NCBI GenBank assembly: GCA_944380765.1
Contig: CALWIO010000003.1
Coordinates: forward strand, 1,701 to 65,700
DNA length: 64,000 bases
Origin: an uncultured Clostridia bacterium
GTDB taxonomy: Bacteria; Bacillota; Clostridia; Oscillospirales; Acutalibacteraceae
Direction of reading: 5' to 3'
The translations under genes and the position numbers were made by a program. The notes under the pieces were generated by a model. That model was not told the DNA's origin and searched no databases. It worked only from the letters and a program-made list of their open reading frames with translations. Within the stretch, counting starts at the first letter, position 1, and each line of letters opens with the position of its first letter. Shown here one piece after another: positions 1-64,000 of the stretch.

Positions 1-516
1 ATGGGACTTGACGCCGAGGTGGGCGGAAATCAGTACCGCTTTAAAAACCTGCCCCTTGTAAGCGGAGAAATGGCTTACAATCTCTCGGCGCTGTACTGCC
101 TTATGGGCAAGCTCAAAAGCGAGTTTAAAATAACAATCGACGACGGCGAAACCTTTGAGGGAAAATTCCTTTTCTGCTTTATAGGAAATTCCCGCTGGTA
201 CGGCGGCGGCTACAAGGCGGCTCCCCTGGCTTTGCCCGACGACGGACTGCTTGATTTTGTAATAGTCAAGCTCGACCGCGGCAGGCTCAGACTTCTGCCC
301 CTTGTAAGCAAGTACAAGGCGGGCGAACACCTTGACTGGGATATAACCACTTTCCGCCGGGGCAAAAAGATTAAAATTGAGAGCAAAAAACCCGCCACAG
401 TCAATGTGGACGGCGAGTGTGAAACCGTAACCGAAAGGGAATTTGAGATTATAGAAAAAGGCATTACCTTTGTAGTTCCCAGAGGCTCGGATTTTCTTAC
501 AATGAAAAGGGACTGA
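1..516 (+). CDS. Lipid/diacylglycerol kinase family protein, C-terminal part (5' end lies outside window)
   Basis: ORF open at the window edge. GNSRWYGGGYKAAPLALPDDGLLDFVIV and the VNVDGE segment resemble the C-terminal half of YegS/DagK-type lipid kinases. Confidence 0.6.
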   Translation: MGLDAEVGGNQYRFKNLPLVSGEMAYNLSALYCLMGKLKSEFKITIDDGETFEGKFLFCFIGNSRWYGGGYKAAPLALPDDGLLDFVIVKLDRGRLRLLPLVSKYKAGEHLDWDITTFRRGKKIKIESKKPATVNVDGECETVTEREFEIIEKGITFVVPRGSDFLTMKRD

Positions 517-670
517 CGAAGTTTCAAAAGCTTCGGATTTTTCCGCAGTAAAAAGGAAGCGAACCCGATTTTTACCTCGCGCGCGGGCGGCGGCAGCCGT
601 CCGCGCGGTTATTAAAATACCCGTAAATATTCCCGGTCTCTTTAATTTGAGGATAAAGATTTTTTATTTC

Positions 671-699
671 TTGACAAAACGGCAAAAACTATGTATAAT
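671..699 (+). promoter_or_regulatory. Consensus sigma-A type promoter upstream of tRNA-Thr
   Basis: TTGACA (671-676), 17-nt spacer, TATAAT (694-699); about 20 nt upstream of the tRNA 5' end. Confidence 0.65.
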
Positions 700-720
700 G
701 ACTTTTGCCTTAAAAAATAC

Positions 721-796
721 GCTGATATGGCTCAGGCGGTAGAGCACGTCCTTGGTAAGGACGAGGTCACCGGTTCGAATCCGGTTATCAGCTCCA
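721..796 (+). tRNA. tRNA-Thr (anticodon GGU)
   Basis: Cloverleaf read by hand: acceptor GCTGATA/TATCAGC, D arm GCTC..GAGC, anticodon stem CGTCC/GGACG with loop TTGGTAA, T arm ACCGG-TTCGAAT-CCGGT, discriminator T, encoded CCA. Confidence 0.9.
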
Positions 797-797
797 A

Positions 798-828
798 AAA
801 AGCAGGCTTTGCGCCTGCTTTTTTCTTT
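798..828 (+). terminator. Rho-independent terminator after tRNA-Thr
   Basis: Hairpin AAAGCAGGC/GCCTGCTTT followed by a T-run. Confidence 0.8.
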
Positions 829-993
829 TTGCCCTGCGCTTAACGCCGCTTTTCAGGCTTTTCCGGTGTTTTAAAGTTTAATACACTGTGTACAAAAATA
901 TCGGAAATATTTAGGATATTTTTCCACCTTGTTTATTTTGCCGGAAAAGATGTATAATTTATTTGTATAATTTTAATTGTACAGGAGGGTATT

Positions 994-2832
994 ATGAACA
1001 AAAAAGAGCTTTTTTGCGAAAAAAACGGAAAGCTGAATGTGTTTAACACAATACTTACCGGCTTCGGTTTTCTCGCGACCTCAATCGCCTGGGCGATTTA
1101 TGACCCGTATATTACCAAAATTCTGAATCATCTTCTCGGCGACTCCGCGTGGGTTACCTCTCTGAGCGCAAAGCTCAACGAGAGCATACCTTTCCTTGCC
1201 CGGCTCGCGGCGGCTCAGGGCGAAGATGTAACGCTCGCCGGCGGAGGCATTACTCTTGTACCGCTGTTTATCGGTATTATAATGACCTTTGACAATATTT
1301 TCGGCGTTATTTTCCAGCCGGCTTTCGGCAAGCTGTCGGACAGATGCCACTCAAAGCTCGGCAAACGCCGTCCCTTTATCGCGTTCGGAGCGCCCGTCTG
1401 CGCCGTGCTGTTCGTGCTGATTCCTCTGTTCGCTCTTAAAGGCTCCCTGCCGCTTACAATGACTTTCATAATACTTTTCGTATTTGTTATGTCGCTGTGG
1501 CGCGCGCCCGTTGTGGCGCTCATGCCCGACCTTACTCCTCCGGAGCTTCGCAGCGAGGGCAACGCCATAATCAACCTTATGGGCGGTCTCGGCTCGCTTA
1601 TCGGAATGGTGGCGGGCACAATAGTTACGGTTATATATACCGCCGTTACGAAAACCGAAATCACCTCCGCAAACGAGGAGCGCATTTTCCCCTATGTTTT
1701 CCTGTTGGGCTCGGTGGTAATGATTATAGGCATGCTTGTCGTTCTCTTTAAGGTAAAAGAGCCGGACAGCCGCCTTAAAGCCGTGGCGGAGCGCAATATG
1801 GCGCTGGACGCCGCCGCGAGAGCCGCCGCCGAAAAAGAGGCGAAAAAGCGCGAAAAGGCGGAAAGAAAAGCTCACAAGCTCTCACGCGGGGAAAGAAAGA
1901 GCCTTATATTTATGCTTATGGGACTCTTCTTTTTGTTCTGCGGCACAAACGCAATAACCACATTCTTTGCCCTGTTCGCCGCTGAGATTCTTCATTTCGC
2001 CACAAGTCAGGCGACAATCCTCATGGCGATATTCGCCGTGTGCTCAGCCGCCGCGGCTATTCCCGCCGGCAAAATGGGCAAAAAGCTCGGCAGGAAAAAG
2101 ACTATTCTCGCCGGTCTTGCGATTTTCGTTGTGGCGTTCGTGGTGTTCTTCGGCATTTTCAATGTTATGATAGCCAAAGACGGCTTCAACCTTTCAAGCT
2201 TCAACTCCACCAACAAGGCGTATATAGCCGTCACGGACGAAATCAACGAGTACAACGATATAAACGAGCTTAAAAACGAGGACGCCGTCACAATAGACGG
2301 ATATATAAGCTACCTTAAAGGCGAAAACGAGGCGGAGAGCGAAAAATACCTCGCCTTTGACAGCAGCCTTGAAGAAAAAGGCTTCTCCTTTGACGCTATA
2401 ATTTCCGCGGCTAACAGCAGCCTCGGCCTTGAACTTTCAGACGGCGACCGGGGCGAAGCGCTCAACGCTGTTTCCACGGCTCTTGACAAGATAATCGGAC
2501 TTATGAAAATACTCATCTATCCGGTGCTTGTGCTCGGAGGCGCTGCGAATATGTTCATCACCGTCAACACGCTTCCTCTTGTGCTTGAAATAGGCGGCAT
2601 TGATAAGGTAGGCACCTTTACCGGATACTACTACACCGCCACATTCTCGGCGCAGATTGCCTCACCTATAGTTTACGGCGTTGTGGCTATGCTCAGCGGA
2701 ACATATCTTTCGCTGTTCTATTACAGCCCGATTACCTTTATACTCAGCGCGCTGTGCATTTTCGCCGTGCGGCACGGAGAAGCAATCCCGCAGGAGATTA
2801 TCGACAAAATCGAGGAGGAAAACGCGGACTGA
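994..2832 (+). CDS. MFS-type transporter (glycoside/sugar-cation symporter-like) with a large soluble insertion
   Basis: 612 aa and AGGAGGG RBS. Many hydrophobic helices, a G-x-L-S-D-R-like motif (GKLSDRCHSKLGKRRPF), a charged central loop and a ~110-aa hydrophilic insert. Confidence 0.75.
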   Translation: MNKKELFCEKNGKLNVFNTILTGFGFLATSIAWAIYDPYITKILNHLLGDSAWVTSLSAKLNESIPFLARLAAAQGEDVTLAGGGITLVPLFIGIIMTFDNIFGVIFQPAFGKLSDRCHSKLGKRRPFIAFGAPVCAVLFVLIPLFALKGSLPLTMTFIILFVFVMSLWRAPVVALMPDLTPPELRSEGNAIINLMGGLGSLIGMVAGTIVTVIYTAVTKTEITSANEERIFPYVFLLGSVVMIIGMLVVLFKVKEPDSRLKAVAERNMALDAAARAAAEKEAKKREKAERKAHKLSRGERKSLIFMLMGLFFLFCGTNAITTFFALFAAEILHFATSQATILMAIFAVCSAAAAIPAGKMGKKLGRKKTILAGLAIFVVAFVVFFGIFNVMIAKDGFNLSSFNSTNKAYIAVTDEINEYNDINELKNEDAVTIDGYISYLKGENEAESEKYLAFDSSLEEKGFSFDAIISAANSSLGLELSDGDRGEALNAVSTALDKIIGLMKILIYPVLVLGGAANMFITVNTLPLVLEIGGIDKVGTFTGYYYTATFSAQIASPIVYGVVAMLSGTYLSLFYYSPITFILSALCIFAVRHGEAIPQEIIDKIEEENAD

Positions 2833-2867
2833 TAAAGTCCCTTTCCCCTTTCAATAAAAACAAAACG

Positions 2868-2899
2868 CCCGTACAGTCCGAGGACTGTACGGGTTTTTT
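2868..2899. terminator. Bidirectional rho-independent terminator (ends MFS gene on + and phage-like module on -)
   Basis: 12-bp stem CCCGTACAGTCC/GGACTGTACGGG with a T6 run on + and a U-rich tract on the opposite strand. Confidence 0.8.
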
Positions 2900-3018
2900 G
2901 CGCGCAAATCAGCGGCACATTTTTCCGCGCCGAAGTTAGCGCCCCACAAGCCGGGAAAGCCGTTCGGGTTCGGTTTAATTTCCGTTTACGGTTGTTCCCG
3001 AAAAACTGCCGCGGCTTG

Positions 3019-3450
3019 TCACTCCGAAACCGTGTTGGCATACACAAAATAAGTCCTGACCACTATCGCCTGACAGTTTTTGTCATAATCCGCGTCATAG
3101 CACACGGCCTTCGTTATGCTGTCGCCTCTTTTATAAATTAAAAAAGTTGCGATACGGTCAAATATCTTGTGTCCCTCGTTTCCGCCCATTGAGTAGGGCA
3201 GGTAAATATCAACGCTGACGGTTGTGGCGACCTTTCTGCTGTCGCTTACAACTATCTCGCCGTTGTCGAGGGTGTTTGTCAGTTTGTCGCCTATCTCGCA
3301 GCTCTTGACCGAAACCGCCACAATCGGCTTTGTAAGCGGCGTGGGCTTGATTTCGTTTTCATACGCCACAACAAAGGTTATGTCTTTGAGCGTTGTTTCT
3401 GCGGAAAGAGCCGTCACGGTGTTCTGGGCAATGTTTGAGTTTACTGTCAT
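3019..3450 (-). CDS. Phage neck/tail-completion-like protein (function uncertain)
   Basis: 143 aa from ATG at 3450 with a GGAGGGGG RBS. Start overlaps the upstream stop by 4 nt. Last gene of the head/neck module. Confidence 0.5.
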   Translation of the reverse strand: MTVNSNIAQNTVTALSAETTLKDITFVVAYENEIKPTPLTKPIVAVSVKSCEIGDKLTNTLDNGEIVVSDSRKVATTVSVDIYLPYSMGGNEGHKIFDRIATFLIYKRGDSITKAVCYDADYDKNCQAIVVRTYFVYANTVSE

Positions 3451-3788
3451 ATATCCCCCTCCGTGGTTTTTCTGACGACTGCCCACACATAAAGCGCCCG
3501 CTCGCCCGAATAAATCTTTTCGGCGCGGTCAACGCTGTACCGGCAGCCGTCGCTGTCGTTAATTCTGTAAGTCCTGTCAAGACGCGTAAGGTCGTGTTCT
3601 GCCGGGCCGAGATAAAGATAAAGATCGTTTCCGTTTATTCCTATCGGCGTGGGCGTTCCGTCAAGATACAGCTTGGTTTTGTACCTTAAAGGCTGCAAAA
3701 AGGCGTTATAGACCGGGCTTTGCCAGCCGTCCGCTCCCGTGAGAAAAACGCTTCTGCCGTAACGGTTAAATACTTTTTCGATAATCAA
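3447..3788 (-). CDS. Phage head-closure / head-tail adaptor-like protein
   Basis: 113 aa. Size and position directly after the gp6-like connector gene; 4-nt overlaps on both sides. Confidence 0.55.
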   Translation of the reverse strand: MIIEKVFNRYGRSVFLTGADGWQSPVYNAFLQPLRYKTKLYLDGTPTPIGINGNDLYLYLGPAEHDLTRLDRTYRINDSDGCRYSVDRAEKIYSGERALYVWAVVRKTTEGDI

Positions 3789-4153
3789 GCGTTCACCGCC
3801 TCAAACACAAAATCCACATCGGTGAGATACGCCGCCGCCGCGAGCAGAGCCTCGTCGCGGAACCTTGAAGCGTTTTCGGCGGCTGAAGCGGCGCTGCGGC
3901 TTACGGTTATGTCGCCCGCCTTCATTGACTCAAAGCTCTCGTCCGAGGCGGTTTTAACAAGTGTAAAGCGGTACAGCGCCACGCCGGCGCAGGCGGCTAT
4001 TACCGCCGGAACATCTCCGTATTCGGCGCGCCGCAGACGGTTTGAAACCTCGGCGCACGCGGCAGAGCAGAAAGGAATTATTCTTTCGCAGTCCTCCTCG
4101 CTGAGCGCCTGAGCGTCACGCAGGAACTGAATTACGGACCAGACATTTATCAT
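3785..4153 (-). CDS. Phage head-tail connector (gp6-like / DNA-packaging) protein
   Basis: 122 aa, helical, immediately downstream of the major capsid gene as in siphophage head modules. Confidence 0.55.
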   Translation of the reverse strand: MINVWSVIQFLRDAQALSEEDCERIIPFCSAACAEVSNRLRRAEYGDVPAVIAACAGVALYRFTLVKTASDESFESMKAGDITVSRSAASAAENASRFRDEALLAAAAYLTDVDFVFEAVNA

Positions 4154-4168
4154 AATATCAGCCCCTTA

Positions 4169-5173
4169 TCAGATATTCATTACCTTTGAGGCGTCGGCAA
4201 AGATTTTGGCAAAGCCGGAAATCTGGGTAATCGCCGCGCGTTCAAGCTGACGGTCGATAAGACGGTCGAAATCCGTTTCAATGCCGCCGGCGGTAACCAT
4301 TTCAAGAGCGCAGTTTTTATCAAGCGCGATGAGCTTTGAGGTTATGTCGGCGGATTTTAAAAGCTTTGCGCCGAGAGGAGTTATCATAACGCCGCTGCCG
4401 TGGAAATTAAGTCCCGCGTGAGCGTCGCGGAATTCGCTCATATTGAGAAGCATTGCGCTTACATCGGGCGAGGCGATGAGCGTGTTCATCTCATAAGGCG
4501 AAAAGCTGTTCCACAGCTTTACAAGGTCGGCGTATTCAAGAGCGCCCTGTGCGGCAGGCTCGATCTCAGCGGCGGGATTGGAGTTTCCGTCGCCGTTTAC
4601 GAGCACATCTACGGCGTCTTTAAGCTGGGTGCGCGCGATATAGGCGCCTATCTGGCGCAGAGTTACCGTGAAAAGGTCAAGGCGCTGAAAGCGTATTGCC
4701 TCATAAGAAGCCACGAGCATTCTGCCCCTCTTGCGAAGACGCACAAGATTTTCCTGAGTTCTTATCTGAGTTTCGGGAATCTGCGCTCCCTCGGCAACAT
4801 TTTTAAGTTCCTTGTCATCGTCTGTGGGAACGGAAGTGATTGTTCTGTAATCAAGGCCGTTGATATTTGTTCTCGCGGCGATAACCGAAGAGAGAATATC
4901 CGCCTCCTCCTTGCCGCGGCGAACAGCTCTTGCCACATATTCGGGGAAAAGCACGGCGCTGTCGGTGGTGGAGAAGAACTTTTCAACGGGAGAGCTTCCC
5001 GCTCCGCTTATTTTAATGTCGAATCTTTTAAGCTGACGCTCAAAGGCGTCAAGCCCTTCAAGGGAGGTTCCCCTGTAATTTTCGGAAGGGTCGATTTTTT
5101 CGAGTTCCTCGGAAAATCCCTTTCCTGTTTTGTAAAGGCCTTTGTCGAGCCTGATAGTTTCAAAATTAGCCAT
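4169..5173 (-). CDS. Phage major capsid protein
   Basis: 334 aa with AGGAGGA RBS. Position after the protease/scaffold and decoration genes; size and composition typical of HK97-fold capsid proteins. Confidence 0.75.
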   Translation of the reverse strand: MANFETIRLDKGLYKTGKGFSEELEKIDPSENYRGTSLEGLDAFERQLKRFDIKISGAGSSPVEKFFSTTDSAVLFPEYVARAVRRGKEEADILSSVIAARTNINGLDYRTITSVPTDDDKELKNVAEGAQIPETQIRTQENLVRLRKRGRMLVASYEAIRFQRLDLFTVTLRQIGAYIARTQLKDAVDVLVNGDGNSNPAAEIEPAAQGALEYADLVKLWNSFSPYEMNTLIASPDVSAMLLNMSEFRDAHAGLNFHGSGVMITPLGAKLLKSADITSKLIALDKNCALEMVTAGGIETDFDRLIDRQLERAAITQISGFAKIFADASKVMNI

Positions 5174-5190
5174 ATTGTCCTCCTTATGAT

Positions 5191-5532
5191 TTAAAATATG
5201 ATTTCGGCAGTGGTATCCGCTGTGTTGACGGCGATTACCGTAACGCTTCTGCCGGTTGTGGCGGTTTTAATTCCGCCGGCGCCGTCGGCGGCTATTACAG
5301 CCGAGCCGAGCGCGGGAGCGGTAGAGCTGTATTTCACCTTAGCCCAGCCCGTAAGCTGAACGCAGGCGTATTTGCCGTCGTTACTAAGGCACACGCCCAC
5401 GGGAATGTTGCCCGAAGCGCACGCCGCGGCTGTGTGGTTTGCCGAGATTTTTACCAAATCGCCGGCTTTCAGCCCCTCGGCGGCAACGAGCGTTACCGCG
5501 TTTTGATTAAACCCTTTAACTGATACTGACAT
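5191..5532 (-). CDS. Small head decoration/cement-like protein (DUF2190-like)
   Basis: 113 aa, Gly/Ala-rich beta protein located between the protease/scaffold and capsid genes. Confidence 0.5.
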   Translation of the reverse strand: MSVSVKGFNQNAVTLVAAEGLKAGDLVKISANHTAAACASGNIPVGVCLSNDGKYACVQLTGWAKVKYSSTAPALGSAVIAADGAGGIKTATTGRSVTVIAVNTADTTAEIIF

Positions 5533-5544
5533 ATTTTATCCTCC

Positions 5545-6507
5545 TTAAAATTTAAACTGACTGTTGGCGCCCGCGTCCGTCTTTTTTTCCTCTCTTAAAA
5601 GCTGGGGAACGGGGCCTATCACCGCCGAAGCCTGCTTTTTTAAAGCCGAACAGAGCTCTTCAAGATTTTCACAAGTCTGGTTTTCAAGCAGACTGTCAAC
5701 GCAGTCGCCCGAAAGAGAGTCAATGGCGACGGCAAAGTATTTCTTCGCCTTTTTTACAAGCGACTCGCGGTAAAGTCTGCCGTCGGCGCTCTCTTTTTCA
5801 AGAGAGGCGATATATGACGACAGCTTTTTCACATCGTCGCGCTCCAGGGTAAGGCTTTCCCCGTTTTTAACGGATTTAAGAATATTTTCCATACTGTTCT
5901 CCTTTTTATTTATCTTGGCGCTTTTTGTAACGCCGGCGTTTTTCTGAGCCGGAACAGCCACAAAAGACCACTCGTAAGCGTCGGTGATGTCCTCGATTGT
6001 CATAAAGCACAGCCTGCCCGAATACACTCCTCCCTTTTTGTGGGAGCAGCCGGTTTTTCCGCAGACGGAGCAGACTTTTTTCCCGGCGCTGCAGCTTATG
6101 CTGACCTCTTTTTTAATTCCGCTTTCAATATCGCGTATAAAAGAGGCGTTTTTCTCGCTTCTGACGGTGTAGCACCAGGCTTTTAAATACATATAGTCAA
6201 GCCCGTCGGCGGTCTTTTTTGAGCCGTCCTTTATAACCTTTGCCCGGTAGGCGCGCGCGTTCTGGTCCTCGCTTTGCATGCTGTGGTTCAAAATGCCCGT
6301 TTTGCCCTCAAAGAGCTTTTCAAGAGCGTAAAGCGACTCTTCGCTGAACCGTTCAAAGTCCCTGTCAAGCTCGTTGTCGCACAGAATAACACTGAAAACG
6401 AACACTTCCTCTTTTTTGAGCGGAACAAGTGCGTATTTGTTTATCAGCTCTAAATCCGCCTCATCGGGGATACCCGCCCTGTTGCAGGCGGAAAAGCTTT
6501 TAATCAT
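5545..6507 (-). CDS. Prohead protease / scaffolding-like protein
   Basis: ATG at 6507 with GGGAGGTG RBS. N-terminal GKTGILNHS segment and a Cys cluster (CSAGKKVCSVCGKTGCSH); C-terminal charged coiled-coil-like tail. Lies between portal and capsid. Confidence 0.55.
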   Translation of the reverse strand: MIKSFSACNRAGIPDEADLELINKYALVPLKKEEVFVFSVILCDNELDRDFERFSEESLYALEKLFEGKTGILNHSMQSEDQNARAYRAKVIKDGSKKTADGLDYMYLKAWCYTVRSEKNASFIRDIESGIKKEVSISCSAGKKVCSVCGKTGCSHKKGGVYSGRLCFMTIEDITDAYEWSFVAVPAQKNAGVTKSAKINKKENSMENILKSVKNGESLTLERDDVKKLSSYIASLEKESADGRLYRESLVKKAKKYFAVAIDSLSGDCVDSLLENQTCENLEELCSALKKQASAVIGPVPQLLREEKKTDAGANSQFKF

Positions 6508-7645
6508 TCTTTTCACCTCCCGACGCCGCAAGAGCCTTTGCCTGAGCCGTATAAAGCCCGGCTTTCGCCTGTTCGACGGCGTCCTGAAGCGTTATGTCGC
6601 TCCACTCCACACTCACTTTGCCGCTGTTGCCGCAAAGACGCAGAAACATCGAACAGATTTTTTCAATGACCGGTGTCAGAACGCGCCGGTACGCTTCGAT
6701 TTCGGTTGTGAGCGTGTCCGCCTGCTGCGAGGACATACGCTCGGTGGTTGACCAGGAAAGCCCCAGCATAAACGGCGGCAGTCCGAGCTTTGCCACTATC
6801 TGTTCCAGAAGCTGTCTTACGGGCACCTCGCTGTCAAGCACCTGATTGTCCGCTCCGATAACCTTAATCTGCACATCGCCCACCGCCACAAAATCCTTTA
6901 CGCTTCCGCTCTCCATGGCGCTTGACCATTCCTTGGCAATCTGCATGGCCCTTTCCTTGGCGTAGGCGCGGTCGAGCATATCGGACCCGGGATTGTAGGT
7001 AACCGCGAAACGCAGGTTGCCGGCTCTTTCCCAGTTCTGTCCTATCGCGTTAAAGATTTTCAAAAGCACCGACGAAACAAAGGGCAGACTTTTTAAAACC
7101 GAATTGCCCATAAGGCTTCCGGCTTCGGGATTGAGGGCGGAATACATTACAAGCTGCTGATGTTTTACGGGCACCGCGCCGGCGCAGTCCGCGCGGCAGA
7201 CGAGCACCTCGCTGAAATCCGCCGGATTTCTTTTAAGGCATATATCCTCCGCCGGCACATTATAAAGCGCCGTAATCTTTTCGCCGTCGGTCACCATTTC
7301 TCCCGCGGCGGTGCCGTATGTCAGCAGCTGGGCAAAGTAAATGTCAATAAAATGCTGAAGCGAACAGCCGCCCGCCGCAACCCGTATGTTTTTCACAAAA
7401 TCGTCGAGTTCCTTCTGATTTCCGCCGTTTAAGCTCTTTACCACAAAGCCGCCTGCAAGCCGCACGAGCTTATAAATCGCCGTGTCGATAACCGGCACCG
7501 CCTCGCGCAGGGAGCGGTAAAGCTCCGGACGGCACACCGTAAGCGGAGTGTAACCCGATAGGGCGTCAAACGGGTGGCGGGAAACCGTCTGAGGATACGC
7601 CGAGGCGCACACCTTTTTTCTGCCCAGCCTTTCAAATACGGACAA
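6500..7645 (-). CDS. Phage portal protein
   Basis: About 381 aa. Most likely start is TTG at 7645, 6 nt after AAAGGAGGT and 2 nt after the terL stop; an alternative ATG is at 7663. Position between terL and protease. Confidence 0.7.
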   Translation of the reverse strand: MSVFERLGRKKVCASAYPQTVSRHPFDALSGYTPLTVCRPELYRSLREAVPVIDTAIYKLVRLAGGFVVKSLNGGNQKELDDFVKNIRVAAGGCSLQHFIDIYFAQLLTYGTAAGEMVTDGEKITALYNVPAEDICLKRNPADFSEVLVCRADCAGAVPVKHQQLVMYSALNPEAGSLMGNSVLKSLPFVSSVLLKIFNAIGQNWERAGNLRFAVTYNPGSDMLDRAYAKERAMQIAKEWSSAMESGSVKDFVAVGDVQIKVIGADNQVLDSEVPVRQLLEQIVAKLGLPPFMLGLSWSTTERMSSQQADTLTTEIEAYRRVLTPVIEKICSMFLRLCGNSGKVSVEWSDITLQDAVEQAKAGLYTAQAKALAASGGEKND

Positions 7646-7646
7646 A

Positions 7647-8921
7647 TCAATACCTCCTTTCATTTCTTTCAACCGACAGAGCAAAAAATTCCCTGTCGCC
7701 GTCCCCCGGAAGGCTCGACACAAAATACCTTATATCGTCCATGGCGTGGTCATACTCCTTTCGGGGAACATCTTTGATACTTTTGCAGTCCCAGCGGTAA
7801 AGGGAAAACTCCCTTATTGTGTCCGCGCAGGAACTGCCTATCATAATTTTTTTCGCTTTAAGCATTGTGGAAACGCGGCGTATGCCGTCGGCAACATCGT
7901 TCTTCGCGGGAATCACCCTGAAAAAGCCTTCACGGCGGATACACTCGATAAATGATGCCGCCGAGGGGTCAACTATCACCGCCTCAACTCTTAACCCGTC
8001 CGCGAGCTTTACAAGCTGAGAATAGTACTCGCTGTCGGTCATCTGAAAGCCTTTTGCCTTTGAGTCGTGATAGAATTCCCTTAACCTGTACCACACGCCG
8101 CCGCTTTGCCCCCACAGTCCGAAAGAAGCCGGATTGACCGTTCCGTAATCGCAGGAGATAAAAAACCGCACGCATTCCTCTGGCGAAATGTCGCGCACAT
8201 GCTCTTTTTCGCTGAAAAAGGGATACACAAGCCCGTCGGCGGCAACCCATCTGCCCTCGATAAACCTCTCGTAAAAGGCGCCCGTATAAAGCGACTTGTA
8301 GCGGCGGCGGATTTTCGGGGAAAGCGAGGGGTTGTCGTCCATTAAAAAGTGGAGATAAAGGCAGTTTTTTTCCTCGGCGCGGCAAATCCATTCCTTGTAA
8401 AACCAGTGATGGGGGTTTTCGGGATTGCAGTTGAACCAGAATTTTGAGCCTGCCTGCGAGCACCTTGCCATAGCCTGCTCCACAAAAGAGCGCGGCATAA
8501 GCGCAACCTCGTCGAACATCACGCCGCAAAGCGTCATTCCCTGAATAAGCGCCGCCGAGGACTCGTCCTTTCCGCCGAAAAGATAAAACCTGTTTTTGCG
8601 TTTCCCCATTCCTATTTCGATGATATTCGCCGACTTTTTCTCGCTTATGAAAAAGCCCATATCGCGAAGCACCGGCAAAAGAGGGGTAACCACATTCCTT
8701 TTAAGCGAGGAAATTGTTTTTCCGCACAGGGCAAAGGAACAATCCGAAAAGCGAAAGAAGCTCCAAAGTATAAATGAAATCGACATACAGACCGTTTTGC
8801 CGCTTCGCACGGCGCCGTCGCATATTATCGCGTCGCGCCCGGAATACGGACTGGAATCGCACCACCAGTTGAGCGCGGTGAGCTGCTTTTTTGAGAATTT
8901 CTGAAATTTCAAATCAGCCAT
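7647..8921 (-). CDS. terL: Phage terminase large subunit (PBSX-like family)
   Basis: 424 aa with Walker A GAVRSGKT, Walker B-like MFDEVAL and a C-terminal nuclease-like region. Confidence 0.9.
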   Translation of the reverse strand: MADLKFQKFSKKQLTALNWWCDSSPYSGRDAIICDGAVRSGKTVCMSISFILWSFFRFSDCSFALCGKTISSLKRNVVTPLLPVLRDMGFFISEKKSANIIEIGMGKRKNRFYLFGGKDESSAALIQGMTLCGVMFDEVALMPRSFVEQAMARCSQAGSKFWFNCNPENPHHWFYKEWICRAEEKNCLYLHFLMDDNPSLSPKIRRRYKSLYTGAFYERFIEGRWVAADGLVYPFFSEKEHVRDISPEECVRFFISCDYGTVNPASFGLWGQSGGVWYRLREFYHDSKAKGFQMTDSEYYSQLVKLADGLRVEAVIVDPSAASFIECIRREGFFRVIPAKNDVADGIRRVSTMLKAKKIMIGSSCADTIREFSLYRWDCKSIKDVPRKEYDHAMDDIRYFVSSLPGDGDREFFALSVERNERRY

Positions 8922-9405
8922 CGGCTAAAACGCTCTCCTTTTCGGCGGCGCTGCGTTCAAGCGCCTCGTAAAAGGACGCCGCGGCTCCCGCACGGTCGCC
9001 GTAAGAAATTTCGCCGAGCCTTTCAAGAGCCTTGATTCTGTCAAAGAATTTGATTTCCATGCCCTTGCCGCAGGTGTATTTGATTTCCGAAACCGAGAAC
9101 AGGTCCAGAGAGTCAATGTCGGGGGAGTTTTCACCGCCGCAGGACAAAATCAGTTTTACCGCGTCGGACACCGAGCCGAAAGCAAGGCGTTTGAGTCCCG
9201 CCGCTATCAGATTATCGTCGGCGGCGTTCTCTTTTTCCAGCTCTTTTATCCTTTCCTTTACGCTTTTCTTTGACAGCATACCCATAGCCCTGTGTTCGGG
9301 CATCACCGAAAACCCGGCTTTGCGGGCGGCCTCTTTGGGATTTTGCAGTTTCGCGTACCACCGGCAGAACTCCGCTTCCTTTTTGGTCAGTTTACTTTCA
9401 CTCAT
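8914..9405 (-). CDS. terS: Phage terminase small subunit
   Basis: 163 aa from ATG 9405 (GGAGG RBS). N-terminal LTKKEAEFCRWYAKLQNPKEAARKAGFS is HTH-like, as in small terminases. Overlaps terL by 8 nt. Confidence 0.75.
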   Translation of the reverse strand: MSESKLTKKEAEFCRWYAKLQNPKEAARKAGFSVMPEHRAMGMLSKKSVKERIKELEKENAADDNLIAAGLKRLAFGSVSDAVKLILSCGGENSPDIDSLDLFSVSEIKYTCGKGMEIKFFDRIKALERLGEISYGDRAGAAASFYEALERSAAEKESVLADG

Positions 9406-9519
9406 ATTTTTCGCCTCCGTAAATACCTCAAAAAACAAAAAATGTCCCGTATTATACAGGACAAAAGAGAGTTGTTTTTATTTGTTCACAAAATGTTTAC
9501 AAACAGACGCATAAAGTTA

Positions 9520-9547
9520 TTGACTTTATTATTTTGACGGATATAAT
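9520..9547 (+). promoter_or_regulatory. Promoter of the marR-ABC operon
   Basis: TTGACT (9520-9525), 16-nt spacer, TATAAT (9542-9547). Confidence 0.6.
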
Positions 9548-9550
9548 ATT

Positions 9551-9581
9551 AGTTAGTCGGTTGATAATAAACCGCTTAACT
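9551..9581. promoter_or_regulatory. Candidate MarR operator (imperfect inverted repeat)
   Basis: AGTTAGTCGGTT-N7-AACCGCTTAACT with 10 of 12 arm positions complementary. Lies between the -10 box and the marR start. Confidence 0.5.
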
Positions 9582-9601
9582 TTTTTTGCGGAGGTGACAA
9601 A

Positions 9602-10060
9602 ATGGATATTGATGAAATCCGTGAGAATTTTCATTCTTTTAACGCCGCTCGCCGCAGTATAATAGATAATGCCTTCCGCGACAACGGCATATATTTCGGT
9701 CAGCCGCCGATACTCGAATATTTAAGCCGCAATCCCGACGCCACGCAGAAGGAAATTGCGGATTTTCTTGACATTTCCGCGTCGTCCATGGCGGTTTCCG
9801 TAAAAAGAATGGAAAAGGCCGGCCTTTTAATGCGGGTCAGCGACAAAAACGACCTGCGCCGGAACAACCTTAAACTGACGCAGAAAGGAACCGAGCTTTT
9901 AGACTTCGCTCACGGAACCTTTGACAGGATTGACGAGGTTACCTTCCGCGGCTTTACTCCGGAAGAACTCGTTATGCTTAAAAGTTTTCTTTCAAGAATG
10001 AAAGAAAATCTTGCGTGCCTTACGCAGGCAAAAACCGAAAAGGAGGAAAACAATGCTTAA
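9602..10060 (+). CDS. MarR family transcriptional regulator
   Basis: 152 aa. Winged-helix segment QKEIADFLDISASSMAVSVKRMEKAGLL...D.R; GGAGGTG RBS. Confidence 0.85.
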   Translation: MDIDEIRENFHSFNAARRSIIDNAFRDNGIYFGQPPILEYLSRNPDATQKEIADFLDISASSMAVSVKRMEKAGLLMRVSDKNDLRRNNLKLTQKGTELLDFAHGTFDRIDEVTFRGFTPEELVMLKSFLSRMKENLACLTQAKTEKEENNA

Positions 10061-11798
10061 ACTACTCAAATACGCAAAAAAATATGCGCTCTGTGCGTTT
10101 ATGTGCCCGCTTCTGATGGTCGGCGAGGTTGTGCTTGAACTGCTCATTCCCTTGGTCACCGCCGACATTGTTGACGAGGCGCTTCCCGCGGGAGATATGC
10201 AGATGGTGCTGCACCTCGGCGGAAAAATGCTTTTATACGCCCTGGGCTCGCTGTTCTGCGGAGCGCTGGCGGCAAGGCTCGCTTCGGTTGCAGGCATGGG
10301 CTTCGGCAGCACGGTGAGAGGTGAAATGCTTGAAAATATCCAGAAATTCTCGTTTTCAAACATCGACCGTTTCAGCACCGCTTCGCTTATAACGAGGCTT
10401 ACTACCGATGTCACTACCGTACAGAACACCTTTTTGATGCTCATAAGAATGCTTTTCCGCGCGCCTCTTATGTTCGTGGTAGCGCTTGTGATATGCGTAA
10501 TGAAAAGCCGTGAGGTTTCCTCGGTGTTCTTCGTTTCGCTGCCGCTTATTATGATTTTTCTCGCCATAGGAGCGCCCATAGCGCTGAGGCGTTTCAAGAA
10601 GATGATGAAGATGTTCGACGGATTCAACGCCTCAATACAGGAAAACTTTATGAATATCAGAGTTGTCAAGGCTTTTGTCCGCTCGGAGTACGAAAAGAAA
10701 AAATTCAAAAAGAGCAACGACGACCTTTACAACGCCTCAATCAACGCCGAAAAAATCATGATTTGGGGACAGCCGCTGATGATGCTCATTATGTACGGCA
10801 CAATTTTGGGCGTGCTTTACCTTTCGGCAAAGGCTATATCCGCCGAAACGCTGCAAATAGGCGATTTCGCGGCAATATTCACCTATATTATGCAGATACT
10901 TATGAGCTTCCTTATGGTAATACTGCTTGTGGCGCAGTTCTTTATGTCCGAAGCGAGCGCAAGGCGTATTCTTGAAGTTATCAAGGAAAAGCCCGATATT
11001 ACGGACAGCGACTCCTCCGTTACCGAAGTAAAGGACGGCTCGGTTGAATTTAAAAATGTTTCGTTCAAATACGGAGAGGCGCCCGAATACGCCCTTAAAA
11101 ATATCAACTTTAAGATTGAAAGCGGAGAGATGGTCGGCATTATAGGCGCAACGGGCAGCTCAAAATCCACCCTTGTTCAGCTTATCCCCCGTCTTTACGA
11201 TGTAAGCGAGGGCGAGATACTCGTAGGCGGCGTAAATGTCAAGGACTACAAAATGCACTCCCTGCGCGACAATGTAAGCATGGTGCTGCAAAAGAATGTT
11301 CTGTTCTCGGGCACAATCGCAGAAAACCTGCGCTGGGGCAACAAGAACGCCACCGACGAGGAGCTTGTAAAGGCGTGTGAAATCGCCGACGCGCGCTCCT
11401 TTGTAGAGTCCTTCCCCGACTCCTACAACACCGACCTGGGTCAGGGGGGCGTAAATGTTTCGGGCGGTCAGAAGCAGCGCCTGTGCATAGCGAGAGCTAT
11501 ACTTAAAAAGCCGAAAATCCTTATTCTCGACGATTCCACCAGCGCGGTTGATACCTTTACAGACGCGAAAATCCGCGCGGGATTCAGAAACGAGATTCCC
11601 GACATTACAAAAATCATTATCGCCCAGAGAATTTCCTCGGTTGAGGACTGCGACAAGATTATAATTATCGACAACGGCGAAATTAACGATATAGGCACCC
11701 ACGACGAACTGCTTGAACGCAACGAAATTTACCGTGATATTTACGATTCCCAGCAAAAGGGAAACGATGATTTTGATTTGGAAGGAGGCGACCGCTGA
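10053..11798 (+). CDS. ABC transporter ATP-binding/permease protein (exporter half, subunit 1)
   Basis: ATG 10053 after AGGAGG. N-terminal 6-TM domain, Walker A GATGSSKST, signature VSGGQKQR, Walker B ILILDD. Confidence 0.9.
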   Translation: MLKLLKYAKKYALCAFMCPLLMVGEVVLELLIPLVTADIVDEALPAGDMQMVLHLGGKMLLYALGSLFCGALAARLASVAGMGFGSTVRGEMLENIQKFSFSNIDRFSTASLITRLTTDVTTVQNTFLMLIRMLFRAPLMFVVALVICVMKSREVSSVFFVSLPLIMIFLAIGAPIALRRFKKMMKMFDGFNASIQENFMNIRVVKAFVRSEYEKKKFKKSNDDLYNASINAEKIMIWGQPLMMLIMYGTILGVLYLSAKAISAETLQIGDFAAIFTYIMQILMSFLMVILLVAQFFMSEASARRILEVIKEKPDITDSDSSVTEVKDGSVEFKNVSFKYGEAPEYALKNINFKIESGEMVGIIGATGSSKSTLVQLIPRLYDVSEGEILVGGVNVKDYKMHSLRDNVSMVLQKNVLFSGTIAENLRWGNKNATDEELVKACEIADARSFVESFPDSYNTDLGQGGVNVSGGQKQRLCIARAILKKPKILILDDSTSAVDTFTDAKIRAGFRNEIPDITKIIIAQRISSVEDCDKIIIIDNGEINDIGTHDELLERNEIYRDIYDSQQKGNDDFDLEGGDR

Positions 11799-13690
11799 TG
11801 CCGGGACCGCGTTCACACGCTCCTATACAGAAGCCTAAAAACACCAAGGGCACCGCTCTGCGTCTTTTAAAATATGTAGGCAGGCAGAAGGCTTTGCTCA
11901 TAGGAATGATTGTTTTTGCCCTTGTAAGCTCGGCGGCGACCGTTTCCGCCTCAATATTCATAAAGCCGATTATAGACGATTACCTTACGCCCATGATAGG
12001 CAAGGAATTTACCGCGGAACTGGCTCTTCCCCTTATTAAGATGATTCTCACCATGGGAGCGGTATTCCTTCTGGGAGTAATAGCCTCCTACGGTCAGTCA
12101 AAATGTTCGGTTTATCTTACTCAGAAAACCTTAAACAGCATAAGAAAAGACCTGTTCGACAGGGTTTCCGACCTGCCGCTGAGCTTTTTCGACTCGCGCC
12201 CCAACGGCGAGATTATGAGCCGCTTTACAAACGATGTTGAAAGCCTGAGAATGTTTTTAAGCCAGGGACTCACTCAGTTTGTATCGTCGGGGATAATGCT
12301 CATAGGCTCTTTTGTAATTATGCTGTATCTTAGCTGGCACCTTACCATTCTCGTTGTCCTTATGATGTTCGTTATGCTGTTCATCACCAAGGTACTCGGC
12401 AAGCGAAGCGCCTTTTTCTTCAAAAGGCAGCAGAAGGAGCTGGGCGAAGTAAACGGATATATCGAGGAAATCATAGAAGGTCAGAAAGTCGTAAAGGTCT
12501 TTAACCACGAAGAGGAAGTTGCGGCGCATTTCGGCGAGATTAACGAAAATCTCCGCAGAGCCTCCACAAGCGCCAACACCTTCGCGAGTATGTTAGGCCC
12601 CATAATGAACAATCTCTCACACATCAACTACGCTCTTACGGCGGCGTGCGGAGGACTTCTCGCAGTAAACGGAATAATGAGCCTCGGCGACATCATCACA
12701 TTTTTGCAGTACACCAAGAACTTTTCGCAGCCCATCTCCAACCTTTCTCAGCAGTTCAACAACGCTGTTTCGGCTATTGCCGGCGCGGAGAGAATTTTTG
12801 AGCTTATCGACCAGCAGCCCGAAACCGACAACGGCTATGTAATGCTTGTCAACGCGGAACACGGCGAAAACGGCGAGCTTAAAGAGGCGGCAGGCCATAC
12901 CGGTCTCTGGGCGTGGAAGCACGCGCACGGCGACGGCACCGTTACTTACCGCAAGCTGGAAGGCAAGGTTGAGTTTGAGCATGTAACATTCAGCTATGAC
13001 GGCAAAAAGACCGTTCTGCACGATATTTCGCTTTACGCGAAGCCCGGTCAGAAAATCGCCTTTGTAGGCTCAACGGGAGCCGGCAAAACTACGATTACCA
13101 ACCTTATCAACCGCTTCTACGAGATAGACGACGGCAAGATAAGATATGACGGCATAAATATCCAGAAAATCAAAAAGGACGATTTGCGGCGCTCGCTGGG
13201 AATGGTTTTGCAGGATACTCACCTGTTTACCGGCACCATTGAGGACAATATCCGATACGGCAACCTTGACGCCACCCATGAAGATGTAGTAAATGCGGCA
13301 AAGCTCGCCAACGCTCACTCCTTTATCTCCAAGCTGCCCGACGGCTACAACACAATGCTTACGGGCGACGGCTCCAATTTAAGCCAGGGGCAGCGCCAGC
13401 TTATCTCCATAGCCCGCGCGGCTGTGGCGGACCCGCCCGTGCTTATTCTTGACGAGGCGACAAGCTCCATAGACACCCGCACCGAAAAGCTCATTGAACA
13501 GGGCATGGATAAGCTCATGGCGGGCAGAACGGTATTCGTAATCGCCCACAGGCTCTCGACGGTACGCAACGCCAACGCCATTATGGTGCTTGAACACGGC
13601 AGCATAATCGAGCGCGGCGACCACGACGACCTGTTAAGCCAGAAGGGCAAATACTACCAGCTCTACACCGGTCAGTTCGAGCTGTCATAA
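11798..13690 (+). CDS. ABC transporter ATP-binding/permease protein (exporter half, subunit 2)
   Basis: 630 aa with Walker A GSTGAGKTT, signature LSQGQRQL, Walker B LILDEATS. Start overlaps the upstream stop (TGATG). Confidence 0.9.
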   Translation: MPGPRSHAPIQKPKNTKGTALRLLKYVGRQKALLIGMIVFALVSSAATVSASIFIKPIIDDYLTPMIGKEFTAELALPLIKMILTMGAVFLLGVIASYGQSKCSVYLTQKTLNSIRKDLFDRVSDLPLSFFDSRPNGEIMSRFTNDVESLRMFLSQGLTQFVSSGIMLIGSFVIMLYLSWHLTILVVLMMFVMLFITKVLGKRSAFFFKRQQKELGEVNGYIEEIIEGQKVVKVFNHEEEVAAHFGEINENLRRASTSANTFASMLGPIMNNLSHINYALTAACGGLLAVNGIMSLGDIITFLQYTKNFSQPISNLSQQFNNAVSAIAGAERIFELIDQQPETDNGYVMLVNAEHGENGELKEAAGHTGLWAWKHAHGDGTVTYRKLEGKVEFEHVTFSYDGKKTVLHDISLYAKPGQKIAFVGSTGAGKTTITNLINRFYEIDDGKIRYDGINIQKIKKDDLRRSLGMVLQDTHLFTGTIEDNIRYGNLDATHEDVVNAAKLANAHSFISKLPDGYNTMLTGDGSNLSQGQRQLISIARAAVADPPVLILDEATSSIDTRTEKLIEQGMDKLMAGRTVFVIAHRLSTVRNANAIMVLEHGSIIERGDHDDLLSQKGKYYQLYTGQFELS

Positions 13691-13715
13691 AACAAAAAGC
13701 ACAAACCCAACAAAC

Positions 13716-13747
13716 AGCCGCGCGCCAGTTATAACTGACGCGCGGCT
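13716..13747. terminator. Stem-loop between convergent genes (probable terminator)
   Basis: 9-bp GC stem AGCCGCGCG/CGCGCGGCT. There is a U-rich tract only on the minus-strand side. Confidence 0.45.
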
Positions 13748-13768
13748 ATTCCTTTAACTCTGCAATTA

Positions 13769-14278
13769 TTACGGCGTTTCGTCCTTTTCGCACAGCGAGC
13801 AGACATAGTCCCCGGCTATTTCGGTTTTAAAGCTGTAACCGTCAAGCGAAAAGCTGTCAAACCCCGCAAAAATTTCGGCAAGTCCCCTGCCGCTGATTTT
13901 GGAGTAAGCCTCTTTTCTTGTCCAGACGCACAAAAACGCCTTTTCCGTTCCCCGGTGTGAAAAAAACTCCTTTTCCGCTCCTTTAAAAAATCTTTCGGCG
14001 AGTTTTTTAAAATCCCTTTTTACCCCTGTTTTTTCAATGTCAATCCCCACCGGGCGCAGGCTCATCGCCACCGCCACCGTGCCGCCGGAATGGGATACGC
14101 TGACAAAGCAGTTGTCGGCTTCGGGCTTGTTGTTTTCGCCGTATCTTAAATTTTCAGCCCCCATCTGCGCAAGCGCCGCGGCTGCCGCAAGGCTCTCCTT
14201 TTTGCGGCCTTCGCAAACGGCGGGTTCGCTGTCTAAAACGGTATAATTTTCCGCCTTGAAAATTCTTATTTCCGCCAT
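13769..14278 (-). CDS. 4'-phosphopantetheinyl transferase (Sfp-type) family protein
   Basis: 169 aa with VGIDIEK and W.RKEA.SK motifs typical of PPTases. Confidence 0.75.
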   Translation of the reverse strand: MAEIRIFKAENYTVLDSEPAVCEGRKKESLAAAAALAQMGAENLRYGENNKPEADNCFVSVSHSGGTVAVAMSLRPVGIDIEKTGVKRDFKKLAERFFKGAEKEFFSHRGTEKAFLCVWTRKEAYSKISGRGLAEIFAGFDSFSLDGYSFKTEIAGDYVCSLCEKDETP

Positions 14279-14442
14279 ATTATCCTCCGCCGTTTTTTAT
14301 GTATTTTAACACAAATTCCGATTTCTCACAAGACGGCTATTGAAAAGAGAAAAAATAGGATTATAATAAAAATATAAATTTTTAAAAATTTGTGCAATAA
14401 AAAGCGGTTCTTATTGATTAACTGTATGAAAGAGGTGAAAAA

Positions 14443-15024
14443 ATGCTTCTCCTTTACACCGTAGAGCAGAGCGCAAAGAAAGCGGCTCCCGACCGTGACC
14501 GGCTTGACCGCTGCATACATGGAATAGCCGAAAATGACAGGGCGGCTTTCGAGGAATTTTACAACCTCACCCGCGCCTCGGTTTACGGTTACACTCTTTC
14601 GGTTTTAAAAAACACCCACGACGCACAGGACGCCATGCACGACTGCTATTTAAGCGTTTACAAGGGCGCCGCGGGGTACAAATCAAGCGGAAAGCCTATG
14701 GCATGGGTTATAACCATAGCCAAAAATCACTGTCTTAAACGGCTTAACAGCCAAAAGGCGGAAAGTATAGGCACCGAAACGGCGGAAAATATTTTCGCCG
14801 ACTCTCCGGAGCTCGACGATGAGGACCGTATGGTAATTTCAAAATGCCTTACGGCTCTCTCCGACGAAGAAAGGCAGATTGTTGTTCTGCACGCGGTAGC
14901 CGGCTTTAAACACCGTGAAATAGCAGAACAGCTGAGCCTTCCGGTTTCAACCGTGCTGTCAAAGTACAGCCGGGCGCTAAATAGGCTTAAAGCCGAATTT
15001 TTAAAGGAGAATCACGCATTATGA
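14443..15024 (+). CDS. RNA polymerase ECF-type sigma-70 family factor
   Basis: 193 aa. Region 2 (DAQDAMHDCYLSVYK) and region 4 HTH (HREIAEQLSLPVSTVLSKYSRALNRLK). Confidence 0.85.
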   Translation: MLLLYTVEQSAKKAAPDRDRLDRCIHGIAENDRAAFEEFYNLTRASVYGYTLSVLKNTHDAQDAMHDCYLSVYKGAAGYKSSGKPMAWVITIAKNHCLKRLNSQKAESIGTETAENIFADSPELDDEDRMVISKCLTALSDEERQIVVLHAVAGFKHREIAEQLSLPVSTVLSKYSRALNRLKAEFLKENHAL

Positions 15025-16403
15025 AAAACAGTGAAATCAAGCATAAGGTAAACAAGGCTTTTTCAAATGCCGCGCCCGATATTTTTGACGCCGTACTTCG
15101 CGACTGCGATACGGGGAAAGGAACAGTGATTGATATGAAAAAGAACCGCAAATCCTTAATAATTAAACTTGTCGCGTCAGCCGCGGCGGTTGTTTTGCTG
15201 GCGGCGGCGGCACTGACGGGAATTTACTCCTATCTGCGCACGCCCGTTTCCACGGTTTCGCTCGATGTGAACCCGGGAATTGAGCTGTCCTTAAACAAAA
15301 GCGACCGGGTGCTTTCGGTAACCGCGCTCAACAGCGACGGCGCCGCAATACTCGGCGATATGGACCTTGCCGGCACCGACCTTGAAACGGCTGTAAACGC
15401 GCTTATAGGCTCCATGCTTAAAAACGGCTATTTGAGCGATATTTCAAACTCTATTTTAATAAGCGTTGACGGCGACAACGCCCAGAAAAACGCTCAGATT
15501 CAAAAACAGCTTTCAGTCGTTATAAATTCTCTTCTGCAAAACAACGAGGTTGAGGGCGCTGTGCTCACCCAGAGCGTGACCACAGACGCCAATATTCAGG
15601 CGCTCGCCGAAAAATACGGAATTTCCGAGGGCAAGGCGCAGTTTGTGTATGAGATTGTTAACGCCAATCCGAGGTACACCGTTGACGAGCTTGCGGCACT
15701 GAGCGTAAACGAGCTCAACCTTATCTCCCAGTCCTCGCAGACCTCTTTAAACAATGTGACCTCGGCGGGCACCGCCAGCGAAAAAGCTTATGTGGGCGTT
15801 GAAGCCGCCAAAAGTACCGCCCTTTCTTACGCGGGAGTCAGCGAAGCTTCCGTGCGCGAGCTTGATGTGGAGCTTGAATACGAAAACGGCGTGATGGTTT
15901 ACGATGTGGAATTCAAAGCCGGAGCCGTTGAATACGATTTCAATATAAACGCCTCGACCGGCGAGATTATCGACTACAAGCGCGAGCATGACGACGACTA
16001 TTCCGGCAACGGAAACGGCGGCTCGCAGAACAACACTTCTTCGCAGAACGGCACTTCTTCTTCGCAGAACAACACTTCTTCGCAGAACGGCAGCGGCAAC
16101 GCCTACGGTCAGAACGGCGGCTCTTCGGGCAGCCAGACGCAGAACGGCGACGGCTCCTGCTATTACAGCGACGATATTATTCCCGAAGGCAACTATATCG
16201 CGGCGAAAACTGCCAAACAGACCGCCATTGACCACGCGGGAGTTCCCGGAGCCGACATACGCGAATACAAATGCGTGCTTGAAAACGACGACGGCGTAAT
16301 TCTCTATGAAATTGAGTTTAAGTACAACAACTACGAGTACGAATATGAAATAAACGCGACAGACGGAACTATAATTGATAGTTCCAGGGAATGGGACAAC
16401 TGA
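15021..16403 (+). CDS. Putative anti-sigma factor, single-pass membrane protein with two PepSY-like C-terminal domains
   Basis: Overlaps the sigma gene stop by 4 nt. One TM (LIIKLVASAAAVVLLAAAAL) and two PepSY-like repeats (..GV.YDVEF..G..EYDF.INA.TGEIIDY / ..ILYEIEF...YEYEYEINATDGTIID). Confidence 0.7.
   Translation: MKNSEIKHKVNKAFSNAAPDIFDAVLRDCDTGKGTVIDMKKNRKSLIIKLVASAAAVVLLAAAALTGIYSYLRTPVSTVSLDVNPGIELSLNKSDRVLSVTALNSDGAAILGDMDLAGTDLETAVNALIGSMLKNGYLSDISNSILISVDGDNAQKNAQIQKQLSVVINSLLQNNEVEGAVLTQSVTTDANIQALAEKYGISEGKAQFVYEIVNANPRYTVDELAALSVNELNLISQSSQTSLNNVTSAGTASEKAYVGVEAAKSTALSYAGVSEASVRELDVELEYENGVMVYDVEFKAGAVEYDFNINASTGEIIDYKREHDDDYSGNGNGGSQNNTSSQNGTSSSQNNTSSQNGSGNAYGQNGGSSGSQTQNGDGSCYYSDDIIPEGNYIAAKTAKQTAIDHAGVPGADIREYKCVLENDDGVILYEIEFKYNNYEYEYEINATDGTIIDSSREWDN
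16023..16097 (+). repeat. In-frame tandem repeat (18/21-nt units x4) encoding an SQN[NG]TS low-complexity linker
   Basis: Units tcgcagaacaacacttct / tcgcagaacggcacttcttct / tcgcagaacaacacttct / tcgcagaacggc... read directly. Confidence 0.8.
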
Positions 16404-16420
16404 ACAGCGGCTTACAGCAG

Positions 16421-16449
16421 AAAACCGGCGGAAATTCCGCCGGTTTTTT
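16421..16449. terminator. Bidirectional terminator between anti-sigma gene and M23 peptidase gene
   Basis: Stem ACCGGCGGAA/TTCCGCCGGT flanked by an A-run and a T-run. Confidence 0.8.
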
Positions 16450-17122
16450 ATCCGAGTTTTACATTTTTGCCCGCGTAATCGGCAGGCGAAACCGCTGTGC
16501 CGTTTTTGTAAATTTCCAAGTGCAGATGCGCTCCGTCCGCTTTTTCAATGGGAATTTCACCGAGAGTGCCTATTTTGTCGTTAATTTTTACTTCTGTTCC
16601 GGGTTCGGGTGCGCTCCCCTTTTGAAGTCCCCGGTACTCGGCGATTATTCCCGATGTGTGGTCAACCGTTACCACCGTACCCCAAAGGGCATCCTCGGTA
16701 ACCTCGGTTACCGTGCCGTTGTATATCGCCTTTACGGGGTCGCCCTCAACGCCCTTGTAATCGGCTCCCGTGTGCGTGCGCCAGTCGCCGGTTGTGGCGT
16801 TTTTGACCAGCTCGCCCTTTGAAAATTCCTTTATTATGCCGTTTTCCAAAGGCAGAGCGAAATAGGCTGTTTTCTGCGCCGCGGCCTGCTCGACCTCTTC
16901 GCTGTCATATAGGGCGGCAGTGGATTCCTCGCTCGGCTCCTCGGTTTGAGGCTCGGTTGTTGAAATTTGCGAAACGCTTTCGCTCTCTTCGGGCGTTTCT
17001 ACGGGAGCGTTGTTGTTCCTGTTAGACATCCAGAAAGCAAAAAGCGCCGTTACGCAAAGAGCCAGCGCCGCCGCCGAGTAAATTCCTTTTTTGAGCGCTT
17101 CTCTGTTTATTCTTTTTTTCAA
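16448..17122 (-). CDS. M23 family metallopeptidase (membrane-anchored)
   Basis: Likely start is TTG 17122, 7 nt after GGAGGTG. N-terminal TM and M23 motifs (HTGADY..., GAHLHLEI). The upstream in-frame extension to 17239 lacks an RBS. Confidence 0.8.
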   Translation of the reverse strand: MKKRINREALKKGIYSAAALALCVTALFAFWMSNRNNNAPVETPEESESVSQISTTEPQTEEPSEESTAALYDSEEVEQAAAQKTAYFALPLENGIIKEFSKGELVKNATTGDWRTHTGADYKGVEGDPVKAIYNGTVTEVTEDALWGTVVTVDHTSGIIAEYRGLQKGSAPEPGTEVKINDKIGTLGEIPIEKADGAHLHLEIYKNGTAVSPADYAGKNVKLG

Positions 17123-17304
17123 GATTATGCACCTCCGTATATATTTTGTACGAAGGCGCGGCTGTTTATACTGTTTTTTGCGCTTGCCGGGAGTAAAGCT
17201 CAACTCTGTTGTAAGAGCGCCGGAATTATTCTCCGCCACATTTTAATTTATGATTTTTCAATCCTCTTTAATTTTCGCTGACGCTTCTTTTAAATATCCG
17301 TAAA

Positions 17305-17413
17305 AAGGAAAAAACGGACGGTTGCGGAGCCGTCCGTTTTTCCGGCTGATTCTCATCAGCCTGAGGGGTTGTTTGAGGATGGGGTATGTTACTCTTCGGT
17401 TTCCCTCCGAGTA
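17305..17413 (-). promoter_or_regulatory. Structured 5' leader with intrinsic terminator upstream of the M23 peptidase gene (candidate riboswitch/attenuator or small RNA)
   Basis: On the minus strand: GNRA hairpin GGCUGAU-GAGA-AUCAGCC, then terminator ACGGACGG-N8-CCGUCCGU-U6, about 180 nt before the start codon. Confidence 0.5.
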
Positions 17414-17420
17414 CACCTAA

Positions 17421-17448
17421 ATAATAACCCGTAATTATGAAAAATCAA
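17421..17448 (-). promoter_or_regulatory. Candidate promoter driving the M23 leader
   Basis: Minus strand TTGATT (17448-17443), 16-nt spacer, TATTAT (17426-17421). Confidence 0.45.
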
Positions 17449-17507
17449 TGAATAAATCTTTAAAAAAAATAAAATCTTTTGAAAATTTAAAATTTTTGCG
17501 GATTTTG

Positions 17508-17523
17508 GCAAACAAATGTTTGC
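17508..17523. promoter_or_regulatory. Candidate LexA (SOS) box upstream of lexA
   Basis: Perfect 16-bp palindrome GCAAACAAATGTTTGC. It resembles the Firmicutes CGAAC-N4-GTTCG box with AAAC/GTTT arms and overlaps the putative -35 of lexA. Confidence 0.6.
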
Positions 17524-17548
17524 TTTTTTGGAAATTATGTGTTAGAAT
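17520..17548 (+). promoter_or_regulatory. lexA promoter with extended -10
   Basis: TTGCTT (17520-17525), 17-nt spacer containing TGt, TAGAAT (17543-17548). Confidence 0.5.
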
Positions 17549-17599
17549 AAAGTCAATAAATATATAAATTTTATTTTTCCGTTTTTCAGGAGGTCTTTT

Positions 17600-18190
17600 A
17601 TGAACCCCATCAACGATACTCAGAGAAAAATATATGAATTCCTCTGCGAGCGCTCTCAGTGCGGAGTTCCCCCTTCGGTGCGTGAAATCGGCTCGGCGGT
17701 CGGGCTTCGCTCCACCTCGTCCGTGCAGGCTAACCTTGACGCGCTGGAAGAGGCGGGCTACATTGAGCGCGACCCCATGCTCAAAAGATCAATACGGGTT
17801 CTCGGTCAGGCGGAAAATGTAACCAGCGTACCCCTTTTGGGTACCGTCACCGCCGGCCTTCCGATTCTCGCGGTTGAGCAGATTGAGGGCTACATAGCCT
17901 ACAACGGCCGCGTTTCCCGCGACAAGTCGCTTTTCGCGCTCCGCGTAAAGGGCGAAAGTATGCTGTGGGCGGGTATTCTTGACGGCGACATTGTTGTTGT
18001 CGAAAAAACGCCCGTCGCCGCGAACGGTGAAATTGTTGTCGCTATGATTGACGATGAAGCCACCGTAAAAAGATTTTACAAGGAAAACGGGCATTTCCGG
18101 CTGCAACCCGAAAATGACGCCTTTGAGCCGATTATTACGGACGAGGTAATTATTCTCGGCAAGGTTATAGCCCTTTACCGTTATTATTGA
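17600..18190 (+). CDS. lexA: LexA repressor
   Basis: 196 aa. N-terminal winged helix, an Ala-Gly cleavage site (VTAGLP), S24 peptidase Ser (GESM) and Lys (VKR). Confidence 0.95.
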   Translation: MNPINDTQRKIYEFLCERSQCGVPPSVREIGSAVGLRSTSSVQANLDALEEAGYIERDPMLKRSIRVLGQAENVTSVPLLGTVTAGLPILAVEQIEGYIAYNGRVSRDKSLFALRVKGESMLWAGILDGDIVVVEKTPVAANGEIVVAMIDDEATVKRFYKENGHFRLQPENDAFEPIITDEVIILGKVIALYRYY

Positions 18191-18214
18191 TCAGCTTTTA
18201 TACTTCTTTATTAT

Positions 18215-18241
18215 ACCGCGCTCTTTTTGCGCGGTTTTTGT
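18215..18241 (+). terminator. Rho-independent terminator after lexA
   Basis: ACCGCGC-N7-GCGCGGT followed by TTTTT. Confidence 0.7.
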
Positions 18242-18427
18242 TTTTATGAGCATAAAAATCAGTTAATTTTTGGCAGTTTTGCCATTTTCTTGTAACAAAA
18301 TGCACAAATGGGTGTAACAGAATTTGGCTGTAATTTGAATAAAATAGTCAAAAACCCCTTGAAATCATATAGCCGCTTTGATAAAATATATCTGTATAAT
18401 TATAACTCCGGATTGAGAGGATTCAAA

Positions 18428-20317
18428 ATGGCGGACAAAAATAACAACTACGAAGCGCAGGTGCCCGTTTATCTTTTTCATCAGGGCAACAACGCGCGTT
18501 CCTACGAATACATGGGTTCGCACAGACTTGACAAAAACACGGTGGTTTTCCGCGTGTGGGCGCCCAGCGCGAAAGCGGTAAGCGTATGCGGCGATTTTAA
18601 CGGCTGGGACAATAAGGAAAATCCGGCTGAAAAAATCACCGATTCCGGTATATGGGAAGCGAAAGTGAAAAATGTCAAGCCTTTTGACGCGTACAAGTAC
18701 TGTATTTTCACAAAAGACGGCAGGGAGATTATGAAAAGCGACCCCTACGGCTATCACATGGAAACCCGTCCCGGCACGGCTACAAAGTACTATGAGCTGG
18801 GCTCCTTTGAGTGGACCGACGATGAGTGGCAGAAGCAGAAAAACGAAGCTCAGCTTTATAACCGCCCCGTCAACATTTACGAAGTGCATTTCGGCTCGTG
18901 GAGGCGCTATGAGGACGGAAACTTTTACTCCTACCGCAAAATGGCCGAGGAGCTTATTCCCTATGTAAAAGAGATGGGTTACACCCACATTGAGTTTATG
19001 CCCCTTTCGGAATATCCCTTTGACGGCTCGTGGGGCTATCAGGTTACCGGCTATTATGCCGCCACCTCACGCTACGGCACGCCCGACGACCTTATGTACC
19101 TTATAGATTGCTGTCACCGCGAGGGCATAGGAGTTATACTCGACTGGGTCCCGGCGCATTTCCCGAAAGACGAAAACGGACTTTATGAGTTTGACGGCAC
19201 GGCGTGCTATGAATACGCCGACCCCAAAAAGGGCGAGCACTACGAGTGGGGAACAAGAGTCTTTGATTTCGGCAGAAACGAGGTTCAGAGCTTTCTTGTT
19301 TCAAACGCCATGTTCTGGCTTGACAAATACCACGCCGACGGTCTGCGTATTGACGCGGTTGCCTCAATGCTCTACCTCAACTACGGCAGAAAAGACGGCG
19401 AGTGGATTGCCAACAAGGACGGCGGAATTGAGAATTTAGAGGCTGTGGATTTTCTGCACAAGCTGAGCATGAATGTTTTCAGGGACTATCCCGGAGCGCT
19501 TATGATTGCCGAGGAGAGCACGGCATGGCCTATGGTAACAAAGCCCGTTTATATGGGCGGTCTCGGCTTTAACTTTAAATGGAACATGGGCTGGATGAAC
19601 GATATTCTGCGCTATTTCTCGCTGGACGGAATATACCGCAAGAACAATCACGGCTGCATTACCTTTTCATTCTTCTACGCCTTTTCCGAGAATTTTGTTC
19701 TGCCCATCTCCCATGACGAGGTTGTGCACGGCAAATGCTCGCTGATTAACAAAATGCCCGGTACATACGAGGAAAAATTTGCCGGAGTAAGGGCGTTTTT
19801 AGGCTATATGATGGCTCATCCCGGAAAGAAGCTGCTGTTTATGGGCAGCGAATTCGGTCAGTTTATAGAGTGGAACTACGAGCAGGGGCTTGACTGGCTT
19901 CTTCTTGATTACGATATGCACAAAAAGCTGCAAACCTATGTAAAAACCCTCAACCGCTTTTATAAGGAAAATCCCGCCCTGTGGCAGATTGACTATTCGT
20001 GGGAGGGCTTTTCGTGGATTTGCTCGGACGACTGCGACAACTCGGTAATCTCTTTCCGCAGAATTGACGAAAAGGGCAAGGAGATAATAGTGGTCTGCAA
20101 CCTGACTACCGTTGAGCGCAAGGATTACAGAATAGGCGTGCCCTCCCGTTCGGCGTACAAGGTGGTTTTAAACTCCGACGACGAAACCTTCGGCGGCGGC
20201 GGCAGAGGCGACAAGGACAAAATCAGATGGCAGAAAAAGCCCATGCACGGCTTTGAGCAGAGCATTTCGCTTGATTTGCCGCCCATGTCGGCGATATACC
20301 TTAAAAAAACCCGTTAA
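18428..20317 (+). CDS. glgB: 1,4-alpha-glucan branching enzyme
   Basis: ATG 18428 after GAGAGGA. GH13 motifs (DWVPAHF, GLRIDAV, EESTAWP, SHDEV). Confidence 0.95.
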   Translation: MADKNNNYEAQVPVYLFHQGNNARSYEYMGSHRLDKNTVVFRVWAPSAKAVSVCGDFNGWDNKENPAEKITDSGIWEAKVKNVKPFDAYKYCIFTKDGREIMKSDPYGYHMETRPGTATKYYELGSFEWTDDEWQKQKNEAQLYNRPVNIYEVHFGSWRRYEDGNFYSYRKMAEELIPYVKEMGYTHIEFMPLSEYPFDGSWGYQVTGYYAATSRYGTPDDLMYLIDCCHREGIGVILDWVPAHFPKDENGLYEFDGTACYEYADPKKGEHYEWGTRVFDFGRNEVQSFLVSNAMFWLDKYHADGLRIDAVASMLYLNYGRKDGEWIANKDGGIENLEAVDFLHKLSMNVFRDYPGALMIAEESTAWPMVTKPVYMGGLGFNFKWNMGWMNDILRYFSLDGIYRKNNHGCITFSFFYAFSENFVLPISHDEVVHGKCSLINKMPGTYEEKFAGVRAFLGYMMAHPGKKLLFMGSEFGQFIEWNYEQGLDWLLLDYDMHKKLQTYVKTLNRFYKENPALWQIDYSWEGFSWICSDDCDNSVISFRRIDEKGKEIIVVCNLTTVERKDYRIGVPSRSAYKVVLNSDDETFGGGGRGDKDKIRWQKKPMHGFEQSISLDLPPMSAIYLKKTR

Positions 20318-20374
20318 TTAAGCAAAGCTTAAATATATAAACTTAAACTCTGCGAAAAATAAGGAGGAAAATAT

Positions 20375-21592
20375 ATGGCACGAAAAGTGGAGTGCATTGC
20401 AATGCTTCTTGCAGGCGGTCAGGGAAGCCGTCTGGGCATACTCACCAAGAAGATTGCAAAACCAGCCGTTCCCTACGGCGGAAAATACAGAATTATTGAC
20501 TTCCCTCTGTCAAACTGCGTAAACTCCGGCATTTCAACCGTCGGCGTTCTTACGCAGTACCAGCCCCTTGAGCTCAACGATTACATAGGCAACGGTTCGG
20601 CATGGGACCTTGACAGAATGAACGGCGGCGTTCACATTCTCTCGCCCTATCAGCAGATTAAGGGCACCGAGTGGTACAAGGGAACAGCCAACGCGATTTA
20701 TCAGAACATCAATTTTATCGACAGATATTCACCCGAATATGTTGCGGTACTTTCAGGCGACCATATCTACAAGATGGACTACAACAAAATGCTTGAATAT
20801 CACAAGGAAAAAGGAGCCGCCTGCACAATAGCCATGCTTGAAGTGCCGTGGGAAGAGGCAAGCCGCTTCGGACTTATGATTACCAACGACGACAACTCGA
20901 TTGCCGAGTTTGAGGAAAAGCCGAAAAATCCCCGCAGCAACAAGGCTTCAATGGGCGTTTACATATTTACATGGAGCAAGCTGCGCCAGTATCTTATCGA
21001 CGATGAAAACGACCCGGATTCCAGCAACGACTTCGGTCACGATGTAATTCCGAAAATGCACGCCAACGGCGAAAAGATGTTCGCCTATCTCTTTGACGGC
21101 TACTGGAAAGATGTAGGAACAATCGACAGCCTGTGGGAGGCGAACCTTGACCTTCTCAACCCCAAGGTTGACCTTGATTTATCGGACCAGAGCTGGAAAA
21201 TTTATTCGCGCACTCCGGTTGCTCCTCCTCACTACATAGCGGACACGGCTTCCGTTCAGAACTCCATGATTTCAGAGGGCTCCCAGGTCTTCGGCGAGGT
21301 GGAATACTCCATACTCTTCAACGATGTTGTGGTTGAAGAGGGCGCGGCCGTAAAATATTCGATAGTTATGCCCGGAACGGTTGTCAAGTCGGGCGCTACG
21401 GTGCAGTACTCGATAGTTGCCGAAAACGCCGTCATTGAAAAAGGCGCGGTTGTAGGTCAGTGTCCCGAGCAGATGGAAAACCGCGACGACTGGGGAGTTG
21501 CGGTTGTAGGTCAGGGAGTAAATGTAAGCGAGGGCGCCGTTGTTGCTCCCAAAGCCATGGTTGACGAAGATGTAAGAAAGGGGGACAAATAA
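20375..21592 (+). CDS. glgC: Glucose-1-phosphate adenylyltransferase, catalytic subunit
   Basis: 405 aa with LAGGQGSRL, the [14 protein letters not shown] motif and a C-terminal left-handed beta-helix. Confidence 0.95.
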
Positions 21593-21593
21593 T

Positions 21594-22709
21594 ATGACCG
21601 GCAAGAACATTGTAGGAATTATCTTTTCAAACGCTTATGACGAGTGTTTAAGCGAGCTTACGGGACTTCGCACAATGGGTTCGGTCCCCTTTGCTTGCAG
21701 GTACCGTTTGATTGACTTTGCCCTTTCAAATATGGTCAACGCCGGAGTTGAAAAAGTCGGAGTTGTTACAAAGAGCAACTACCAGTCGCTTATGGACCAT
21801 CTGGGAACAGGAAAACCGTGGGATTTGTCAAGAAAAACCGAGGGTATGTTTATTCTTCCCCCGTTCTCAACCGCCGACGGCAGCGACAACGGCAACAAAA
21901 TGGCTTCATTAAAAGGCATTATGGGATTTATCAGCCGTTCAACCGAGGAATATATCCTCTTTTCGGACTGCAACAGCGTGCTGAATATCGACATTGAGGA
22001 GCTTATGGAATACCATTCCGAAAAGGGCGCCGACATTACCTTGGTTTACAAGCACGGTCAGATTCCCTCAATCAAGAATGTTATAGTAATGGACCTTGAC
22101 GCCGACGGCAGAGCTTCAAAGGTGGCTGTTTCGCCCGCCGACAGGGGCGAGGTTGACTATTCGCTCAATGTTATCCTTATGAAAAAATCCCTGCTTGAAC
22201 GCCTTATGAACGAGGCTATCAGCCTTAACTACACTCATTTTGAGGCAGACCTCATTCAGCGCAATGTGGGCAGTCTTAAAATTTACGGCTTTGAAGCTAA
22301 GGGCTACGCTACTACCATTGAGTCAATGCAGTCCTATTTCAAAACAAATATGGATTTGCTCGACCCCAAAAATTGCGCGCATCTCTTTGACAAGAGCCGT
22401 CCCGTCTATACAAAAATACGCGACGATATGCCCTCTATTTACGGGCTTGGCTCCTCGGTCAAAAACTCCCTTATCGCCGACGGCTGCATAATCGACGGCG
22501 AGGTTGAAAACTCAATCCTTTTCAGAGGCGTTCGCGTTGAAAAGGGCGCGGTTGTCAAGAACTCCATACTTATGCAGGGTACCTTTGTGGCGCAGAACTC
22601 ATCGCTTAACTGCGTTGTAACCGACAAGAGCGTTGTTATAACTCCCTCAAAAACTCTTTCGGGCGCCGAAAATTATCCCGTATATATCGGCAAGGCAATC
22701 GTAATCTGA
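21594..22709 (+). CDS. glgD: Glucose-1-phosphate adenylyltransferase, GlgD regulatory subunit
   Basis: 371 aa GlgC paralogue lacking the GGxGxRL motif, directly after glgC as in Firmicutes. Confidence 0.85.
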   Translation: MTGKNIVGIIFSNAYDECLSELTGLRTMGSVPFACRYRLIDFALSNMVNAGVEKVGVVTKSNYQSLMDHLGTGKPWDLSRKTEGMFILPPFSTADGSDNGNKMASLKGIMGFISRSTEEYILFSDCNSVLNIDIEELMEYHSEKGADITLVYKHGQIPSIKNVIVMDLDADGRASKVAVSPADRGEVDYSLNVILMKKSLLERLMNEAISLNYTHFEADLIQRNVGSLKIYGFEAKGYATTIESMQSYFKTNMDLLDPKNCAHLFDKSRPVYTKIRDDMPSIYGLGSSVKNSLIADGCIIDGEVENSILFRGVRVEKGAVVKNSILMQGTFVAQNSSLNCVVTDKSVVITPSKTLSGAENYPVYIGKAIVI

Positions 22710-22757
22710 TTTTATGAAAGGAACGCCCCGCCAAAGGCGGGGCAAAGGTCTTATAAT

Positions 22758-24182
22758 ATGAAGGTTTTATATGTTTCGAGCGAAGCGCTCCCCTTTAAGG
22801 CGAGCGGCGGTCTGGGCGATGTGGCGGGCAGTCTGCCGCAGGCTCTGCGCAAAAGGCTTATAGGCTGCCGGGTAGTTATGCCCCTTTATGACACCATCAG
22901 TCAGGAGCTTAAAGACTCCATGACCTTTATAACCAGCATTTCCGTACCCGTTGCGTGGCGCAGGCAGTACTGCGGCGTTTTTGAGGCAAAAGCGGGCGGA
23001 GTAATCTACTATCTGATTGACAATCAGTATTATTTCAAGCGTGACGGACTTTACGGCTACTATGACGACGCCGAGCGTTTCGCGTTTTTCTCACGCGCAG
23101 TGCTTGAAATAATCCCCTATATCGACTTTAAGCCCGATATAATCCACTGCAACGACTGGCAGTCGGCTCTGACTCCCGTTTATTACACCACTCTTTACGC
23201 CAACCGTCCCGGATACGAGAACATCAAAACCGTATTCACAATACATAATATTCAGTATCAGGGCAATTACGGAATGGAGCTTGTAAACGAGGTTGTCGGA
23301 ATTCCCGAGGGCACCTCTTCGCTTATTGAGTATGACGGCGATGTAAACTTTATGAAGGGCGCTATTGAAACCGCCGACAGGGTCACCACCGTAAGCCCCT
23401 CCTACGCCAACGAAATTCTTGACCCCTGGTATTCCCACGGTCTTGACATTATTTTAAATCAGCGTTCATGGAAGCTGTCGGGTATTCTCAACGGTATTGA
23501 CACCGAGCTTTATAATCCTGAGACCGACAAGGATATCGCCGCCAATTACAATGCCGCCGATTTTAAAAACAAAAAAATCGACAAGCAGAAATTGCAGGAG
23601 TATTTCTCGCTTCCCGAGCGTGACGATGTTCCCGTTATCGGTATGGTTACACGCCTTGTGGGGCACAAGGGGCTTGATTTGGTGCGCGCCGTTCTTGACG
23701 AACTGCTTAACACCTGCGATGTTCAGTTTGTAGTGCTCGGCTCGGGCGAGTGGCAGTACGAAAACTTCTTTAAGGAAATGGCCGCCAAATATCCCGACAA
23801 AATGGGACTTAAGCTCGGCTTTATCCCCTCGCTCTCAAAGAAAATCTACGCGGGCGCGGATATGTTCCTTATGCCCTCAAAGAGCGAGCCCTGCGGCCTT
23901 TCGCAGATGATTTCCCTGCGCTACGGCACAATCCCGATTGTGCGTGAAACAGGCGGACTGCGCGACAGCATTAAGGACAGCGGCGACGGCGAGGGCAACG
24001 GCTTTACATTTGCCTCCTACAACGCCCACGATATGCTGTTCACAATCAAGAGGGCGCTCGAAGGCTACCGGAACCGCGAGGGCTGGAATATCCTTGTGAA
24101 AAGGGCTATGGAATGCGACAACAGCTGGGGCAAATCCGCCAACGAATACATTAAGCTGTATAAAGCCCTTTTAAAGGACTGA
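22758..24182 (+). CDS. glgA: Glycogen synthase (ADP-glucose type)
   Basis: 474 aa with N-terminal KASGGLGDV motif; GT5 family features. Confidence 0.95.
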   Translation: MKVLYVSSEALPFKASGGLGDVAGSLPQALRKRLIGCRVVMPLYDTISQELKDSMTFITSISVPVAWRRQYCGVFEAKAGGVIYYLIDNQYYFKRDGLYGYYDDAERFAFFSRAVLEIIPYIDFKPDIIHCNDWQSALTPVYYTTLYANRPGYENIKTVFTIHNIQYQGNYGMELVNEVVGIPEGTSSLIEYDGDVNFMKGAIETADRVTTVSPSYANEILDPWYSHGLDIILNQRSWKLSGILNGIDTELYNPETDKDIAANYNAADFKNKKIDKQKLQEYFSLPERDDVPVIGMVTRLVGHKGLDLVRAVLDELLNTCDVQFVVLGSGEWQYENFFKEMAAKYPDKMGLKLGFIPSLSKKIYAGADMFLMPSKSEPCGLSQMISLRYGTIPIVRETGGLRDSIKDSGDGEGNGFTFASYNAHDMLFTIKRALEGYRNREGWNILVKRAMECDNSWGKSANEYIKLYKALLKD

Positions 24183-24196
24183 TTTAAACTTGTTAA

Positions 24197-24229
24197 AAGG
24201 CAGGGAATTTATATTCCTTGCCTTTTTCT
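24197..24229 (+). terminator. Rho-independent terminator after glgA
   Basis: AAGGCAGGGAAT/ATTCCTTGCCTT stem followed by a T-run. Confidence 0.8.
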
Positions 24230-24248
24230 TGAATACGGAGTGATAACA

Positions 24249-25169
24249 ATGAAAAAAATACCCCTCGGCAGCGGCGGCGTTTCAGTACCCGCTGTGGCAG
24301 TTGGCTGTATGCGAATCGCGAAACTCGGGCGCAGAGATTTAACCCGTCATATATCCTTTTGCGTTGAGCACGGGCTTAACTTTTTTGACCACGCCGATAT
24401 TTACGGCGGCGGCGAATGCGAAGAGCTTTTCGGCAAAGCCTTTGAGGATACATCTTTTTGCCGCGAGGACATTTTTATTCAGTCCAAATGCGGAATAAGA
24501 GAGGGTATGTATGACTTTTCAAAGGAGCATATTCTAAAAAGCGTTGACGGTATCCTTTCAAGGCTCAATACCGATTACCTTGATGTGCTTGTGCTGCACC
24601 GTCCGGACGCGCTTGTTGAACCCGAAGAGGTTGCCGAAGCCTTTGACCTGCTCGAAAGCAGCGGCAAAGTCCTGCGTTTCGGCGTTTCCAATCACCGCCC
24701 TTTGCAGATTGAGCTGTTAAAACGCTGTATAAGCCAGCCTATCGCCGTAAATCAGCTTCAATTCGGTGCGGCTTTTTCCACTATGATTTCCTCGGGAATT
24801 GAGGCGAATATGCTGACTGACGGAGCAGTTGACCGCGACGGCGGAGTTCTTGACTACTGCCGCCTTAACGATATTACAATTCAGGCGTGGTCGCCCTTCC
24901 TGCATGGCTTTTTTAAAGGCGTTTTTCTGGGCGACAGGGAAAATTTCCCGAAACTCAACGAAACGCTTGAAGCGCTCGCCGAAAAATACGGCGTCACTCC
25001 TACGGGAATTGCCGCCGCGTGGGTGCTGCGCCACCCGGCAGGTATTCAGCTTATCGCCGGAACTACCAAAATTTTCCGTCTTGAAGAAATTTTAGCAGGC
25101 TCTGAAATAAATCTTTCAAGAAAAGAATGGTATGACATTTATCTCAGCGCCGGGCATATTCTTCCCTGA
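24249..25169 (+). CDS. Aldo/keto reductase family oxidoreductase
   Basis: ATG 24249. FFDHADIYGGG, LHRPD and GVSNH motifs. Confidence 0.85.
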   Translation: MKKIPLGSGGVSVPAVAVGCMRIAKLGRRDLTRHISFCVEHGLNFFDHADIYGGGECEELFGKAFEDTSFCREDIFIQSKCGIREGMYDFSKEHILKSVDGILSRLNTDYLDVLVLHRPDALVEPEEVAEAFDLLESSGKVLRFGVSNHRPLQIELLKRCISQPIAVNQLQFGAAFSTMISSGIEANMLTDGAVDRDGGVLDYCRLNDITIQAWSPFLHGFFKGVFLGDRENFPKLNETLEALAEKYGVTPTGIAAAWVLRHPAGIQLIAGTTKIFRLEEILAGSEINLSRKEWYDIYLSAGHILP

Positions 25170-25219
25170 CTTTGCCGCTTTGTCCCGTTTAAAGCGCACA
25201 TATTTTATGAGGTGTTTTT

Positions 25220-26602
25220 ATGAAACCTTTTTCCTTTTTTCTTGTAACCGACCCCCACTATTTTGAGCTTTCTCTCGGCGGAGAGGGTGAAGCCTATGAG
25301 GCTCGCAGCCGCACCGACCAGAAATGTGTTGCCGAAACCGGCGCTATAATCGACTCAGGCTTTGCCGACATAGCCGCCGACAGTGAAACCGACACCGTGC
25401 TTATCCCCGGCGATTTGGTTTACCGCGGCGAACAGGCAAGCCACGAGGGATTTATTAAAAAGCTCGAAAAACTCGAACAGGCGGGCAAAAAGATATATAT
25501 CATCACCGCAAGGCACGATTATGCCGGTAATCCCTGCGGTTTTGTCGGGAACGAGTGTATTCCCGTTGAGGGCACTCCGAGGGAAAATCTGCGTTCCCTT
25601 TATTATCACTACGGCTTTGAACAGGCTATAAGCGAGCATAAAAAGTCAATGTCATACACCGTTCAGCTTACCGACTCAATACGCCTGCTCGCCCTTAACT
25701 GCGACGGCGACTGCAAAGATTTCAAGGGACTGTGGGACGACCAGATTGAATGGGCGCTTGAACAGATAAAAGACGCCCACGAAAGCGGCAACTATATTTT
25801 CGCCATGACCCATTATCCCCTGCTCCCCTTTTCACCGGTAATGAATATGATAGGCGACGCCAAGCTGACCGACTGGGAAAAGCTCGCCAACACCTTTGCC
25901 GACGCCGGACTTGACCTTATTTTTACCGGACACATGCACGCGCAGGCGGTCACCGACTACACCACGCAAAAAGGCAATATGATTACCGATGTGCAGACAG
26001 GCTGTTTTGTAGGCTGTCCCTGCGCCTACCGCCGGGTGACTTTCCGTGATGACGGCGTTGACATCAAATCATACACCATTGAGGATTTTGACTGGGACAA
26101 GGGCGGCAGAACCGCCGAGGAGTATTTCAGATGGCGTTTTGACCGTATGATTACCGACATCATAGACGCCATGGCTTATGATTTTGCCTTTTTCACAAGG
26201 CTTTTCGGCGGACCCGAAAAGAACAAAAAGCTCAGAATTCCCGTAACGCTTGTGGGAAAAATTCTGCAAAAGCTGACCGTGCGCGGGCTCGGCAGACTGC
26301 TGTTTTTCAAAGTTGACGACAGCATAGCCGACCGGCTTGTAAAGGATCTGGCGGTTGAGCTGGTACGCAATATTTTTATCGGCGACGAGCCTTACACAAA
26401 GGGCACGCCCGTTTATGAAGCCGTGGAAAAAATGCTTAAAAGGCTTAGACCCGTTATAAGGATTATCGAGAAAAAAGCGGGAGCTAAAAATCCCCTGCTC
26501 GCCGATATTCCCGCCTTTGTGCTTTCAATGATAGGCGACGAGAAAAAGCGCGACTGCAACACAACCCTCAATATCGACTGGCAGAGATTCAAAAAAGCAT
26601 AA
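25220..26602 (+). CDS. Metallophosphoesterase family protein
   Basis: 460 aa with the DPH...GDLVYRG...GHMH motif series of calcineurin-like phosphoesterases. Confidence 0.75.
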   Translation: MKPFSFFLVTDPHYFELSLGGEGEAYEARSRTDQKCVAETGAIIDSGFADIAADSETDTVLIPGDLVYRGEQASHEGFIKKLEKLEQAGKKIYIITARHDYAGNPCGFVGNECIPVEGTPRENLRSLYYHYGFEQAISEHKKSMSYTVQLTDSIRLLALNCDGDCKDFKGLWDDQIEWALEQIKDAHESGNYIFAMTHYPLLPFSPVMNMIGDAKLTDWEKLANTFADAGLDLIFTGHMHAQAVTDYTTQKGNMITDVQTGCFVGCPCAYRRVTFRDDGVDIKSYTIEDFDWDKGGRTAEEYFRWRFDRMITDIIDAMAYDFAFFTRLFGGPEKNKKLRIPVTLVGKILQKLTVRGLGRLLFFKVDDSIADRLVKDLAVELVRNIFIGDEPYTKGTPVYEAVEKMLKRLRPVIRIIEKKAGAKNPLLADIPAFVLSMIGDEKKRDCNTTLNIDWQRFKKA

Positions 26603-26655
26603 ACCCGGAATTACCCGGAAATAAGACTGTAATTCTGCGCAGGGGAGGCATAACC

Positions 26656-27006
26656 GTGGATAATAAAAGAAAAGAGAAGTTAATTAAGCTGTATAACGAA
26701 AATACAGACGCGGCGTCTAAGTATTACAGCATAGCGAATTTTGTCGGCAGTTTAAAATCGGATTATGAAAAATACATAAAAGACCTGCCCGAAGAAGAAG
26801 CGGTCAGAAGCTGGATAAATATTTTGGATTTTCAGCACAATCTGGTATATTTAGGTGTAATCGAATCGTTAAGAAATAACGATTACAGGTATTTGGATAA
26901 CGCGTTATATACTTATGTAAATATCGGAATGATTAAAAATCTCGGTGTGCAAAGCTCGTATGACCATTGTATCTTGACTGTCTTTTATACATACAGTCTT
27001 TGGTAA
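26656..27006 (+). CDS. Hypothetical protein (AT-rich segment)
   Basis: 116 aa with a GTG start 7 nt after GGGGAGG. No recognisable motif. Confidence 0.45.
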   Translation: MDNKRKEKLIKLYNENTDAASKYYSIANFVGSLKSDYEKYIKDLPEEEAVRSWINILDFQHNLVYLGVIESLRNNDYRYLDNALYTYVNIGMIKNLGVQSSYDHCILTVFYTYSLW

Positions 27007-27185
27007 ACAGCGGAAAATTTCAGTTTGAGATTAAAGACTGCGACACAGATAAAGCGAAAGATGAAAACGGACATTGGGCGGCTGATGTTATAAGTCATGT
27101 GATTAAATACAAAAACTGCGGTCAGCGCTTTAACTGCACGGCGGTTACATACCGGGGGTGCGGAAGTTTTGAAAGGGAAGAATGA
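26967..27185 (+). CDS. Hypothetical ORF, possibly the frameshifted continuation of 26656..27006
   Basis: 72 aa with a TTG start and no RBS. The frame opens right after an in-frame TGA and overlaps the end of the previous ORF. Confidence 0.3.
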   Translation: MYLDCLLYIQSLVNSGKFQFEIKDCDTDKAKDENGHWAADVISHVIKYKNCGQRFNCTAVTYRGCGSFEREE

Positions 27186-27231
27186 CCTTTACCCTCTGTC
27201 CGTTTTAACGGCGTTATAAAATTCTGAGATA

Positions 27232-27262
27232 ACCGGCATTACTGCGCCGGCGGTATTTTTTT
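27232..27262 (+). terminator. Probable terminator
   Basis: Short stem ACCGGC/GCCGG followed by T7. Confidence 0.45.
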
Positions 27263-27314
27263 GTCCGGCTTGTTTTGCCGCCTGTTTTCGGCATATATCA
27301 GGCTTTTGTGTGCG

Positions 27315-28325
27315 TTACGGCTGTTTGCTCTCGTTTTCAAGGCAGATTTTATACGCGATTTCTTCGAGCGTTCGCATATCGGCAACCGAGGTCAGCTCCT
27401 GACGGTATTTTGCCGCGCCGCGAAGTCCCTTTGTGTACCAGCCGGCGTGCTTTCTCGCCTCCCTGAGTCCCACATATTCGCCCTTGTACTCGCACAAAAG
27501 GCGTATATGGCTGAGCATTACCCTCATACGCTCGGTAACGGGCGGATCGGGAATAATTCTTCCGTGTTCAAGATAGGCGTTTAACTGTGAGAACACCCAC
27601 GGGCGCCCGAGCGCTCCCCTGCCCACCATAACAAGGTCGCAGTTTGTTTCTTCAAGCATTTTCGCCGCGGAAGCCTCGTCGCACACATCTCCGTTGCCTA
27701 TAACGGGAATTGAAAGCGCTTTTTTTACCTCGGCGATAATATTCCTGTTCACGGGCGGAGCGTACATCTGCGTTTTTGTTCTGCCGTGTACGGTAACAGC
27801 CGCCGCGCCTGCGCTTTCGGCTCTTTTCGCCATTTCTACGGCGTTGATATTATCAAAATCCCAGCCGCTCCTTATCTTTACGGTTACGGGCACCGGCGAC
27901 TCTTTGACAACCGCCGCCACAATTTCCTCGGCAAGTACGGGGTTCTTCATAAGCGAGGCTCCCGCTCCGTTTCCAGCTATTTTAGGTGCGGGACAGCCCA
28001 TATTTATATCGATTATATCCGGCGAAAACTCCATAACCTTTTCCACCGAGCGAGCCATAATTTCCGGGTCGCTGCCGAAAATCTGCACCGCCGCCGGTCT
28101 TTCTTTTTCCGAGAGAAAGGCCAGCTCAGCCGATTTTCTGTCGCCCATTGTTATGCCCTTTGAGCTTATCATCTCGCTGACGGCATAGGCGGCTCCGTAA
28201 CCGGCGCAGATTTCCCTGAACGCGCGGTCGGCAACGCCTGCCATAGGCGCCAGGGCGGCAAAGCCCTTTATTTCAACATTACCAATTTTCAAAGCATTTA
28301 CCTCGCAAAGCAAATTCCGCACCAT
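27315..28325 (-). CDS. dusB: tRNA-dihydrouridine synthase
   Basis: 336 aa with LAPMAGVADRAFR, DINMGCP and the HGRT motif. Confidence 0.9.
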   Translation of the reverse strand: MVRNLLCEVNALKIGNVEIKGFAALAPMAGVADRAFREICAGYGAAYAVSEMISSKGITMGDRKSAELAFLSEKERPAAVQIFGSDPEIMARSVEKVMEFSPDIIDINMGCPAPKIAGNGAGASLMKNPVLAEEIVAAVVKESPVPVTVKIRSGWDFDNINAVEMAKRAESAGAAAVTVHGRTKTQMYAPPVNRNIIAEVKKALSIPVIGNGDVCDEASAAKMLEETNCDLVMVGRGALGRPWVFSQLNAYLEHGRIIPDPPVTERMRVMLSHIRLLCEYKGEYVGLREARKHAGWYTKGLRGAAKYRQELTSVADMRTLEEIAYKICLENESKQP

Positions 28326-28457
28326 TTATTTTAACACACGCTCCGCAAAAAACAACCTGTTATTGCTTTTTTCGGCTTTTTAACGCTGTTTTTTTTTAAT
28401 ATTTATAAAAATCATTATAAAAAATGCACAAACTTTTTTTATATGTTGTTTTTTATA

Positions 28458-28519
28458 TATTCTGACAGCAGATTGTACAGCGAAAAAATAATTTTTGTAT
28501 TTGTGCATATTGCATAAAT
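28458..28519 (+). repeat. Upstream module A (TATTCTGACAGCA / TTGTACA / ATTTGTGCA-N3-TGCATAAAT); inverted partner at 39152..39221
   Basis: The three collinear blocks recur in the same order, reverse-complemented, at 39221-39152. Confidence 0.7.
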
Positions 28520-28627
28520 ACAAAGTAACACAATAGTAAGTTTTTACTAATTTGACTTTAATACAGACTTAAATTACTCTTTGTGCAATTTTACCAAATA
28601 TAGTATATTTTTATTGTGCAATAATGC

Positions 28628-28656
28628 TTGACAAATTAAAAAAACGGTGTTATTCT
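28628..28656 (+). promoter_or_regulatory. Strong promoter upstream of the 37-codon ORF
   Basis: TTGACA (28628-28633), 17-nt spacer, TATTCT (28651-28656). Confidence 0.55.
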
Positions 28657-28687
28657 ATAACCACAACAGAATAAAGGAGGCGACAAA

Positions 28688-28801
28688 ATGATGAACGCCG
28701 ATTATGAGCTTAGATTAAAGCTCGTGCAGGAGCTTATCAGCGAGAAGCTTTCGCTCAGAACTCTTGTCAAAGCGGTCGAGTTAATGGGCATCAGCCGTTA
28801 A
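28688..28801 (+). CDS. Small ORF, 37 aa (MMNADYELRLKLVQELISEKLSLRTLVKAVELMGISR)
   Basis: Not in the ORF track because it is under 60 aa. AAAGGAGG sits 7 nt before ATGATG. It has its own promoter and a strong downstream terminator; the peptide is predicted helical. Confidence 0.5.
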   Translation: MMNADYELRLKLVQELISEKLSLRTLVKAVELMGISR

Positions 28802-28826
28802 CAACGCCATCTTCCTTTAGTTTGTT

Positions 28827-28927
28827 TATAATTTCTGTGTGGTGGTTTTTCCAATCCCCAACAAATTTTCCCTTTCCTTTTTCATAAAGTATAACACCAA
28901 TCCCTATTTTTCCACCACACAGAAATT
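28827..28927. repeat. Long-range inverted repeat (16 bp perfect, 18/19 extended) with 66-nt spacer
   Basis: AATTTCTGTGTGGTGG (28830-28845) pairs with CCACCACACAGAAATT (28912-28927). The spacer carries two copies of CCAATCCC next to T5 runs. Confidence 0.85.
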
Positions 28928-28992
28928 TTAATATAAAGACTCTCACGAGTCGATACTTGGATATTTTACTATTTCCCCTTTATTATAATATA

Positions 28993-29038
28993 CAGAAACA
29001 CCGCCGGTCTCGAATGCACCCGGCGGTTTCTGTTTTTT
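28993..29038 (+). terminator. Rho-independent terminator of the small-ORF transcript
   Basis: CAGAAAC(A)CCGCCGG-N12-CCGGCGGTTTCTG followed by T6. Confidence 0.85.
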
Positions 29039-29351
29039 CTGCGACTTTCAAGCGGTGTAAGGCGGTAAAAGCGGGCAAAAGCCGCGCTTTATCCCGATAC
29101 CGTTTTTAACAATATTGTAATCGTCTTTCGTCCGCTTCTGCCCCCTGCGGCTGTTTGCCGCCCGGTTGTTGCAGGCGGATTTTTTGTTATCTGCAAACGC
29201 TTTTTCTGTTATGACGAGCTTATCTTGATATTCACAATACAAGCCTTTGGCCGATACAAACGCAGGCTGTAAACAAAACCGCGCGCCTGTAAATCCTGTA
29301 AATACTGCCCTATTGAGCGCCTGTAAATGCCGCAGCAAGCTTTTGGTTTCG

Positions 29352-29387
29352 GAAAAGCAAAAACCGCCGGACAAAAACCGGCGGTTT
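29352..29387 (-). terminator. Rho-independent terminator ending the eight-gene surface operon
   Basis: Minus strand ACCGCCGG-N7-CCGGCGGT followed by TTTTTGCTTTTCC, about 40 nt after the last stop codon. Confidence 0.85.
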
Positions 29388-29427
29388 AATCTTTTATTAT
29401 CGGTTGTTTTAACGCCTTTCGGCAGCT

Positions 29428-30333
29428 TTACGCCTCTTCTTCCTCATCCTTACGCTTTCTGCGGAAAAGAGGAATAAGGATAAACATAAACACGGTCACA
29501 ACCGCTATTCCGGTGGGAATCATTGGATTCTCACGCAGGAAGGCGCTGGTGTTGGGAATAATAGTATCAATGATACTTTCTTCCTCTTCCTGAGTTTCTT
29601 TTATTGTAACGCTCATATCGTCGTTAACAATAAAATCGACATTGATTTCCTTTGTGCCAACAGGAACGGTTATAAGCTGAGTTCCGTTCGGAAGCCGCTC
29701 AATTTTCATTTTTGAAACAGAGTTGCTTACAGCTATTGAAAAGCCGTCTCCGCCGATTACGGCGCCGTTATCATCGTATATAGTTACCTGATGATACCCG
29801 TCTTTAATTTCGCTTAAAGAATATTTACCGTTTTTAATCTCGGCGCTGTTGGAACCCAAGTCAAATTCCAGCCTGCCGCCGGGGAGCAGCTTATCGCCGC
29901 GGAAAACATTACCGCTCATTGCCATTCTCACGCATGGATCCTCGTGCGTAGGTTCTCCCTCGGGAGTGTCAGAGCCGTCGCAGCTTTCAAAATCGAAGAT
30001 AACCTCAATATCGGTATTGACATTTTCAAGAGTCAGCTGACCGTATAGCATATCATCGGTTTTATCCTCGCCGTTTACATAGACCTTTTTAAGGTGTGCA
30101 TCGCTGTCGGCTATAATATCAAGCCTGATATCCCCGAAACGGCCGATTTCAATTACCGAACCGCTGGGAACAAGCTCGCCGTCCATCAAAACGATACCGC
30201 CTTCGTTATAGACAACCGTGATTTCGTGTTCGCCGGGCACAACCGTTGAAAGCTGCGCTTCCTGAGCGAAAACGGAAAAAGATAGTAACATAACAAGCAG
30301 TAAGCTCATTACAATGCCGCTTGCCTTCTTCAC
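29428..30333 (-). CDS. Secreted beta-rich protein with C-terminal transmembrane anchor (operon gene 8)
   Basis: 301 aa with a GTG start after AGAAAGGGA. Signal peptide (..SFSVFAQE). C-terminus is IPTGIAVVTVFMFILIPLF-RRKRKDEEEEA, i.e. a hydrophobic helix plus basic tail with no LPXTG. Confidence 0.8.
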   Translation of the reverse strand: MKKASGIVMSLLLVMLLSFSVFAQEAQLSTVVPGEHEITVVYNEGGIVLMDGELVPSGSVIEIGRFGDIRLDIIADSDAHLKKVYVNGEDKTDDMLYGQLTLENVNTDIEVIFDFESCDGSDTPEGEPTHEDPCVRMAMSGNVFRGDKLLPGGRLEFDLGSNSAEIKNGKYSLSEIKDGYHQVTIYDDNGAVIGGDGFSIAVSNSVSKMKIERLPNGTQLITVPVGTKEINVDFIVNDDMSVTIKETQEEEESIIDTIIPNTSAFLRENPMIPTGIAVVTVFMFILIPLFRRKRKDEEEEA

Positions 30334-30365
30334 GAAATCATCCCTTTCTAAATAGCTGCCTGTAA

Positions 30366-30860
30366 TTACGGAGTGGGTGCGTTATAAGTAACCGTATAGG
30401 TAAGAGTTCCTGTGTACTCAGCAATCGGAACGCCCGAGAAATCCGCTACCGTAACGGTAGTGTCAGATGTTACATTGTCTGTAACGGCAGGATAGGTCTG
30501 GCTGGTTGTTCCGCCGAGAGCAAAAGTAAGGAAATACTGGGGGTCAGCCTGAGCGTTTGTCATTTTGTTTTCATTGTTGCCGGTGACCTCTACTTTAAGA
30601 GTCGCGCCGAGCAGAAGCTGCGCGTCAACGGTGTAAGCCGCGTTCTGAGCCGAGGTGTCCTCCCAGTCAATAGCGATTTCGGCGGGAATTGTTACGCTGT
30701 ATTTATAAGCATCTTCACCACCGGTATTTGTCGTTTTGGTATAGACATTTACATCGGAATACTGGTTGATAGAATCCTTATCGATTGTCGCCGCGAAAGA
30801 TGTAACGCAGAGCGTAGCCATCATAGCGAGCGCCAAAACAACTGCAAGTATTTTTTTCAT
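30366..30860 (-). CDS. Secreted paralogue P1 of novel ~150-aa family
   Basis: 164 aa with signal peptide MKKILAVVLALAMMATLCVTSFA. Motifs YSVTIPAEIAIDW, LLLGATLKVEV and EYTGTLTYTV. Confidence 0.85.
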   Translation of the reverse strand: MKKILAVVLALAMMATLCVTSFAATIDKDSINQYSDVNVYTKTTNTGGEDAYKYSVTIPAEIAIDWEDTSAQNAAYTVDAQLLLGATLKVEVTGNNENKMTNAQADPQYFLTFALGGTTSQTYPAVTDNVTSDTTVTVADFSGVPIAEYTGTLTYTVTYNAPTP

Positions 30861-30887
30861 TGTAATTACTCCTTATATTTCCGCCCG

Positions 30888-31343
30888 TCAGACGATTTGA
30901 GCGGTGTAAGTGATTGTGTCGGTATATTCCGCAACGGGAGCCAGATCCCACGCTTCCTGCGCAACGGTTACCGTGATTGTGTTTGTTGTGCTTTCAGCCG
31001 CAGTAGCGGTATAGTCGGTAGTGCCACCGAGCATATAAGCAAGTGTAAGGGTGTCGTATGTCATCTCTTCGTCAGAAGCCGCGGTGATATTAAGGCTCTT
31101 GCCGGCTTCAAGGTGAGTTTCAACGGTATAAGAACTTTCAACCGCTGTGGTCTGATTCCACGGAACGGAAATTTCCGCGTCATAAATTACACTGTATGTT
31201 CCGCCTGCGGGAACTGTCGATGTATCTGTTTTAACAAGGCTGGAGCCGGTGTTCGCGGTTTCTGTAAGCTCATTGGCAAAAGCCGGAACGCACAGCGCAC
31301 AGAGCATTATGAGAGCCGTTAAAAGCGCAATAATTTTTTTCAT
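30888..31343 (-). CDS. Secreted paralogue P2
   Basis: 151 aa with signal peptide ..CVPAFA. Motifs YSVIYDAEISVPW, LEAGKSLNIT and WDLAPVAEYTDTITYTA. Confidence 0.85.
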   Translation of the reverse strand: MKKIIALLTALIMLCALCVPAFANELTETANTGSSLVKTDTSTVPAGGTYSVIYDAEISVPWNQTTAVESSYTVETHLEAGKSLNITAASDEEMTYDTLTLAYMLGGTTDYTATAAESTTNTITVTVAQEAWDLAPVAEYTDTITYTAQIV

Positions 31344-31360
31344 TTTTACTCCTCCTAAGT

Positions 31361-31846
31361 TTACGGTGTGGGCATTACTACTTCGGCTTCGAAGGTAAGA
31401 TTGTCGGTGTATTCCTCGATGGGAACATTTTCCCAGTCCGCCGCAGTTACATTGATCTGAATGGTTTTTGTCTCGTTTGCGAAAGCGGCAATCCCCACTA
31501 CATTTGTATCACCGGTTACGGTGTAGGGAAGCTGCTGAGTGCCGCCGGCGTTTTTCATTGCCGAGTTTACAGAAGCAACCGTTACGTTCAGCGTTGCACC
31601 GGGAATCAGCTGCGTTTCAACATCATAGGTCTCGGCTGTTTGTTCTTCGCCCCATTTTACATCAATTACGGCGGGATAGGTTACGGTGTAATAGCCGCCG
31701 CTTGCTTCAAGGTCGCTGTAATCGGTTATAACCGGCGTACTGCCGCTTGACGGAATACTTCCTTCGGTGATCTCGCCTGCGAATGCGGGAACGGTTACGG
31801 CAAAGAGCATCATAACCGCCAATAATACGGAAACTATTTTTTTCAT
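31361..31846 (-). CDS. Secreted paralogue P3
   Basis: ATG 31846 is 5 nt after AAGGAGTG. Signal peptide ..TVPAFA. Motifs YTVTYPAVIDVKW, LIPGATLNVTV and WENVPIEEYTDNLTFEA. Confidence 0.85.
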   Translation of the reverse strand: MKKIVSVLLAVMMLFAVTVPAFAGEITEGSIPSSGSTPVITDYSDLEASGGYYTVTYPAVIDVKWGEEQTAETYDVETQLIPGATLNVTVASVNSAMKNAGGTQQLPYTVTGDTNVVGIAAFANETKTIQINVTAADWENVPIEEYTDNLTFEAEVVMPTP

Positions 31847-31867
31847 GGTTTTCACTCCTTAGTAAAA

Positions 31868-32365
31868 TCAAACGATTTCAGCGGTGAAGGTAAGAGTGTC
31901 GGAATAAGTGCCGACAACCGCGGCGCCCCAATCCGCCTCTGCGATTGTTACGGTAAGATCCTGCTCTACCGCGGGAGTGTCAACTCCGCCGTAAACTACC
32001 GGTCCGCCGAGATATTCTGTTACACCGTCAAGGTTGTAAGCAAGCGTGTAAGTATCCTCAGCGCTGGCAACATAAGTCATAGCGCCGCTGCCCGCAACCG
32101 TAACTTTAAGCTGTTCGCCGTAACGCAGGTGAGCTTCTACCGCATAGCTAAGGTCAACCGGATCGGTTTCTCCCCACGGAATCTGTGTGTCGGCAGGGAT
32201 TGTTACATAGTAACTCGCGCCGTCATTTCCCGAAGCGTCCTGCTCCAGCGTCTGCACCAAAACCGTACCTGTGGCATTGTCCTTGTCAAGCTGCGCCGCA
32301 AATGCGGGAACGCAGAGAGTTAAGAGCATTGCCATAAACAAAACAACAGAAATAGTTTTTTTCAT
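31868..32365 (-). CDS. Secreted paralogue P4
   Basis: ATG 32365 is 6 nt after AAAGGAGTG. Signal peptide ..CVPAFA. Motifs YYVTIPADTQIPW, LRYGEQLKVTV and WGAAVVGTYSDTLTFTA. Confidence 0.85.
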   Translation of the reverse strand: MKKTISVVLFMAMLLTLCVPAFAAQLDKDNATGTVLVQTLEQDASGNDGASYYVTIPADTQIPWGETDPVDLSYAVEAHLRYGEQLKVTVAGSGAMTYVASAEDTYTLAYNLDGVTEYLGGPVVYGGVDTPAVEQDLTVTIAEADWGAAVVGTYSDTLTFTAEIV

Positions 32366-32386
32366 TTTAAGCACTCCTTTAAAAAA

Positions 32387-32839
32387 TTATATGTTTACGC
32401 ATTCTGCCTGAAATGTAAGCAAGTCCGTGTGCTCGCCAGCCGCGGCTTTTCCCCACTGCTCGTCAGTCACCGACACTGTCAGCTCAAAAGATTTGTTTAC
32501 CTCACCCGGCAGGAAGCTTATATCGTCTGCTCCGGAAAGAGTGTACTCAATTGTTTTCTGAGCGTCCATTGTGTTAACGAGCTTATAGTCGTTTTGCGAT
32601 GTTACGGAAACAGTCAGTACTTTTCCGGGCTCAATTTGCAGCTTTTCCGACTTGACCTCGCCTATGCCATAGGTTTCACTCTCCCATGGAATCTGTGTGT
32701 CAGCGGGAAAATACAGCGTCCAAACTTCATTGGTTGACGAGGTTGAAATAATCATTTGACTCTCGTCCGCCGCAAAAACGGGCAGAACCGTGAGAGTGAC
32801 AAGAACAACCGCCGCCAGAAGCGATAAAACTTTTTTCAT
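32387..32839 (-). CDS. Secreted paralogue P5 (most divergent)
   Basis: ATG 32839 is 7 nt after AGGAGGG. Signal peptide ..VLPVFA. Motifs LYFPADTQIPW, IEPGKVLTVSV and WGKAAAGEHTDLLTFQA. Confidence 0.85.
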   Translation of the reverse strand: MKKVLSLLAAVVLVTLTVLPVFAADESQMIISTSSTNEVWTLYFPADTQIPWESETYGIGEVKSEKLQIEPGKVLTVSVTSQNDYKLVNTMDAQKTIEYTLSGADDISFLPGEVNKSFELTVSVTDEQWGKAAAGEHTDLLTFQAECVNI

Positions 32840-32857
32840 TGACAAACCCTCCTGATA

Positions 32858-35800
32858 TTATCCTTTTGTATAATTAACGGTATATGTAACAGCCGCGTCC
32901 TGCCTGTATTCGGCAACCGGCTTGTTAACCCACTGTGAAGCCTCTACCTGTATCTGCGCCGCGTCTGTACGGTTTACAGTCGCTTTGCCTGTATAAACTC
33001 CGGGAGCGCTTACCGAAGAGGTGCAGGATATTACCTCGCTTGTGCCCGTATTGGTCAGATCAAAGGCGCTTTGCTTGAACGCCACGCTGACCTGTACTTC
33101 GGAGCCTGCGTTAAGATTACAGTTAATCTGATATCCGAGATTTGTTGACTCAGATCCCCACGGTATTCCGATTTCCGCCGGAATTGTCACCACATAGGAA
33201 TCGTCGGAAGCGTAGGTCACGCTGACCGTTTTAAGATCCTCGTATTTACGGTTGATGCCGTTTGAGTCAACATACTCATAAGTAAGTTTTATATATACCT
33301 CATCGCTGAGCGCAGCCGTAACGGAAGCGGGAGAATCAACGCTGAAACGAAGCGTCAGGCTGTATGAGCCTGAATCAGCCGGGCCGACACTGCCGTATGG
33401 CGTTTCGGTACTGTTCAAAACGAACGGTGTGCCGTTCACGGTCATGGTGTAGCTGAGCGGCGACTGCGAACCGTCCGCCGCGACAAGCTGACCGCCGTTC
33501 TTTGACCACACGGAAATCTGTGCCGTACCGCTTAAATCGCTTAAATAGCGCTCAAAATCAACGAGTGTATAAACCATATCGTTTTCGGTCTGCGGATTTT
33601 CGTCTGAAAGAATAACGCTGCTGTTCGGCACCATTCCGCTGTCCGTACTTGTTTCAAGCGTAGTCTTTGCGTACGGGAACAAATCGCGTATCTGCTGAAT
33701 CATATCGTACAGCTCGGCAACATTGTAGAAAGTGGGTATCAAGGCGTCATATTCTTCAATAGTCGCCCTAAGCTCTTCCCTTTCGGCGTCGGTAAGAGGA
33801 GTTCCTGACGCGAGCTTGTTCCTTGTTACGGTCAGCAGGTTGTTGTACTTATCATAAAGCGACAAAAGTCCCGCTCTTGTGGTAGTGCCGTTTATATTGT
33901 ATGTTGTCGAGTTGAGCAGCAGCTTTCTTATAGCTGTCGGTATATTTTTATAGTCGGAGTGAGCCTCACCCGAAGCCATAAGATATTTGGCAAAATAATC
34001 CATGCTGCTGCGATAATTATCATTTAGCTGCGAAAGCGAATCACGGTAACCCGTTCCGAGCGATATAAAGTATCCTTCGCGGCCGTCATAAGGTTTTGTT
34101 TTGTCATAAACCGTTGCCGGCTGTCCGGAAGAACCTAATTCCGTTCCCGCTGTTCCTGCCGCCTTGTCGGGATACCTCAAAGGAAGCTGTCTGTAAATCG
34201 AATCAGCCGAATTAACATCGGTAAGTTCATTTAACATTTCCGTTGTATCCGAAAGAGCTTTTTCAAGCGTTTCGTTACACCTCATCGCCGCGTTATAAGC
34301 ATTGATAAACTGTGTGCACAGCTCGTCGCCTATCAGTTGTTTCTGAGCTGTTGTGTACCTTGAATAGTCAAGATTGTAATACTCTATAATCTGCTCCGCC
34401 TGCTCTTTGGTAATTCCGTAAGCTGCATAGTTTACAGCGTCCGCCATTCCGTCGGAATCGTTATCAACATACCCGGGATAAGGCAAATCCTGCTCGCCGG
34501 ATACCGAAGCGTTCTTAACCGCATTGGGAAGTGAATTCACCCACGCAACGAAAGCCTCCGGCTCATCACGGTACATATACTCGCTTTGCGGAATTTCTCC
34601 TGAAATTACTTTTTCGTAATATATAAGCCTTTCATTGGCATTTATTACCGACTGAACCTGAGTCCTCTGATATTCCGTAAGGGTATTATACTGTACCCTC
34701 GCCGCAAATACATCGTCTGCAAAGAGACCGTCGTTAATCTCAATTGCAGCGACAGCATCCTCAAACTGCTGAGCCGGAAGGCTCTTCGCCTGACAAACCT
34801 CGTCGAAGTCCGTGTCGTTTCTGCCGGTTACTCCGGGATATACATCGGGCTGATAGGCAAAGCCGATGGTGTCAATCATATAAGAAGCGCCTGTCATAGC
34901 GACCGCCGCCGCGTTGGAATTGGGTGCTACACCTATTTGAACCTTACAAATTCCGTTGAGCGCCGTTACGCTTTCGTCCATGCCCACGCCCTCATTTATC
35001 AAGCCGGACCTCTCACCCTTGAAATGATACAGCGGAAGCATAACCCAGCCCTTATAGTGGTCGAGGCTTAATCCCTCGGCGCCGTCTGACGAATTGTAGC
35101 CGTATATACGGTTGCTGTAACAGCAGACCCATTCGCCGGTATCCGGATTCAAAAGCCAGTATTTTCTGTCTCCGGAATCCGTACCCATATCCAGAGTATA
35201 GTCGGTAAGATTTCCGTCAGAGTCTTTCGTTGTAATGGTCGCCGTAAGACGGAAATCGGAGAGCTGGCTGAAGTCTGCATAGAACGCAAGCGCCAGCGGA
35301 AGAATCTTGGTTTCGTCATAGCTTCCGGGATTATACTGGTTCGCAAACTGACCGAGATTGAACTGCCCCATATTGTTATTAAGAAGACTGTCGGTCGTTC
35401 CGTCCTGTCCCTGATAGGTGACGGAAAGAACATTGTAAAAGCCCTCGTTTTCACTGTATCCCTGCCCGTTGAGCTGTATCACGGCAGCGTTTGTGCCGTT
35501 AAATCCGCCGGCTTCTATTGTCGCAAGCATTTGGTTAACATAAAGGGGATCGGTGTCCGCGGTGTGATCGGCTCCGGACGATCTTCGAAAACCGTCCACA
35601 ATCGGATATGACCATGAATATGAGCCTAAGGAACCGGTAGCATCACTGTCAGCACCCGTAAATCCGCGGAAACGCTTTGTAGTATATGTCAGGAAGCCCT
35701 TTGTGTAACGGTAGTCCTGCCCGTAAACGCCTGAGCCTAAGTTCGGATAGTTTTCAAGCTGCCAGGCCATTGAGCCCTGCGTCTGGTTCGCGGCGTCAAA

Positions 35801-38143
35801 GTCATTGAACACTATAAATTTGTTGTTTGCCAAGGACTGACCTACAACATCCATTTCTGAATCGGAAGAACCGCTGCTCATAAGAGCGAAATAGCTGCGA
35901 AGCTCCTGTTCCTCGGCGGTGCTCAGTGCGTCAAGCTGAGTAAGATTAAGTCTTCTGTAAAGCTGATAGAGCTTTTGTATCTCATCATTAAGCTGATCGC
36001 TGACGCTTGTTACATTTGACGGGTCAGGAAGCTTTTCCATGCTTCTTATAAGCTCCGGCACCAAATCGTATGCCGTTATATTTGTGGGATATGCCGCCGA
36101 CGCCGTGGGATTGTCCGGGTCATTCGGCGTTATTGTACCCGCCGCCCAGCACTCTTTGCGCGCGGTTATAAAATTGTTCCAGCTTTCCCGTCCCTGGGAA
36201 GCCGCCAATGCCGCCAGAGAATCCTCGCTTAAAAAGTCGGTGGAAACACCCGCCTGTGAAAAGGCTGTGCGGTATCCCTCTATAAGCTCTTCAATATACC
36301 GTACCGCGCCGAAGTCGGCAAGGTCCGGGCTTGAAAGATAATGATCTATTTCAGAAAGTATGCTGTTCGCAATTTCCTCTTTCTGCTCGTAATATTTTGA
36401 AGCCGGGTCGCCGGTGTTCTTCTCATTGCCGTCCAGCGTGTTTTCCGGGTAGGCCTGCCCGTCGGTTCTGTAAAACAGAACATTATCCATAAAGAAACTC
36501 TTATTTACGCTTTCATCGCTCGTATCCTTATAAGAAAATCCCGCAGAATAAAGGTCATTTATAGCTTTAAGTCCGTTCTCACGGTTTAGTACCGTTCCGT
36601 TTTGAATATACGCCCTGTCCGCCGTGCTGTTTGTGTCGGCCTCGTCCATTTTGTAACCCGCCGCGAGCATTGCAGCGCCCCAGGTCGGGTATTCCATATA
36701 GGCGTAATCTCCGCTTGCGTAATCATAGGGATAGTGCCACTTGGCCTCACTTGCACCGCCTGGATTATAATCAGTACTCTTATCAACCGCGAACTGACGG
36801 TACTGAATAAGCATGGCGTCGGAAACCGAGGTGCCCGCCTCGTCAACAAGCACCGGCTGGCTGTAAAGAATATTATTTTCAAACCATGCTTTTACCTCGG
36901 CGCCGTCGTTTTCACGATTCAGCACGCACACGGTGTCAACCATGTTGAAGTTCAAATTGGTAGCTTCGGCGTAGGTATTCTTTGTGGAGCACATAAACTC
37001 AAGCGGCACGCGGATATAACCCTTGTAATGAGAAAGGTCTATAGTGCCGTTGTTAAGCATTACCTTCTGCCAGCCGCCGTTTTCCTGCTGAATAAAAACA
37101 TATGGCGCTTCGCCCTTATAGCCGGAAGCGGTTGTGCCGAGCGTAGAGTAGGTGACGGGGCTGTACTGGTCTGTTCCGCCGCTGTCAAACTTTACTACGC
37201 CGTCGTCAAGCGAGGTGTCTCTGCCGTTTGTGTGTCCGCCGAAGGCTCTTTTATTTCGATAGTAGAACTCGCCTAAAAGCTTTGCGTTGGTTTTAAGGTC
37301 AAAGGAAAGACCGGTTACCGAAACCTGAGAAAGGTCCATCCAGAACCATACTTCTTCGGCACCTTCAAAGTCATAGGTCTGACGGCTGTACGGCGTCGTA
37401 AAAGCTTGTGTCACCCCGCCCGTTCTGTTATTTATATAGAATCTGAGCGCAGATGAACTCAAACCTGTTGACGGGTCGATAACGCCGTCGCGTGTGCCTA
37501 TGCCGTACAACGCAAGACTGCTGCCTGTAAGCTGTCCCGTAGGAGTACCGCCGCTCTCAAAAATCATCATCTCGCGCATTGCCTTTTCATTCTCGGTCAG
37601 AGGCGCGTACGCGTCGGCATCATATTCAAATCTCGGAGTATCTGTAACTGCGCAGTCAATCGGTTCGGAAACCCAGCCTGTGCTGTCAACTGCTGTTATG
37701 CGGATATTGTAACGGTTGTTATCTGAAAGAGTCACTGACTTTGCCGAAAGCTCCGCAGCTGTAATATTAAGCGAATAATAAGTGCTTGAAGCATCTGTTA
37801 CGGTCACCGTTTTTTCGTATTCCAGCACTCTCTGATGCAATGAGAGCGTAGATCCGAGATTATACAGCGACAAAAGATAATAGCTTATCGTTTTCGGCTC
37901 TTTTCCCGGATACTCACGGGCAGTCGCGGCTGAAAACATTACATGCACACCGCCGTCGTCAAGAAGATAGGCCGCAGCTGAAGCGTCGCTCGTGAAAACC
38001 GGCGTCGGGTCGTATGTACCGGGTCCCGCCGCGAGAGCAATCGGAAGCGAACCGACTATCATAATCGCCGACAGCAGCACCGCCATCAGCTTTTTGTTCA
38101 CTTTATTTGTTTTACCAAAAGCTGAAAATATTTGTTTTTTCAA
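32858..38143 (-). CDS. Giant secreted multidomain protein (~1,760 aa) ending in a paralogue-type domain
   Basis: Likely TTG start at 38143 (AAAGGAGAG plus 8 nt); the ORF is open to 38173. Has a signal/anchor helix. The C-terminal ~140 aa carry YVVTIPAEIGIPW, LNAGSEVQVSV and WVNKPVAEY...VTYTV. Confidence 0.85.
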   Translation of the reverse strand: MKKQIFSAFGKTNKVNKKLMAVLLSAIMIVGSLPIALAAGPGTYDPTPVFTSDASAAAYLLDDGGVHVMFSAATAREYPGKEPKTISYYLLSLYNLGSTLSLHQRVLEYEKTVTVTDASSTYYSLNITAAELSAKSVTLSDNNRYNIRITAVDSTGWVSEPIDCAVTDTPRFEYDADAYAPLTENEKAMREMMIFESGGTPTGQLTGSSLALYGIGTRDGVIDPSTGLSSSALRFYINNRTGGVTQAFTTPYSRQTYDFEGAEEVWFWMDLSQVSVTGLSFDLKTNAKLLGEFYYRNKRAFGGHTNGRDTSLDDGVVKFDSGGTDQYSPVTYSTLGTTASGYKGEAPYVFIQQENGGWQKVMLNNGTIDLSHYKGYIRVPLEFMCSTKNTYAEATNLNFNMVDTVCVLNRENDGAEVKAWFENNILYSQPVLVDEAGTSVSDAMLIQYRQFAVDKSTDYNPGGASEAKWHYPYDYASGDYAYMEYPTWGAAMLAAGYKMDEADTNSTADRAYIQNGTVLNRENGLKAINDLYSAGFSYKDTSDESVNKSFFMDNVLFYRTDGQAYPENTLDGNEKNTGDPASKYYEQKEEIANSILSEIDHYLSSPDLADFGAVRYIEELIEGYRTAFSQAGVSTDFLSEDSLAALAASQGRESWNNFITARKECWAAGTITPNDPDNPTASAAYPTNITAYDLVPELIRSMEKLPDPSNVTSVSDQLNDEIQKLYQLYRRLNLTQLDALSTAEEQELRSYFALMSSGSSDSEMDVVGQSLANNKFIVFNDFDAANQTQGSMAWQLENYPNLGSGVYGQDYRYTKGFLTYTTKRFRGFTGADSDATGSLGSYSWSYPIVDGFRRSSGADHTADTDPLYVNQMLATIEAGGFNGTNAAVIQLNGQGYSENEGFYNVLSVTYQGQDGTTDSLLNNNMGQFNLGQFANQYNPGSYDETKILPLALAFYADFSQLSDFRLTATITTKDSDGNLTDYTLDMGTDSGDRKYWLLNPDTGEWVCCYSNRIYGYNSSDGAEGLSLDHYKGWVMLPLYHFKGERSGLINEGVGMDESVTALNGICKVQIGVAPNSNAAAVAMTGASYMIDTIGFAYQPDVYPGVTGRNDTDFDEVCQAKSLPAQQFEDAVAAIEINDGLFADDVFAARVQYNTLTEYQRTQVQSVINANERLIYYEKVISGEIPQSEYMYRDEPEAFVAWVNSLPNAVKNASVSGEQDLPYPGYVDNDSDGMADAVNYAAYGITKEQAEQIIEYYNLDYSRYTTAQKQLIGDELCTQFINAYNAAMRCNETLEKALSDTTEMLNELTDVNSADSIYRQLPLRYPDKAAGTAGTELGSSGQPATVYDKTKPYDGREGYFISLGTGYRDSLSQLNDNYRSSMDYFAKYLMASGEAHSDYKNIPTAIRKLLLNSTTYNINGTTTRAGLLSLYDKYNNLLTVTRNKLASGTPLTDAEREELRATIEEYDALIPTFYNVAELYDMIQQIRDLFPYAKTTLETSTDSGMVPNSSVILSDENPQTENDMVYTLVDFERYLSDLSGTAQISVWSKNGGQLVAADGSQSPLSYTMTVNGTPFVLNSTETPYGSVGPADSGSYSLTLRFSVDSPASVTAALSDEVYIKLTYEYVDSNGINRKYEDLKTVSVTYASDDSYVVTIPAEIGIPWGSESTNLGYQINCNLNAGSEVQVSVAFKQSAFDLTNTGTSEVISCTSSVSAPGVYTGKATVNRTDAAQIQVEASQWVNKPVAEYRQDAAVTYTVNYTKG

Positions 38144-38169
38144 GATTTTTGCTCTCCTTTCCGAAAAAG

Positions 38170-38973
38170 TCAAGACGCAACTATAACCGTCTTAATGTCC
38201 ATATTGTTAAGCGGGCGCTGTTCCTTGTCAAAGCTGAAGCAGAGGAAATGAACAGTAACATCATATTCTCCCGCGTCCAGCGCCCTGTTGAGTTCAAATT
38301 TTGAGATGTGGTATCCGGGCGGAATAAGGTCGGATTTATAAAGAATTTCGCCCGTGTCGCGCATTTCTATTTCTATCTGGAAATAGCAGGGGTTTTCTTC
38401 CGGATTCGCAAAAACATAGTTCTGCGAAGTCTGACCGGCTTTAAGCTGCATCTGTGCTATTCCGTTTATTTTAATCTGTTTGCCCTTGGTTTCGGTTTTT
38501 TCGGGGACGGATACCTCACCCTCGCCTAGCTCCGCACCTGTATCTATTACACCGCTGCCCGTATTGTCAGCGGGGGGAGTATCGGAACTGTCGGGCCAGA
38601 AAAGTACTACCGCCGCCGCAATCGCCGCGATTACAAGAAGACCCGCAATTACCGCGAGAATGATGGCCGCGAGAATATCCCTGACAACGGCTATAAACTC
38701 ATGCTCGCCCACCTGAACATATCCGCTGACCGAGGTGTGAGGCATTTTCCGGGTTTTATAAACCTTTTCGTCAACGCCGCCGAAGCTGAGAACGCCCGTT
38801 TCGGTACGGCCGGCGCCTATCTGGCCGACGACATAGTAACCGCCTGCGGGAAAAGCCTTTTTCATATCGGCGCTCTTTATGTAGGAAACCCTGAAACCGC
38901 TTTTTTTATTAACATATGTTTTGTTTGCCGTTATTTCACCGGCATATACGGTAAACTGAACTGAATCTGCCAA
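38170..38973 (-). CDS. Single-pass membrane protein (operon gene 1): N-terminal cytoplasmic beta domain, TM, extracellular beta-sandwich-like domain
   Basis: 267 aa with a TTG start 7 nt after GGAGG. Central TM ILAAIILAVIAGLLVIAAIAAAVVLFW. The stop overlaps the open frame of the giant gene. Confidence 0.75.
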   Translation of the reverse strand: MADSVQFTVYAGEITANKTYVNKKSGFRVSYIKSADMKKAFPAGGYYVVGQIGAGRTETGVLSFGGVDEKVYKTRKMPHTSVSGYVQVGEHEFIAVVRDILAAIILAVIAGLLVIAAIAAAVVLFWPDSSDTPPADNTGSGVIDTGAELGEGEVSVPEKTETKGKQIKINGIAQMQLKAGQTSQNYVFANPEENPCYFQIEIEMRDTGEILYKSDLIPPGYHISKFELNRALDAGEYDVTVHFLCFSFDKEQRPLNNMDIKTVIVAS

Positions 38974-39085
38974 GAAAAGACCTCCGTACCATGTGCCGAA
39001 ACCCGTCAGAATTCAAAGAAAAACATCTTGCCGGGAGCCGGCGCAAAAACACTTTTAGAATCTATGTATACTATAAGACAATTTA

Positions 39086-39113
39086 ATTATACTAAATTTT
39101 GACTTGTTGTCAA
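39086..39113 (-). promoter_or_regulatory. Near-consensus promoter of the surface operon
   Basis: Minus strand TTGACA (39113-39108), 16-nt spacer, TATAAT (39091-39086); about 105-nt leader to the TTG start. Confidence 0.6.
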
Positions 39114-39151
39114 CCGAAAACCATAAAATTTATATGATTTTTTTGAGATTG

Positions 39152-39221
39152 ATTTATACAAACTGCACAAATATTCAACATTTTTCAACTCTTATGTACA
39201 ATTGAACATGCTGTCAGAATA
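39152..39221 (-). repeat. Upstream module B (inverted partner of 28458..28519)
   Basis: Minus-strand order is TATTCTGACAGCA (39221-39209), TTGTACA (39201-39195), ATTTGTGCA-GTT-TGTATAAAT (39172-39152). Confidence 0.7.
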
Positions 39222-39226
39222 CAGTA

Positions 39227-39260
39227 ATTTAGAAAACTTTTTATAAAAAGTTTTCTAAAT
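39227..39260. repeat. Perfect 34-bp AT-rich palindrome
   Basis: ATTTAGAAAACTTTTTA|TAAAAAGTTTTCTAAAT checked base by base. Sits just upstream of the -35 region of the GH35 promoter. Confidence 0.9.
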
Positions 39261-39285
39261 GATTAGTGAAAAAATATATTTTTTA

Positions 39286-39294
39286 TGTTATAAT
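39286..39294 (+). promoter_or_regulatory. Extended -10 promoter element for the GH35 gene
   Basis: TGtTATAAT with a weak -35; about 145 nt upstream of the ATG at 39441. Confidence 0.5.
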
Positions 39295-39440
39295 GACCTC
39301 GCAAAACACTTGGGACAGGAAATTTTCAGTTTTCCTTTATCGGCTCAGGTTACCCTTGCACCCATTCGGCAATTTTACAGGATGCACGGAATTTTGAACC
39401 TTTCAGCCGCGTATTTTCACACCGTGACAGGAGAATTATT

Positions 39441-41198
39441 ATGTTTGAAATCAAAGGCAATCAGTTTTTTATGGACGGCAAGCCCTTTAACATATATTCG
39501 GGCGCCATGCACTATTTCAGAACGCTCCCCGATTACTGGGAGGACCGGCTTAAAAAGCTTAAACTGGCAGGGTTTAACACGGTCGAAACCTATGTCTGCT
39601 GGAATCTGCACGAGCCCTCGCCCGGAGAATTCGATTTCAGCGGTATGCTCGACATTGAGCGCTTTATTAAAACCGCCGCCGGTCTGGGTCTTTACTGTAT
39701 TGTAAGACCGGGACCGTACATCTGCGCCGAATGGGATTTCGGAGGACTGCCCGCGTGGCTGTTAAAGGATAAAAATATGCAGATACGGTGCAGTTATCCC
39801 GACTTTACCGCCGCCGTCGGGCGTTTTTACAAAGAACTGCTTTCCCGCCTGGAGCCTTTGCAGATTACAAGAGGCGGCAACATCATCGCCATGCAGGTTG
39901 AAAACGAGTACGGCTCCTACGGCAACGACAAGGAGTATCTCGCGTTTATTGAAAAGCTTATGCGTGACTGCAAAATCGACTGTCAGCTTTTCACCTCTGA
40001 CGGAAACTGCCGTGAAATGCTTTCGGGCGGCACTCTGCCCCATATTTTTAAGGTGCTCAACTTCGGCTCAAAGGCTAAAACGGCTTTTGAATGCCTTAAA
40101 GATTTCCAAAAGGACGGCCCACTGATGTGCGGCGAGTTCTGGTGCGGCTGGTTTGACCACTGGCGCGATATTCACCACACCCGCACAGCCGCCGAAATTG
40201 CCGCCGAGGTTCAGGATTTTCTGGACATTGACGCCAGCTTCAATTTCTATATGTTCCACGGAGGAACCAACTTCGGCTTTACCGCCGGAGCCAACTTTAC
40301 CCCCGGCAAGCCCTATGAGCCTACGGTCACCAGCTACGATTACTGCGCGCTTTTAAACGAGTGGGGCGACTATACCCCCGCCTATCATGAAGTCAGGCGC
40401 ATACTGTGCGAAAAGCAGGGTATCCCCTTAGGCGAGCTGCCCCCTTCGCCGAAGCTTCAAAGCATAGGCAGAGTTACGCTCACCGAATGCGCTCCTCTCT
40501 TTGAAAACCTTGACAATATAGGCGAAAAGCACCGTGTTCCCGTGCCGGAAAGCATGGAGTATTTCGGTCAGAATTTCGGCATGATTTATTACGAAACCAC
40601 ACTCAGCGGAAAATACGGCGAGTCGCGCGTTTCATTTAAAGATGTGCACGACTTCGGCTATGTCTATTTTGACGGCGAGCAGAAAAAGGTTATTGACCGC
40701 ACCCTTTACACCGACCCCAAAGGCGACGGCGACACCTCGGTTTTAATGGACTCCCTTGACGGCAGCCTTAAAATCGGCGTACTTGTGGACACCATGGGCA
40801 GAGTAAACTACGGCGAGAAAATGCTCGACCGCAAAGGACTTTCGGATATTTACATAGGCAACCAGCGCCAGATGGGCTTTGATGTGTGGACATTGCCGCT
40901 TGATAACCTTGAAAATCTGTGCTATTCCCACAAAATTGAGAAAAACACCCCCGTATTTTTAAAAGGCCGCTTTAAAGCCGCCGGCAGAGAGGACTGCTTT
41001 GTGCACCTCGGCTCTTTCCAAAAAGGATATGTGTTTGTCAACGGCTTTAACCTCGGCAGATTCTGGAATGTGGGACCACAGAAATCCCTTTACCTGCCCG
41101 GCGCCCTGCTTAAAGAGGACAATGAAATCATAGTGTTTTCCGCCGATTCCTTTGAAACCCCCGAAATCTCCATTCTCAACACCCACGATTTGGGGTAA
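39441..41198 (+). CDS. Beta-galactosidase, glycoside hydrolase family 35
   Basis: 585 aa. N-terminal GH35 signature (YSGAMHYFR...WEDRL.K.K..G.NTVETYV.WN.HEP) and QVENEYGSYG acid/base region. Confidence 0.9.
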   Translation: MFEIKGNQFFMDGKPFNIYSGAMHYFRTLPDYWEDRLKKLKLAGFNTVETYVCWNLHEPSPGEFDFSGMLDIERFIKTAAGLGLYCIVRPGPYICAEWDFGGLPAWLLKDKNMQIRCSYPDFTAAVGRFYKELLSRLEPLQITRGGNIIAMQVENEYGSYGNDKEYLAFIEKLMRDCKIDCQLFTSDGNCREMLSGGTLPHIFKVLNFGSKAKTAFECLKDFQKDGPLMCGEFWCGWFDHWRDIHHTRTAAEIAAEVQDFLDIDASFNFYMFHGGTNFGFTAGANFTPGKPYEPTVTSYDYCALLNEWGDYTPAYHEVRRILCEKQGIPLGELPPSPKLQSIGRVTLTECAPLFENLDNIGEKHRVPVPESMEYFGQNFGMIYYETTLSGKYGESRVSFKDVHDFGYVYFDGEQKKVIDRTLYTDPKGDGDTSVLMDSLDGSLKIGVLVDTMGRVNYGEKMLDRKGLSDIYIGNQRQMGFDVWTLPLDNLENLCYSHKIEKNTPVFLKGRFKAAGREDCFVHLGSFQKGYVFVNGFNLGRFWNVGPQKSLYLPGALLKEDNEIIVFSADSFETPEISILNTHDLG

Positions 41199-41209
41199 TT
41201 GATTATAGC

Positions 41210-41248
41210 AAAATCCCCCGCAGACAATATTTGTCTGCGGGGGATTTT
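41210..41248. terminator. Bidirectional rho-independent terminator
   Basis: 18-bp stem AAAATCCCCCGCAGACAA/TTGTCTGCGGGGGATTTT between convergent genes. Confidence 0.9.
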
Positions 41249-41306
41249 ATATTGAAATATAAACTACTCCTTGCTTTCTGCAAACCGTTTCCCTTGTATA
41301 AGCAAA

Positions 41307-42656
41307 TCATTTTTCAAGCAAAGCTGCGCACTCCACATGCGCGGTGCGGGGGAACATATCGAAGGGGGTTGCCTCGACGGCGGTATAGCCGTATTCGCGC
41401 AGCACGGCGCAGTCCCTTGCCTGGGTGGAAACATCGCAGGAAACATACACCACTTTTTGAGCGCCCATCTCGGCTATGCACGAGAGCACGGAGCTGTCGC
41501 AGCCCTTGCGGGGCGGGTCTAAAATTACGGTGTCGGGTTTTATGTTTTTATCCCTTAACATTCTGACCGCCTCGGCCGCGTCCGCGCAGTAGAACCCGGC
41601 GTTTTCAATGCCGTTGAGTCTTGCGTTTTCGGCGGCGTCACGCACGGCGTCCTCCACTATTTCAACGCCTATTACCCTCTTCACGCTTTTTGCCAGCGAC
41701 AGCCCTATTGTTCCGGCTCCGCAGTAAAGGTCGAGCACGGTTTCACGCCCCGTTACGGCGGCATACTTTGCCGCCTGCCCGTACAAAAGCTCAGCGCAGC
41801 CGCGGTTTACCTGATAAAAGGACAAGGGCGAGAGCTTTACCCTGACTCCGCAGAGTATGTCCTCAATATAATCCCTGCCCCAGAGAGTCACGCATTTTCT
41901 GCCGAGGATAACATTGCTGTTTTCCCGGTTTTCGTTAAGCACTATGCTCTTTACGCCCTCTGTTTTTGAAAGCGCCGACACAAGCTTCTTTTCAAAGGGA
42001 ATTTCCGTGCCGTTTATTACAAGGCACACGCAGATTTCGCCGGTTTCAAAGCCTTTTCTTATGTAAATATGGCGCACAAGCCCCCTGCCCGTTTCGCTGT
42101 CATACGCCGGAACGCCGTTATTGCTCATCCAGTCCTTTACCGCTGTTACTATTCCGGCAAATTCCGCAGGCTGCAAAAGACAGTCGCCGCAGTTTACTAT
42201 GCGGTGGCTTTTCTGCGCGTAAAATCCGGCTATGATACCGCCCTTTGAGTCTGTGCCGACAGGGTACTGAGCCTTGTTGCGGTATCTTTGAGAGCCGCAG
42301 GAAACCAGAGGATTAACGGGCAGGTCGATATGCCCTATCCTTTTAAAAGCTTCCTCAACCCAGCGCTGTTTTATCCTTTTTTCCTCGTCATAGGAGATAT
42401 GCCGAAAAGCGCAGCCCCCGCAGGAGGGAAAGCGCTCGCAGTCCGCCTCAACGCGGTGCGCAGAGGGCGTAATAATATCTTTGATTTTCGCTACCGCGTA
42501 ATTTTTTTTAACCTTTATGATATGAGCCGTAACCGTGTCGCCTGCCGCGGCGCCGGGCACAAACACCGTCATCCGGCCGTATTTGCCGACTCCGCTTCCG
42601 TTGGAGGCGCAGTCCTCAATATTAAGCTGTATCTCCTGATTTTTTGAAAGCGCCAC
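41307..42656 (-). CDS. 23S rRNA (uracil-5-)-methyltransferase, RumA/RlmD family
   Basis: Likely GTG start 42656 (GGTGAGG plus 7 nt). TRAM-like N-terminus, Cys cluster CERFPSCGGCAFRH, SAM-binding DLYCGAGT, and a catalytic Cys near the C-terminus. Confidence 0.85.
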   Translation of the reverse strand: MALSKNQEIQLNIEDCASNGSGVGKYGRMTVFVPGAAAGDTVTAHIIKVKKNYAVAKIKDIITPSAHRVEADCERFPSCGGCAFRHISYDEEKRIKQRWVEEAFKRIGHIDLPVNPLVSCGSQRYRNKAQYPVGTDSKGGIIAGFYAQKSHRIVNCGDCLLQPAEFAGIVTAVKDWMSNNGVPAYDSETGRGLVRHIYIRKGFETGEICVCLVINGTEIPFEKKLVSALSKTEGVKSIVLNENRENSNVILGRKCVTLWGRDYIEDILCGVRVKLSPLSFYQVNRGCAELLYGQAAKYAAVTGRETVLDLYCGAGTIGLSLAKSVKRVIGVEIVEDAVRDAAENARLNGIENAGFYCADAAEAVRMLRDKNIKPDTVILDPPRKGCDSSVLSCIAEMGAQKVVYVSCDVSTQARDCAVLREYGYTAVEATPFDMFPRTAHVECAALLEK

Positions 42657-42687
42657 GGTCACACCTCACCTTTCGGTATTTTCGGGA

Positions 42688-43257
42688 TTACAGTTTAAGC
42701 ACAATTCCGGCAACGGCGCCCAGCACCAGCCAGAAAGCCGGGTGCAGATTTTTCAGCTTTTTGATAAACATAAGCGCGAACACGATAAGCGCTATGATTA
42801 TAACTTCGTACGCGAAAGCTCCGTCCTGATAAAAGGTCTGCGCAATAATTCCGTAAACCGCCGAAAGAACCAGAGCGGCAACGGTGGGCCGTATTCCGTA
42901 AAAGGCGGATTTTACATATTTGTTGTCGGAAAAGGATTTTAAGAATTTCGCTATTATTACAATAACTATGATTGCGGGAACTACAAGTCCCGTAGTGGCG
43001 ATTATGCCGCCGAGTATTCCTCCGCCCATTCCAAGCTCCTTGTATCCGGCGTTGAATCCGGCGTAGGTAGCCATATTTACGCCGATAGGTCCGGGCGTGC
43101 TCTCGCTTATGGCAATCATATCCGCAAGCTGTTTCTGATTGAACCAGCCGTAATCGCTCGCGGCAAGGTCGTACAAAAAGGGAATTGTAGCGGGACCGCC
43201 GCCTACGGCGAAAAGTCCTATTTTAAAGAACTCGTAAAAAAGATACAGAAAAGTCAT
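42688..43257 (-). CDS. chrA: Chromate transporter (ChrA) family protein, half-size subunit
   Basis: 189 aa, hydrophobic, with an FGGG..TIP-type motif (FAVGGGPATIPFL). Confidence 0.8.
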   Translation of the reverse strand: MTFLYLFYEFFKIGLFAVGGGPATIPFLYDLAASDYGWFNQKQLADMIAISESTPGPIGVNMATYAGFNAGYKELGMGGGILGGIIATTGLVVPAIIVIVIIAKFLKSFSDNKYVKSAFYGIRPTVAALVLSAVYGIIAQTFYQDGAFAYEVIIIALIVFALMFIKKLKNLHPAFWLVLGAVAGIVLKL

Positions 43258-43802
43258 TTTTTCCTGACCTCCCTTACCTTATTTACCGCCACGCCTATTA
43301 CCGCGCCGACAACCACTACCAGTATAGGCGTAACATCGAGCACAAAGCTTAACACAATGCCGATTATGAACAGCATGGCGGTTACAATATCGACAAGGCT
43401 CTTGCGGCTGAGGGTGATGACGGTGTGCGACAGCAGCGCGCAGACTACCGCCCTTATGCCCATGAGCGCGCTCGCCACTACCGGATAATCCATAAACTGC
43501 TGAAGGGCGGCGGTGATCGCTATTATTATAATCAGCGAAGGAGTTACCATTCCGACGGTCGCCACAATTCCGCCTATCAGCCCCGCCTGATAATATCCTA
43601 TAAAGGTCGCCGTGTTTACGGCGATTATGCCGGGGGTACACTGACCGACCGCGTAATAGTTGAGAAGCTGCTCCTCGGTCGCCCATTTTTTCTTTTCAAC
43701 CACTTCTTTTGTAAGCAGAGGCAGCATTGTAAGTCCTCCGCCGAAGGTCATTGCGCCTATCTTGGCAAAGGTTATAAACAGCGTTAGTAGTTTTTTAACC
43801 AT
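43254..43802 (-). CDS. chrA: Chromate transporter (ChrA) family protein, half-size subunit
   Basis: 182 aa with MTFGGGLTMLPLL motif; 4-nt overlap with its partner. Confidence 0.8.
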   Translation of the reverse strand: MVKKLLTLFITFAKIGAMTFGGGLTMLPLLTKEVVEKKKWATEEQLLNYYAVGQCTPGIIAVNTATFIGYYQAGLIGGIVATVGMVTPSLIIIIAITAALQQFMDYPVVASALMGIRAVVCALLSHTVITLSRKSLVDIVTAMLFIIGIVLSFVLDVTPILVVVVGAVIGVAVNKVREVRKK

Positions 43803-43819
43803 AGTTTCACACTTTCATA

Positions 43820-44428
43820 TTATTTATTGTTCCCGCCCCAGAAGATGTAGTCAGAAATTAACATTGCCCTGACGGGGGAGGCTTCGGCTCCGCTGATTTT
43901 AAGCGGAGGCGCGATTAAAAAGTAGTTCCCGGACTCTACTTTTTCCAAATCGAGATTTTCGAGAACCGCTATATTGTTTTGGAGCAGGCACCTGTGCGCC
44001 CGTCCGTTAAATTCCTCCGGCTCAACGCTCGGCGCGTCCGTTCCCACAAGCTCATAGCCGAGATACGCGAGCTGGTCGGCGGCGGACTCGTGCAGAAACG
44101 CTTTGCCTTTGCTTTTTATGAGTATTCTTTTCGCGTTTCTCGGAAAATATTCTTCCACAAAAGCTCCGGTTATAATCATCTCGGCCACTTCGACTACCGC
44201 GCAGGGGCCTATAAACGCCTGCGGGTCAACCGAGTTTATGTCGCCGCCGTCCTCAATAAAATGTAAGGGAGCGTCAAGATGCGTTCCGTTATGCAGGCAC
44301 ATACTGATAAGCCCCAGATTATACTCCCCGCCCTTTTCAATGCTTTTCGCCCTCGCGAATCGGGGAGCCGGGTCATCGCCGAAAGGCTCGCAGGAGAGAA
44401 TATCCCTTGAAATATCAATTATTTTCAT
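43820..44428 (-). CDS. Cyclase family protein (kynurenine formamidase-like)
   Basis: 202 aa with the HNGTHLDAPLHF motif of the putative cyclase family. Confidence 0.7.
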   Translation of the reverse strand: MKIIDISRDILSCEPFGDDPAPRFARAKSIEKGGEYNLGLISMCLHNGTHLDAPLHFIEDGGDINSVDPQAFIGPCAVVEVAEMIITGAFVEEYFPRNAKRILIKSKGKAFLHESAADQLAYLGYELVGTDAPSVEPEEFNGRAHRCLLQNNIAVLENLDLEKVESGNYFLIAPPLKISGAEASPVRAMLISDYIFWGGNNK

Positions 44429-44486
44429 CTCTTCACCCCACAGACAAGCGCGGCAGCGCTGAAAGTAATTCCGCCGCCGCTGCCCT

Positions 44487-46895
44487 TTATTTTGCTACTA
44501 TGTTTACAAGCTTGCCCTTAACATAAATTTCCTTGACAATATTTTTGCCGTCCAGCTCCGACTTGATTTTTTCATCGGACTTGGCAAGCTCTATCGCCTG
44601 CTGCTGTTCAATATCGGCGGGAACATTGAGCTTGGCGCGGATTTTTCCGTTAATCTGAACCACAATCTCAATCATATCGTCAACGCATTTCGCCTCGTCA
44701 TAACCGGGCCACTCGCCCTCGGCGGCAAGCATTTTGCCGAAGGAGCAGACCTCCCACATCTCCTCGGTAACATGGGGAGCGAAGGGATTGACGAGAATCA
44801 GCAGCGTTTTAAGCTCGGCGCGGTTTATTTCGCCCTTGTCGTAAATGCTGTTGAGCAAGGTCATAAGCGCGGCAATCGCCGTGTTGTATTTAAGCGACTC
44901 AATATCCTCGGTGACCTTTTTAACGGTCTTGTGCATGGCGCTGGAAAGCTCGGGCGAATACTCGTCGCCGTCTTTAAGTATTTCCTGCAAGTTCCATATT
45001 CTGTCTATAAACCTCTTGCAGCCCTTAACCGAGCTTTCCGACCAGGGAGCCGCCTTTTCATAATCTCCCATAAACAGTACATAAGTACGCAGAACATCGG
45101 CTCCGTAGGCGTCAACAACCTCGTTGGGGTCTATAACATTCCCCCTGGATTTACTCATTTTTACGCCGTCGGGACCCAAAATAAGTCCCTGAGCGGTTCT
45201 TTTGGCGTAAGGCTCCTCATAGGGTACAAGTCCCAGATCATAGAGGAACTTATACCAGAAGCGCGAATATATAAGGTGACGGGTGACATGCTCCATGCCG
45301 CCGTTGTACCAGTCAACGGGCATCCAGTACCTGAGTTTTTCCATATTGGCAAACTCGCTGTCGTTGTGGGGGTCCACATAGCGCAGGAAATACCATGACG
45401 AGCCTGCCCACTGGGGCATTGTGTCGGTTTCGCGCTTGGCTTCGCCGCCGCACCTGGGGCATTTGCAGTTTACATACCCGCTGATTTTCGCCAGCGGACT
45501 TTCGCCGTCAGTACCCGGCTCAAAGTTCTCAACCTCGGGCAGCTTTAAGGGAAGCTCCTCATAGGGAACGGCTACCATTCCGCATTTCGGGCAGTGAACT
45601 ATCGGTATAGGCTCGCCCCAGTAACGCTGACGGTTAAACGCCCAGTCCTTCATCTTGTACTGAACGCCGCCCTCGCCGACGCCTTTTTCCTGCAAATACT
45701 CAATCATTTCGGCGATGGAGTCCTTTTTGTTGTCAAGTCCGTTCAAAAAGCCGGAATTTACCATTTCGCCGTCGCCGGTATATGCCTCACGGCTGATGTC
45801 GCCGCCCTTGATTACCTCAATAATATCTATGCCGAACTTTTTGGCGAAGTCATAGTCGCGGCTGTCGTGAGCGGGCACAGCCATAATGGCTCCCGTACCG
45901 TAGCCCATCATTACATAGTCGGAAATGTAAATGGGAATATCCTTGCCGTTGACCGGGTTTTTAGCGGTAATGCCGTTAATTTTAACGCCCGTTTTGTCCT
46001 TTACAAGCTGCGTGCGCTCAAACTCGGTCTTTTTGGCGCACTCGGCTCGATAGGCGGCGATTTCGTCCATATTTGAAATCTGCGCGCTGTACTTGTCGAT
46101 AATCGGGTGCTCGGGCGCCATAACCATAAAGGTCACGCCGAAAAGAGTGTCGGGACGGGTGGTGTAAATTCTGAGCTGTTCGGGAATTTCATTGAGAGTG
46201 AAATTGACAAAAGCTCCTCGGGATTTGCCTATCCAGTTTACCTGCTGAAGCTTGATGTTGGGAAGATAGTCCACCTTTTTAAGTCCTTCAAGCAGCTTGT
46301 CAGCGTATTCGGTTATGCGAAGATACCACACATCTTTTGATTTCTGGACAACCTCGCTGTGGCAGATGTCGCACTTGCCGCCCTGCGAGTCCTCGTTTGA
46401 AAGCACAACCTTGCAGGAGGGGCAGTAGTTTACCAGCGTTTTGTCGCGGAAAGCAAGCCCCTTTTCAAACATTTTAAGGAATATCCACTGCGTCCATTTG
46501 TAGTATTTCTCGTCGGTGGTGTCGATAACCCGGTTCCAGTCAAAGGAAAAACCTACCTTTTTAAGCTGACCGGTAAACTTTTCGATATTGGTGTCGGTAA
46601 CCTTTCTGGGGTGTATTCCCGTTTTAATGGCGTAGTTCTCGGTGGGGAGTCCGTAAGCGTCAAAGCCTATGGGGAAAAGCACATTGTAGCCCTGAAGCCT
46701 TCTTTTGCGGGAAACAACTTCAAGTCCGCTGTACGCCTTGATATGGCCTACATGCATACCCGCTCCGCTGGGATAGGGAAATTCAACCAGCGCGTAAAAC
46801 TTAGGCTTGTCGGAATTGTCCTGAGCGCCGAATACTCCCGCGCTCTCCCATTTTTCCTGCCACTTTTTCTCGGTTTCTTTAAAATTGTAGTTCAT
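44487..46895 (-). CDS. leuS: Leucine--tRNA ligase
   Basis: 802 aa with a HIGH-type motif (PSGAGMHVGH), KMSKS (VKMSKSRGN) and a CP1 editing domain. Confidence 0.97.
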   Translation of the reverse strand: MNYNFKETEKKWQEKWESAGVFGAQDNSDKPKFYALVEFPYPSGAGMHVGHIKAYSGLEVVSRKRRLQGYNVLFPIGFDAYGLPTENYAIKTGIHPRKVTDTNIEKFTGQLKKVGFSFDWNRVIDTTDEKYYKWTQWIFLKMFEKGLAFRDKTLVNYCPSCKVVLSNEDSQGGKCDICHSEVVQKSKDVWYLRITEYADKLLEGLKKVDYLPNIKLQQVNWIGKSRGAFVNFTLNEIPEQLRIYTTRPDTLFGVTFMVMAPEHPIIDKYSAQISNMDEIAAYRAECAKKTEFERTQLVKDKTGVKINGITAKNPVNGKDIPIYISDYVMMGYGTGAIMAVPAHDSRDYDFAKKFGIDIIEVIKGGDISREAYTGDGEMVNSGFLNGLDNKKDSIAEMIEYLQEKGVGEGGVQYKMKDWAFNRQRYWGEPIPIVHCPKCGMVAVPYEELPLKLPEVENFEPGTDGESPLAKISGYVNCKCPRCGGEAKRETDTMPQWAGSSWYFLRYVDPHNDSEFANMEKLRYWMPVDWYNGGMEHVTRHLIYSRFWYKFLYDLGLVPYEEPYAKRTAQGLILGPDGVKMSKSRGNVIDPNEVVDAYGADVLRTYVLFMGDYEKAAPWSESSVKGCKRFIDRIWNLQEILKDGDEYSPELSSAMHKTVKKVTEDIESLKYNTAIAALMTLLNSIYDKGEINRAELKTLLILVNPFAPHVTEEMWEVCSFGKMLAAEGEWPGYDEAKCVDDMIEIVVQINGKIRAKLNVPADIEQQQAIELAKSDEKIKSELDGKNIVKEIYVKGKLVNIVAK

Positions 46896-46922
46896 TTATA
46901 TTCTACCTCTTTACGGTGAAAT

Positions 46923-47855
46923 TTACTCGCTTATCATTTCGCTTATATCAACGGTTTCGGCGTCCGCCCAAAGGTGTTCAAGGTTGAAATGCTCCCTCTG
47001 GTCGGCGGTAAAGATATGAATTACCAGCGCTCCGTAGTCAAGCAGTATCCAGCCCGTTGTTCTGCCCTCCGTATGCCCAGGCTTTACCCCGGCTTTTGAA
47101 AGGGCGTCTTCAACCTCGTCGGCAAGCGCTCTTATATGGGTTGAAGAAGTACCGGTAGCAATTATAAAATAATCCGCGACTACCGTCAAGTCCGTTATTT
47201 TAAGCGCGGTTATATTTTCCGCCTTTTTGCTGTCAAGCACCTTTACGGCGTTTTTGAGTATCTCTTTAATCTCCATTTTTTCTTTCCTTTCCCACGCCAG
47301 AAAATTAAACGCCCTTACCGTGTCAAGATGTATGGGGCGGCATCTGGCGGCGTTGTCCTCAATAGTAAACGAAAGTCCTCTCAGCACCGCTGCGTCCAGG
47401 TCTTTTTCTGCAAGAAGCCTTACCTCGTTGACATCGGGATAATTTCTGTCCTCGGAGGTGAGGTCGGCGGCATAGATGACTTTTTCAAGCAGAGTCATAT
47501 TCTCCCTGCCCGTTGTGTGATACCTTACGGCTGAAAGAATTTCGGAGTCGGTAACTCCCAGTTCTTTTCTTAAAAAAACCTCGCCCGCCTGCGCGTGAAG
47601 CGTTACGGTTATGCCCTTTTCATAAGGAGCGAGAGTCTGAGAGTCGCTCTCGATAAGCTCAATCATCTTTTCGGGCGGCTCATATCTCATTATATCGTGA
47701 ACAAGCCCGGCGGTGTACGCCTTTTCCCTGTCCGCGCCGAAAATTCCGGCAAGGCGCTTTGCCTGCTCGGCAACGCAGATTGAGTGGTAAAGCCGCTGAG
47801 CGGTCAGCCTCTTTTTGAGAATTTCAAGAAATTCACTGTTTCTTTGAGTATCCAT
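46923..47855 (-). CDS. Fusion protein: YqeK-type HD-domain hydrolase + ribosome silencing factor RsfS
   Basis: 310 aa single ORF. N-terminal ~195 aa carry HD motifs (HSICVAE...GLVHDI). C-terminal ~115 aa are RsfS-like (DYFIIATGTSSTHIRALADEV...WILLDYGALVIHIF). Confidence 0.8.
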   Translation of the reverse strand: MDTQRNSEFLEILKKRLTAQRLYHSICVAEQAKRLAGIFGADREKAYTAGLVHDIMRYEPPEKMIELIESDSQTLAPYEKGITVTLHAQAGEVFLRKELGVTDSEILSAVRYHTTGRENMTLLEKVIYAADLTSEDRNYPDVNEVRLLAEKDLDAAVLRGLSFTIEDNAARCRPIHLDTVRAFNFLAWERKEKMEIKEILKNAVKVLDSKKAENITALKITDLTVVADYFIIATGTSSTHIRALADEVEDALSKAGVKPGHTEGRTTGWILLDYGALVIHIFTADQREHFNLEHLWADAETVDISEMISE

Positions 47856-48462
47856 AAAGCCTGTGACTCTCCATATATTCTATTATTTCCGGCTCGCACA
47901 GTCCGTAAATGCTCTTGCCGTTCTTTATTCTTTCCCTTATTTCGCCGGAGCTTACCGAAAAGGCTTCAAGGGGAGAAATATGTATATTCTTCCCGTCAAG
48001 GTCCTTTATATATATCCCCAGCTTGTCAAAGGCGTATGAGCGAAGTTCGTGGATACTGTCCTCGGTATTGCGCGAAGCCACGCAGATACGGCACTTTTCC
48101 AGAAGCTCGCGGTGTTTGTACCACTTGTGGAACATCAAAAACATATCCGAGCCGATTATAAGGTAAAGCTCGTCGCCGGGATATTTTTCCATAAGCTCGT
48201 TTACGGTGTAGATTGTGTAGCTGTCCGACTCCCTGTCGATTTCCATTGTGCTTATCTCGAATTTGGGATTCTTAAAGGCAAGGCGGCACATAGCCACACG
48301 GTCGCTGTTGTCCGCCAAATCGTCGCAGCGCTTGTGAGTGGGGACTTTGTTGGGAATTATAAACACCCTGTCAAGCCCCAGCTCCTCGGTGAGCTTTTCA
48401 ATCATTCTCGCGTGTCCCTTGTGGGGAGGATTAAAAGTTCCCCCGAAAATTCCCGTTTTCAT
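47833..48462 (-). CDS. nadD: Nicotinate-nucleotide adenylyltransferase
   Basis: 209 aa with GIFGGTFNPPHKGH motif. Confidence 0.92.
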   Translation of the reverse strand: MKTGIFGGTFNPPHKGHARMIEKLTEELGLDRVFIIPNKVPTHKRCDDLADNSDRVAMCRLAFKNPKFEISTMEIDRESDSYTIYTVNELMEKYPGDELYLIIGSDMFLMFHKWYKHRELLEKCRICVASRNTEDSIHELRSYAFDKLGIYIKDLDGKNIHISPLEAFSVSSGEIRERIKNGKSIYGLCEPEIIEYMESHRLYGYSKKQ

Positions 48463-48764
48463 CTTTTGCCGACCTTCTTTTTTTCGTCCTTGTGAAGCTC
48501 GGGATTAAAGCGGTAAAAAATCATACTGCCGCCTATTACGCCCACGCACTCGCTGTTTGTAGCCTCCGCTAATTTACGGGCGATTTCCTTTGGCTTTTCG
48601 GGACTCGTTTCCAGAAGCACTTTAAGCTTTATAAGCTCCCTTGCCGTCAGCGCGTCGTCGGTCTGCTTTATAAGCGCGTCCGAAATTCCGCCCTTGCCCA
48701 CCTGAAAAAGCGGCTGCATTGAGTTTGCCTGCGCCCTTAAAAGCGCTCTTTCTTTTCCGGTCAT
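48459..48764 (-). CDS. yhbY: YhbY/CRM-domain RNA-binding protein
   Basis: 101 aa with LTGKERALLRAQAN...QVGKGG motif. Confidence 0.85.
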   Translation of the reverse strand: MTGKERALLRAQANSMQPLFQVGKGGISDALIKQTDDALTARELIKLKVLLETSPEKPKEIARKLAEATNSECVGVIGGSMIFYRFNPELHKDEKKKVGKR

Positions 48765-49375
48765 ACCTTTTTCTCTCCGTTTTCCGTATTCAGAAAAGCC
48801 TCAAGCTCCCGCGCCAGCTTTCTAAGCGCGTTTCCCCTGTGGCTTATTTTATCCTTTTCCTCTGCCGTAAGCTCGCCGAAGGTCTTTTCGCCCACCAAAA
48901 ACAGCGGGTCATAGCCGAAGCCGCCCTCGCCGTGAGGCTCAAAGGCTATTCTGCCCTCGCACTCGCCCCTTACGGTTAGCTGCCTGCCGTCCGGGAAACA
49001 GCAGCATACGGCGCTTACAAACCTTGCCGTTCTGTTTTTTTCCGGCACATCTTTTAAAAGTTCCAGCAGTTTTTCGTTATTCTTTTTATCGTTTCCGTGC
49101 TCGCCGGCAAAACGGGCCGAATACACTCCGGGCGCGCCGTCAAGGGCGTCAACCGCAAGTCCCGAATCGTCGGCAACGCATACCATTCCGCTCTCGCGGC
49201 AGCCGCTGCTCGCCTTTAAATAAGCGTTTTCCTCAAAGGTTTCGCCTGTTTCCTCCACATCGGAAAGGATTTTGCCCGCCATTTCGGCAGTCAGCACATT
49301 TATTCCCAGCGGCTCCAGAATCCTTTGAAGCTCCGCCTGTTTTTTCATATTATGAGTTGCGATTAAAAAGTCCAA
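48761..49375 (-). CDS. rdgB: dITP/XTP pyrophosphatase (RdgB/HAM1 family)
   Basis: 204 aa with IATHN.KK.E, FGYDP and the SHR motif. Confidence 0.9.
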   Translation of the reverse strand: MDFLIATHNMKKQAELQRILEPLGINVLTAEMAGKILSDVEETGETFEENAYLKASSGCRESGMVCVADDSGLAVDALDGAPGVYSARFAGEHGNDKKNNEKLLELLKDVPEKNRTARFVSAVCCCFPDGRQLTVRGECEGRIAFEPHGEGGFGYDPLFLVGEKTFGELTAEEKDKISHRGNALRKLARELEAFLNTENGEKKV

Positions 49376-50561
49376 AAAAGCCCTTCTTTCTCTTGCTTTG
49401 TCCGCCGTCTGTCTCCTCCTGCGGCTCTTCCTCCCTGTCGTCTTCTACTTCTTCCTGCGGTTCGTTTTCAGAATCCCGCTTCTGAGAAGACCCGGTATCG
49501 TCTTTATCTGTGAGAACTGCCTCGCGTTCTCTCTGAGGTTCAGGCTCTTCCTCACTGACGGGAACACCGACGCCGCCCTCAGGCTCCTTTTCAGATTCCG
49601 TATCAGCTTCGCTGTCAATTCCAAAAGAAACATCCTCCTCGCGGGTGTAGTCTATTTTATCAAACAGCCCGTCGGCAAACGCCCGTGGGCTGAACGGCTG
49701 CAAATCGTCAATCTGCTCGCCTACTCCCACAAACTTGACGGGTATGCCCAGCTCGTTTTTAATGGCCAGCACAACTCCGCCCCTCGCGGTGCCGTCCAGC
49801 TTTGTGAGCACGATTCCGGTGATATCGGCGGCGTTTTTAAACTCCTTTGCCTGACTAACCGCGTTCTGCCCCGTTGTGGCGTCAAGCACCAGCAGCACCT
49901 CGCGGTCGGAATAGGGCAGTTCACGGTCGATTACACGGTAAATCTTGTTAAGCTCGTCCATAAGGTTTTTCTTGTTGTGAAGTCTGCCCGCGGTGTCGAT
50001 AATTATTATTTCGCTGTCGCGCGCCTTAGCCGCGCTTATGGTATCGAACACAACCGCCGCCGGGTCGGCGCCCTCCTTGTGCTTTACAATGGGCACGCCC
50101 GCGCGCTGCGACCATATTTCAAGCTGGTCAATCGCCGCGGCTCTGAAAGTATCGGCCGCGCCGAGAATTACGCTTTTGCCCTCCGCCTTATACATAGCCG
50201 CAAGCTTTCCGATAGTGGTGGTCTTTCCCACGCCGTTTACGCCTATTACAAGGATTACCGAGGGTACCGTAATAAGACCCATATCCTCGCCGCCGTCAAG
50301 CATTTCGGAAATAATTTCCTTTAATTTTAGGCGAATGTCGTCGGGAGAAGTGAGTTTTCCCTTTGCCGCCTCGGCTTTGAGCCTTTCGGTAATCTCCACG
50401 GCGGTGGCAACTCCCACATCTCCCATAACGAGGATTTCTTCAAGCTGCATATAAAGGTCTTCGTTTATCTCGTCAAGACTGTCGAGCATCTCGTCAATGG
50501 CGCCCGCCATCTTATTCCTTGTCTTTGTAAGTCCGAAATTTATTTTTTTGAATATTCCCAT
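49350..50561 (-). CDS. ftsY: Signal recognition particle receptor FtsY with unusual ~105-aa acidic C-terminal extension
   Basis: Likely start is MGIFKKINFGL at 50561. NG domain motifs GVNGVGKTTT, DTAGR and TKLD. A tail follows the NG domain. Confidence 0.9.
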   Translation of the reverse strand: MGIFKKINFGLTKTRNKMAGAIDEMLDSLDEINEDLYMQLEEILVMGDVGVATAVEITERLKAEAAKGKLTSPDDIRLKLKEIISEMLDGGEDMGLITVPSVILVIGVNGVGKTTTIGKLAAMYKAEGKSVILGAADTFRAAAIDQLEIWSQRAGVPIVKHKEGADPAAVVFDTISAAKARDSEIIIIDTAGRLHNKKNLMDELNKIYRVIDRELPYSDREVLLVLDATTGQNAVSQAKEFKNAADITGIVLTKLDGTARGGVVLAIKNELGIPVKFVGVGEQIDDLQPFSPRAFADGLFDKIDYTREEDVSFGIDSEADTESEKEPEGGVGVPVSEEEPEPQREREAVLTDKDDTGSSQKRDSENEPQEEVEDDREEEPQEETDGGQSKRKKGFFGLFNRNS

Positions 50562-50616
50562 ATTTTTATCCTTTCGGCAAAAATAATATTTGCTTAATGC
50601 AGTCCGCTGTGTAAAA

Positions 50617-53600
50617 TCAGGCAAGCCCGAGCTTTCTCGCCATCTCGGCGGTTTTGAGCTCGAGTATTTTGGATACGCCCTCCTCCTGCATTGTAACGCC
50701 GTAGAGCATATCAGCCTCCTCCATAGTGCCGCGCCTGTGCGTAATCAGTATAAACTGGGTGTTCTTAGTCATTCTGCGCACATACTGGGCGTATCTCGCC
50801 ACATTGACCTCGTCAAGAGCCGCCTCAACCTCGTCAAAAATAACGAAGGGCGAGGGCGTTACCTTTAATATGGCGAAGAGCAGCGCGATGGCTGAAAGTC
50901 CCTTTTCACCGCCTGAGAGCAGGTTGATGTTCTGCACATTCTTGCCGGGCGGCTGAACCTTGATTTCAATATCGCATTCAAGCACATTCATCTCGTCCTC
51001 CAAGGACAGCTCCGCCTTTCCTCCGCCGAAAAGCTCCGCAAAGGTTTCGCCGAAAGCGGTGTTGATTTTTCTGAACTGCTCGCGGAACTGAACGCTCATT
51101 TTGCTTGTCAGCTCGTCAATGAGCCTTATAAGCTCCGACTTTGATTTTTCCACATCGCCTGTCTGCGAGGTCATAAACTCGTATCTCTCTTTAACCTCTT
51201 TGTACTCGTCAATCGCCGAAACATTGACGCTTCCGAGGGCGCGTATCTCGTTTTTAAGGGCGGATAGCCTTGTGCGCGCGGCTGAGATGTTCTCAATCTG
51301 CGTGCTGACAGCCTGAGCCTCTCGGCGGGTGAGCTGATATTCGTCATACAATTTGGCGTTGTACTCCTCGTACTCGCTTATCATTGAAGCACGCCGTTCT
51401 TCAAGACGGGCAAGCTCGCCGCTGACCCTTTCACGCTCCGAGGATTTTTCCTTTTCGAGGTTTCTCAAATCCGTGCTTTCTTTTTCAAGCTCCTCTCTTT
51501 TCAAAAGCAGAGCGTCAACGTTTTCTTTGGCATGGGCGCACCTGCTGCGCAGTTCCCCTGCCGTAGCCATAAGGCTTTCAATATCCTTTCTGAGCCACTC
51601 GTTCTTTTTTTCATATACATCAATCTCGCTGTCGAGCTCTTCCATTCTTGAAAAATGGGAATTTTTAAGAGCCTCCAAACGCCGGAGATTATCCTCGGCG
51701 GACTCCCTGTCCTTTTCAAATCCGAGGGCGGAAAGCCTTATGCTCTGCGCCTCGGCAGCCAGTTCCTCACGCAGGGCGGCAAGGTTTTCGCTCTCGCCGC
51801 TGAGGTCGGCAAGCTCCTTTTCCTTTGCGGCGATTTCAGCGCCGAGCCTTTCGGCGGTCTGCGCCGCCGAGGAGCTGTCCTCCTTTATCTTACTCTCGCC
51901 GTCGGTTAAAAGGCGCATTTCGTTTTCGATTTCGTCAGCGGCGGCCGCCGCGGTTTCATACTGCTCGCAGGCGAGCCTGTATTCGCCCTCAAGCCTTATT
52001 TTCTCCTCGTTGGCGGTAAGAATATCGCCCTCGACTCCGCTTAATTCCGCCACCGCTTTTGCCAAAAGCTCGGCCGCTTCCTTTTCCTCGGCGGCAAGGG
52101 CTTCCGCTTTCGCCTTTATCCCGGCAAGTTCCTGCTTTATACGGTCAATCTCGTTAACACGGCTGAGCATACCCACGCCCTGAGCCTTGCTGCCGCCGGT
52201 CATTGAGCCGCCGGCATTGATAACCTGACCGTCAAGGGTGACGATTTTAAACCTGTTCTTATATTTTTTAGCCATGGTAACCGCGCTGTCCAGATCGTCG
52301 CAGACAACGGTTTTGCCAAGCAGATTTTTAACTATTTCACGGTATTTTGCATCACAGCTTACAAGGTCGCAGGCTACGCTGACAAAGCCGTAGCAGTCGT
52401 CAAGCCCTTTTTCGTCCAGACTTCTCGCCCTGATAGCCGTAATCGGCAGGAATGTGGCTCTGCCCGCTTTTGACTCTTTCAAAAAGGCTATTGCCGCTTT
52501 CGCGTTGTTTTCGTCCGACACAACTATGTTCTGAATAGCCGAAGCCAGCGCGGTTTCAACCGCAACAGCGTATTTATCCTTAACCGTTATAAGCTGAGAG
52601 AGCACGCCGTGAATACCCCTTAACGCGCCCCTTTTGCCGGCGCTCATAACGCTGCGCACCGAGCCCTGATAGCCCTCCATATTCTTTTCCAGATCTTCAA
52701 GGACTCTCATTCTCTCGGCTTTTTTTGCCGCCTCGCCTGAAAGCTCGGCAACGGAAGCCTTGATTTTTTCGCTTTTTTCGGTTCTGGACCGCACCTTTAT
52801 ACGGCAGCCGTCAGCCGCGTTTTTAAAGCCCTCGGCTCGCTCCGCGCAGGCGTCAAGCTGGGCTTTTACGCTTTCCTTTTTTTGAAGAAAATCCTTTTTT
52901 GTCTCCGCTTTCGCCGCAAGGCTCTCCCGGGCAGCGGCAATTCTTCTTTCAAACTCGGCGGTCTGCATCTCGGCGGTTTCGATAACAACCCTGCTGTCGG
53001 CAAGCTCCACCGTAAGCAGTGAAATCTGCTTTGAAAGCTCCTCCGAGGCGGTGGCTTTTTCGCTGTTTTCAAGCTGTAATTTCTCAATTTTTCCGGTCAG
53101 CGCCGCAAGGCTTTCCTGCGCCTTTTCAAAACCGAGCAGGGCCTTTTGAGCCTCCTCTCGGGCGGCTTCAATCTGAGCGTCAATGTCGCTTTCGTTCTCG
53201 TTTTCGCTTAGCTTGTCCTTTTTTAAACGCTCAATGGCTTCGCTGTTATGTAAAATGGAGTTTTCATAGACCTTCGCCTGACTTTCAAGCCCTGACGCCT
53301 GCTCCTCACAGTCCGAGGTCGAACTCCTTATCTCCTCAATTTTAACATTTATTTCCCTTGTGCTTTCAAGGTTTTGATTCATCTTCTCCTCAATGGCGGC
53401 AAGCTGCTTCTGCGCGTCGGAATACTGGGCGGAGGCGATGTCCGTTTTTCTGTCCTGCTCTTTCAGGCGCTCCTGAATTTTCCCGATAGTATCGAGCCAT
53501 ATACCTATTTCAAGGCTCTTTCGCTCCTCGGCGAGCACCAGAAAGCGCTCCGCCTTTTCGCTCTGCTGCCTGAGCGGCTCAACGCGCGATTCAAGCTCCG

Positions 53601-54186
53601 AGAGAATGTCGCGCAGTCTTACCAAATTTTCCTCTGCCTGAGAAAGGCGTTTTAAGGCGTCCGACCGCCTGTACCTGAAATGCGAAATACCCGCCGCCTC
53701 TTCAAACATCTCTCGGCGTTCGCCCGACTTTGAGGAAATGAGCTCGGCTATTTTGCCCTGACTGACCATTGAGTAGCCGTCCCGGCCGAGTCCCGTATCC
53801 ATAAACATCTCGTTTATATCTTTAAGCCTTACATTTTCGCCGTTTATTTTATATTCGCTTTCGCCCGAACGGTAAAAGCGCCTTGTAATATTGACCTCGT
53901 CGGCGTCGCTTGAAAGCGCGCGGTCGGAATTGTCAAGGCACAGCGTGACCTCCGCAAAGCCGGTAGCCCTGCGAAGCGATGTTCCGCTGAATATGACATC
54001 TTCCATTTTTGAACCTCTGAGGTTTTTTGTGGACTGCTCGCCGAGCACCCAGCGCACCGCGTCCGAAATATTGCTCTTTCCGCTTCCGTTGGGGCCGACT
54101 ACGCCCGTTATGCCCTTGTTAAAGTTCAGTACCGTTTTATCCGGGCAGGATTTAAAACCCTGCATAGTGATTGATTTTAAGAACAT
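50617..54186 (-). CDS. smc: Chromosome segregation protein SMC
   Basis: 1189 aa with N-terminal GPNGSGKSN, long coiled coils, a hinge, C-terminal LSGGEK and Walker B. Confidence 0.97.
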   Translation of the reverse strand: MFLKSITMQGFKSCPDKTVLNFNKGITGVVGPNGSGKSNISDAVRWVLGEQSTKNLRGSKMEDVIFSGTSLRRATGFAEVTLCLDNSDRALSSDADEVNITRRFYRSGESEYKINGENVRLKDINEMFMDTGLGRDGYSMVSQGKIAELISSKSGERREMFEEAAGISHFRYRRSDALKRLSQAEENLVRLRDILSELESRVEPLRQQSEKAERFLVLAEERKSLEIGIWLDTIGKIQERLKEQDRKTDIASAQYSDAQKQLAAIEEKMNQNLESTREINVKIEEIRSSTSDCEEQASGLESQAKVYENSILHNSEAIERLKKDKLSENENESDIDAQIEAAREEAQKALLGFEKAQESLAALTGKIEKLQLENSEKATASEELSKQISLLTVELADSRVVIETAEMQTAEFERRIAAARESLAAKAETKKDFLQKKESVKAQLDACAERAEGFKNAADGCRIKVRSRTEKSEKIKASVAELSGEAAKKAERMRVLEDLEKNMEGYQGSVRSVMSAGKRGALRGIHGVLSQLITVKDKYAVAVETALASAIQNIVVSDENNAKAAIAFLKESKAGRATFLPITAIRARSLDEKGLDDCYGFVSVACDLVSCDAKYREIVKNLLGKTVVCDDLDSAVTMAKKYKNRFKIVTLDGQVINAGGSMTGGSKAQGVGMLSRVNEIDRIKQELAGIKAKAEALAAEEKEAAELLAKAVAELSGVEGDILTANEEKIRLEGEYRLACEQYETAAAAADEIENEMRLLTDGESKIKEDSSSAAQTAERLGAEIAAKEKELADLSGESENLAALREELAAEAQSIRLSALGFEKDRESAEDNLRRLEALKNSHFSRMEELDSEIDVYEKKNEWLRKDIESLMATAGELRSRCAHAKENVDALLLKREELEKESTDLRNLEKEKSSERERVSGELARLEERRASMISEYEEYNAKLYDEYQLTRREAQAVSTQIENISAARTRLSALKNEIRALGSVNVSAIDEYKEVKERYEFMTSQTGDVEKSKSELIRLIDELTSKMSVQFREQFRKINTAFGETFAELFGGGKAELSLEDEMNVLECDIEIKVQPPGKNVQNINLLSGGEKGLSAIALLFAILKVTPSPFVIFDEVEAALDEVNVARYAQYVRRMTKNTQFILITHRRGTMEEADMLYGVTMQEEGVSKILELKTAEMARKLGLA

Positions 54187-55178
54187 TCCAAGACCTCTGT
54201 TTCAAATTCAGGCAAATTCTGCTTTCCTTTTATTTTACAATAAAAACCGTTGCTTTTCAATGCTTTTTCGTTTCTTTTATTCTGCCCTTTCGCCTTTGAA
54301 AGAGCCTTATCGTTTACAAATATCACATAATTTTTGCTTTTGTCTTTTCCCTTTAAGGCGCCAAGCATATTTTCAAGGTAAATCACGCCCTCGCAAAGCT
54401 CGCGGAAAGCCGGGTGATACGCTCCCGCCACCATATCCGCCTCAACGGTTTCGCTGCTGTGAAGCCCCAGCTTTATAACCCTTATGCCGCGGCTTTCAAA
54501 AAACCTTAAAAGCCGAGCGCAGAAGGGAGCGGATTCCTCGGCGCCGGGCGGAGAATACTCCCCCGCCTGCCAGAGGTCGGCAAGAACCGTATTTTTAAGC
54601 ACCACGGTGGGATAAATCCTGACCGTATCCGGACAAAGAACCGCCAGCTGACGGGCGGTTATGTAATCCTTTTCAAAATCGCTCTTGTAAAGCCCCGTCA
54701 TCATTTGAAGCCCCAGCGAAAAGCCGTACTCTTTTATGAGCGCCGAGGCGTCCCGCACATCCTGCGCCGTGTGTCCCCTGCCGTTTGCCGAAAGCACGCC
54801 GTCGTCCATACTCTGAGCGCCCAGCTCAACCGCCGTCACGCCGTAATTTTTGAGTATTTCAAGTATTTCGCGGTCAATGCAGTCGGGGCGGGTTGAAATC
54901 CTGATGCCCGCGAAGCCGTATTTTTCGCAAAAATACTTTGCGGCGGTCAAAAGAGATACCATCTGCTCCCTTTCAATCGCCGTAAAACTGCCGCCGAAAA
55001 ACGCTATTTCGGTATTTTCGGGGCTCACATTATGCGCAATCGCCGCGTTTACAGCAAGCTCCACATCTTCTGCCGAGGCGGACTTTTCGCGGCCGCTTAT
55101 AGCGCGCTGATTACAGAAGCTGCACATATTCGGACAGCCCTTATGCACCACGAAAATGCTTATGTTTGAATGTTTCAA
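54177..55178 (-). CDS. Radical SAM protein (Elp3/HemN-like family, function unknown)
   Basis: 333 aa with CPNMCSFC (CxxxCxxC) near the N-terminus. Confidence 0.75.
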   Translation of the reverse strand: MKHSNISIFVVHKGCPNMCSFCNQRAISGREKSASAEDVELAVNAAIAHNVSPENTEIAFFGGSFTAIEREQMVSLLTAAKYFCEKYGFAGIRISTRPDCIDREILEILKNYGVTAVELGAQSMDDGVLSANGRGHTAQDVRDASALIKEYGFSLGLQMMTGLYKSDFEKDYITARQLAVLCPDTVRIYPTVVLKNTVLADLWQAGEYSPPGAEESAPFCARLLRFFESRGIRVIKLGLHSSETVEADMVAGAYHPAFRELCEGVIYLENMLGALKGKDKSKNYVIFVNDKALSKAKGQNKRNEKALKSNGFYCKIKGKQNLPEFETEVLECS

Positions 55179-55840
55179 AGTCCCATCAGCTCCAACGCGG
55201 ATTTTGCCGCCGCCTGCTCGGCTCTTTTTTTGCTGCTGCCCTTTCCCCTGCCTATTACATTACTGTTGAGAAGCACCTCGATCGTAAACTGCTTGTTGTG
55301 GTCGGGGCCGTCCTCGCCCACGAGAACATACTCGAATTTTTCGGTGGGATTTTTCTGAAGCACCTCCTGAAGCATGCTTTTGTAATCCTTGAACTCGGGG
55401 GTTTCCTCGCTGGCAATCTCAATAAAGGGCAGTACGAAAGCCTTTGCCTTTTCCATGCCGCCGTCAAGATAAATCGCCGCTATAAGCGCCTCAAAAGCGT
55501 CGGACACAACCGACGGTCTTGTGCGCCCGCCTGTATGCTCCTCGCCTTTTCCGAGGAAAATCATATCGCCCAGCCCGATTTTTTTTGCGTACTCAAACAG
55601 AGTTTTTTCGCACACGGCGTAGGCTCTTTTCTTGGTAAGGTCGCCCTCCGCCTTGTTTTTGAAATGCTCGAAAAGGTGCTCGGCGGTTATAAAGCCCAGA
55701 ACCGAGTCGCCTAAAAATTCAAGCCTTTCGTTGTCAAGCCCGGTGCCCTTTTCGTTGGCGTATGAGGAATGGGTGAGCGCTCTTTTTAAAAGCTCTCTGT
55801 CCTTAAACTCATATCCTATTTTCTTTTCAAAGTCAGTCAT
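55175..55840 (-). CDS. rnc: Ribonuclease III
   Basis: 221 aa with the ERLEFLGDSVL signature and a C-terminal dsRBD. Confidence 0.95.
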   Translation of the reverse strand: MTDFEKKIGYEFKDRELLKRALTHSSYANEKGTGLDNERLEFLGDSVLGFITAEHLFEHFKNKAEGDLTKKRAYAVCEKTLFEYAKKIGLGDMIFLGKGEEHTGGRTRPSVVSDAFEALIAAIYLDGGMEKAKAFVLPFIEIASEETPEFKDYKSMLQEVLQKNPTEKFEYVLVGEDGPDHNKQFTIEVLLNSNVIGRGKGSSKKRAEQAAAKSALELMGL

Positions 55841-57158
55841 TTTTCAACACCTTGATTAAATCCGCCGCAGCCGCGCCGAAAGAGTCAAGCGCGCGCTGCG
55901 CCAGCGCTGTGTAACGCTGCTGCTTATCCTTTATTCTTTGTTCAAGAGGCGGCAATATTCCGAAATTCGCGCCCATCGGCTGGAAATTTTTAACGCTTTC
56001 ATCGCTGATATAAGCGCTCAGCGCCCCTGTCATGGTATCCGGAGGCATAACCGCCGCCGGCTTGCCCGAAAGGCGCAGGGCGAGATTTATTCCCGCCATA
56101 AGTCCGCTTGCCGCCGACTCCATATATCCTTCCACTCCGGTTATCTGCCCGCCGAAAAACAAAAGGGGATTATCCCGCATTGAAAAATCCGCGTTCAGCA
56201 GCGCCGGGGAATTTATAAATGTGTTCCTGTGCATTACGCCGTATCTTACAAACTCGGCGTTTTTAAGGGCGGGGAACATTGAGAACACTCGCTTTTGCTC
56301 GGGGAATTTAAGATTTGTCTGAAATCCCACAAGATTATACATTGTGCCTTCCCGGTTTTCGCGCCGAAGCTGAAGATTTGCCCACGGCCGGTGACCGGTC
56401 GAGGGGTCAGAAAGCCCCACGGGCTTTAACGGGCCGTAGCGCATTGTATCCTTTCCGCGGGAGGCGAGCACCTCAATGGGCATACAGCCCTCGTACACAT
56501 CCCGCCGCCTGTCAAAGGAGTGAAGCCCGGCGCACTCGGCGGATATTATCGCCTCGTAAAACGCCTCGTATTCCTCTTTGTTCATAGGGCAGTTGATATA
56601 GTCGTCGTCACCGCCCCTGCCGTATCTTGACTGGGTAAACGCCCGGCTCATATCAATGCTGTCGGCGCTGACTATCGGCGCGGCCGCGTCATAAAACGCC
56701 ATCTGCTCGCCGCATAATCCCTTTATTGTTTCAGCGAGCGCCTCGCTCGCCAGAGGGCCGGCGCATATAACTGTGCCGTCCGCCTGCGGCAGCTCTTTGA
56801 CCTCGGCGGAAATCAGATTTATATTTTTATCGTTTTGAATTTTGCTTGTGATTATCTGCGAAAACAAAAGCCTGTCCACCGCCAGCGCTCCGCCCGCAGG
56901 CACGCGGCACTCGTAAGCGGTTTCAACGCACACCGAGCCTAAAAGCGCCATTTCCGCCTTTAAAAGTCCCGCCGCGGAATTTACCCTTTCGGCTTTCAGG
57001 GAATTTGAGCATACCAGCTCCGCTAAGGTGTCGAGCTTATGGGCAGGGGATTTTTTAAGAGGCTTCTGCTCGTACAAATCCACCTGTATTCCGAATTTTG
57101 AGAGCGCGCGGGCGCACTCAACGCCCGCAAGCCCAGCGCCTATAACCGCCGCTTTCAT
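55833..57158 (-). CDS. trmFO: Methylenetetrahydrofolate--tRNA-(uracil-5-)-methyltransferase TrmFO
   Basis: ATG 57158 (MKAAVIGAGLAG), 1 nt after the topA stop. FAD-binding GxGxxG. Confidence 0.9.
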   Translation of the reverse strand: MKAAVIGAGLAGVECARALSKFGIQVDLYEQKPLKKSPAHKLDTLAELVCSNSLKAERVNSAAGLLKAEMALLGSVCVETAYECRVPAGGALAVDRLLFSQIITSKIQNDKNINLISAEVKELPQADGTVICAGPLASEALAETIKGLCGEQMAFYDAAAPIVSADSIDMSRAFTQSRYGRGGDDDYINCPMNKEEYEAFYEAIISAECAGLHSFDRRRDVYEGCMPIEVLASRGKDTMRYGPLKPVGLSDPSTGHRPWANLQLRRENREGTMYNLVGFQTNLKFPEQKRVFSMFPALKNAEFVRYGVMHRNTFINSPALLNADFSMRDNPLLFFGGQITGVEGYMESAASGLMAGINLALRLSGKPAAVMPPDTMTGALSAYISDESVKNFQPMGANFGILPPLEQRIKDKQQRYTALAQRALDSFGAAAADLIKVLKND

Positions 57159-57159
57159 A

Positions 57160-59283
57160 CTACTCCTCTTTCGTCTTTCTTTTGCGCTCCGCCTTTTTCT
57201 CAAAACCGCAGCCCTCGTTAAGGCAGGCAAGCACGCCGCCCTTGCGCTTGAACAGTGATTTTGAGCATTTGGGGCAAAGCTCGTCGGTAGGTTTATCCCA
57301 TGTCATAAAATTACACTCGGGATAATTGCCGCAGCCGTAAAAAGTATAGCCCTTTTTGGACTTTTTCTCAATTATCCTGCCGCCGCAGACGGGGCAGGTC
57401 GCCTTTGTTTCAACAACGAGCGGCTTTGTATTTTTACATTCGGGATATCCGGGACACGCGAGAAATTTTCCGTAGCGTCCCGATTTTATAACCATATTCC
57501 GTCCGCATTTTTCGCACTTGATGTCGGTTTCGTCCTGTTGCAGCTTGATTTTTACTCCCTGCATCTCCTCTTTCGCCTTGGACATGGTAAGGCTGAAATC
57601 GTCATAGAAATCGTGGAGCATTTTTATATAGTCGGTTTTGCCGTTTTCTATCTCGTCAAGCTGGGACTCCATTCCCGCGGTAAACCTGACATTTACTATT
57701 TTGGGGAATTTATCTTTGAGCAGCTTTGTTGCCGCCTCGCCCAGCTCCGTGGGCTTGAGCTGCTTGCCCTCGCGCTCCACATATTCCCTGGAGGTTATGG
57801 TGGAAATTATGGAAGCGTAGGTCGAGGGGCGTCCTACTCCCGTTTCTTCAAGAGTCTTGATAAGGGAAGCCTCGGTGTATCTCGCCGGGGGCTGGGTAAA
57901 ATGCTGATTGCCCGCAAGCTCCTTGATTTTAATGCTGTCGCCCTCGCTGAGTTTGGGAAGCCTGCCTGTTTCCGCTTCCTCCTCGTCAGAGCCGCTCTCA
58001 TAAAGGCAGGTATAGCCGTCAAAGCGCACGCTGTAACCGCTGGCGGCAAAGGTCAGATATTTGCCCTGCGCCCTGTCGGTTCCGTCCGCGCCCGTAATTT
58101 CCGCTTTTACGGTATCCTGCACGCAGTTAGCCATAAGGCTCGCCATAAAACGGCGCCAGATAAGGTTGTAGAGTTTGTACTGCTCGGCGGTAAGGCTTGA
58201 CTTTACCTTTTCGGGGGTAAGGTCCATCATGGTAGGTCTTATAGCCTCATGACCGTCCTGAGCGTTGGCGCGGGATTTGAAATATCTCGGCTTTTCGGGC
58301 AGATATTCCGCTCCGAAGGCGTTCTTTATATACTCGTTTCCGGCGGCTCTCGCCTCCTCCGAAATACGAAGCGAGTCCGTTCTCATATAGGTGATAAGTC
58401 CCACCGAGCCTACCGAGGCGATTTCAACGCCCTCGTAAAGCTCCTGAGCCACTTTCATGGTTCTTCTCGCCTGGAAGTTGAGCTTTCTTGAAGCCTCCTG
58501 CTGAAGCGTTGAGGTGGTAAAGGGAGGCGCCGGCTGGCGGCGTCTTACGCCCTTTTTAACCGAGGTTACCTCAAACTCGGCGTTTTCAAGACGGGCAAGG
58601 TAGGCGTCGCTCTGCTCCTTGCACACGATTTTTACCTTTCCCGTTTCGTCACCGGTAAACTGAGCGGCAAAAGCGCGCTTTGAGGAGGGCGCGAGCATTT
58701 TGGCGTCAAGAGTCCAGTATTCCTCGGGCACAAAAGCTCTTATCTCGTTTTCACGGTCAACAACCAGCCTGACGGCAACCGACTGCACTCTGCCCGCCGA
58801 AAGTCCTCTTCTTATTTTCTGTGAAATAAAGGGGCTGAGGGTGTAGCCTACAAGGCGGTCGAGTATCCGGCGCGCCTGCTGGGCGTTTACCAGATCCAAA
58901 TCTATTTTTTCGGGGTGTTCAATTCCCTTTAAAACGCTGTTTTTGTTAATCTCGTTGAATTTTACCCTGTTGTTCTCGTTCATATCAAGGTCCAGAAGGG
59001 TGGCTAAGTGCCACGAGATTGCCTCTCCCTCGCGGTCGGGGTCGGCGGCTAAAATAACGCCGTCGGAATTCTGCGCCATTTCCTTTAATTCCTTGACGAG
59101 TTTTTCCTTGCCCTTGATTACGGCGTATTTGGGCGCGAAATCGTTTTTAATGTCCACGCTCAGCTTTGCCGCCGGCAAGTCCCTTATATGACCCTTTGAG
59201 GATACTACGCTGTATTCCTTTCCCAGATATTTCTGTATGCTTTTGGCTTTTGAGGGTGACTCAACTATTACAAGTTTTGACAT
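57160..59283 (-). CDS. topA: DNA topoisomerase I
   Basis: 707 aa with TOPRIM (LVIVESPSKAK), the active-site region and C-terminal Cys4 zinc ribbons. Confidence 0.97.
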   Translation of the reverse strand: MSKLVIVESPSKAKSIQKYLGKEYSVVSSKGHIRDLPAAKLSVDIKNDFAPKYAVIKGKEKLVKELKEMAQNSDGVILAADPDREGEAISWHLATLLDLDMNENNRVKFNEINKNSVLKGIEHPEKIDLDLVNAQQARRILDRLVGYTLSPFISQKIRRGLSAGRVQSVAVRLVVDRENEIRAFVPEEYWTLDAKMLAPSSKRAFAAQFTGDETGKVKIVCKEQSDAYLARLENAEFEVTSVKKGVRRRQPAPPFTTSTLQQEASRKLNFQARRTMKVAQELYEGVEIASVGSVGLITYMRTDSLRISEEARAAGNEYIKNAFGAEYLPEKPRYFKSRANAQDGHEAIRPTMMDLTPEKVKSSLTAEQYKLYNLIWRRFMASLMANCVQDTVKAEITGADGTDRAQGKYLTFAASGYSVRFDGYTCLYESGSDEEEAETGRLPKLSEGDSIKIKELAGNQHFTQPPARYTEASLIKTLEETGVGRPSTYASIISTITSREYVEREGKQLKPTELGEAATKLLKDKFPKIVNVRFTAGMESQLDEIENGKTDYIKMLHDFYDDFSLTMSKAKEEMQGVKIKLQQDETDIKCEKCGRNMVIKSGRYGKFLACPGYPECKNTKPLVVETKATCPVCGGRIIEKKSKKGYTFYGCGNYPECNFMTWDKPTDELCPKCSKSLFKRKGGVLACLNEGCGFEKKAERKRKTKEE

Positions 59284-59329
59284 AAATCATCTTCCTATAT
59301 TTATCAGCCGCTGAGAGCGGCCGTATTTT

Positions 59330-60571
59330 TCACATATCGGCGGCTTTGTAGCGCCGTCCGCCGAGCTGTTCGGCAAGACCGTAAATTTCAAGCTCCGTCA
59401 GAGCCGAAAGCGTTTCCGAGGGAGAAAGCGAAGCCTTTGCCATAAGCTCGTCTGCGTATTCGGGTGTGTCGCTTAACATCGAGTAAATTTTACGCGCGTT
59501 CTCAGAAAGAAAGTCCAGAGCCTCTTTTTTCGCTCCGTCGGCGGTTTTGCTCTCGCTTCGCGCGGGTTCGGGTTCTTTACGGAAATTCCGCTTTTTGACC
59601 GGCTCCCTTTGAGTGACAAAATCCTTATCGGACAAAAAGACCTGCGCACGGCGTATTATTTCATCGTCGGGAATATCGCCGCCCTTCATTTTTCCGGCGT
59701 AACGCGAGGCGTATTCGTTAAGGACATCGTTAGGCGAGAAAACCGGCACAGCTCCCTGCCTTATCAGATTATTTGTGCCCAGAAACGAGGAGCTTACCAA
59801 ATCGCCCGGCACGGCGAAAACATCACGCCCCTGTTCAAGGGCAAGCCGTGCGGTAATCAGCGAGCCGCTTCGCTCGCCCGCTTCAACCACGACCGTTCCC
59901 AGCGTCATTCCCGATATAATCCTGTTGCGCAGGGGAAAAGTATCCCTGCCCGGTTTTGCGTAAGGCTCGAACTCGGAAATCAGCGCTCCGTTTTTTCTTA
60001 TGCGGCTTCTTAAAGGCTCGTTCCCGGTTAAATATTTTGCCCCGAGTCCGCAGCCCATAACCAGAACTGTCGGCGCGTTTTCGTCAAGCGCTCCGAGATG
60101 CGCGGCGCTGTCAATTCCCAGCGCTCCGCCCGAAACAATCGTAAAGCCTCTGCTCGCGAGAGCTCCCGAGAGCGCTCTCGCCACGGCTCTGCCGTAATCG
60201 GAAGCTTTTCTTGCGCCCACAACAGCCACCTGCAATTCGCCGTCAAGCAAATCGGCGTTGCCCTCAACATACAGCGCGAGCGGCATATCGCGAAGTTCCA
60301 GAAGCCTTTTCGGATAACGCCGGTCGGAGGGCGTCACAACGCTCCAGCCCCGGCTTTTTACAGTATTTAAAATTTCCTCGGCACGGCTTAAAGGACAGCG
60401 CCTGAGCCTTTCTTTCTGTTTTTGAGTAAGAAAGGGAATTTTGCCCTCCCCGTTCATAACCGTTCCGTAAATTATACATGGATTCCATTCGTAATATGAT
60501 AACAAGTCCGAGCAGTCCGCTCCGGCTCCCAGAGCCGAGGACAGCCAGATCCAATACAATTCGCCGTTCAT
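59330..60571 (-). CDS. dprA: DNA processing protein DprA (Smf)
   Basis: Likely start at 60571 (4-nt overlap with the upstream gene). Rossmann-like GGALGID motif and a C-terminal winged helix. Confidence 0.88.
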   Translation of the reverse strand: MNGELYWIWLSSALGAGADCSDLLSYYEWNPCIIYGTVMNGEGKIPFLTQKQKERLRRCPLSRAEEILNTVKSRGWSVVTPSDRRYPKRLLELRDMPLALYVEGNADLLDGELQVAVVGARKASDYGRAVARALSGALASRGFTIVSGGALGIDSAAHLGALDENAPTVLVMGCGLGAKYLTGNEPLRSRIRKNGALISEFEPYAKPGRDTFPLRNRIISGMTLGTVVVEAGERSGSLITARLALEQGRDVFAVPGDLVSSSFLGTNNLIRQGAVPVFSPNDVLNEYASRYAGKMKGGDIPDDEIIRRAQVFLSDKDFVTQREPVKKRNFRKEPEPARSESKTADGAKKEALDFLSENARKIYSMLSDTPEYADELMAKASLSPSETLSALTELEIYGLAEQLGGRRYKAADM

Positions 60572-61350
60572 TTTACAAGTTCCCACATAACGATTGCCGC
60601 GGCGGCAGCCGCGTTGAGCGATTCCGCCCTGCCTGCCATTCTGACGGTCAGCCTTTGGTTGCAGGCTTCAAGCACCTTTTCGGACACGCCGTTGCCCTCG
60701 TTGCCCACAACGCAGAGCGCGCCCTTGCCGAAATCGGCTTCAAGTATGCTCACGGCGTCCCGGTCGGGCACGGCGGCAAAGACCGCTATTCCCGCCTGCG
60801 AGGCTTTTTTTATTTCGGCACAGAGGTCGCCGCTGACAATCAGGGGAAGCCTTAAAGTGGCTCCCATTGACGCTCTGAGCGCCTTGCCGTTGTAAACATC
60901 ACAGCCGCCGCTTATAACCGCCCCGTCAATTCCCAGCGCCTCAGCCGTTCTTAAAACCGCGCCCAAGTTGTCGGGATTCTGCACATTGTCAAGGGCTATG
61001 TACCTGCCGCCCTTTTTAAACTCAAAACCCGTTTCGGTCAGCTTTACGGTACAGACCACGCCCTGAGGGCTGACGGTTTCGCTCATGCTTTTTAAGGCCG
61101 CGGGGCTGACCGTGTAAAAGTTTTTGCAGCTTTTCTTTAACTTTTCAATTCTGCCGGCGTATTTTTCCTCACACCCGGAGGTGCAGAACACGCTCTCTAT
61201 TTCACGGCCGCACTCGGCGGCGTCACAGCACAGACGCGCCCCCTCCAGCACAAAAAGGCCCTTTTCCCTTCTTTTGCCGGCGGAAGCCGAAAGCTCTCTT
61301 ACTTCTTTGATTTTCGGATTGTTTTTAGCGGTTATAACAAAATCTGACAT
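60568..61350 (-). CDS. TrmH/SpoU family RNA 2'-O-methyltransferase
   Basis: 260 aa with SpoU motifs (LDNVQNPDNLGAVLRTA, GNEGNGV, SLNAAAAA). Confidence 0.85.
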   Translation of the reverse strand: MSDFVITAKNNPKIKEVRELSASAGKRREKGLFVLEGARLCCDAAECGREIESVFCTSGCEEKYAGRIEKLKKSCKNFYTVSPAALKSMSETVSPQGVVCTVKLTETGFEFKKGGRYIALDNVQNPDNLGAVLRTAEALGIDGAVISGGCDVYNGKALRASMGATLRLPLIVSGDLCAEIKKASQAGIAVFAAVPDRDAVSILEADFGKGALCVVGNEGNGVSEKVLEACNQRLTVRMAGRAESLNAAAAAAIVMWELVK

Positions 61351-61363
61351 AATTTTAATAAAT

Positions 61364-61398
61364 GGAAAACCACGCGCGGGAGAGTTCCCGGCGTGGTT
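61364..61398 (-). terminator. Terminator after rplT
   Basis: Minus strand AACCACGCCGGGA-N4-TCCCGCGCGTGGTT followed by TTCC. Confidence 0.6.
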
Positions 61399-61405
61399 AA
61401 AAGGT

Positions 61406-61762
61406 TTATTTTATTGCTTCCTTAGCCTTTTCGGTAAGCGCGGTAAACGCTGCCGGGTCGGCGATAGCTATTTCGGAAAGCATTTTGCGGTTAAGGTCAA
61501 TTCCCGCTTTTTTAAGTCCGTTTATAAATGTGGAATAGTTCATGCCGTTCGCTTTGCAGGCGGCTGAAATTCTTGAAATCCAGAGCTTTCTGAAATCGCG
61601 TTTTTTCTGCTTTCTGCCGACATAAGCGTACTGGCCGGACTTCATAACGGCCTGCTTCGCGGTTTTAAAGAGCTTGCTCTTTGAGCCGTAGTAGCCCTTT
61701 GCCATCTTTAATACTTTATTTCTTCTTTTGCGAGTCATCATCGCACCTTTTACTCGTGCCAT
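61406..61762 (-). CDS. rplT: 50S ribosomal protein L20
   Basis: 118 aa, [26 protein letters not shown]. Confidence 0.97.
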
Positions 61763-61810
61763 TTTTCTTTACCTCCGTTAGTTGAGTTTTTCGCCTTTGG
61801 GGCTCACCGA

Positions 61811-62008
61811 TTATTTATAGGGAATAAGACGCTTAATCTGCCTTGTGTTTGTTGCGTCGGCAACGGCAGTCTTGCGGAGATTTCTCTTTCTCTTTGTGCT
61901 TTTCTTGGTAAGAATGTGAGATTTATTGGCATGAGCTCTCATGGGCTTACCGTTCTTTGACATCTTGAAGCGTTTTTTTGCTCCGCTGTGTGTTTTAATC
62001 TTCGGCAT
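61811..62008 (-). CDS. rpmI: 50S ribosomal protein L35
   Basis: 65 aa, [15 protein letters not shown]. Confidence 0.97.
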
Positions 62009-62041
62009 AATAATATCCTCCTAAACTAATTAAATACCTGT

Positions 62042-62560
62042 TTATTTTGCCGCCTTCGGGGACAGGAACATAAGCATCTGCCTGCCTTCGAGCTTGGCGG
62101 GTTTATCGACCGCGCCGACTTCTGCGCACGCTTCGGCAAACTTATCCATAATTCCGTTGCCGAGATGGGCGTGCGCCATTTCGCGGCCGCGGAAACGGAT
62201 TGAAACTTTTACCTTGTTGCCCGCTTTGAGAAATTTCAGGGCGTGATTTACCTTTGTATCAAAGTCGTGAGTGTCAATGTTTACGGAAAGCCTGATTTCC
62301 TTTGTTTCAACCGTGCGCTGATTTTTCTTGTTTTCCTTTTCCTTTTTCGCCTGGTCGAAGCGATACTTGCCGTAGTCCATTATCTTGCAGACGGGCGGGT
62401 TTGCCTGAGGCGCGATTTTAACAAGGTCCAGATTTCTCTGTTCCGCAGCCTTAAACGCGTCTTTAAGCGGCATAATGCCGAGCTGCTCGCCGCTGTCCGA
62501 AATTACTCTAACCTCTTTATCTCTGATTTCCTCATTGATTTGAAGCTCTTTGGTACTGAT
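62042..62560 (-). CDS. infC: Translation initiation factor IF-3 (non-canonical ATC start)
   Basis: The IF-3 sequence begins at ISTKELQINEEIR. In-frame ATC at 62560 lies 7 nt after GAGAGGTG. The upstream ATG at 62632 lies inside the attenuator terminator. Confidence 0.85.
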   Translation of the reverse strand: MSTKELQINEEIRDKEVRVISDSGEQLGIMPLKDAFKAAEQRNLDLVKIAPQANPPVCKIMDYGKYRFDQAKKEKENKKNQRTVETKEIRLSVNIDTHDFDTKVNHALKFLKAGNKVKVSIRFRGREMAHAHLGNGIMDKFAEACAEVGAVDKPAKLEGRQMLMFLSPKAAK

Positions 62561-62712
62561 AAATAAACACCTCTCAAAGCCTTTCGGCAAAATTAAAATG
62601 CGGACAGAAAAATTCTGCCCGCACAAAAACAAACTGAAAAAAGTTTATTTACCGGACGGCTGAACGCCGCAGGGTGAGAACAAAATTTACTGCTCTGCTT
62701 TATTGCTTTGAT
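62561..62712 (-). promoter_or_regulatory. L20-type ribosomal-protein leader with attenuator terminator upstream of infC
   Basis: About 150-nt leader. Terminator GCGGGCAGA-N5-UCUGUCCGC plus a U-rich tail (62622-62591) lies just before the infC RBS. Confidence 0.6.
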
Positions 62713-62741
62713 ATTATAACCTTAATTTTCCCCGTTGTCAA
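62713..62741 (-). promoter_or_regulatory. Consensus promoter of infC-rpmI-rplT
   Basis: Minus strand TTGACA (62741-62736), 17-nt spacer, TATAAT (62718-62713). Confidence 0.7.
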
Positions 62742-62749
62742 CAGTTTTT

Positions 62750-64000
62750 TTACTGTTCCTGCTCTTTGAGCCTGCTTTTCGCGCGCTTCATGGTCTTTAA
62801 AAGGAAAATCGTGCTGAGTATCAGCGAGACGCACTCGGCAATCGGGAAAGCGAACCACACAAGTTCCAGCCTGCCGGTCTTTGAGAGCAGCCACGCCGCC
62901 GGAAGCAGCACCACAAGCTGACGGCACACCGAAACTATAAGGCTGTCAACCGGTTTGCCGATAGCCTGACAAACCGAGCCGGCGATAATGCAGAAGCCCG
63001 CCAGTATAAAGTGGATAGCGATAATCCTCAGCGCCGTAACGCCGATTTCGAGCATTTCCTCGGAAGCGTTGAAGAAAGAAAGCAGCACTCCGGGAATAAG
63101 CTCGAACGCCAGAACTCCCAGCGCCATTATAACGGTGGCGGAGATAAGCGTGAGCCTTACGGTTTTCTTTACGCGGTCAAAGCGCCTTGCGCCGTAGTTG
63201 TAGGCGATAATCGGCACCATTCCGTTGTTGAGTCCGAAAATAGGCATAAACACGAAGCTTTGCAGCTTGAAATACGCTCCGAAAACAGCGGTCGCCGTGG
63301 TGGTAAAGGCAATCAGTATCTTGTTTATGCCGAAAGTCATCACAGAGCCTATCGACTGCATTACTATCGAGGGAAGTCCTATTCTGTAAATGTCCTTGAT
63401 AATCTTTGTGTTCCAGCGTATGTACTTAAAGCTGATGCGAACATCTTTGTTGAATTTAATGTTGAAGATTATGGCGAGAATTGAAGCCACAATCTGACCG
63501 AGAACAGTCGCTATTGCCGCGCCCTTGACTTCAAGACGGGGCATGCCGAGAAGTCCGAAAATAAGTATGGGGTCCATTATAATGTTGATTACCGCGCCGA
63601 CTGTCTGGGTAATCATGGTGAGCACCGTTCTGCCCGTTGATTGAAGCAGTTTTTCAAAATAGAACTGGAAGAACACGCCTATTGAAACGCCGAGGCAGAC
63701 GGTTACATAGTCCTCGCCGTAGCCGACTATCTGCTCAACCTCGGTCTGAGCCAAAAAGAAAGGTCTCGCGAGAGTTACGCCGAGTACCGCGAAGACCACA
63801 AAGCTCAGAAAAGAAACAAGTATTCCCGAACCCGCAATTTTGTTTACCTTTTCGTACTGTTTTGCTCCAAGCTCCCTTGAAAGCAGGGCGTTCATACCTA
63901 CCGCCGTACCTCCGCAGAACGCTATCATAAGCTGTTGAAGCGGAAAGGCGAGGGACACGGCGTTGAGGGCGTTTTCATTTACATAGGAAACGAAAACGCT
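62750..64000 (-). CDS. MATE family efflux transporter (5' end outside window)
   Basis: The ORF runs to the window edge. It is polytopic and hydrophobic, with MATE-like repeats. Confidence 0.8.
   Translation of the reverse strand, partial: SVFVSYVNENALNAVSLAFPLQQLMIAFCGGTAVGMNALLSRELGAKQYEKVNKIAGSGILVSFLSFVVFAVLGVTLARPFFLAQTEVEQIVGYGEDYVTVCLGVSIGVFFQFYFEKLLQSTGRTVLTMITQTVGAVINIIMDPILIFGLLGMPRLEVKGAAIATVLGQIVASILAIIFNIKFNKDVRISFKYIRWNTKIIKDIYRIGLPSIVMQSIGSVMTFGINKILIAFTTTATAVFGAYFKLQSFVFMPIFGLNNGMVPIIAYNYGARRFDRVKKTVRLTLISATVIMALGVLAFELIPGVLLSFFNASEEMLEIGVTALRIIAIHFILAGFCIIAGSVCQAIGKPVDSLIVSVCRQLVVLLPAAWLLSKTGRLELVWFAFPIAECVSLILSTIFLLKTMKRAKSRLKEQEQ

Follow-up and report, generated by a model that had tools for sequence, protein, structure and literature searches.

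The 64-kb window, by which we mean the whole stretch of DNA analysed, carries on its minus strand eight tightly packed ORFs, here numbered g1 to g8, which are enclosed by a single promoter and a single terminator. The promoter (39086..39113, minus strand) is a perfect TTGACA-16 nt-TATAAT consensus (12/12), lies approximately 110 nt 5' of the first start codon, that of g1, and is the sole site of this kind within 28.5–40 kb; the intrinsic terminator (29361..29387, minus strand) has a 10-bp stem with seven GC pairs and ends in a T-run or T-rich tail. From g1 to g8 the intergenic gaps are -4, 12, 12, 12, 17, 27 and 32 nt, and GGAGG-type ribosome-binding sites stand upstream of most of the eight starts. 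No internal terminator or attenuator was found between the operon genes and this, together with the uniform gaps of 12–32 nt, suggests that they are expressed at similar levels. Neither the 110-nt leader nor the region 28.8–39.5 kb held a riboswitch or other known RNA. The ORF calls, the promoter, the strong terminator and the gaps thus agree with the initial annotation, which had described an eight-gene minus-strand operon.

Seven of the eight products have Sec-type signal peptides, and the remaining one, g1, is a bitopic membrane protein. None of the eight matched Pfam or NCBIfam, and no sequence relative of any of the four protein families was found in the PDB, confirming the earlier statement that the operon belongs to no recognisable family.

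The centre of the operon consists of five small genes, all on the minus strand: g3 (32387..32845; type C, 150–152 aa), g4 (31868..32374; type A, 165–168 aa), g5 (31361..31855; type B, 161–164 aa), g6 (30888..31343; type F, 151 aa) and g7 (30366..30860; type D, 164 aa), the types being orthogroups. Their products, 151–168 aa in the window, had been called paralogues, and they are, with pairwise identities of 25–41% (BLASTP E 6e-7 to 7e-33). They begin with MKK, a hydrophobic stretch and VPAFA↓A, an ordinary A-F-A (AxA) cleavage site, and their entire mature part is an acidic β-sandwich domain of ~125 residues that has no curated relative. The family comprises ~800 representatives at 50% identity, one member of which gave a weak match to Fimbrial_CS1.

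The AF2 model of the mature part of g6 is all-β (pLDDT 82.9), its least confident part being the N-terminal strand (mature residues 11–16, pLDDT 56–72). The best Foldseek matches of this model were pilus proteins, namely CfaB, the PapG pilin domain, CsuE, CsuA/B and FimG, but they are weak (E 1.8e-3 to 5e-2, TM <= 0.5); judged from the predicted structure, they are below significance and typical of any Ig-like sandwich. The N-terminal strand in g3 and in the family of the mini clusters described below is separated from the next strand by just 3–4 residues, and proteins in which the domain is fused to leucine-rich repeats (LRR) or ubiquitin retain this strand between passenger and domain; both observations are more in keeping with an ordinary hairpin formed in cis than with strand donation. 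Covalent locking of the subunits by isopeptide, ester or disulfide bonds was rejected, given the near-absence of Cys from the small proteins and the lack in them of a conserved K/N/D/Q/H set or Lys/Asn/Gln/His triad. Cys is absent altogether in four of the five, each has two to seven Lys, none of them conserved, and the chain ends right behind the domain.

Upstream of the small genes lies g2 (32858..38173, minus strand), which encodes a giant secreted protein of 1771 aa from the longest start, or 1761 aa from the start 10 codons further in that is used by database gene callers. Its signal peptide ends at ~ALA-AG near residue 48, and the protein holds two related internal modules (internal repeat, probability 95%). 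The initial annotation proposed that the giant ends in the domain that makes up the small proteins, and the comparisons leave little doubt of this: residues 1637–1756 match g5 with E 7e-10 in BLASTP, and the C-terminal domain (residues ~1655–1768; nt 32870-33211, minus strand) matches the small-protein profile with a probability of 99.8% (E 2.8e-28) in profile–profile comparison. The homology begins past the N-terminal strand of the small proteins. The full-length g2 family is present at 43 genome loci, and no Pfam domain was found in 13 g2 homologues.

The first gene, g1 (38170..38973, minus strand), encodes a bitopic protein of 267 aa, composed of a cytoplasmic β domain (residues 1–99), a transmembrane helix (residues 101–125; nt 38599-38673, minus strand), a disordered but conserved linker and an Ig-like ectodomain (residues 174–266; nt 38176-38454, minus strand), as delineated from the ORF and its AF2 model (pLDDT 86.6). 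Foldseek returned only weak, generic Ig matches for the ectodomain, including the chaperones PapD, FimC and Caf1M (E 1.2e-2 to 4e-2 for these), and none of 45 g1 homologues matched Pfam.

The last gene, g8 (29428..30333, minus strand), encodes an anchored protein of 301 aa with, in order, a signal peptide, an N-terminal strand QLSTVVP, β domains, an acidic and Pro-rich spacer, IPNTS-AFLRENP, a transmembrane helix and RRKRK-DEEEEA. Read from its sequence, the C-terminal region from IPNTS-AFLRENP onwards (nt 29431-29559, minus strand) is a degenerate sortase-type sorting signal. In 32 of 36 g8 homologues, xxxTG or xPxTx precedes the transmembrane helix (xxxTG in 14 of the 36, ISKTG being an example), a basic run is present in all 36, the N-terminal motif [LIVM]xTx[IV]P in 35, and CarboxypepD_reg-like domains in 20. 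The initial annotation saw no LPXTG signal. This requires a qualification: g8 has the degenerate IPNTS form, and its homologues in the mini clusters have a clear xPxTG. We also asked whether g8 might itself be a diverged version of the small domain, because a jackhmmer search from g8 drew in the small proteins; this was rejected, as hhalign gave only 0.3% on the mature parts, so that the link is driven by the signal peptide.

All loci used for comparison are from metagenome-assembled genomes, and those with the giant were located by scanning genomes with an alignment of the giant proteins. The order of g1-type membrane protein, giant, 3–11 small paralogues and anchored protein is kept in 35 complete loci, all of them in uncultured Candidatus Fimenecus or Oscillospirales genomes; a g1 homologue lies 5' of the giant in 46 loci, and a g8 homologue 3' of the last small gene in 35 of 37. 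The co-occurrence check that had been proposed thus found the genes together and in a fixed order. The order of the small genes is also fixed, with type C always first and type D usually last, and, written as orthogroups, the series is C-A(A)-B-F-D, in places expanded internally, as in CAABFD+GBBD. The g3 protein, which shows 25–29% identity to its neighbours but 35–61% to position-1 proteins elsewhere, forms an orthogroup of its own and had its best match at position 1 in all 34 other loci. This conserved order argues for non-redundant, position-specific subunits. The GH35 gene (39441-41198, plus strand) is positioned as the initial annotation had it, and from this neighbour a role in glycan binding had been called conceivable. 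GH35 genes lie within 10 kb of the cassette in only five other loci and are adjacent to it in none, which speaks against GH35 as a conserved functional partner and leaves the glycan-binding inference without support.

A reduced arrangement, which we call the mini cluster, is widespread and recurrent (808 clusters at 90% identity for its small protein) and consists of a TM-Ig protein, one or two small proteins and an anchor protein with NPKTGD or IPQTGD. Its small protein is homologous to those of the window (hhalign probability 98.3%), and its first gene encodes a short version of g1 (161–167 aa) with a short N-terminus, a transmembrane helix and the ectodomain. An N-terminal motif common to small and anchor proteins was seen in the mini clusters only, plus one of 227 Fimenecus-type small proteins.

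The domain is not confined to the cassette. Elsewhere in related genomes it ends stand-alone LRR and ubiquitin proteins, whose genes sit alone among housekeeping genes, and its position is always C-terminal, behind the passenger modules. This use points to a portable docking module, a role that suits the data no less well than that of a pilin. The arrangement recalls CWB2, SLH and dockerin, in which a single module directs many passengers with dispersed genes to one surface structure, as would be the case here; unlike in those systems, domain-only proteins are encoded in multiple ordered copies beside dedicated membrane partners.

The initial annotation likened the operon to the Csc/WxL clusters, and at the level of architecture the likeness is apt. 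The Csc/WxL clusters of Lactobacillales and Bacillales encode a small WxL protein, a large WxL protein, a WxLIP (DUF916-DUF3324-TM) and an LPXTG protein (PMC9772566, PMC10599100), and in published AF2 models of that system a strand of the membrane-anchored partner completes the WxL sandwich (PMC10599100). The four component types correspond one by one to those found here, and every component is secreted or membrane-anchored. In both systems the mature small protein consists of nothing but the domain, which in the large protein is C-terminal and preceded by adhesion modules; the Ig-like partner has a transmembrane helix followed by a basic tail, and the cluster includes a sorting signal of sortase type, although a degenerate one in g8. 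The LPXTG protein is frequent but not obligatory in WxL/Csc clusters, which are further characterised by non-covalent binding to peptidoglycan. The window operon also combines, in one cluster, small domain-only proteins and a large protein with a common C-terminal domain, by which WxL/Csc clusters are recognised, and g8 is an analogue of the WxLIP layout in being secreted, with β domains and a C-terminal transmembrane helix. There are differences: the domain has ~125 residues rather than 160–190 and is without the D-x-R-GTxAG-W-x-L motif, there are 3–11 small paralogues in fixed order rather than 1–3, an extra N-in bitopic protein with a cytoplasmic domain (g1) is present, and the hosts are Oscillospirales, not Bacilli.

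The likeness does not extend to the sequences. No match to WxL (PF13731), a C-terminal domain marked by two Trp-x-Leu motifs, was found among 143 family members (E <= 0.05) or eight mini-cluster proteins (E <= 5), and DUF916 and DUF3324 were not among the families matched by 36 g8 or 45 g1 homologues. For profile comparison we used seven real WxL proteins plus WxLIP genes from plasmids of Enterococcus, Bacillus and Lactiplantibacillus. With signal peptides included, hhalign gave a probability of 70% against WxL (94% in global mode), whereas with signal peptides trimmed it gave 2.6% (P 0.018) for the mini-cluster family and 0.4% for the Fimenecus family; the 70% score was therefore attributed to a signal-peptide artefact and gives no support to homology with WxL, in agreement with the earlier remark that no WxL motifs are seen. 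The WxLIP profiles matched the g8 and g1 ectodomains with a probability of at most 3.5%. The C-terminal motif YxxxLTWxLxxxP of WxL resembles YxDTLTFTA of the small domain, and TIPAxxxIxWG + YxDTLTFTA align with sIDxVxxLxFG + YxxxLTWxL, although not significantly.

The pilins of chaperone–usher systems have an incomplete Ig fold, which the N-terminal extension of the following subunit completes. As in these systems (PapG-F-E-K tip fibrillae and class 5 CFA/I), there is a two-domain adhesin with its polymer domain C-terminal, there are several paralogous small subunits with position-specific roles, and a terminator or anchor is encoded last; further parallels are the pilins that came out best, if weakly, in the fold comparison of the small domain, and the chaperone-like Ig matches of g1. 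Here, however, there is no outer membrane, the fold matches do not exceed a TM of 0.5, and no usher or PapD-family chaperone was found by Pfam or NCBIfam matching of the eight products or among the Pfam families listed for neighbours, as the initial annotation had noted. TasA/TapA/SipW of Bacillus and BsaA of Clostridium perfringens resemble the present system in having Sec-exported β-sandwich subunits in Bacillota, an accessory membrane-associated protein in the operon and a conserved strand near the mature N-terminus, and TasA differs in being one major subunit rather than many paralogues; the isopeptide triad is missing here and the AxA sites are ordinary. The products and the family gave no match to Peptidase_M73/TasA, and no signal peptidase gene, SipW included, occurs in the loci with gene tables, so this absence too was correctly reported.

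Sortase-assembled pili, whose loci encode a pilus-specific (class C) sortase and pilins with an LPXTG signal and a pilin-motif lysine, share the logic of tip, shaft and base, and the C-terminus of g8 is sorting-signal-like; they differ in that the small proteins here are without a C-terminal sorting signal and gave no Cna/SpaA-type domain matches. The statement that no sortase is present stands, as none is among the Pfam families listed for the window genes or for loci with gene tables, and no TLxTC motif occurs in same-strand ORFs of 150–350 aa at loci L001-L048. Endospore appendages are built of Ena (DUF3992) or F-ENA (DUF4183) subunits, which have no Sec signal and are cross-linked by disulfides (PMC12357932); all subunits here have signal peptides, and neither DUF3992 nor DUF4183 was matched. 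Type IV pilins are marked by a class III signal peptide (G|F/M-xxxE) together with a prepilin peptidase. The reported lack of a type IV pilin signal is evident from the N-termini given above: there is no G-F-x-x-x-E in the sequences, and no T4P genes are among the Pfam families listed for the window.

We conclude that the operon probably encodes a conserved, unannotated surface stalk or adhesin complex on the plan of the WxL clusters, without detectable sequence relationship to them. Our preferred reading, to which we would give a little less than an even chance, is an apparatus with which monoderm gut Clostridia display proteins at the cell surface, in the form of an ordered, anchored chain tipped by the giant adhesin. 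In such an apparatus the shared domain would be the assembly or docking module, its partners being joined by β-strand or sheet-edge complementation. The chain would be roughly stoichiometric and would run from the giant, as distal adhesive head, through the type C adaptor g3 and then g4–g7 (types A, B, F and D) to g8, a putative wall-spanning stalk that might be held in the membrane by its C-terminal helix or joined to the wall by sortase. The membrane-tethered Ig-like ectodomain of g1 could make this protein a holder or an assembly factor. The whole would be a functional clostridial counterpart of Csc/WxL, with a geometry like that of an ordered chaperone–usher tip fibrillum. A more specific version, which we consider unlikely, is that the length of the stalk is genetically set: each of the 3–11 paralogues would contribute a single subunit, placed according to gene order and joined by strand complementation with no usher involved, the chain being started or held by g1, capped by the giant and rooted by g8, so that the number of small genes would fix the distance of the adhesin from the wall, and the LRR and ubiquitin proteins would be loaded too.

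A somewhat unlikely competitor is a WxL-like wall-bound platform without any chain. Each small protein, like the giant, would use its copy of the shared domain to bind on its own, either to the wall (peptidoglycan or a wall polymer), to g8 and g1, or to both, and the adhesin would be surrounded by small proteins serving as platform or filler. The four-for-four match of components speaks for this platform, as do the LRRs among the adhesion modules of large WxL proteins, the three small paralogues in a row found in some WxL clusters, the acidity shared with small WxL proteins, and the stand-alone passenger fusions, in which the domain is used as a general wall anchor would be. Yet none of the 143 + 8 + 36 proteins compared matched WxL, DUF916 or DUF3324, the trimmed profile comparison reached only P 0.018, and independent wall binding does not readily account for as many as 11 domain-only paralogues of which the first and last types are conserved.

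Two further alternatives were weighed. A true long pilus, the reading of the initial annotation, in which one or more of the small proteins would polymerise in many copies by donor-strand exchange, with the giant at the tip as adhesin and g8 both terminating and anchoring the fibre, is suggested by the pilus proteins among the best fold matches (those listed above and SafA), by the Fimbrial_CS1 match, by the chaperones matched by the g1 ectodomain and by the chaperone-free donor-strand fibres known in monoderms and archaea, such as TasA and BsaA. We nevertheless judge it improbable: every fold match is weak, equal spacing and the lack of an attenuator mark out no gene as the major subunit, the residues for covalent locking are missing, and the N-terminal strand looks like an in-cis hairpin in several subfamilies. 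An S-layer-like two-dimensional coat, in which g8 and g1 would retain a lattice of co-assembled small paralogues, with the giant, LRR and ubiquitin proteins inserted, seems to us very improbable, as subunits of this size would be unusually small for an S-layer, and a variation from 3 to 11 small genes between close relatives, with the first and last types conserved, fits a line better than a lattice. In its favour are the acidity of the small proteins, which many S-layer proteins share, the existence of the stand-alone fusions and the occurrence of the shared domain on many proteins, recalling the CWB2 family of C. difficile, whose anchoring domain is likewise spread over many proteins.

The cassette defines at least four protein families without a curated model. 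Oscillospirales abound in the guts of humans and animals, and the presentation of proteins at their surface is almost undescribed; the portable domain, a predicted docking module, offers a means of identifying surface-displayed proteins in uncultured members. Candidates are the giant putative adhesin and the secreted ubiquitin-like and LRR proteins, which may act on the host or on competitors. If the WxL analogy is true, Bacilli and Clostridia would have reached the same four-part display without sortase, and if the chain model is true, the operon would represent a new assembly route for Gram-positive appendages.

The initial annotation described an operon of eight minus-strand genes lying between one promoter and one terminator, and this description is correct, because the open reading frames, the signals, the paralogy of the small proteins and the domain that they share with the giant protein were all confirmed. 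Taken from their longest starts, the eight ORFs (g1–g8) contain 267, 1771, 152, 168, 164, 151, 164 and 301 codons, with intergenic spacings, in order, of −4, 12, 12, 12, 17, 27 and 32 nt and GGAGG-type ribosome-binding sites ahead of most starts. The promoter, TTGACA-16-TATAAT (39113-39086, minus strand), is the sole perfect site in 28.5-40 kb and precedes the first start codon by approximately 110 nt, and a terminator hairpin on the same strand (29387-29361; 10-bp stem with seven GC pairs, and a T-tail) stands directly past the last stop codon. The divergent intergenic region between this promoter and the GH35 gene also holds a perfect 32-nt AT-rich palindrome at 39228-39259 (TTTAGAAAACTTTTTA followed by TAAAAAGTTTTCTAAA), which may serve as an operator or form a bidirectional hairpin.

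The five small secreted proteins, g3–g7, are mutually 25-41% identical (BLASTP E-values of 6e-7 to 7e-33). Residues 1637-1756 of the giant, g2, match one of them (BLASTP E 7e-10), and profile–profile comparison of the giant's C-terminus with the small-protein profile gave a probability of 99.8% and an E-value of 2.8e-28. The claim that no family is recognisable also held: for all eight products, Pfam and NCBIfam matches stayed within noise, no curated family was found on scanning each of 143 small-domain proteins, 45 g1 homologues and 13 giants, and profiles of all four families found no sequence relatives in the PDB. The operon belongs to no curated family, and the giant is without a recognisable domain. 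With a pI of about 4.05, the mature small proteins are strongly acidic; cysteine is absent from four of the five, and no isopeptide- or ester-forming residues are conserved in them.

Exhaustive searching with a profile of the mature small domain returned 802 representatives at E ≤ 1e-3, 257 of them at E ≤ 1e-10; in all 150 best matches listed, the domain is C-terminal, in proteins of approximately 150, 240, 290, 460 or 1,700 residues. This docking domain is shown to be new, portable and C-terminal. It also ends proteins whose preceding module is a stretch of BspA-type leucine-rich repeats (Pfam LRR_5, E 3.8e-87); three representatives have a secreted form of ubiquitin (PF00240, E 2.2e-26) in that place instead. 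The genes for these fusions lie singly amid housekeeping genes, outside any cassette, and the domain would therefore serve as an all-purpose tag directing proteins to the cell surface. The leucine-rich repeat proteins ending in it (P0021, P0032, P0052 and P0061; locus L068, 8001-9389) are stand-alone, and near the fusion in L068 the contig also encodes a sortase and a cohesin-domain protein. The ubiquitin fusions (P0098, P0126 and P0142; locus L065, 8001-8717) combine a signal peptide and the docking domain with a eukaryote-like ubiquitin whose sequence starts MQIFVKT, and their genes stand alone beside murein ligase genes. They look like bacterial surface-displayed ubiquitin, and are reminiscent of the secreted ubiquitin of Bacteroides fragilis.

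Scanning with the giant alignment, at one genome per species, returned 43 loci, named as Candidatus Fimenecus (which NCBI taxonomy places in Clostridia), Ruminococcaceae, Oscillospiraceae, ‘Eubacterium sp. CAG:180’ or plain Clostridia; all except ‘Eubacterium sp. CAG:180’ (42/43) are labelled metagenome-assembled or uncultured. The co-occurrence of the genes in related genomes was borne out, the four gene types following one invariant order (g1-like, giant, 3-11 small genes, g8-like) in all 35 complete loci. The cassette is thus shown to be a conserved set of four families of predicted secreted or membrane proteins, apparently co-transcribed. The first small gene, the g3 type, forms a separate orthogroup: the best match of g3 was the first small gene in 34/34 other loci (35-61% identity), exceeding the 25-29% identity between g3 and the small proteins next to it in the window. 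With the orthogroups lettered, the order strings from clustering include CABFD (the window), CAABFD and CAABFDGBBD; C is first in every locus, A second in most and D last in 23 of the 35. These conserved strings and the g3 orthogroup show that the paralogues are position-specific and not interchangeable, and the strings also indicate that paralogue number grows by internal duplication.

The genes flanking the cassette vary from locus to locus; among the other loci, only five have a GH35 gene at a distance of 10 kb or less, and none has one next to the cassette. As had been noted for sortase, no sortase, signal peptidase or pilus-machinery genes were present in the 64-kb window or among the annotated neighbours of the homologous loci. 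Downstream of the cassette, an ordinary and unrelated glycogen operon (glgB, glgC, glgD and glgA) occupies 18308-24182 on the plus strand. A phage-like block on the minus strand (approximately 3019-9405), encoding small and large terminase, portal and Phage_capsid_4 proteins and several small ORFs, is flanked by an MFS transporter and a MarR/ABC transporter pair; no integrase or tail domain occurs in the listed genes on either side, and the block may represent the remains of a prophage, a satellite or a unit resembling a gene-transfer agent.

The g1 model is confident (pLDDT 86.6) and consists of a cytoplasmic beta domain (residues 1-99), a transmembrane helix (101-125) and an Ig-like ectodomain (174-266). 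Foldseek gave only weak Ig-type matches (best E 5.8e-3), including the PapD, FimC and Caf1M chaperones and several self-complemented pilins. The linker from helix to ectodomain is conserved yet disordered in the model (residues ~139-159, window 38500-38560, pLDDT 45-59), with near-invariant G141, D144, A147, G150, G152, P157 and K159, and is a candidate for a segment that orders upon partner binding. The order of parts in g8 is a signal peptide, an N-terminal strand, beta-sandwich domains, a Pro/Asp-rich spacer and a C-terminus reading IPNTS-AFLRENP, hydrophobic helix, RRKRK-DEEEEA. The strand, [LIVM]xTx[IV]P, is near-invariant (35/36 homologues), xxxTG or xPxTx precedes the helix in 32/36 and the basic run is present in 36/36; the sole recurrent family match, in 20 of the 36 homologues, is a generic CarboxypepD_reg-like beta-sandwich. 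The C-terminus looks like a decayed sortase signal, marking g8 as a predicted anchor protein, a sortase substrate still or by descent; the ENP past the motif is reminiscent of the LPETGEENP of staphylococcal protein A. Within the giant, encoded at 32858-38173, two related modules (residues ~357-400 and 1003-1057; hhalign probability 95%) have the block G-x-W...HYKGY(I/V)x(I/L)PL in common and are probably a duplicated beta-sandwich binding module without a Pfam model.

Searching with g1 further uncovered 165-residue TM-Ig proteins, barely more than the helix and ectodomain, whose genes open mini clusters (loci L049, 7995-10402; L054, 7499-9047; and L055-L059). Besides the TM-Ig protein, these clusters encode a divergent regulator of the XRE type, small proteins of 170-185 residues (one or two per cluster) and an anchor of 162-172 residues; some have a further short gene. 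At the end of the anchor, NPKTGD or IPQTGD is followed by a hydrophobic helix and then by basic residues in a run. The small proteins, 808 clusters at 90% identity and none named, are homologous to those of the window (hhalign probability 98.3%, E 2.5e-14). Small and anchor proteins start with near-identical strands, TTLTTTVP and TTLTANVP; this shared motif occurs in 1/227 Fimenecus-type small proteins. The L054 cluster adjoins an integrase, a Rep gene and a NikA-like gene, and may travel on a small integrative element.

Modelled with AF2 to show the fold of the small domain, mature g6 is all-beta (pLDDT 82.9), and its first strand (mature residues 11-16, pLDDT 56-72) is the least confident part. 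Its best PDB matches are CfaB, the PapG pilin domain, CsuE, CsuA/B, FimG and SafA (E 1.8e-3 to 0.1, TM ≤ 0.5), with PapD-like and other Ig folds also present, and the pilin-like fold is a lead rather than a classification. Homology of the giant to the small domain begins only past the first strand of the small proteins. This strand is, however, kept in the passenger fusions, and in g3 and the mini family a linker of only 3-4 residues separates it from the next strand, which suits an ordinary hairpin. We tentatively prefer a model in which the shared domain would join partners through strand or edge complementation, the products would line up as an ordered chain with g8 at one end and the giant at the other, and g1 would hold or prime assembly. 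A WxL-like platform without a chain is a somewhat unlikely alternative to the ordered chain, a classical long pilus appears improbable, and a two-dimensional coat more improbable still.

In published accounts a WxL cluster has four components: a small WxL protein consisting solely of the domain, a large one that bears adhesion modules at its N-terminus, the Ig-like and secreted WxLIP, whose transmembrane helix is C-terminal, and, in many cases, an LPXTG protein. According to AF2 predictions, the WxL sandwich is completed by a strand from WxLIP (PMC9772566, PMC10599100). Genuine WxL clusters retrieved for comparison have the published four-part layout, and one from Bacillus has three consecutive small WxL genes. 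The initial annotation's likening of the operon to Csc/WxL clusters proved apt at the level of architecture, the four-part correspondence being complete. A first profile match to WxL (probability 70%) was due to signal peptides and fell to 2.6% (P 0.018) on trimming; homology at the sequence level is not supported. No description of the cassette was found in a literature search. In its logic the operon is a variation on the Csc/WxL type of surface cluster, from which it differs in belonging to another class of Bacillota and in having more paralogues and one extra component.

Follow-up and report, generated by a model that had tools for sequence, protein, structure and literature searches.

Gram-negative chaperone-usher systems need a periplasmic chaperone and an usher. 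Chaperone-free donor-strand filaments have been described in monoderms and archaea, where they are formed by TasA, AbpA and CanX (10.1101/2024.12.30.630787). The WxL (Csc) clusters of Lactobacillales and Listeria combine small WxL proteins, a large WxL protein and a WxLIP protein of DUF916-DUF3324-TMH layout, and AlphaFold predicts strand completion for WxL domains (PMC10599100). The subunits of the Ena and F-ENA endospore appendages, which are of the DUF3992 or head-neck type, have no Sec signal peptide and are assembled on the spore (F-ENA: PMC11844507). Here, we analysed a window of 64,000 nt (the whole stretch of DNA under study) for which a first-pass annotation had reported five tandem genes for small secreted proteins at positions 30366-32839. 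Their number and coordinates are borne out: they are consecutive open reading frames (ORFs) on the minus strand, and they belong to one eight-gene operon that encodes, in this order, a 267-aa membrane protein (up267), a 1,761-aa giant secreted protein, the five small subunits and a 301-aa putative anchor or stalk protein (dn301, Table 1).

The operon is read as a single transcription unit because a sigma-70 promoter-like site with a full 12/12 match lies upstream of its first gene, the intergenic gaps are short (12-32 nt), the Shine-Dalgarno sites are strong, and a terminator-like hairpin begins 41 nt past the stop codon of dn301, the last gene. All five small genes start with ATG-MKK, and an AGGAGG or AAGGAG Shine-Dalgarno sequence lies 7-10 nt upstream of each start; the longest ORF for the giant starts at 38173, and the start listed in Table 1 is the TTG codon with its own Shine-Dalgarno sequence. 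A prophage or a defence island was considered and rejected, as the flanks are housekeeping genes and PHROGs and PADLOC returned no matches.

Table 1. Features of the operon and of its flanking signals (window coordinates).
Feature	Position	Strand	Details
Promoter-like site	39086..39113	-	TTGACA, 16 nt spacer, TATAAT; 12/12 matches; upstream of the first gene of the operon
up267, first gene, 267 aa	38170..38973	-	no signal peptide
Giant secreted protein	32858..38143	-	1,761 aa; TTG start at 38143; AAAGGAGAG Shine-Dalgarno; MKK signal peptide
Pilin-like C-terminal domain of the giant	32861..33250	-	sixth copy of the family
Small subunit type 1 (p5)	32387..32839	-	short N-terminal strand MIISTS; C-terminal strand GEHTD.LTF
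Small subunit type 2 (p4)	31868..32365	-	modelled, pLDDT 91.6
Small subunit type 3 (p3)	31361..31846	-	
Small subunit type 4 (p2)	30888..31343	-	
Small subunit, last type (p1)	30366..30860	-	C-terminal end = YTGTLTYTVTYNAPTP
dn301, putative anchor or stalk protein, 301 aa	29428..30333	-	MKK…VFA signal peptide
Intrinsic-terminator-like hairpin	29361..29387	-	10-bp stem, 7 GC pairs, T-run

The five small genes are true old paralogues. With signal peptides removed, every pair of their products aligns at 23-44% identity (BLASTP, E 4e-4 to 7e-23), and the Smith-Waterman scores lie 7-26 SD above those of shuffled sequences (300 shuffles per pair), so that the similarity far exceeds composition-matched chance. 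The three collinear blocks listed in the first-pass annotation consist of truly conserved columns in an alignment of 140 family representatives: Y52, V54, P57, A58, I62 and W64 in the N-terminal block, L80, G83, L86, V88 and V90 in the central block, and W146, Y154, D156, T157, L158, T159, F160 and T161 in the C-terminal block. Each protein begins with MKK and a signal peptide, as annotated, but the proposed (A/V)FA ending has to be widened to (A/V/S)FA because the actual endings are PVFA, PAFA (in three proteins) and TSFA. A lipoprotein nature was rejected, since a lipobox is present in 0/5 proteins. The proteins are acidic (pI about 4.05) and Thr-rich, and cysteine is absent from p1-p4.

Related loci, gathered by a genome scan with an up267 alignment, reveal the same cassette at 12 sites with differing flanks. 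It is found in Candidatus Fimenecus and related Clostridia in varied genomic contexts, and it carries three to seven small genes in a fixed type order. Clustering of the 58 small proteins from these 12 loci resolved the positional types: type 1 directly follows the giant in 12/12 loci, the middle type 2 varies from one to three copies among cassettes, and the last type adjoins the anchor gene in 7/7 cassettes with this type, which is missing from one cassette (L012) that is complete in other respects. Specialised types at the giant end and at the anchor end, with a variable middle between them, fit a linear structure with specialised ends. Each paralogue in the window is 49-67% identical to the gene at the same position in the cassette of another species, above the 23-41% that it shares with its own neighbours. 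Together with the fixed type order, this supports the earlier suggestion of an old duplication that produced non-redundant subunits; the antigenic variants that had been offered as another option are not favoured, as the types are kept across species and show no diversification within a locus.

These observations also bear on the possibility that the small proteins are a paralogous family of soluble, Ig-like lectins or adhesins, secreted or at the surface, that act independently, form no assembly among themselves and share no more than a transcript with a large adhesin. Such proteins might well have a conventional Sec/SPase I signal peptide, lack a recognisable anchor and yield a confident, compact monomer model, all of which are seen here. 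However, the positional types keep their order across species, the small proteins have a domain in common with the C-terminus of the giant, and they invariably co-occur with the two membrane proteins; taken together, these points argue for physical co-assembly, and we consider independent action improbable.

In an exhaustive profile search, of the kind that the first-pass annotation had suggested, approximately 2,600 representatives of the family passed a threshold of E≤1e-3 and 738 one of E≤1e-10, and the ~10-kb cassette recurs in many gut metagenome assemblies. Scans of all eight operon proteins against Pfam, NCBIfam, PHROGs and PADLOC gave signal-peptide noise only. When 89 family members were scanned against Pfam at E≤10, no consistent family emerged, and no fimbrial family was matched by the five small proteins at E≤1 or by the 89 members at E≤10. 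Searches of PDB sequences with the family profile, the giant alone, a giant profile and an up267 profile found no match, and in the literature on the small-protein family and on donor-strand pili of Firmicutes, Bacillota or monoderms we found no description of the family.

The similarity to chaperone-usher pilins, previously noted as a pattern in the terminal strand, extends to the level of the fold. The AlphaFold model of p4 is confident (pLDDT 91.6; an alignment of six sequences only had given a pLDDT of 57, too poor for use), and its fold is, as modelled, most like that of chaperone-usher pilins. The best Foldseek matches in the PDB are CfaB, CS17, the CsuE pilin domain, Caf1, SafA, FimA, PapA and EcpA, with the pilin domains of PapG, FimH and FimI also among the top matches; the probability reaches 1.00 and the TM-score ~0.5, E is a modest ~1e-3, and the RMSD is 4.5 Å against CsuE and ~13 Å against the strand-swapped CfaB polymer. 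Viral structures gave only weak Foldseek matches, to uncharacterised entries, and a cohesin-dockerin relationship was rejected at a Foldseek probability of about 0.1.

A conserved N-terminal strand, x-[VI]-K-T-x, precedes the Ig-like core on a linker of variable length. Among the 140 family representatives, it is about as conserved as the residues of the core (V/I 98%, T 90%). Its best covarying partners are the first core strand and a stretch just before the last strand, a weak MI-APC signal that is confounded by phylogeny and in which cis and trans pairing are inseparable. Stand-alone LRR_5 proteins that have the family domain at their C-terminus retain this strand internally, so it may be an integral cis element and not a free donor. 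In type 1 subunits and in the giants, the linker that follows the strand has only 5-6 residues, which is compatible with a cis hairpin.

About 1,600 aa of the giant contain no recognisable domain except one module that is duplicated internally. Its last ~130 aa are homologous to the small proteins (hmmsearch 2e-25; hhalign 99.5%), the last-position type being the nearest. The alignment covers the family core only, from position 24, and leaves the N-terminal strand unmatched. A search for further pilin-like domains within the giant found the C-terminal one as the only significant hit. A pilin-like domain at the C-terminus, behind a large N-terminal region, is also the layout of FimH, CfaE and CsuE, and we propose that the giant is the distal tip or adhesin of a surface fibre.

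The two membrane proteins enclose the secreted ones in the operon. From its N-terminus, up267 comprises a ~100-aa beta-rich domain, which is probably cytoplasmic, one transmembrane (TM) helix, an invariant GVID..A.LGEGE.SVPEK segment and a ~110-aa ectodomain; its orthologues are 48-62% identical. This topology suggests that up267 may be a membrane-tethered assembly factor. A comparison of the small-protein family with the up267 ectodomain reached only 24% in hhalign and was set aside. The mature dn301 starts with xxLxTVVP..HEITV and an N-terminal domain. These are followed by an acidic linker that is rich in Pro and Thr, flanked by Cys and variable in length, and by a CarboxypepD_reg-like domain. 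A conserved I-x-x-T-(G/S)-A-x-LRENP segment then leads to a TM helix, behind which come RRKRK and an acidic tail. A signal peptide and an [IL]-K-T strand are common to dn301 and the subunits, the hhalign probability of 90% being driven mostly by the signal peptide. The topology of dn301 is that expected of a C-terminal membrane anchor, which could form the base of a stalk.

The end of dn301, with I-(I/P/S)-x-T-(G/S), a hydrophobic helix and RRKRK, superficially resembles a sorting signal. It thus raises the prospect of a sortase-assembled Gram-positive pilus, i.e. a covalent polymer of subunits whose last component is linked to the wall through an LPXTG-like signal. This we regard as very improbable. 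The proline at position 2 of the motif is missing in most dn301 orthologues, and an acidic tail follows the basic stop-transfer residues. Neither the giant nor the small subunits, which end immediately after their last beta strand, have a C-terminal sorting signal or TM segment, and the subunits have no Cna-B or SpaA pilin matches. The TLxTC signature of sortases occurs in no ORF of the window or of the related loci.

Combining these findings, our best explanation of the five small genes is that they encode subunits forming the shaft and the adaptors of a fibre or stalk on the surface of a monoderm gut Clostridium, a Candidatus Fimenecus-like organism. More specifically, the operon may build a chaperone-usher-independent fibre or stalk by beta-strand complementation, with the giant at the tip and the anchor at the base, a model to which we give a little less than an even chance. 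In this model, all products except that of the first gene would be exported by Sec and cleaved after xFA. The small proteins would be Ig-like domains, each with an N-terminal strand on a linker, and would be joined non-covalently, the strand of the next component completing or extending the sheet of the preceding subunit; such strand exchange is suggested by the analogy of the folds. The order of the chain would be that of the genes: the giant at the tip, with its pilin-like domain at the C-terminal end, then type 1, one to three copies of type 2, types 3 and 4, and the last type. At the cell, dn301 would hold the chain: the last subunit would receive its free N-terminal L-K/S-T-V-V-P strand as a plug, the wall would be spanned by the Pro/Thr-rich linker together with the CarboxypepD_reg-like domain, and the C-terminal helix would reside in the membrane. 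The protein up267, which passes through the membrane once and has a conserved ectodomain, would retain or prime subunits there and so substitute for a periplasmic chaperone and an usher. Paralogy, operon structure, the conservation of the cassette and of its type order, the similarity of the fold and the lack of known assembly genes are established by the data; strand exchange, the polarity of the chain, its nature as a polymer or as a stalk of fixed length, and the functions of up267 and dn301 are what we infer. A wider formulation, which we find rather doubtful, would make the operon the representative of a new class of Gram-positive pili, characterised by (i) subunits of chaperone-usher pilin fold, (ii) donor-strand exchange independent of chaperone, usher and sortase, (iii) assembly in gene order, (iv) a ~1,760-aa 'dark' adhesin at the tip, (v) a strand-donating, membrane-anchored base, (vi) a single-pass assembly factor, and (vii) the use of the domain as a plug-in module by other cargo, for example LRR proteins.

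In its layout, the operon mirrors WxL clusters: next to five small proteins and a large one, it encodes a protein that has a signal peptide, two beta domains and a TM helix at the C-terminus. The main alternative is that it specifies a non-polymeric surface complex of that kind, in which the giant and other cargo, for instance LRR proteins, would be displayed on a platform of fixed stoichiometry. Wall attachment would then be the task of the small domains and of the C-terminal domain of the giant, clamped by dn301 in the role of WxLIP (DUF916-DUF3324-TMH). The logic of the clusters is alike: several small proteins consist of the domain alone, one large protein ends in it, and a further protein combines a signal peptide, Ig-like domains and a C-terminal TM helix (PMC9772566, PMC10599100). 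In small WxL domains, too, a long irregular linker bears an N-terminal strand, and WxL domains are likewise predicted to be completed by the strand of a partner. The LRR_5 proteins with a family domain would be natural cargo. Furthermore, the operon contains no internal attenuator that singles out a 'major' subunit, so a complex of fixed stoichiometry fits at least as well as a long polymer. At the sequence level, however, the comparison with WxL made in the first-pass annotation is not borne out. All operon components, dn301 included, and 89 family members are without a match to PF13731, DUF916 or DUF3324, and W-x-L is conserved at neither tryptophan, position +2 from W64 and W146 being variable and not Leu. 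In addition, a subunit pI of about 4.05 is unfavourable for binding to an anionic wall, the nearest solved folds are those of fibre-forming pilins, and a conserved linear order of types, of which the middle one is duplicated, is more in keeping with a chain than with a platform. We consider such a complex possible but unlikely.

Judging by the size of the family, by the recurrence of the cassette and by the placement of 0/8 operon proteins in curated families, the operon looks like a surface apparatus that is common in uncultured gut Clostridia, namely Candidatus Fimenecus and its relatives, and has yet to be studied. If assembly follows the fold, the range of the chaperone-usher pilin fold, and perhaps that of donor-strand exchange, would come to include a monoderm without the machinery considered necessary. 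The operon would also tie together Gram-negative fimbriae, TasA-type filaments and WxL clusters, and would offer, through its tip protein, a handle on attachment to host, mucus or dietary particles.

Of the described systems, the endospore appendages were rejected as relatives, given that the subunits here have Sec signal peptides and match no corresponding Pfam family. The WxL clusters differ from the operon in taxon, in that their subunits are not strongly acidic and in having no counterpart of its extra first gene with a mid-chain TM helix. The TasA superfamily (TasA, AbpA/AbpX, the CanX cannulae and the 0406 thread), of jelly-roll fold, exported by Sec and joined by donor strands independently of chaperone and usher, is a precedent for the mechanism, and some type 2 orthologues have Ca-loop-like inserts beside the N-terminal strand that recall the Ca-primed strand invasion of CanX. 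Peptidase_M73/TasA (PF12389) is matched neither by the operon proteins nor by the 89 family members, the cassette has no gene for a signal peptidase of SipW type or otherwise, TasA and AbpA are missing from the top 50 fold matches (CanA is at rank 45, Foldseek probability 0.41), and TasA-type systems have one or two subunits, compared to five to seven plus a giant here. The best structural matches remain the chaperone-usher pilins, especially those of class 5 and the archaic class (CfaB/CfaE of CFA/I, CS17, CsuA/B-CsuE), and also Caf1, Saf, FimA and PapA. Their sequences are not similar to those of the small proteins, no PapD-like chaperone or usher is encoded among the eight operon proteins, the flanking genes or the related cassettes, and the host is a monoderm that has neither periplasm nor outer membrane. 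Moreover, two membrane proteins of no known family flank the subunit genes, and the putative tip protein has ~1,760 aa, as opposed to about 300 aa in chaperone-usher systems. Nevertheless, as in chaperone-usher pilins, the subunits have ~130-150 aa, an N-terminal strand before an Ig-like core, a C-terminal strand that alternates Thr and hydrophobic residues and a Gly 14 residues from the end, and, as in chaperone-usher operons, several of them are encoded in order and are non-redundant.

The minus strand at 30366-32845 holds a run of five adjacent ORFs of 151-168 aa, whose MKK starts (in-frame ATG-AAA-AAA at 32839, 32365, 31846, 31343 and 30860) sit 7-10 nt 3′ of a Shine-Dalgarno AGGAGG or AAGGAG. 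The signal peptides of the five products (p5 to p1 in operon order) end in PVFA, PAFA, PAFA, PAFA and TSFA, and a lipobox is absent from all of them. The proteins are strongly acidic (pI ~4.05), contain 11-22% Thr and carry one Cys in p5 and none in p1-p4. When compared without signal peptides, all pairs can be aligned (BLASTP identity 23-44%, E 4e-4 to 7e-23), and their Smith-Waterman scores exceed those of 300 composition-matched shuffles by 7-26 SD. The observation of the first-pass annotation, five tandem paralogues at 30366-32839 with three collinear blocks, is confirmed: the coordinates match, and the blocks coincide with columns conserved in 140 family representatives of <50% mutual identity (N-terminal Y52, V54, P57, A58, I62, W64; central L80, G83, L86, V88, V90; C-terminal W146, Y154, D156, T157, L158, T159, F160, T161). 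In the same representatives, the signal peptide is better conserved than most of the mature sequence (M1, K2, K3, F22 and A23 at >=90% each). In the products of two further genes, the giant and dn301, the sequence likewise opens with MKK and cleavage follows xFA or xLA; a dedicated step in export or processing could underlie this shared conservation.

The small genes are part of an eight-gene operon with intergenic gaps of 12-32 nt, surrounded by housekeeping genes that include a GH35 beta-galactosidase, a TRAM/U5 RNA methyltransferase and a dihydrouridine synthase. The ~1 kb between the terminator and the dihydrouridine synthase gene (28326-29360) is without a convincing ORF or an Rfam match; the GC content of the 2-kb bin 28001-30000 is 0.42 vs ~0.49 elsewhere. 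The sole RNA gene detected in the window is a tRNA-Thr (GGT) at 721-796.

Features of the operon and its boundaries
Feature	Coordinates	Strand	Description
Sigma-70-type promoter	39113-39086	-	perfect TTGACA-16-TATAAT, 5′ of up267, the first gene
up267	38170-38973	-	267 aa, signal peptide absent; N-terminal domain of ~100 aa, a single TM helix and a conserved ectodomain
giant	32858-38143	-	1,761 aa
p5, p4, p3, p2, p1	30366-32839	-	small proteins
dn301	29428-30333	-	301 aa, anchor or stalk protein
Hairpin	29387-29361	-	10 bp, GC-rich, with T-run, 3′ of dn301, the last gene

The real start of the giant is the TTG at 38143, with Shine-Dalgarno AAAGGAGAG, and the protein begins MKKQIF. Its last ~130 aa are a sixth copy of the family (hmmsearch 2e-25; hhalign 99.5%), which aligns with the family core without the N-terminal strand and is most similar to the last small type; for ~1,600 aa of the giant, neither Pfam nor the PDB offers a match. 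A module duplicated within it, ‘G.W.kv…L..YKGYIrVPL.F’ (residues ~354-395 and ~1000-1052 of the longest ORF; hhalign 92.9%), may represent two jelly-roll or CBM-like domains. In dn301, a signal peptide and an N-terminal domain precede a Cys-flanked acidic Pro/Thr linker. The linker leads into a CarboxypepD_reg-pattern domain (PF13715 is present in one homologue), beyond which lie the conserved segment I-x-x-T-(G/S)-A-x-LRENP and a TM helix, followed by RRKRK and an acidic tail. Both the signal peptide and the mature N-terminal strand, [IL]-K/S-T-V-V-P, can be aligned with their counterparts in the subunits (hhalign 90%, mostly driven by the signal peptide). The dn301 orthologues (window 29428-30333; L001:11571-12626, L002:11571-12647, L005:18732-19829) vary chiefly in the number of TDPDEPT repeats between two invariant cysteines, so stalk length differs among strains. 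In up267, an invariant ectodomain segment (GVID..A.LGEGE.SVPEK, residues ~135-185) aligns weakly with the family N-terminal and first core strands (hhalign 24%), and in the up267-family alignment the TM helix pairs with the signal peptide, which hints at a membrane-tethered relative of the subunits.

The small proteins had 198 relatives in a word-indexed search, and an exhaustive profile search recovered 2,610 family representatives at E<=1e-3 (738 at E<=1e-10). The cassette recurs in the same order, with a ~266-aa TM protein, a giant of 1,635-1,893 aa that also carries the C-terminal domain, 3-7 small genes and a 301-365-aa anchor protein, and its flanking genes vary from contig to contig. 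Scanning one genome per species placed up267 in eight species of Candidatus Fimenecus and other Clostridia. When 58 small proteins, taken from 12 loci, were clustered, positional types emerged: type 1 (p5 in the window) adjoins the giant as the first small gene in 12/12 loci, the middle type 2 (p4) occurs in 1-3 copies per cassette, and the ‘…YTGTxTYTVTYxAPTP’ type occupies the final position wherever present. The cassette at L012:10341-18959 is without a last-type gene, and its giant C-terminal domain is unusually near that type (42% identity to p1). The window paralogues best match the same-position genes of locus L001 (49-67% identity; window neighbours only 23-41%). It follows that duplication was ancient and the copies are non-redundant, both as the first-pass annotation had suggested, and that their order is constrained; the other proposal of that annotation, antigenic variants, finds no support in this pattern. 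The stand-alone proteins P0270 (L013:10001-11422), P0177, P0221 and P0198 (293-473 aa), located outside cassettes, combine an N-terminal LRR_5 (BspA-like) region with a C-terminal pilin-like domain, which seems from this architecture to be a plug-in by which other cargo is attached.

An AlphaFold2 model of mature p4 built from an 89-sequence alignment (a 6-sequence alignment gave an unusable model) is all-beta with a single short helix (mean pLDDT 91.6, pTM 0.77). Chaperone-usher pilins predominate among its Foldseek matches in the PDB: the CfaB trimer (E 1.3e-3, probability 1.00, TM 0.54), CS17, the CsuE pilin domain (RMSD 4.5-4.6 Å across 129-138 columns), Caf1, SafA, the pilin domains of PapG, FimH and FimI, FimA, PapA and EcpA. 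Against strand-swapped CfaB polymers the RMSD is ~13 Å at TM >0.5, as would be expected if the N-terminal segment alone were displaced. Lower scores, or no match at all, were obtained for generic Ig or fn3 domains, cohesins and TasA-type subunits, with CanA at rank 45. The interpretation of the first-pass annotation is thus supported overall, its pattern-level resemblance to pilins being raised to the level of the fold.

The N-terminal strand (V/I 98%, T 90% in the 140 representatives) is tethered by a linker of 5-25 residues, short in type 1 subunits and giants. A weak MI-APC covariation signal, blind to cis versus trans, places it near the first core strand (V54, I56) and segment 150-155, which directly precedes the last strand. 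The donor strand of chaperone-usher pilins occupies that site. Because type 1 subunits and giants have short linkers and LRR_5 stand-alone proteins of 460-473 aa keep the strand internally, it may instead be an integral cis element. Type-2 linkers at L003:10482-11545, L010:10773-11847 and L012:15763-16849 contain dockerin/EF-hand-like calcium-loop motifs, such as DTNGDGVGDTD and DSNGNGQIDPDDDD; the p4 linker keeps a mere remnant, DASGNDG.

Searches of all eight operon proteins against Pfam, NCBIfam, PHROGs and PADLOC returned signal-peptide noise only, 89 family members scanned singly against Pfam (E<=10) yielded no consistent family, and the small-family, giant and up267 profiles had zero matches in a PDB sequence search. 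The few named homologues are ‘hypothetical protein’ entries of Candidatus Fimenecus and ‘Ruminococcus sp.’ MAGs, and full-text literature searches found no description of the family. The feature is real, conserved and missing from all curated libraries.

We infer a mechanism by which the operon would build a strand-complemented surface fibre or complex. By analogy, the likeliest explanation would be a tip-to-base chain joined by beta-strand complementation, in which the giant would form the tip, ordered pilin-like subunits would be linked through the conserved N-terminal strand, dn301 would serve as the base and membrane-anchored stalk, and up267 would act as a membrane-tethered assembly or priming factor. 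That it represents a Gram-positive pilus of a separate, new class we regard as possible but less likely than not. A sortase-assembled pilus is unlikely, as the subunits are without sorting signals and TLxTC occurs in zero ORFs of the window and the related loci. A wall-associated complex of fixed stoichiometry is a serious alternative because the operon has the layout of WxL/Csc clusters, which combine one large WxL protein and small ones with a WxLIP protein (DUF916-DUF3324-TMH) (PMC9772566, PMC10599100), and it agrees with the fact that no attenuator was found inside the operon. Membership of the WxL family itself, a likeness also raised by the first-pass annotation, fails: PF13731, DUF916 and DUF3324 are unmatched, and W-x-L is not conserved.

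As the tip of a strand-complemented chain, the giant would be comparable to FimH, CfaE and CsuE. Chaperone-free donor-strand polymerisation is established for the TasA superfamily of monoderms and archaea (10.1101/2024.12.30.630787), and the type-2 calcium-loop linkers are reminiscent of the Ca-primed donor-strand invasion of archaeal cannulae. In WxL domains, the sandwich is predicted by AlphaFold to be completed by a WxLIP strand, and the N-terminal strand is carried on a long irregular linker (PMC9772566, PMC10599100), much as the small subunits carry theirs on a linker.

Follow-up and report, generated by a model that had tools for sequence, protein, structure and literature searches.

A giant protein encoded in the window, as the whole 64,000-nucleotide stretch of DNA analysed here is called, belongs to a conserved, previously unannotated operon of gut Clostridia. 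The operon probably builds a membrane-anchored stalk or platform on which the giant is displayed. We put at about even the chance that the giant is the cargo-bearing member of a heteromeric surface stalk whose members would be joined by strand complementation. The operon families are unannotated yet common in gut Clostridia (868 subunit clusters at 50% identity, 835 giant homologues, 25 genomes).

The operon and its conservation

The longest open reading frame of the giant (32858..38173, minus strand, 1771 aa) begins at an upstream in-frame TTG at 38173. A second TTG, at 38143, lies 7 nt downstream of a good ribosome-binding site, AAAGGAGAG, and 27 nt past the stop codon of the gene before it; homologues start with MKK at the same point. 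The TTG at 38143 is therefore taken as the real start, which gives a protein of 1761 aa. The same gene span and start had been given in a preliminary description of this DNA, in agreement with the ribosome-binding-site spacing and the MKK starts of homologues, and every motif quoted there for the giant was found at its place (Table 1). Each of the best 120 of the 835 homologues of the giant is a full-length protein with neither a name nor a Pfam domain.

Table 1 Features of the operon and of the giant protein. Positions are those of the window. Giant residue numbers, here and in the text, are counted from the TTG at 38173; the number in the real protein is smaller by 10.
Feature	Position	Strand	Giant residues	Remarks
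Promoter-like site TTGACA-16-TATAAT	39086..39113	-		12/12; upstream of first operon gene; consensus match only
p267 membrane protein	38170..38973	-		Gene always preceding giant
Giant protein gene	32858..38143	-		1761 aa from TTG start at 38143
Signal peptide MKKQ...SLPIALAA|G	38027..38143	-		From sequence; hydrophobic segment 25-52; putative cleavage site
FN3-like beta-sandwich	37640..38002	-	~58-178	AF2 pLDDT 65-86
Motif NNRYNIRITAVDSTGWVSEP	37661-37720		152-171	
Module 1, aromatic-rich jelly-roll/CBM-like sandwich	36449..37618	-	~186-575	Contains HYKG motif 1
HYKG motif 1, TIDLSHYKGYIRVPLEFM	36992-37045		377-394	
Helical spacer 1	35876..36385	-	~597-766	AF2 helices
Module 2, diverged duplicate of module 1	34829..35848	-	~776-1115	Contains HYKG motif 2
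HYKG motif 2, LSLDHYKGWVMLPLYHFK	35018-35071		1035-1052	
Helical region 2	33683..34807	-	~1123-1497	First ~200 aa confidently helical (AF2)
C1, Ig-like domain, most likely chaperone-usher pilin-like fold	33254..33625	-	~1517-1640	AF2 pLDDT 60-89
Strand RKYEDLKTVSVTYAS	33209..33253	-	1641-1655	Homologous to N-terminal strand of mature small proteins
C2 core, paralogue-type domain	32861..33208	-	1656-1771	Unfolded in single-chain model
Motif YVVTIPAEIGIPW	33158-33196		1660-1672	
Motif LNAGSEVQVSV	33083-33115		1687-1697	
Motif WVNKPVAEY	32906-32932		1748-1756	
Motif VTYTV	32876-32890		1762-1766	
s1, small secreted paralogue	32387..32845	-		Always directly after giant; best conserved small protein
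s2, small secreted paralogue	31868..32374	-		Second position always
s3, small secreted paralogue	31361..31855	-		
s4, small secreted paralogue	30888..31343	-		
s5, small secreted paralogue	30366..30860	-		...TYNAPTP tail
p301, likely membrane anchor	29428..30333	-		Last operon gene
Terminator-like hairpin	29361..29387	-		Past last gene; 10-bp stem, 7 GC pairs; readable on both strands

The gene order p267, giant, s1, s2, further small paralogues and membrane-anchored protein is kept in 25 species-representative loci, of which 14 are fully contained (5–10 small genes each) and 17 reach the anchor gene. From one to eight small paralogues follow s2, so that a locus holds 3–10 small genes in all. 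The s1 gene is first and the s2 gene second in 23/23 loci reaching past the giant, and in 14/16 loci the small gene closest to the anchor gene is of the s5 type. Short intergenic gaps, one consensus promoter and one strong terminator suggest a single transcription unit with roughly equal dosage of its products, as in a complex of fixed composition. The neighbourhoods of the 25 loci share four gene families and no others, and contain no shared sortase, usher or ATPase. No Pfam, NCBIfam or PDB match was found for the four families, for which the sole name found was ‘hypothetical protein’. When all eight proteins of the operon were scanned against Pfam, NCBIfam and PHROGs, no match rose above noise.

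The first and last genes encode membrane proteins. p267 is predicted to consist of about 90 aa, one transmembrane helix (residues ~91-130) and a conserved, beta-rich C-terminal domain of ~110 aa. Its family comprises essentially only orthologues from the same operon type, and p267 matched neither Pfam nor NCBIfam; Pfam scans of 16 homologues at E<=10 gave no recurring match. p301 contains a signal peptide and two beta domains, the second of which is CarboxypepD_reg/prealbumin-like, followed by a linker that is acidic or rich in proline, the conserved motif IIPxT..ENP, a transmembrane helix and an RRKRK-DEEEE tail. All p301 homologues have the signal peptide, the C-terminal transmembrane helix and the basic tail, and 13 of 15 members weakly matched CarboxypepD_reg (Pfam, E<=10). 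Profile comparison (hhalign) of the p267 and p301 domains with the small subunit, with C1 and with the giant modules gave nothing convincing, the best probability being 30%.

Derivation from a phage or prophage, as a receptor-binding or tail-fibre module, is very improbable. Foldseek gave weak matches, via FN3/Ig-like domains, to a haloviral turret and to the tail tip of phage lambda, and a portion of an operon of this type occurs in one record labelled ‘UNVERIFIED Bacteriophage sp.’. However, this record is an unannotated 10-kb contig with just the 3' half of the operon and then further ORFs. The operon is flanked by housekeeping genes, which are not the same from locus to locus, each of its products has a Sec signal or a membrane anchor, and PHROGs gave no meaningful match. 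A plasmid search also gave no match.

The N-terminal 1500 residues of the giant

Two AF2 models of the giant, built on an alignment of 38 sequences, are of modest quality (mean pLDDT 52 and 57). The first of them, with the mean of 52, underlies the FN3 and CBM matches given below. The FN3-like stretch near the N-terminus matched FN3 domains in Foldseek with a probability of 1.0 and TMt values (TM-scores normalised to the target) of 0.55–0.70, and a Pfam scan of the giant gave no fn3 match. AF2 and Foldseek thus agree, at modest confidence, with the FN3-like domain proposed earlier.

A self-BLASTP search of the giant detected no internal repeat at E<=10. Among 28 pairs of giant segments compared by hhalign, the sole signal was between modules 1 and 2 (E 1.1e-4). 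Their extended alignment covers 191 columns in three collinear blocks and scores 37.0, against 14.6±2.8 (maximum 27.6) in 150 column shuffles and 13.3 in a reversed control. The profiles, which alone reveal it, indicate that the two HYKG modules represent a real but very old duplication. An internal duplication had been claimed in the preliminary description, which named unrelated HYKG modules as a finding that would count against its account; the three collinear blocks and the score above the shuffled null relate both modules. The model of module 1 has a low-confidence insertion at residues ~404-520. In module 2, the opening ~120 aa are predicted to be disordered and the beta-rich region is modelled at pLDDT 40–69. 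The long helical linkers described earlier are present behind each module in both AF2 models; the pLDDT of helical spacer 1 is mostly 45–82 and is best in its first half.

Foldseek searches with the N-terminal model returned the SusE-like BT2857 (E 6.7e-4), a CBM (2c26; E 8.9e-4) and agarase CBM-like domains (about E 1e-2), and the Pfam scan of the giant gave no CBM match. The earlier description of the modules as carbohydrate-binding sandwiches agrees, at modest confidence, with a CBM/SusE-like jelly-roll fold, matched weakly at E about 1e-3 with a low-confidence model. Putative glycan binding by modules 1 and 2 is weakly suggested by these fold matches.

The C-terminal module and the small secreted proteins

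The last ~135 aa of the giant are homologous to the five small paralogues, as had been proposed from their shared motifs. The C-terminus aligned with the small-subunit profile at 99.7% (hhalign, E 7.7e-26) over 123 columns that include the N-terminal strand, and BLASTP against the small proteins gave E values from 7.5e-10 to 0.07. The signature blocks of C2 are aligned in register with those of the small subunits, which is counted in favour of the stalk. All small proteins carry a signal peptide of the form MKK...VPAFA, and the mature domain of 125–140 aa comprises an N-terminal strand, a variable irregular linker and a core. They end in ...TLTFTAxxV with no hydrophobic tail and contain no cysteines. 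LPAM_1 matches raised the possibility that the small proteins are lipoproteins; this was rejected because conservation is seen for VPAFA, which fits signal peptidase I, and not for the cysteine.

Known pilin families (Fimbrial, SCPU and others) were not detected by sequence for the small subunits in Pfam scans or PDB profile searches. The PDB profile searches gave only signal-peptide matches to Fab constructs, and none after removal of the signal peptide. In per-member Pfam scans at E<=10 of 39 and 127 small subunits, for which the matches listed are those to the 25 most-matched families per scan, only a weak DUF4402 match recurred, in 3/39 and 5/127 members at E about 0.01–0.02, far below threshold.

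The AF2 model of residues 1116–1771 contains C1 and the strand 1641–1655 with confidence (pLDDT about 75). The C2 core, though highly conserved, has a pLDDT below 40 in the same model and is not folded. The final strand of C1 and this strand together make up a hairpin, by which the C1 domain is completed. Foldseek matches of the C-terminal model included CooA, CfaB, FimA, EcpA and CsuA/B at E 4.6e-6 to 1e-3, and the top matches also comprised CsuE, CfaE and CupB6, which are two-domain pilus tip adhesins; as the output gives no query coordinates, the pilin matches were placed on C1 by elimination. In the model, C1 most likely has a chaperone-usher pilin-like fold of the CooA/CfaB/FimA kind. Comparison of C1 with the small-subunit profile (hhalign, 53%, E 1.3e-4, 81 columns) suggests that it is possibly a degenerate copy of the small-subunit domain.

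The same C-terminal module also ends stand-alone secreted proteins of BspA-type LRR and ubiquitin-like kinds that are encoded elsewhere, and its position on cargo proteins is always C-terminal. Its fusion to LRR and ubiquitin-like cargo fits a cargo or adhesin attached through a common module. Two aspects of these proteins are counted against the stalk. Cargo encoded by stand-alone genes is more usual for wall-binding or docking modules than for subunits at a pilus tip, and the orphan cargo proteins retain the N-terminal strand with no module preceding it. Mean-field covariation among 390 small subunits (Neff 213) recovered plausible hairpins and coupled the N-terminal strand to the next strand along the same protein and to the beginning of the C-terminal strand, contacts that cannot be assigned as intra-chain or inter-chain. 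Since the strand is kept in orphan cargo and coupled to its own next strand, it may be the first strand of a self-complete domain, which likewise speaks against the stalk. Matches over multiple stretches (P0241, P0329 and P0371) were rejected as composition-driven; P0241 is a Calx-beta-like, Thr/Val-rich repeat protein from a high-GC organism.

The small paralogues might instead be secreted or surface proteins that act independently, such as a binding or antigen family that has diversified, and the giant might share a domain with them merely by descent. The diversity of the subunit family, the copy number of 3 to 10 per locus and the fact that an inter-chain contact was seen in no model or experiment would suit such proteins. 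Nevertheless, we regard this as unlikely: gene order is strict, with positional orthology across the 25 loci, the domain is C-terminal on every cargo protein, two membrane proteins are invariably linked to the cluster, and AF2 models the C2 core, on its own, as unfolded.

Proposed assembly and comparison with known surface systems

In the proposed stalk, the giant would be exported by Sec with its first ~1500 residues pointing away from the cell. The FN3-like domain and the two jelly-roll copies, each with its long helical spacer, would form the distal part and presumably bind a ligand. The last ~255 residues, C1 and C2, would serve for attachment. The strand ahead of each module core would pair with the closing strand of the module before, as modelled for C1 and C2; such complementation between neighbouring modules would couple the giant to s1 and then to the other small proteins, joining roughly in gene order. 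We infer that the complementation acts in trans between the operon proteins. The chain would terminate at p301, with its C-terminal helix in the membrane, and p267 may act as an assembly factor. The outcome would be a short heteromeric stalk that lifts the binding modules through the cell wall. A tip adhesin or cargo protein presented by a polymer of the small subunits had been suggested in the preliminary description; C-terminal homology, the conserved operon, reuse of the module on cargo and the probably pilin-like C1 support the cargo part, and the polymer and the tip position stay putative. Such an architecture would parallel both WxL clusters and donor-strand pili.

As in chaperone-usher pili (class 5 CFA/I-CS1 with CfaB/CooA and the tip CfaE; archaic Csu; type 1 Fim), an Ig fold that is most likely pilin-like adjoins the attachment module of the giant. 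Like FimH, CfaE and CsuE, the giant has its presumed binding domains at the distal end and a pilin-type domain at the C-terminus. Several minor-subunit-like paralogues stand in fixed order, and in the model the preceding domain is completed by an N-terminal strand in which hydrophobic residues alternate. Unlike these pili, the system occurs in a monoderm Clostridium-class host with no outer membrane and has a membrane-anchored protein at its base. Pfam revealed neither chaperone nor usher among the four families common to the 25 loci, and sequence similarity to pilin families or PDB chains is likewise absent.

Monoderms and archaea also have donor-strand fibres that form with no chaperone, among them TasA/TapA, the Bacillus Ena and F-Ena fibres, archaeal threads and bundling pili. 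The small Sec-exported beta-sandwich subunits described here could likewise join by strand complementation with neither chaperone nor ATPase, and anchor and tip would be separate proteins here too. The subunit set is heteromeric and ordered, in contrast to the one major subunit of these fibres. The small subunits have no cysteines and so could form no Ena-type disulfides, and the operon, unlike that of TasA, holds no SipW-type or other signal-peptidase gene. Neither Peptidase_M73/camelysin nor Enas/DUF3992 was among the matches listed for the scanned small subunits, and Enas was matched by only 2 of 15 p301 members (E 0.31), with no consistent sequence signal.

Sortase-assembled Gram-positive pili, built of tip, shaft and base, share the gene order from tip to base. 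Further likenesses are the prealbumin/CnaB-like domain of p301, with weak SpaA, SdrD_B and FctA matches, and its hydrophobic helix and basic tail behind a threonine-containing motif. Unlike LPXTG, this motif reads I[PS]xT with G, S, L, F or D next, and some 10 residues separate it from the helix. In contrast to sortase pili, the small subunits lack any sorting signal, and no conserved sortase gene adjoins the operon.

A closer alternative is that the paralogue-type domain is a putative non-covalent wall-binding module, with peptidoglycan or a wall polymer as its target. The small proteins and C2 would then sit side by side with no filament, and p301 would act like a WxL-interacting protein that inserts a strand and provides the membrane tie. 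In WxL clusters, small proteins consist of a signal peptide and the domain only, a large protein has adhesive N-terminal domains and a C-terminal WxL domain, and a protein of ~320–380 aa has two Ig-like domains and a C-terminal transmembrane helix (PMC10599100, PMC9772566). The gene architecture here, with small domain-only proteins, a large protein and a transmembrane protein with two beta domains, matches these clusters, and by analogy a WxL-type wall platform would account for it with no polymer (PMC10599100, PMC9772566). The N-terminal strand, variable irregular linker and core are also as described for WxL, strand insertion between partners is predicted for both systems, in both the module ends unlinked LRR proteins, and LRR-bearing large members are common to the two (PMC10599100, PMC9772566). 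The cluster logic is thus that of the WxL (csc) clusters of Lactobacillales and Bacillales, but architecture alone does not establish homology.

The domain itself differs. The WxL domain is C-terminal, 160–190 aa long and has two conserved Trp-x-Leu motifs (PMC9772566), whereas the paralogue-type domain has 125–140 aa, and two such motifs occur in 0/390 small subunits and one in 12/390. At the aromatic position of the C-terminal xLT[FY]x motif, F stands in 182 small subunits, Y in 158 and W in none. Pfam WxL (PF13731) was absent among the matches listed for 166 small subunits at E<=10 (25 most-matched families per scan); one p301 homologue matched it at E 0.025, which is taken as chance. Neither DUF916 nor DUF3324, which together with a transmembrane helix make up the WxL-interacting protein, was matched in 15 p301 members. 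There are 5–10 distinct ordered small genes here versus 1–2 in WxL clusters, the fold match of the C-terminal giant model is to pilins, an extra conserved membrane protein (p267) is present and an LPxTG protein is not, and the hosts are Clostridia rather than Bacilli. All operon components are strongly acidic (pI about 4), which is weak evidence against the platform because enterococcal WxL partners are acidic too. Taken with the shared architecture, these differences leave the wall platform a rather doubtful but serious reading.

The heteromeric stalk may, more specifically, represent an undescribed kind of Gram-positive filament, a tentative proposal that we hold well short of even. It would be a short, ordered heteropolymer of pilin-like subunits formed by donor-strand complementation with no sortase, chaperone/usher or ATPase, held in the membrane by an anchor protein, and its C-terminal ‘plug-in’ domain would mount unlinked cargo such as the giant, the BspA-type LRR proteins and the ubiquitin-like proteins. 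Searches of the literature for such a donor-strand pilus in Gram-positives turned up only TasA, Ena, archaeal threads and cannulae. If the assembly model is true, monoderm gut bacteria would have a new route to display very large adhesins beyond the wall, and the logic of WxL clusters would be joined to a Gram-negative pilus fold and strand complementation. The C-terminal module would be a usable marker for the surface-displayed proteome of uncultured gut Clostridia, which includes LRR proteins and ubiquitin-like secreted proteins with possible host interactions.

The giant gene and its operon

The giant protein is encoded by one gene that covers the whole finding. Its longest open reading frame begins at an in-frame TTG at 38173, from which residue numbers are counted here; numbers in the real protein are lower by 10. 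The true start is the TTG at 38143, located 7 nt after AAAGGAGAG and 27 nt past the stop of the upstream gene; homologues begin with MKK there. It is the start coordinate in the preliminary description; the motifs quoted in that description were all found in the giant where it placed them, and its observation was confirmed in each checkable particular.

The operon's eight genes are all on the minus strand, arranged head to tail; a promoter-like site (12/12 consensus match) is located upstream of p267 and a GC-rich 10-bp hairpin downstream of p301. The flanks are housekeeping genes (Dus, tRNA methyltransferase, LeuRS, SMC, FtsY, TopA, and DprA), with a GH35 beta-galactosidase on the opposite strand. 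Pfam, NCBIfam, and PHROGs scans of all eight proteins gave no meaningful match, and the sole name given to any homologue in all sources was "hypothetical protein [Ruminococcus sp.]". The 108-aa ORF overlapping the terminator hairpin is probably no gene. Elsewhere in the window, amid chromosomal genes, one ORF has the N-terminal domain of a terminase large subunit (Terminase_6N, E 2e-12); it may represent the remains of a prophage or an element resembling a gene-transfer agent.

Features of the operon and other ORFs in the window
Feature	Position	Strand	Description
p267	38170-38973	-	membrane protein, single TM helix mid-protein
giant	32858-38143	-	1761 aa
giant, longest ORF	32858-38173	-	1771 aa
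s1-s5	30366-32845	-	five small proteins, 151-168 aa, MKK...VPAFA signal peptides
p301	29428-30333	-	signal peptide, C-terminal TM helix, RRKRK-DEEEE tail; likely anchor
p301 juxtamembrane motif	29431-29560
ORF at terminator	29048-29374	-	108 aa, TTG start
Terminase_6N ORF	7647-8921	-
ORFs adjoining Terminase_6N ORF	5545-7723

Duplicated modules of the giant protein

Self-BLASTP of the giant detected no repeat. When a 16-sequence alignment was cut into eight segments and all 28 pairs were compared, the sole signal was between module 1 (residues 186-470) and module 2 (776-1115), with an E value of 1.1e-4 at the HYKG region. A more permissive alignment spanned 191 columns in three collinear blocks (VWFWMDLSQVS / LAFYADFSQLS, YVFIQQENGGWQKV / YWLLNPDTGEWVCC, and IDLSHYKGYIRVPLEF / LSLDHYKGWVMLPLYHF). 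Its score was 37.0; none of the 150 column-shuffled controls (14.6 ± 2.8, maximum 27.6) reached it, nor did a reversed control (13.3). The profile alignment bears out the earlier proposal that the two HYKG modules are duplicates; the duplication is genuine but old. The modules are set apart by large insertions.

Both structure predictions of the giant, each based on 38 sequences, are modest in quality. The model of residues 45-1120 (mean pLDDT 52) contains a predicted sandwich at ~58-178 (pLDDT 65-86), a jelly-roll-like module 1 (core pLDDT 70-85) closed by strands of ~522-570, and a helical spacer at ~597-766, followed by a disordered stretch and a beta-rich module 2 (pLDDT 40-69). A Foldseek search of this model against the PDB returned FN3 domains (probability 1.0, TMt 0.55-0.70) and weak SusE-like, CBM, and agarase-CBM matches (E 7e-4 to 1e-2).

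The C-terminal domain and its reuse

The final domain, C2, had been described as carrying the signature blocks of the small paralogues, and two comparisons establish this relationship. In BLASTP, residues ~1635-1766 matched all five small proteins (s3 at E 7.5e-10). A profile of giant homologues aligned with that of 23 mature small subunits over 123 columns (99.7%, E 7.7e-26), beginning at the N-terminal strand of the mature small proteins and with the signature blocks in register.

The model of residues 1116-1771 (mean pLDDT 57) includes a confident helical region and a predicted beta-sandwich, C1, at ~1517-1640 (pLDDT 60-89). The last strand of C1 (EVYIKLTYEYVD) is predicted to pair in a long hairpin with residues 1641-1655 (YEDLKTVSVTYA, pLDDT about 75), so that this strand docks on the preceding module and not on its own core; the rest of the C2 core, highly conserved, is unfolded in the model (pLDDT below 40). 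Pilins and tip adhesins of chaperone-usher systems made up nearly all of the top Foldseek matches (CooA, 4.6e-6; also CfaB, FimA, EcpA, CsuA/B, CsuE, CfaE, CupB6, AggA, and CssA/B). The output is without query coordinates, and these matches are assigned to C1 by domain size and form, since C1 plus the next strand is the sole beta domain that is both well formed and of suitable size. Against the profile of the small subunits, the C1 core has a weak similarity (53%, E 1.3e-4, 81 columns). The giant probably terminates in two tandem copies of the paralogue-type module.

An exhaustive HMMER search with the small-subunit profile gave 868 clusters at 50% identity, most of which are ~160-aa proteins and ~1650-1870-aa giants with the domain at the extreme C-terminus. 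Others combine a signal peptide and the C-terminal domain with a BspA-type LRR (~465 aa) or a ubiquitin-like domain (~238 aa), and these are stand-alone genes in unrelated neighbourhoods. From this distribution, the domain acts as a C-terminal module for attachment that is portable between proteins.

The ubiquitin type (P0360, P0373; L029:8001-8717, also L030 and L031) is secreted, has a eukaryote-like domain (Pfam ubiquitin, E 2e-26), and is encoded alone between Mur ligase and peptidase M14 genes; it appears to be a ubiquitin-like protein displayed on the surface of a gut Clostridium. The secreted LRR type (P0254, P0274, P0298, P0369, P0279; L026:8001-9389, also L027 and L028) has a cohesin-domain protein gene ~2.6 kb downstream. 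Three very large repeat proteins (P0241, P0329, P0371) obtained high profile scores through 13-20 stretches each; they are most likely composition-driven false positives, because P0241, the only one inspected, consists of Calx-beta-like, Thr/Val/Asp-rich repeats from a high-GC organism. The unannotated 10.5-kb GenBank entry MT836423.1 (L032; "UNVERIFIED: Bacteriophage sp.", human faeces) holds the 3' half of the operon at bases 2-5227 (giant C-terminus, s1, s2, s2, s3, s3, s3, s5, and a p301 homologue); it is probably a contig of bacterial origin deposited under a viral name.

Conserved gene order and candidate assembly

Homologues of the giant number 835; the 120 best listed are without exception full length (~1740-1823 aa, 43-99% identity). 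A survey of one genome per species gave 25 operon loci in uncultured gut Clostridia, including Candidatus Fimenecus. Wherever the contig permits, the order is p267, giant, s1, s2, 1-8 more small paralogues, and a p301-family protein (316-669 aa). The loci have 3-10 small genes (5-10 in the 14 fully contained ones), with the s1 type first and the s2 type second in 23 of 23 loci and the s5 type directly preceding the anchor gene in 14 of 16. No gene beyond the operon's own families is common to the 25 loci, and no sortase, chaperone, usher, secretion ATPase, or signal peptidase is conserved among them. Six loci with 9-10 small genes (L008, L012, L013, L015, L016, L020) share the pattern ...s5-s3-s3-(s3|s2)-s5, which suggests block duplication of a four-gene unit.

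In all mature small subunits, hydrophobic residues alternate along the N-terminal strand, which also has a near-invariant Thr and is followed by a variable irregular linker. The strand docking in the model, the pilin-like fold, the unfolded last core, the fixed gene order, the best-conserved first small subunit, the membrane-anchored last protein, and the one promoter for all genes suggest that the modules would be chained by strand complementation in the order giant (C1-C2), s1, s2, further small subunits, s5, and membrane p301. By a general estimate, 5-10 Ig-sized modules would be about enough to cross a Gram-positive wall. Covariation among 390 small subunits coupled the N-terminal strand both to the strand that follows it in the protein itself and to the beginning of the C-terminal one, a pattern compatible with either a complete domain or a swap, and orphan cargo proteins retain this strand despite having no partner to complement.

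The main rival to such a stalk is a WxL-like wall platform. In Lactobacillales and Bacillales, WxL clusters have the gene architecture of the giant operon: a small protein that consists of the domain alone, a large one that carries it at the C-terminus, and a third with two Ig domains and a C-terminal TM helix; strand insertion is reported as predicted beside a mobile N-terminal strand (PMC10599100, PMC9772566). In sequence, the operon families lack every WxL hallmark: the two WxL motifs occur in 0 of 390 small subunits, WxL and DUF916/DUF3324 are absent from the Pfam families listed for the scanned members, and the WxL domain is longer than the small-subunit domain. Chaperone-usher pili resemble the giant in fold and two-part adhesin logic. 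The operon has neither a chaperone nor an usher gene, the host lacks an outer membrane, and by sequence the proteins belong to no pilin family. The defining features of TasA/Ena-type and sortase pili are likewise lacking. The operon is accordingly filed as a variant of known Gram-positive surface-display systems made of four undescribed protein families. The proposal that the giant is a cargo protein or tip adhesin carried by a scaffold of the small paralogues gains from the C-terminal homology and the conserved operon; it is the best-supported reading and only partly supported overall, and we infer polymerisation, subunit order, and glycan binding.

Members of the p267 family are essentially only orthologues from this operon type. 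The 218-aa P0495, which shares about a third of p267, is annotated LysM (PF01476), a possible hint that p267 relatives may act at the cell wall. In the p301 family, in which homologues reach ~650 aa in some species, a conserved juxtamembrane motif, I[IP][PS]xT..(I/F)RENP, is located ~10 residues ahead of the C-terminal TM helix and RRKKK-DEEEE tail, and many homologues have a Pro/Asp-rich linker upstream of it. The motif resembles a sorting signal, yet is not LPXTG.
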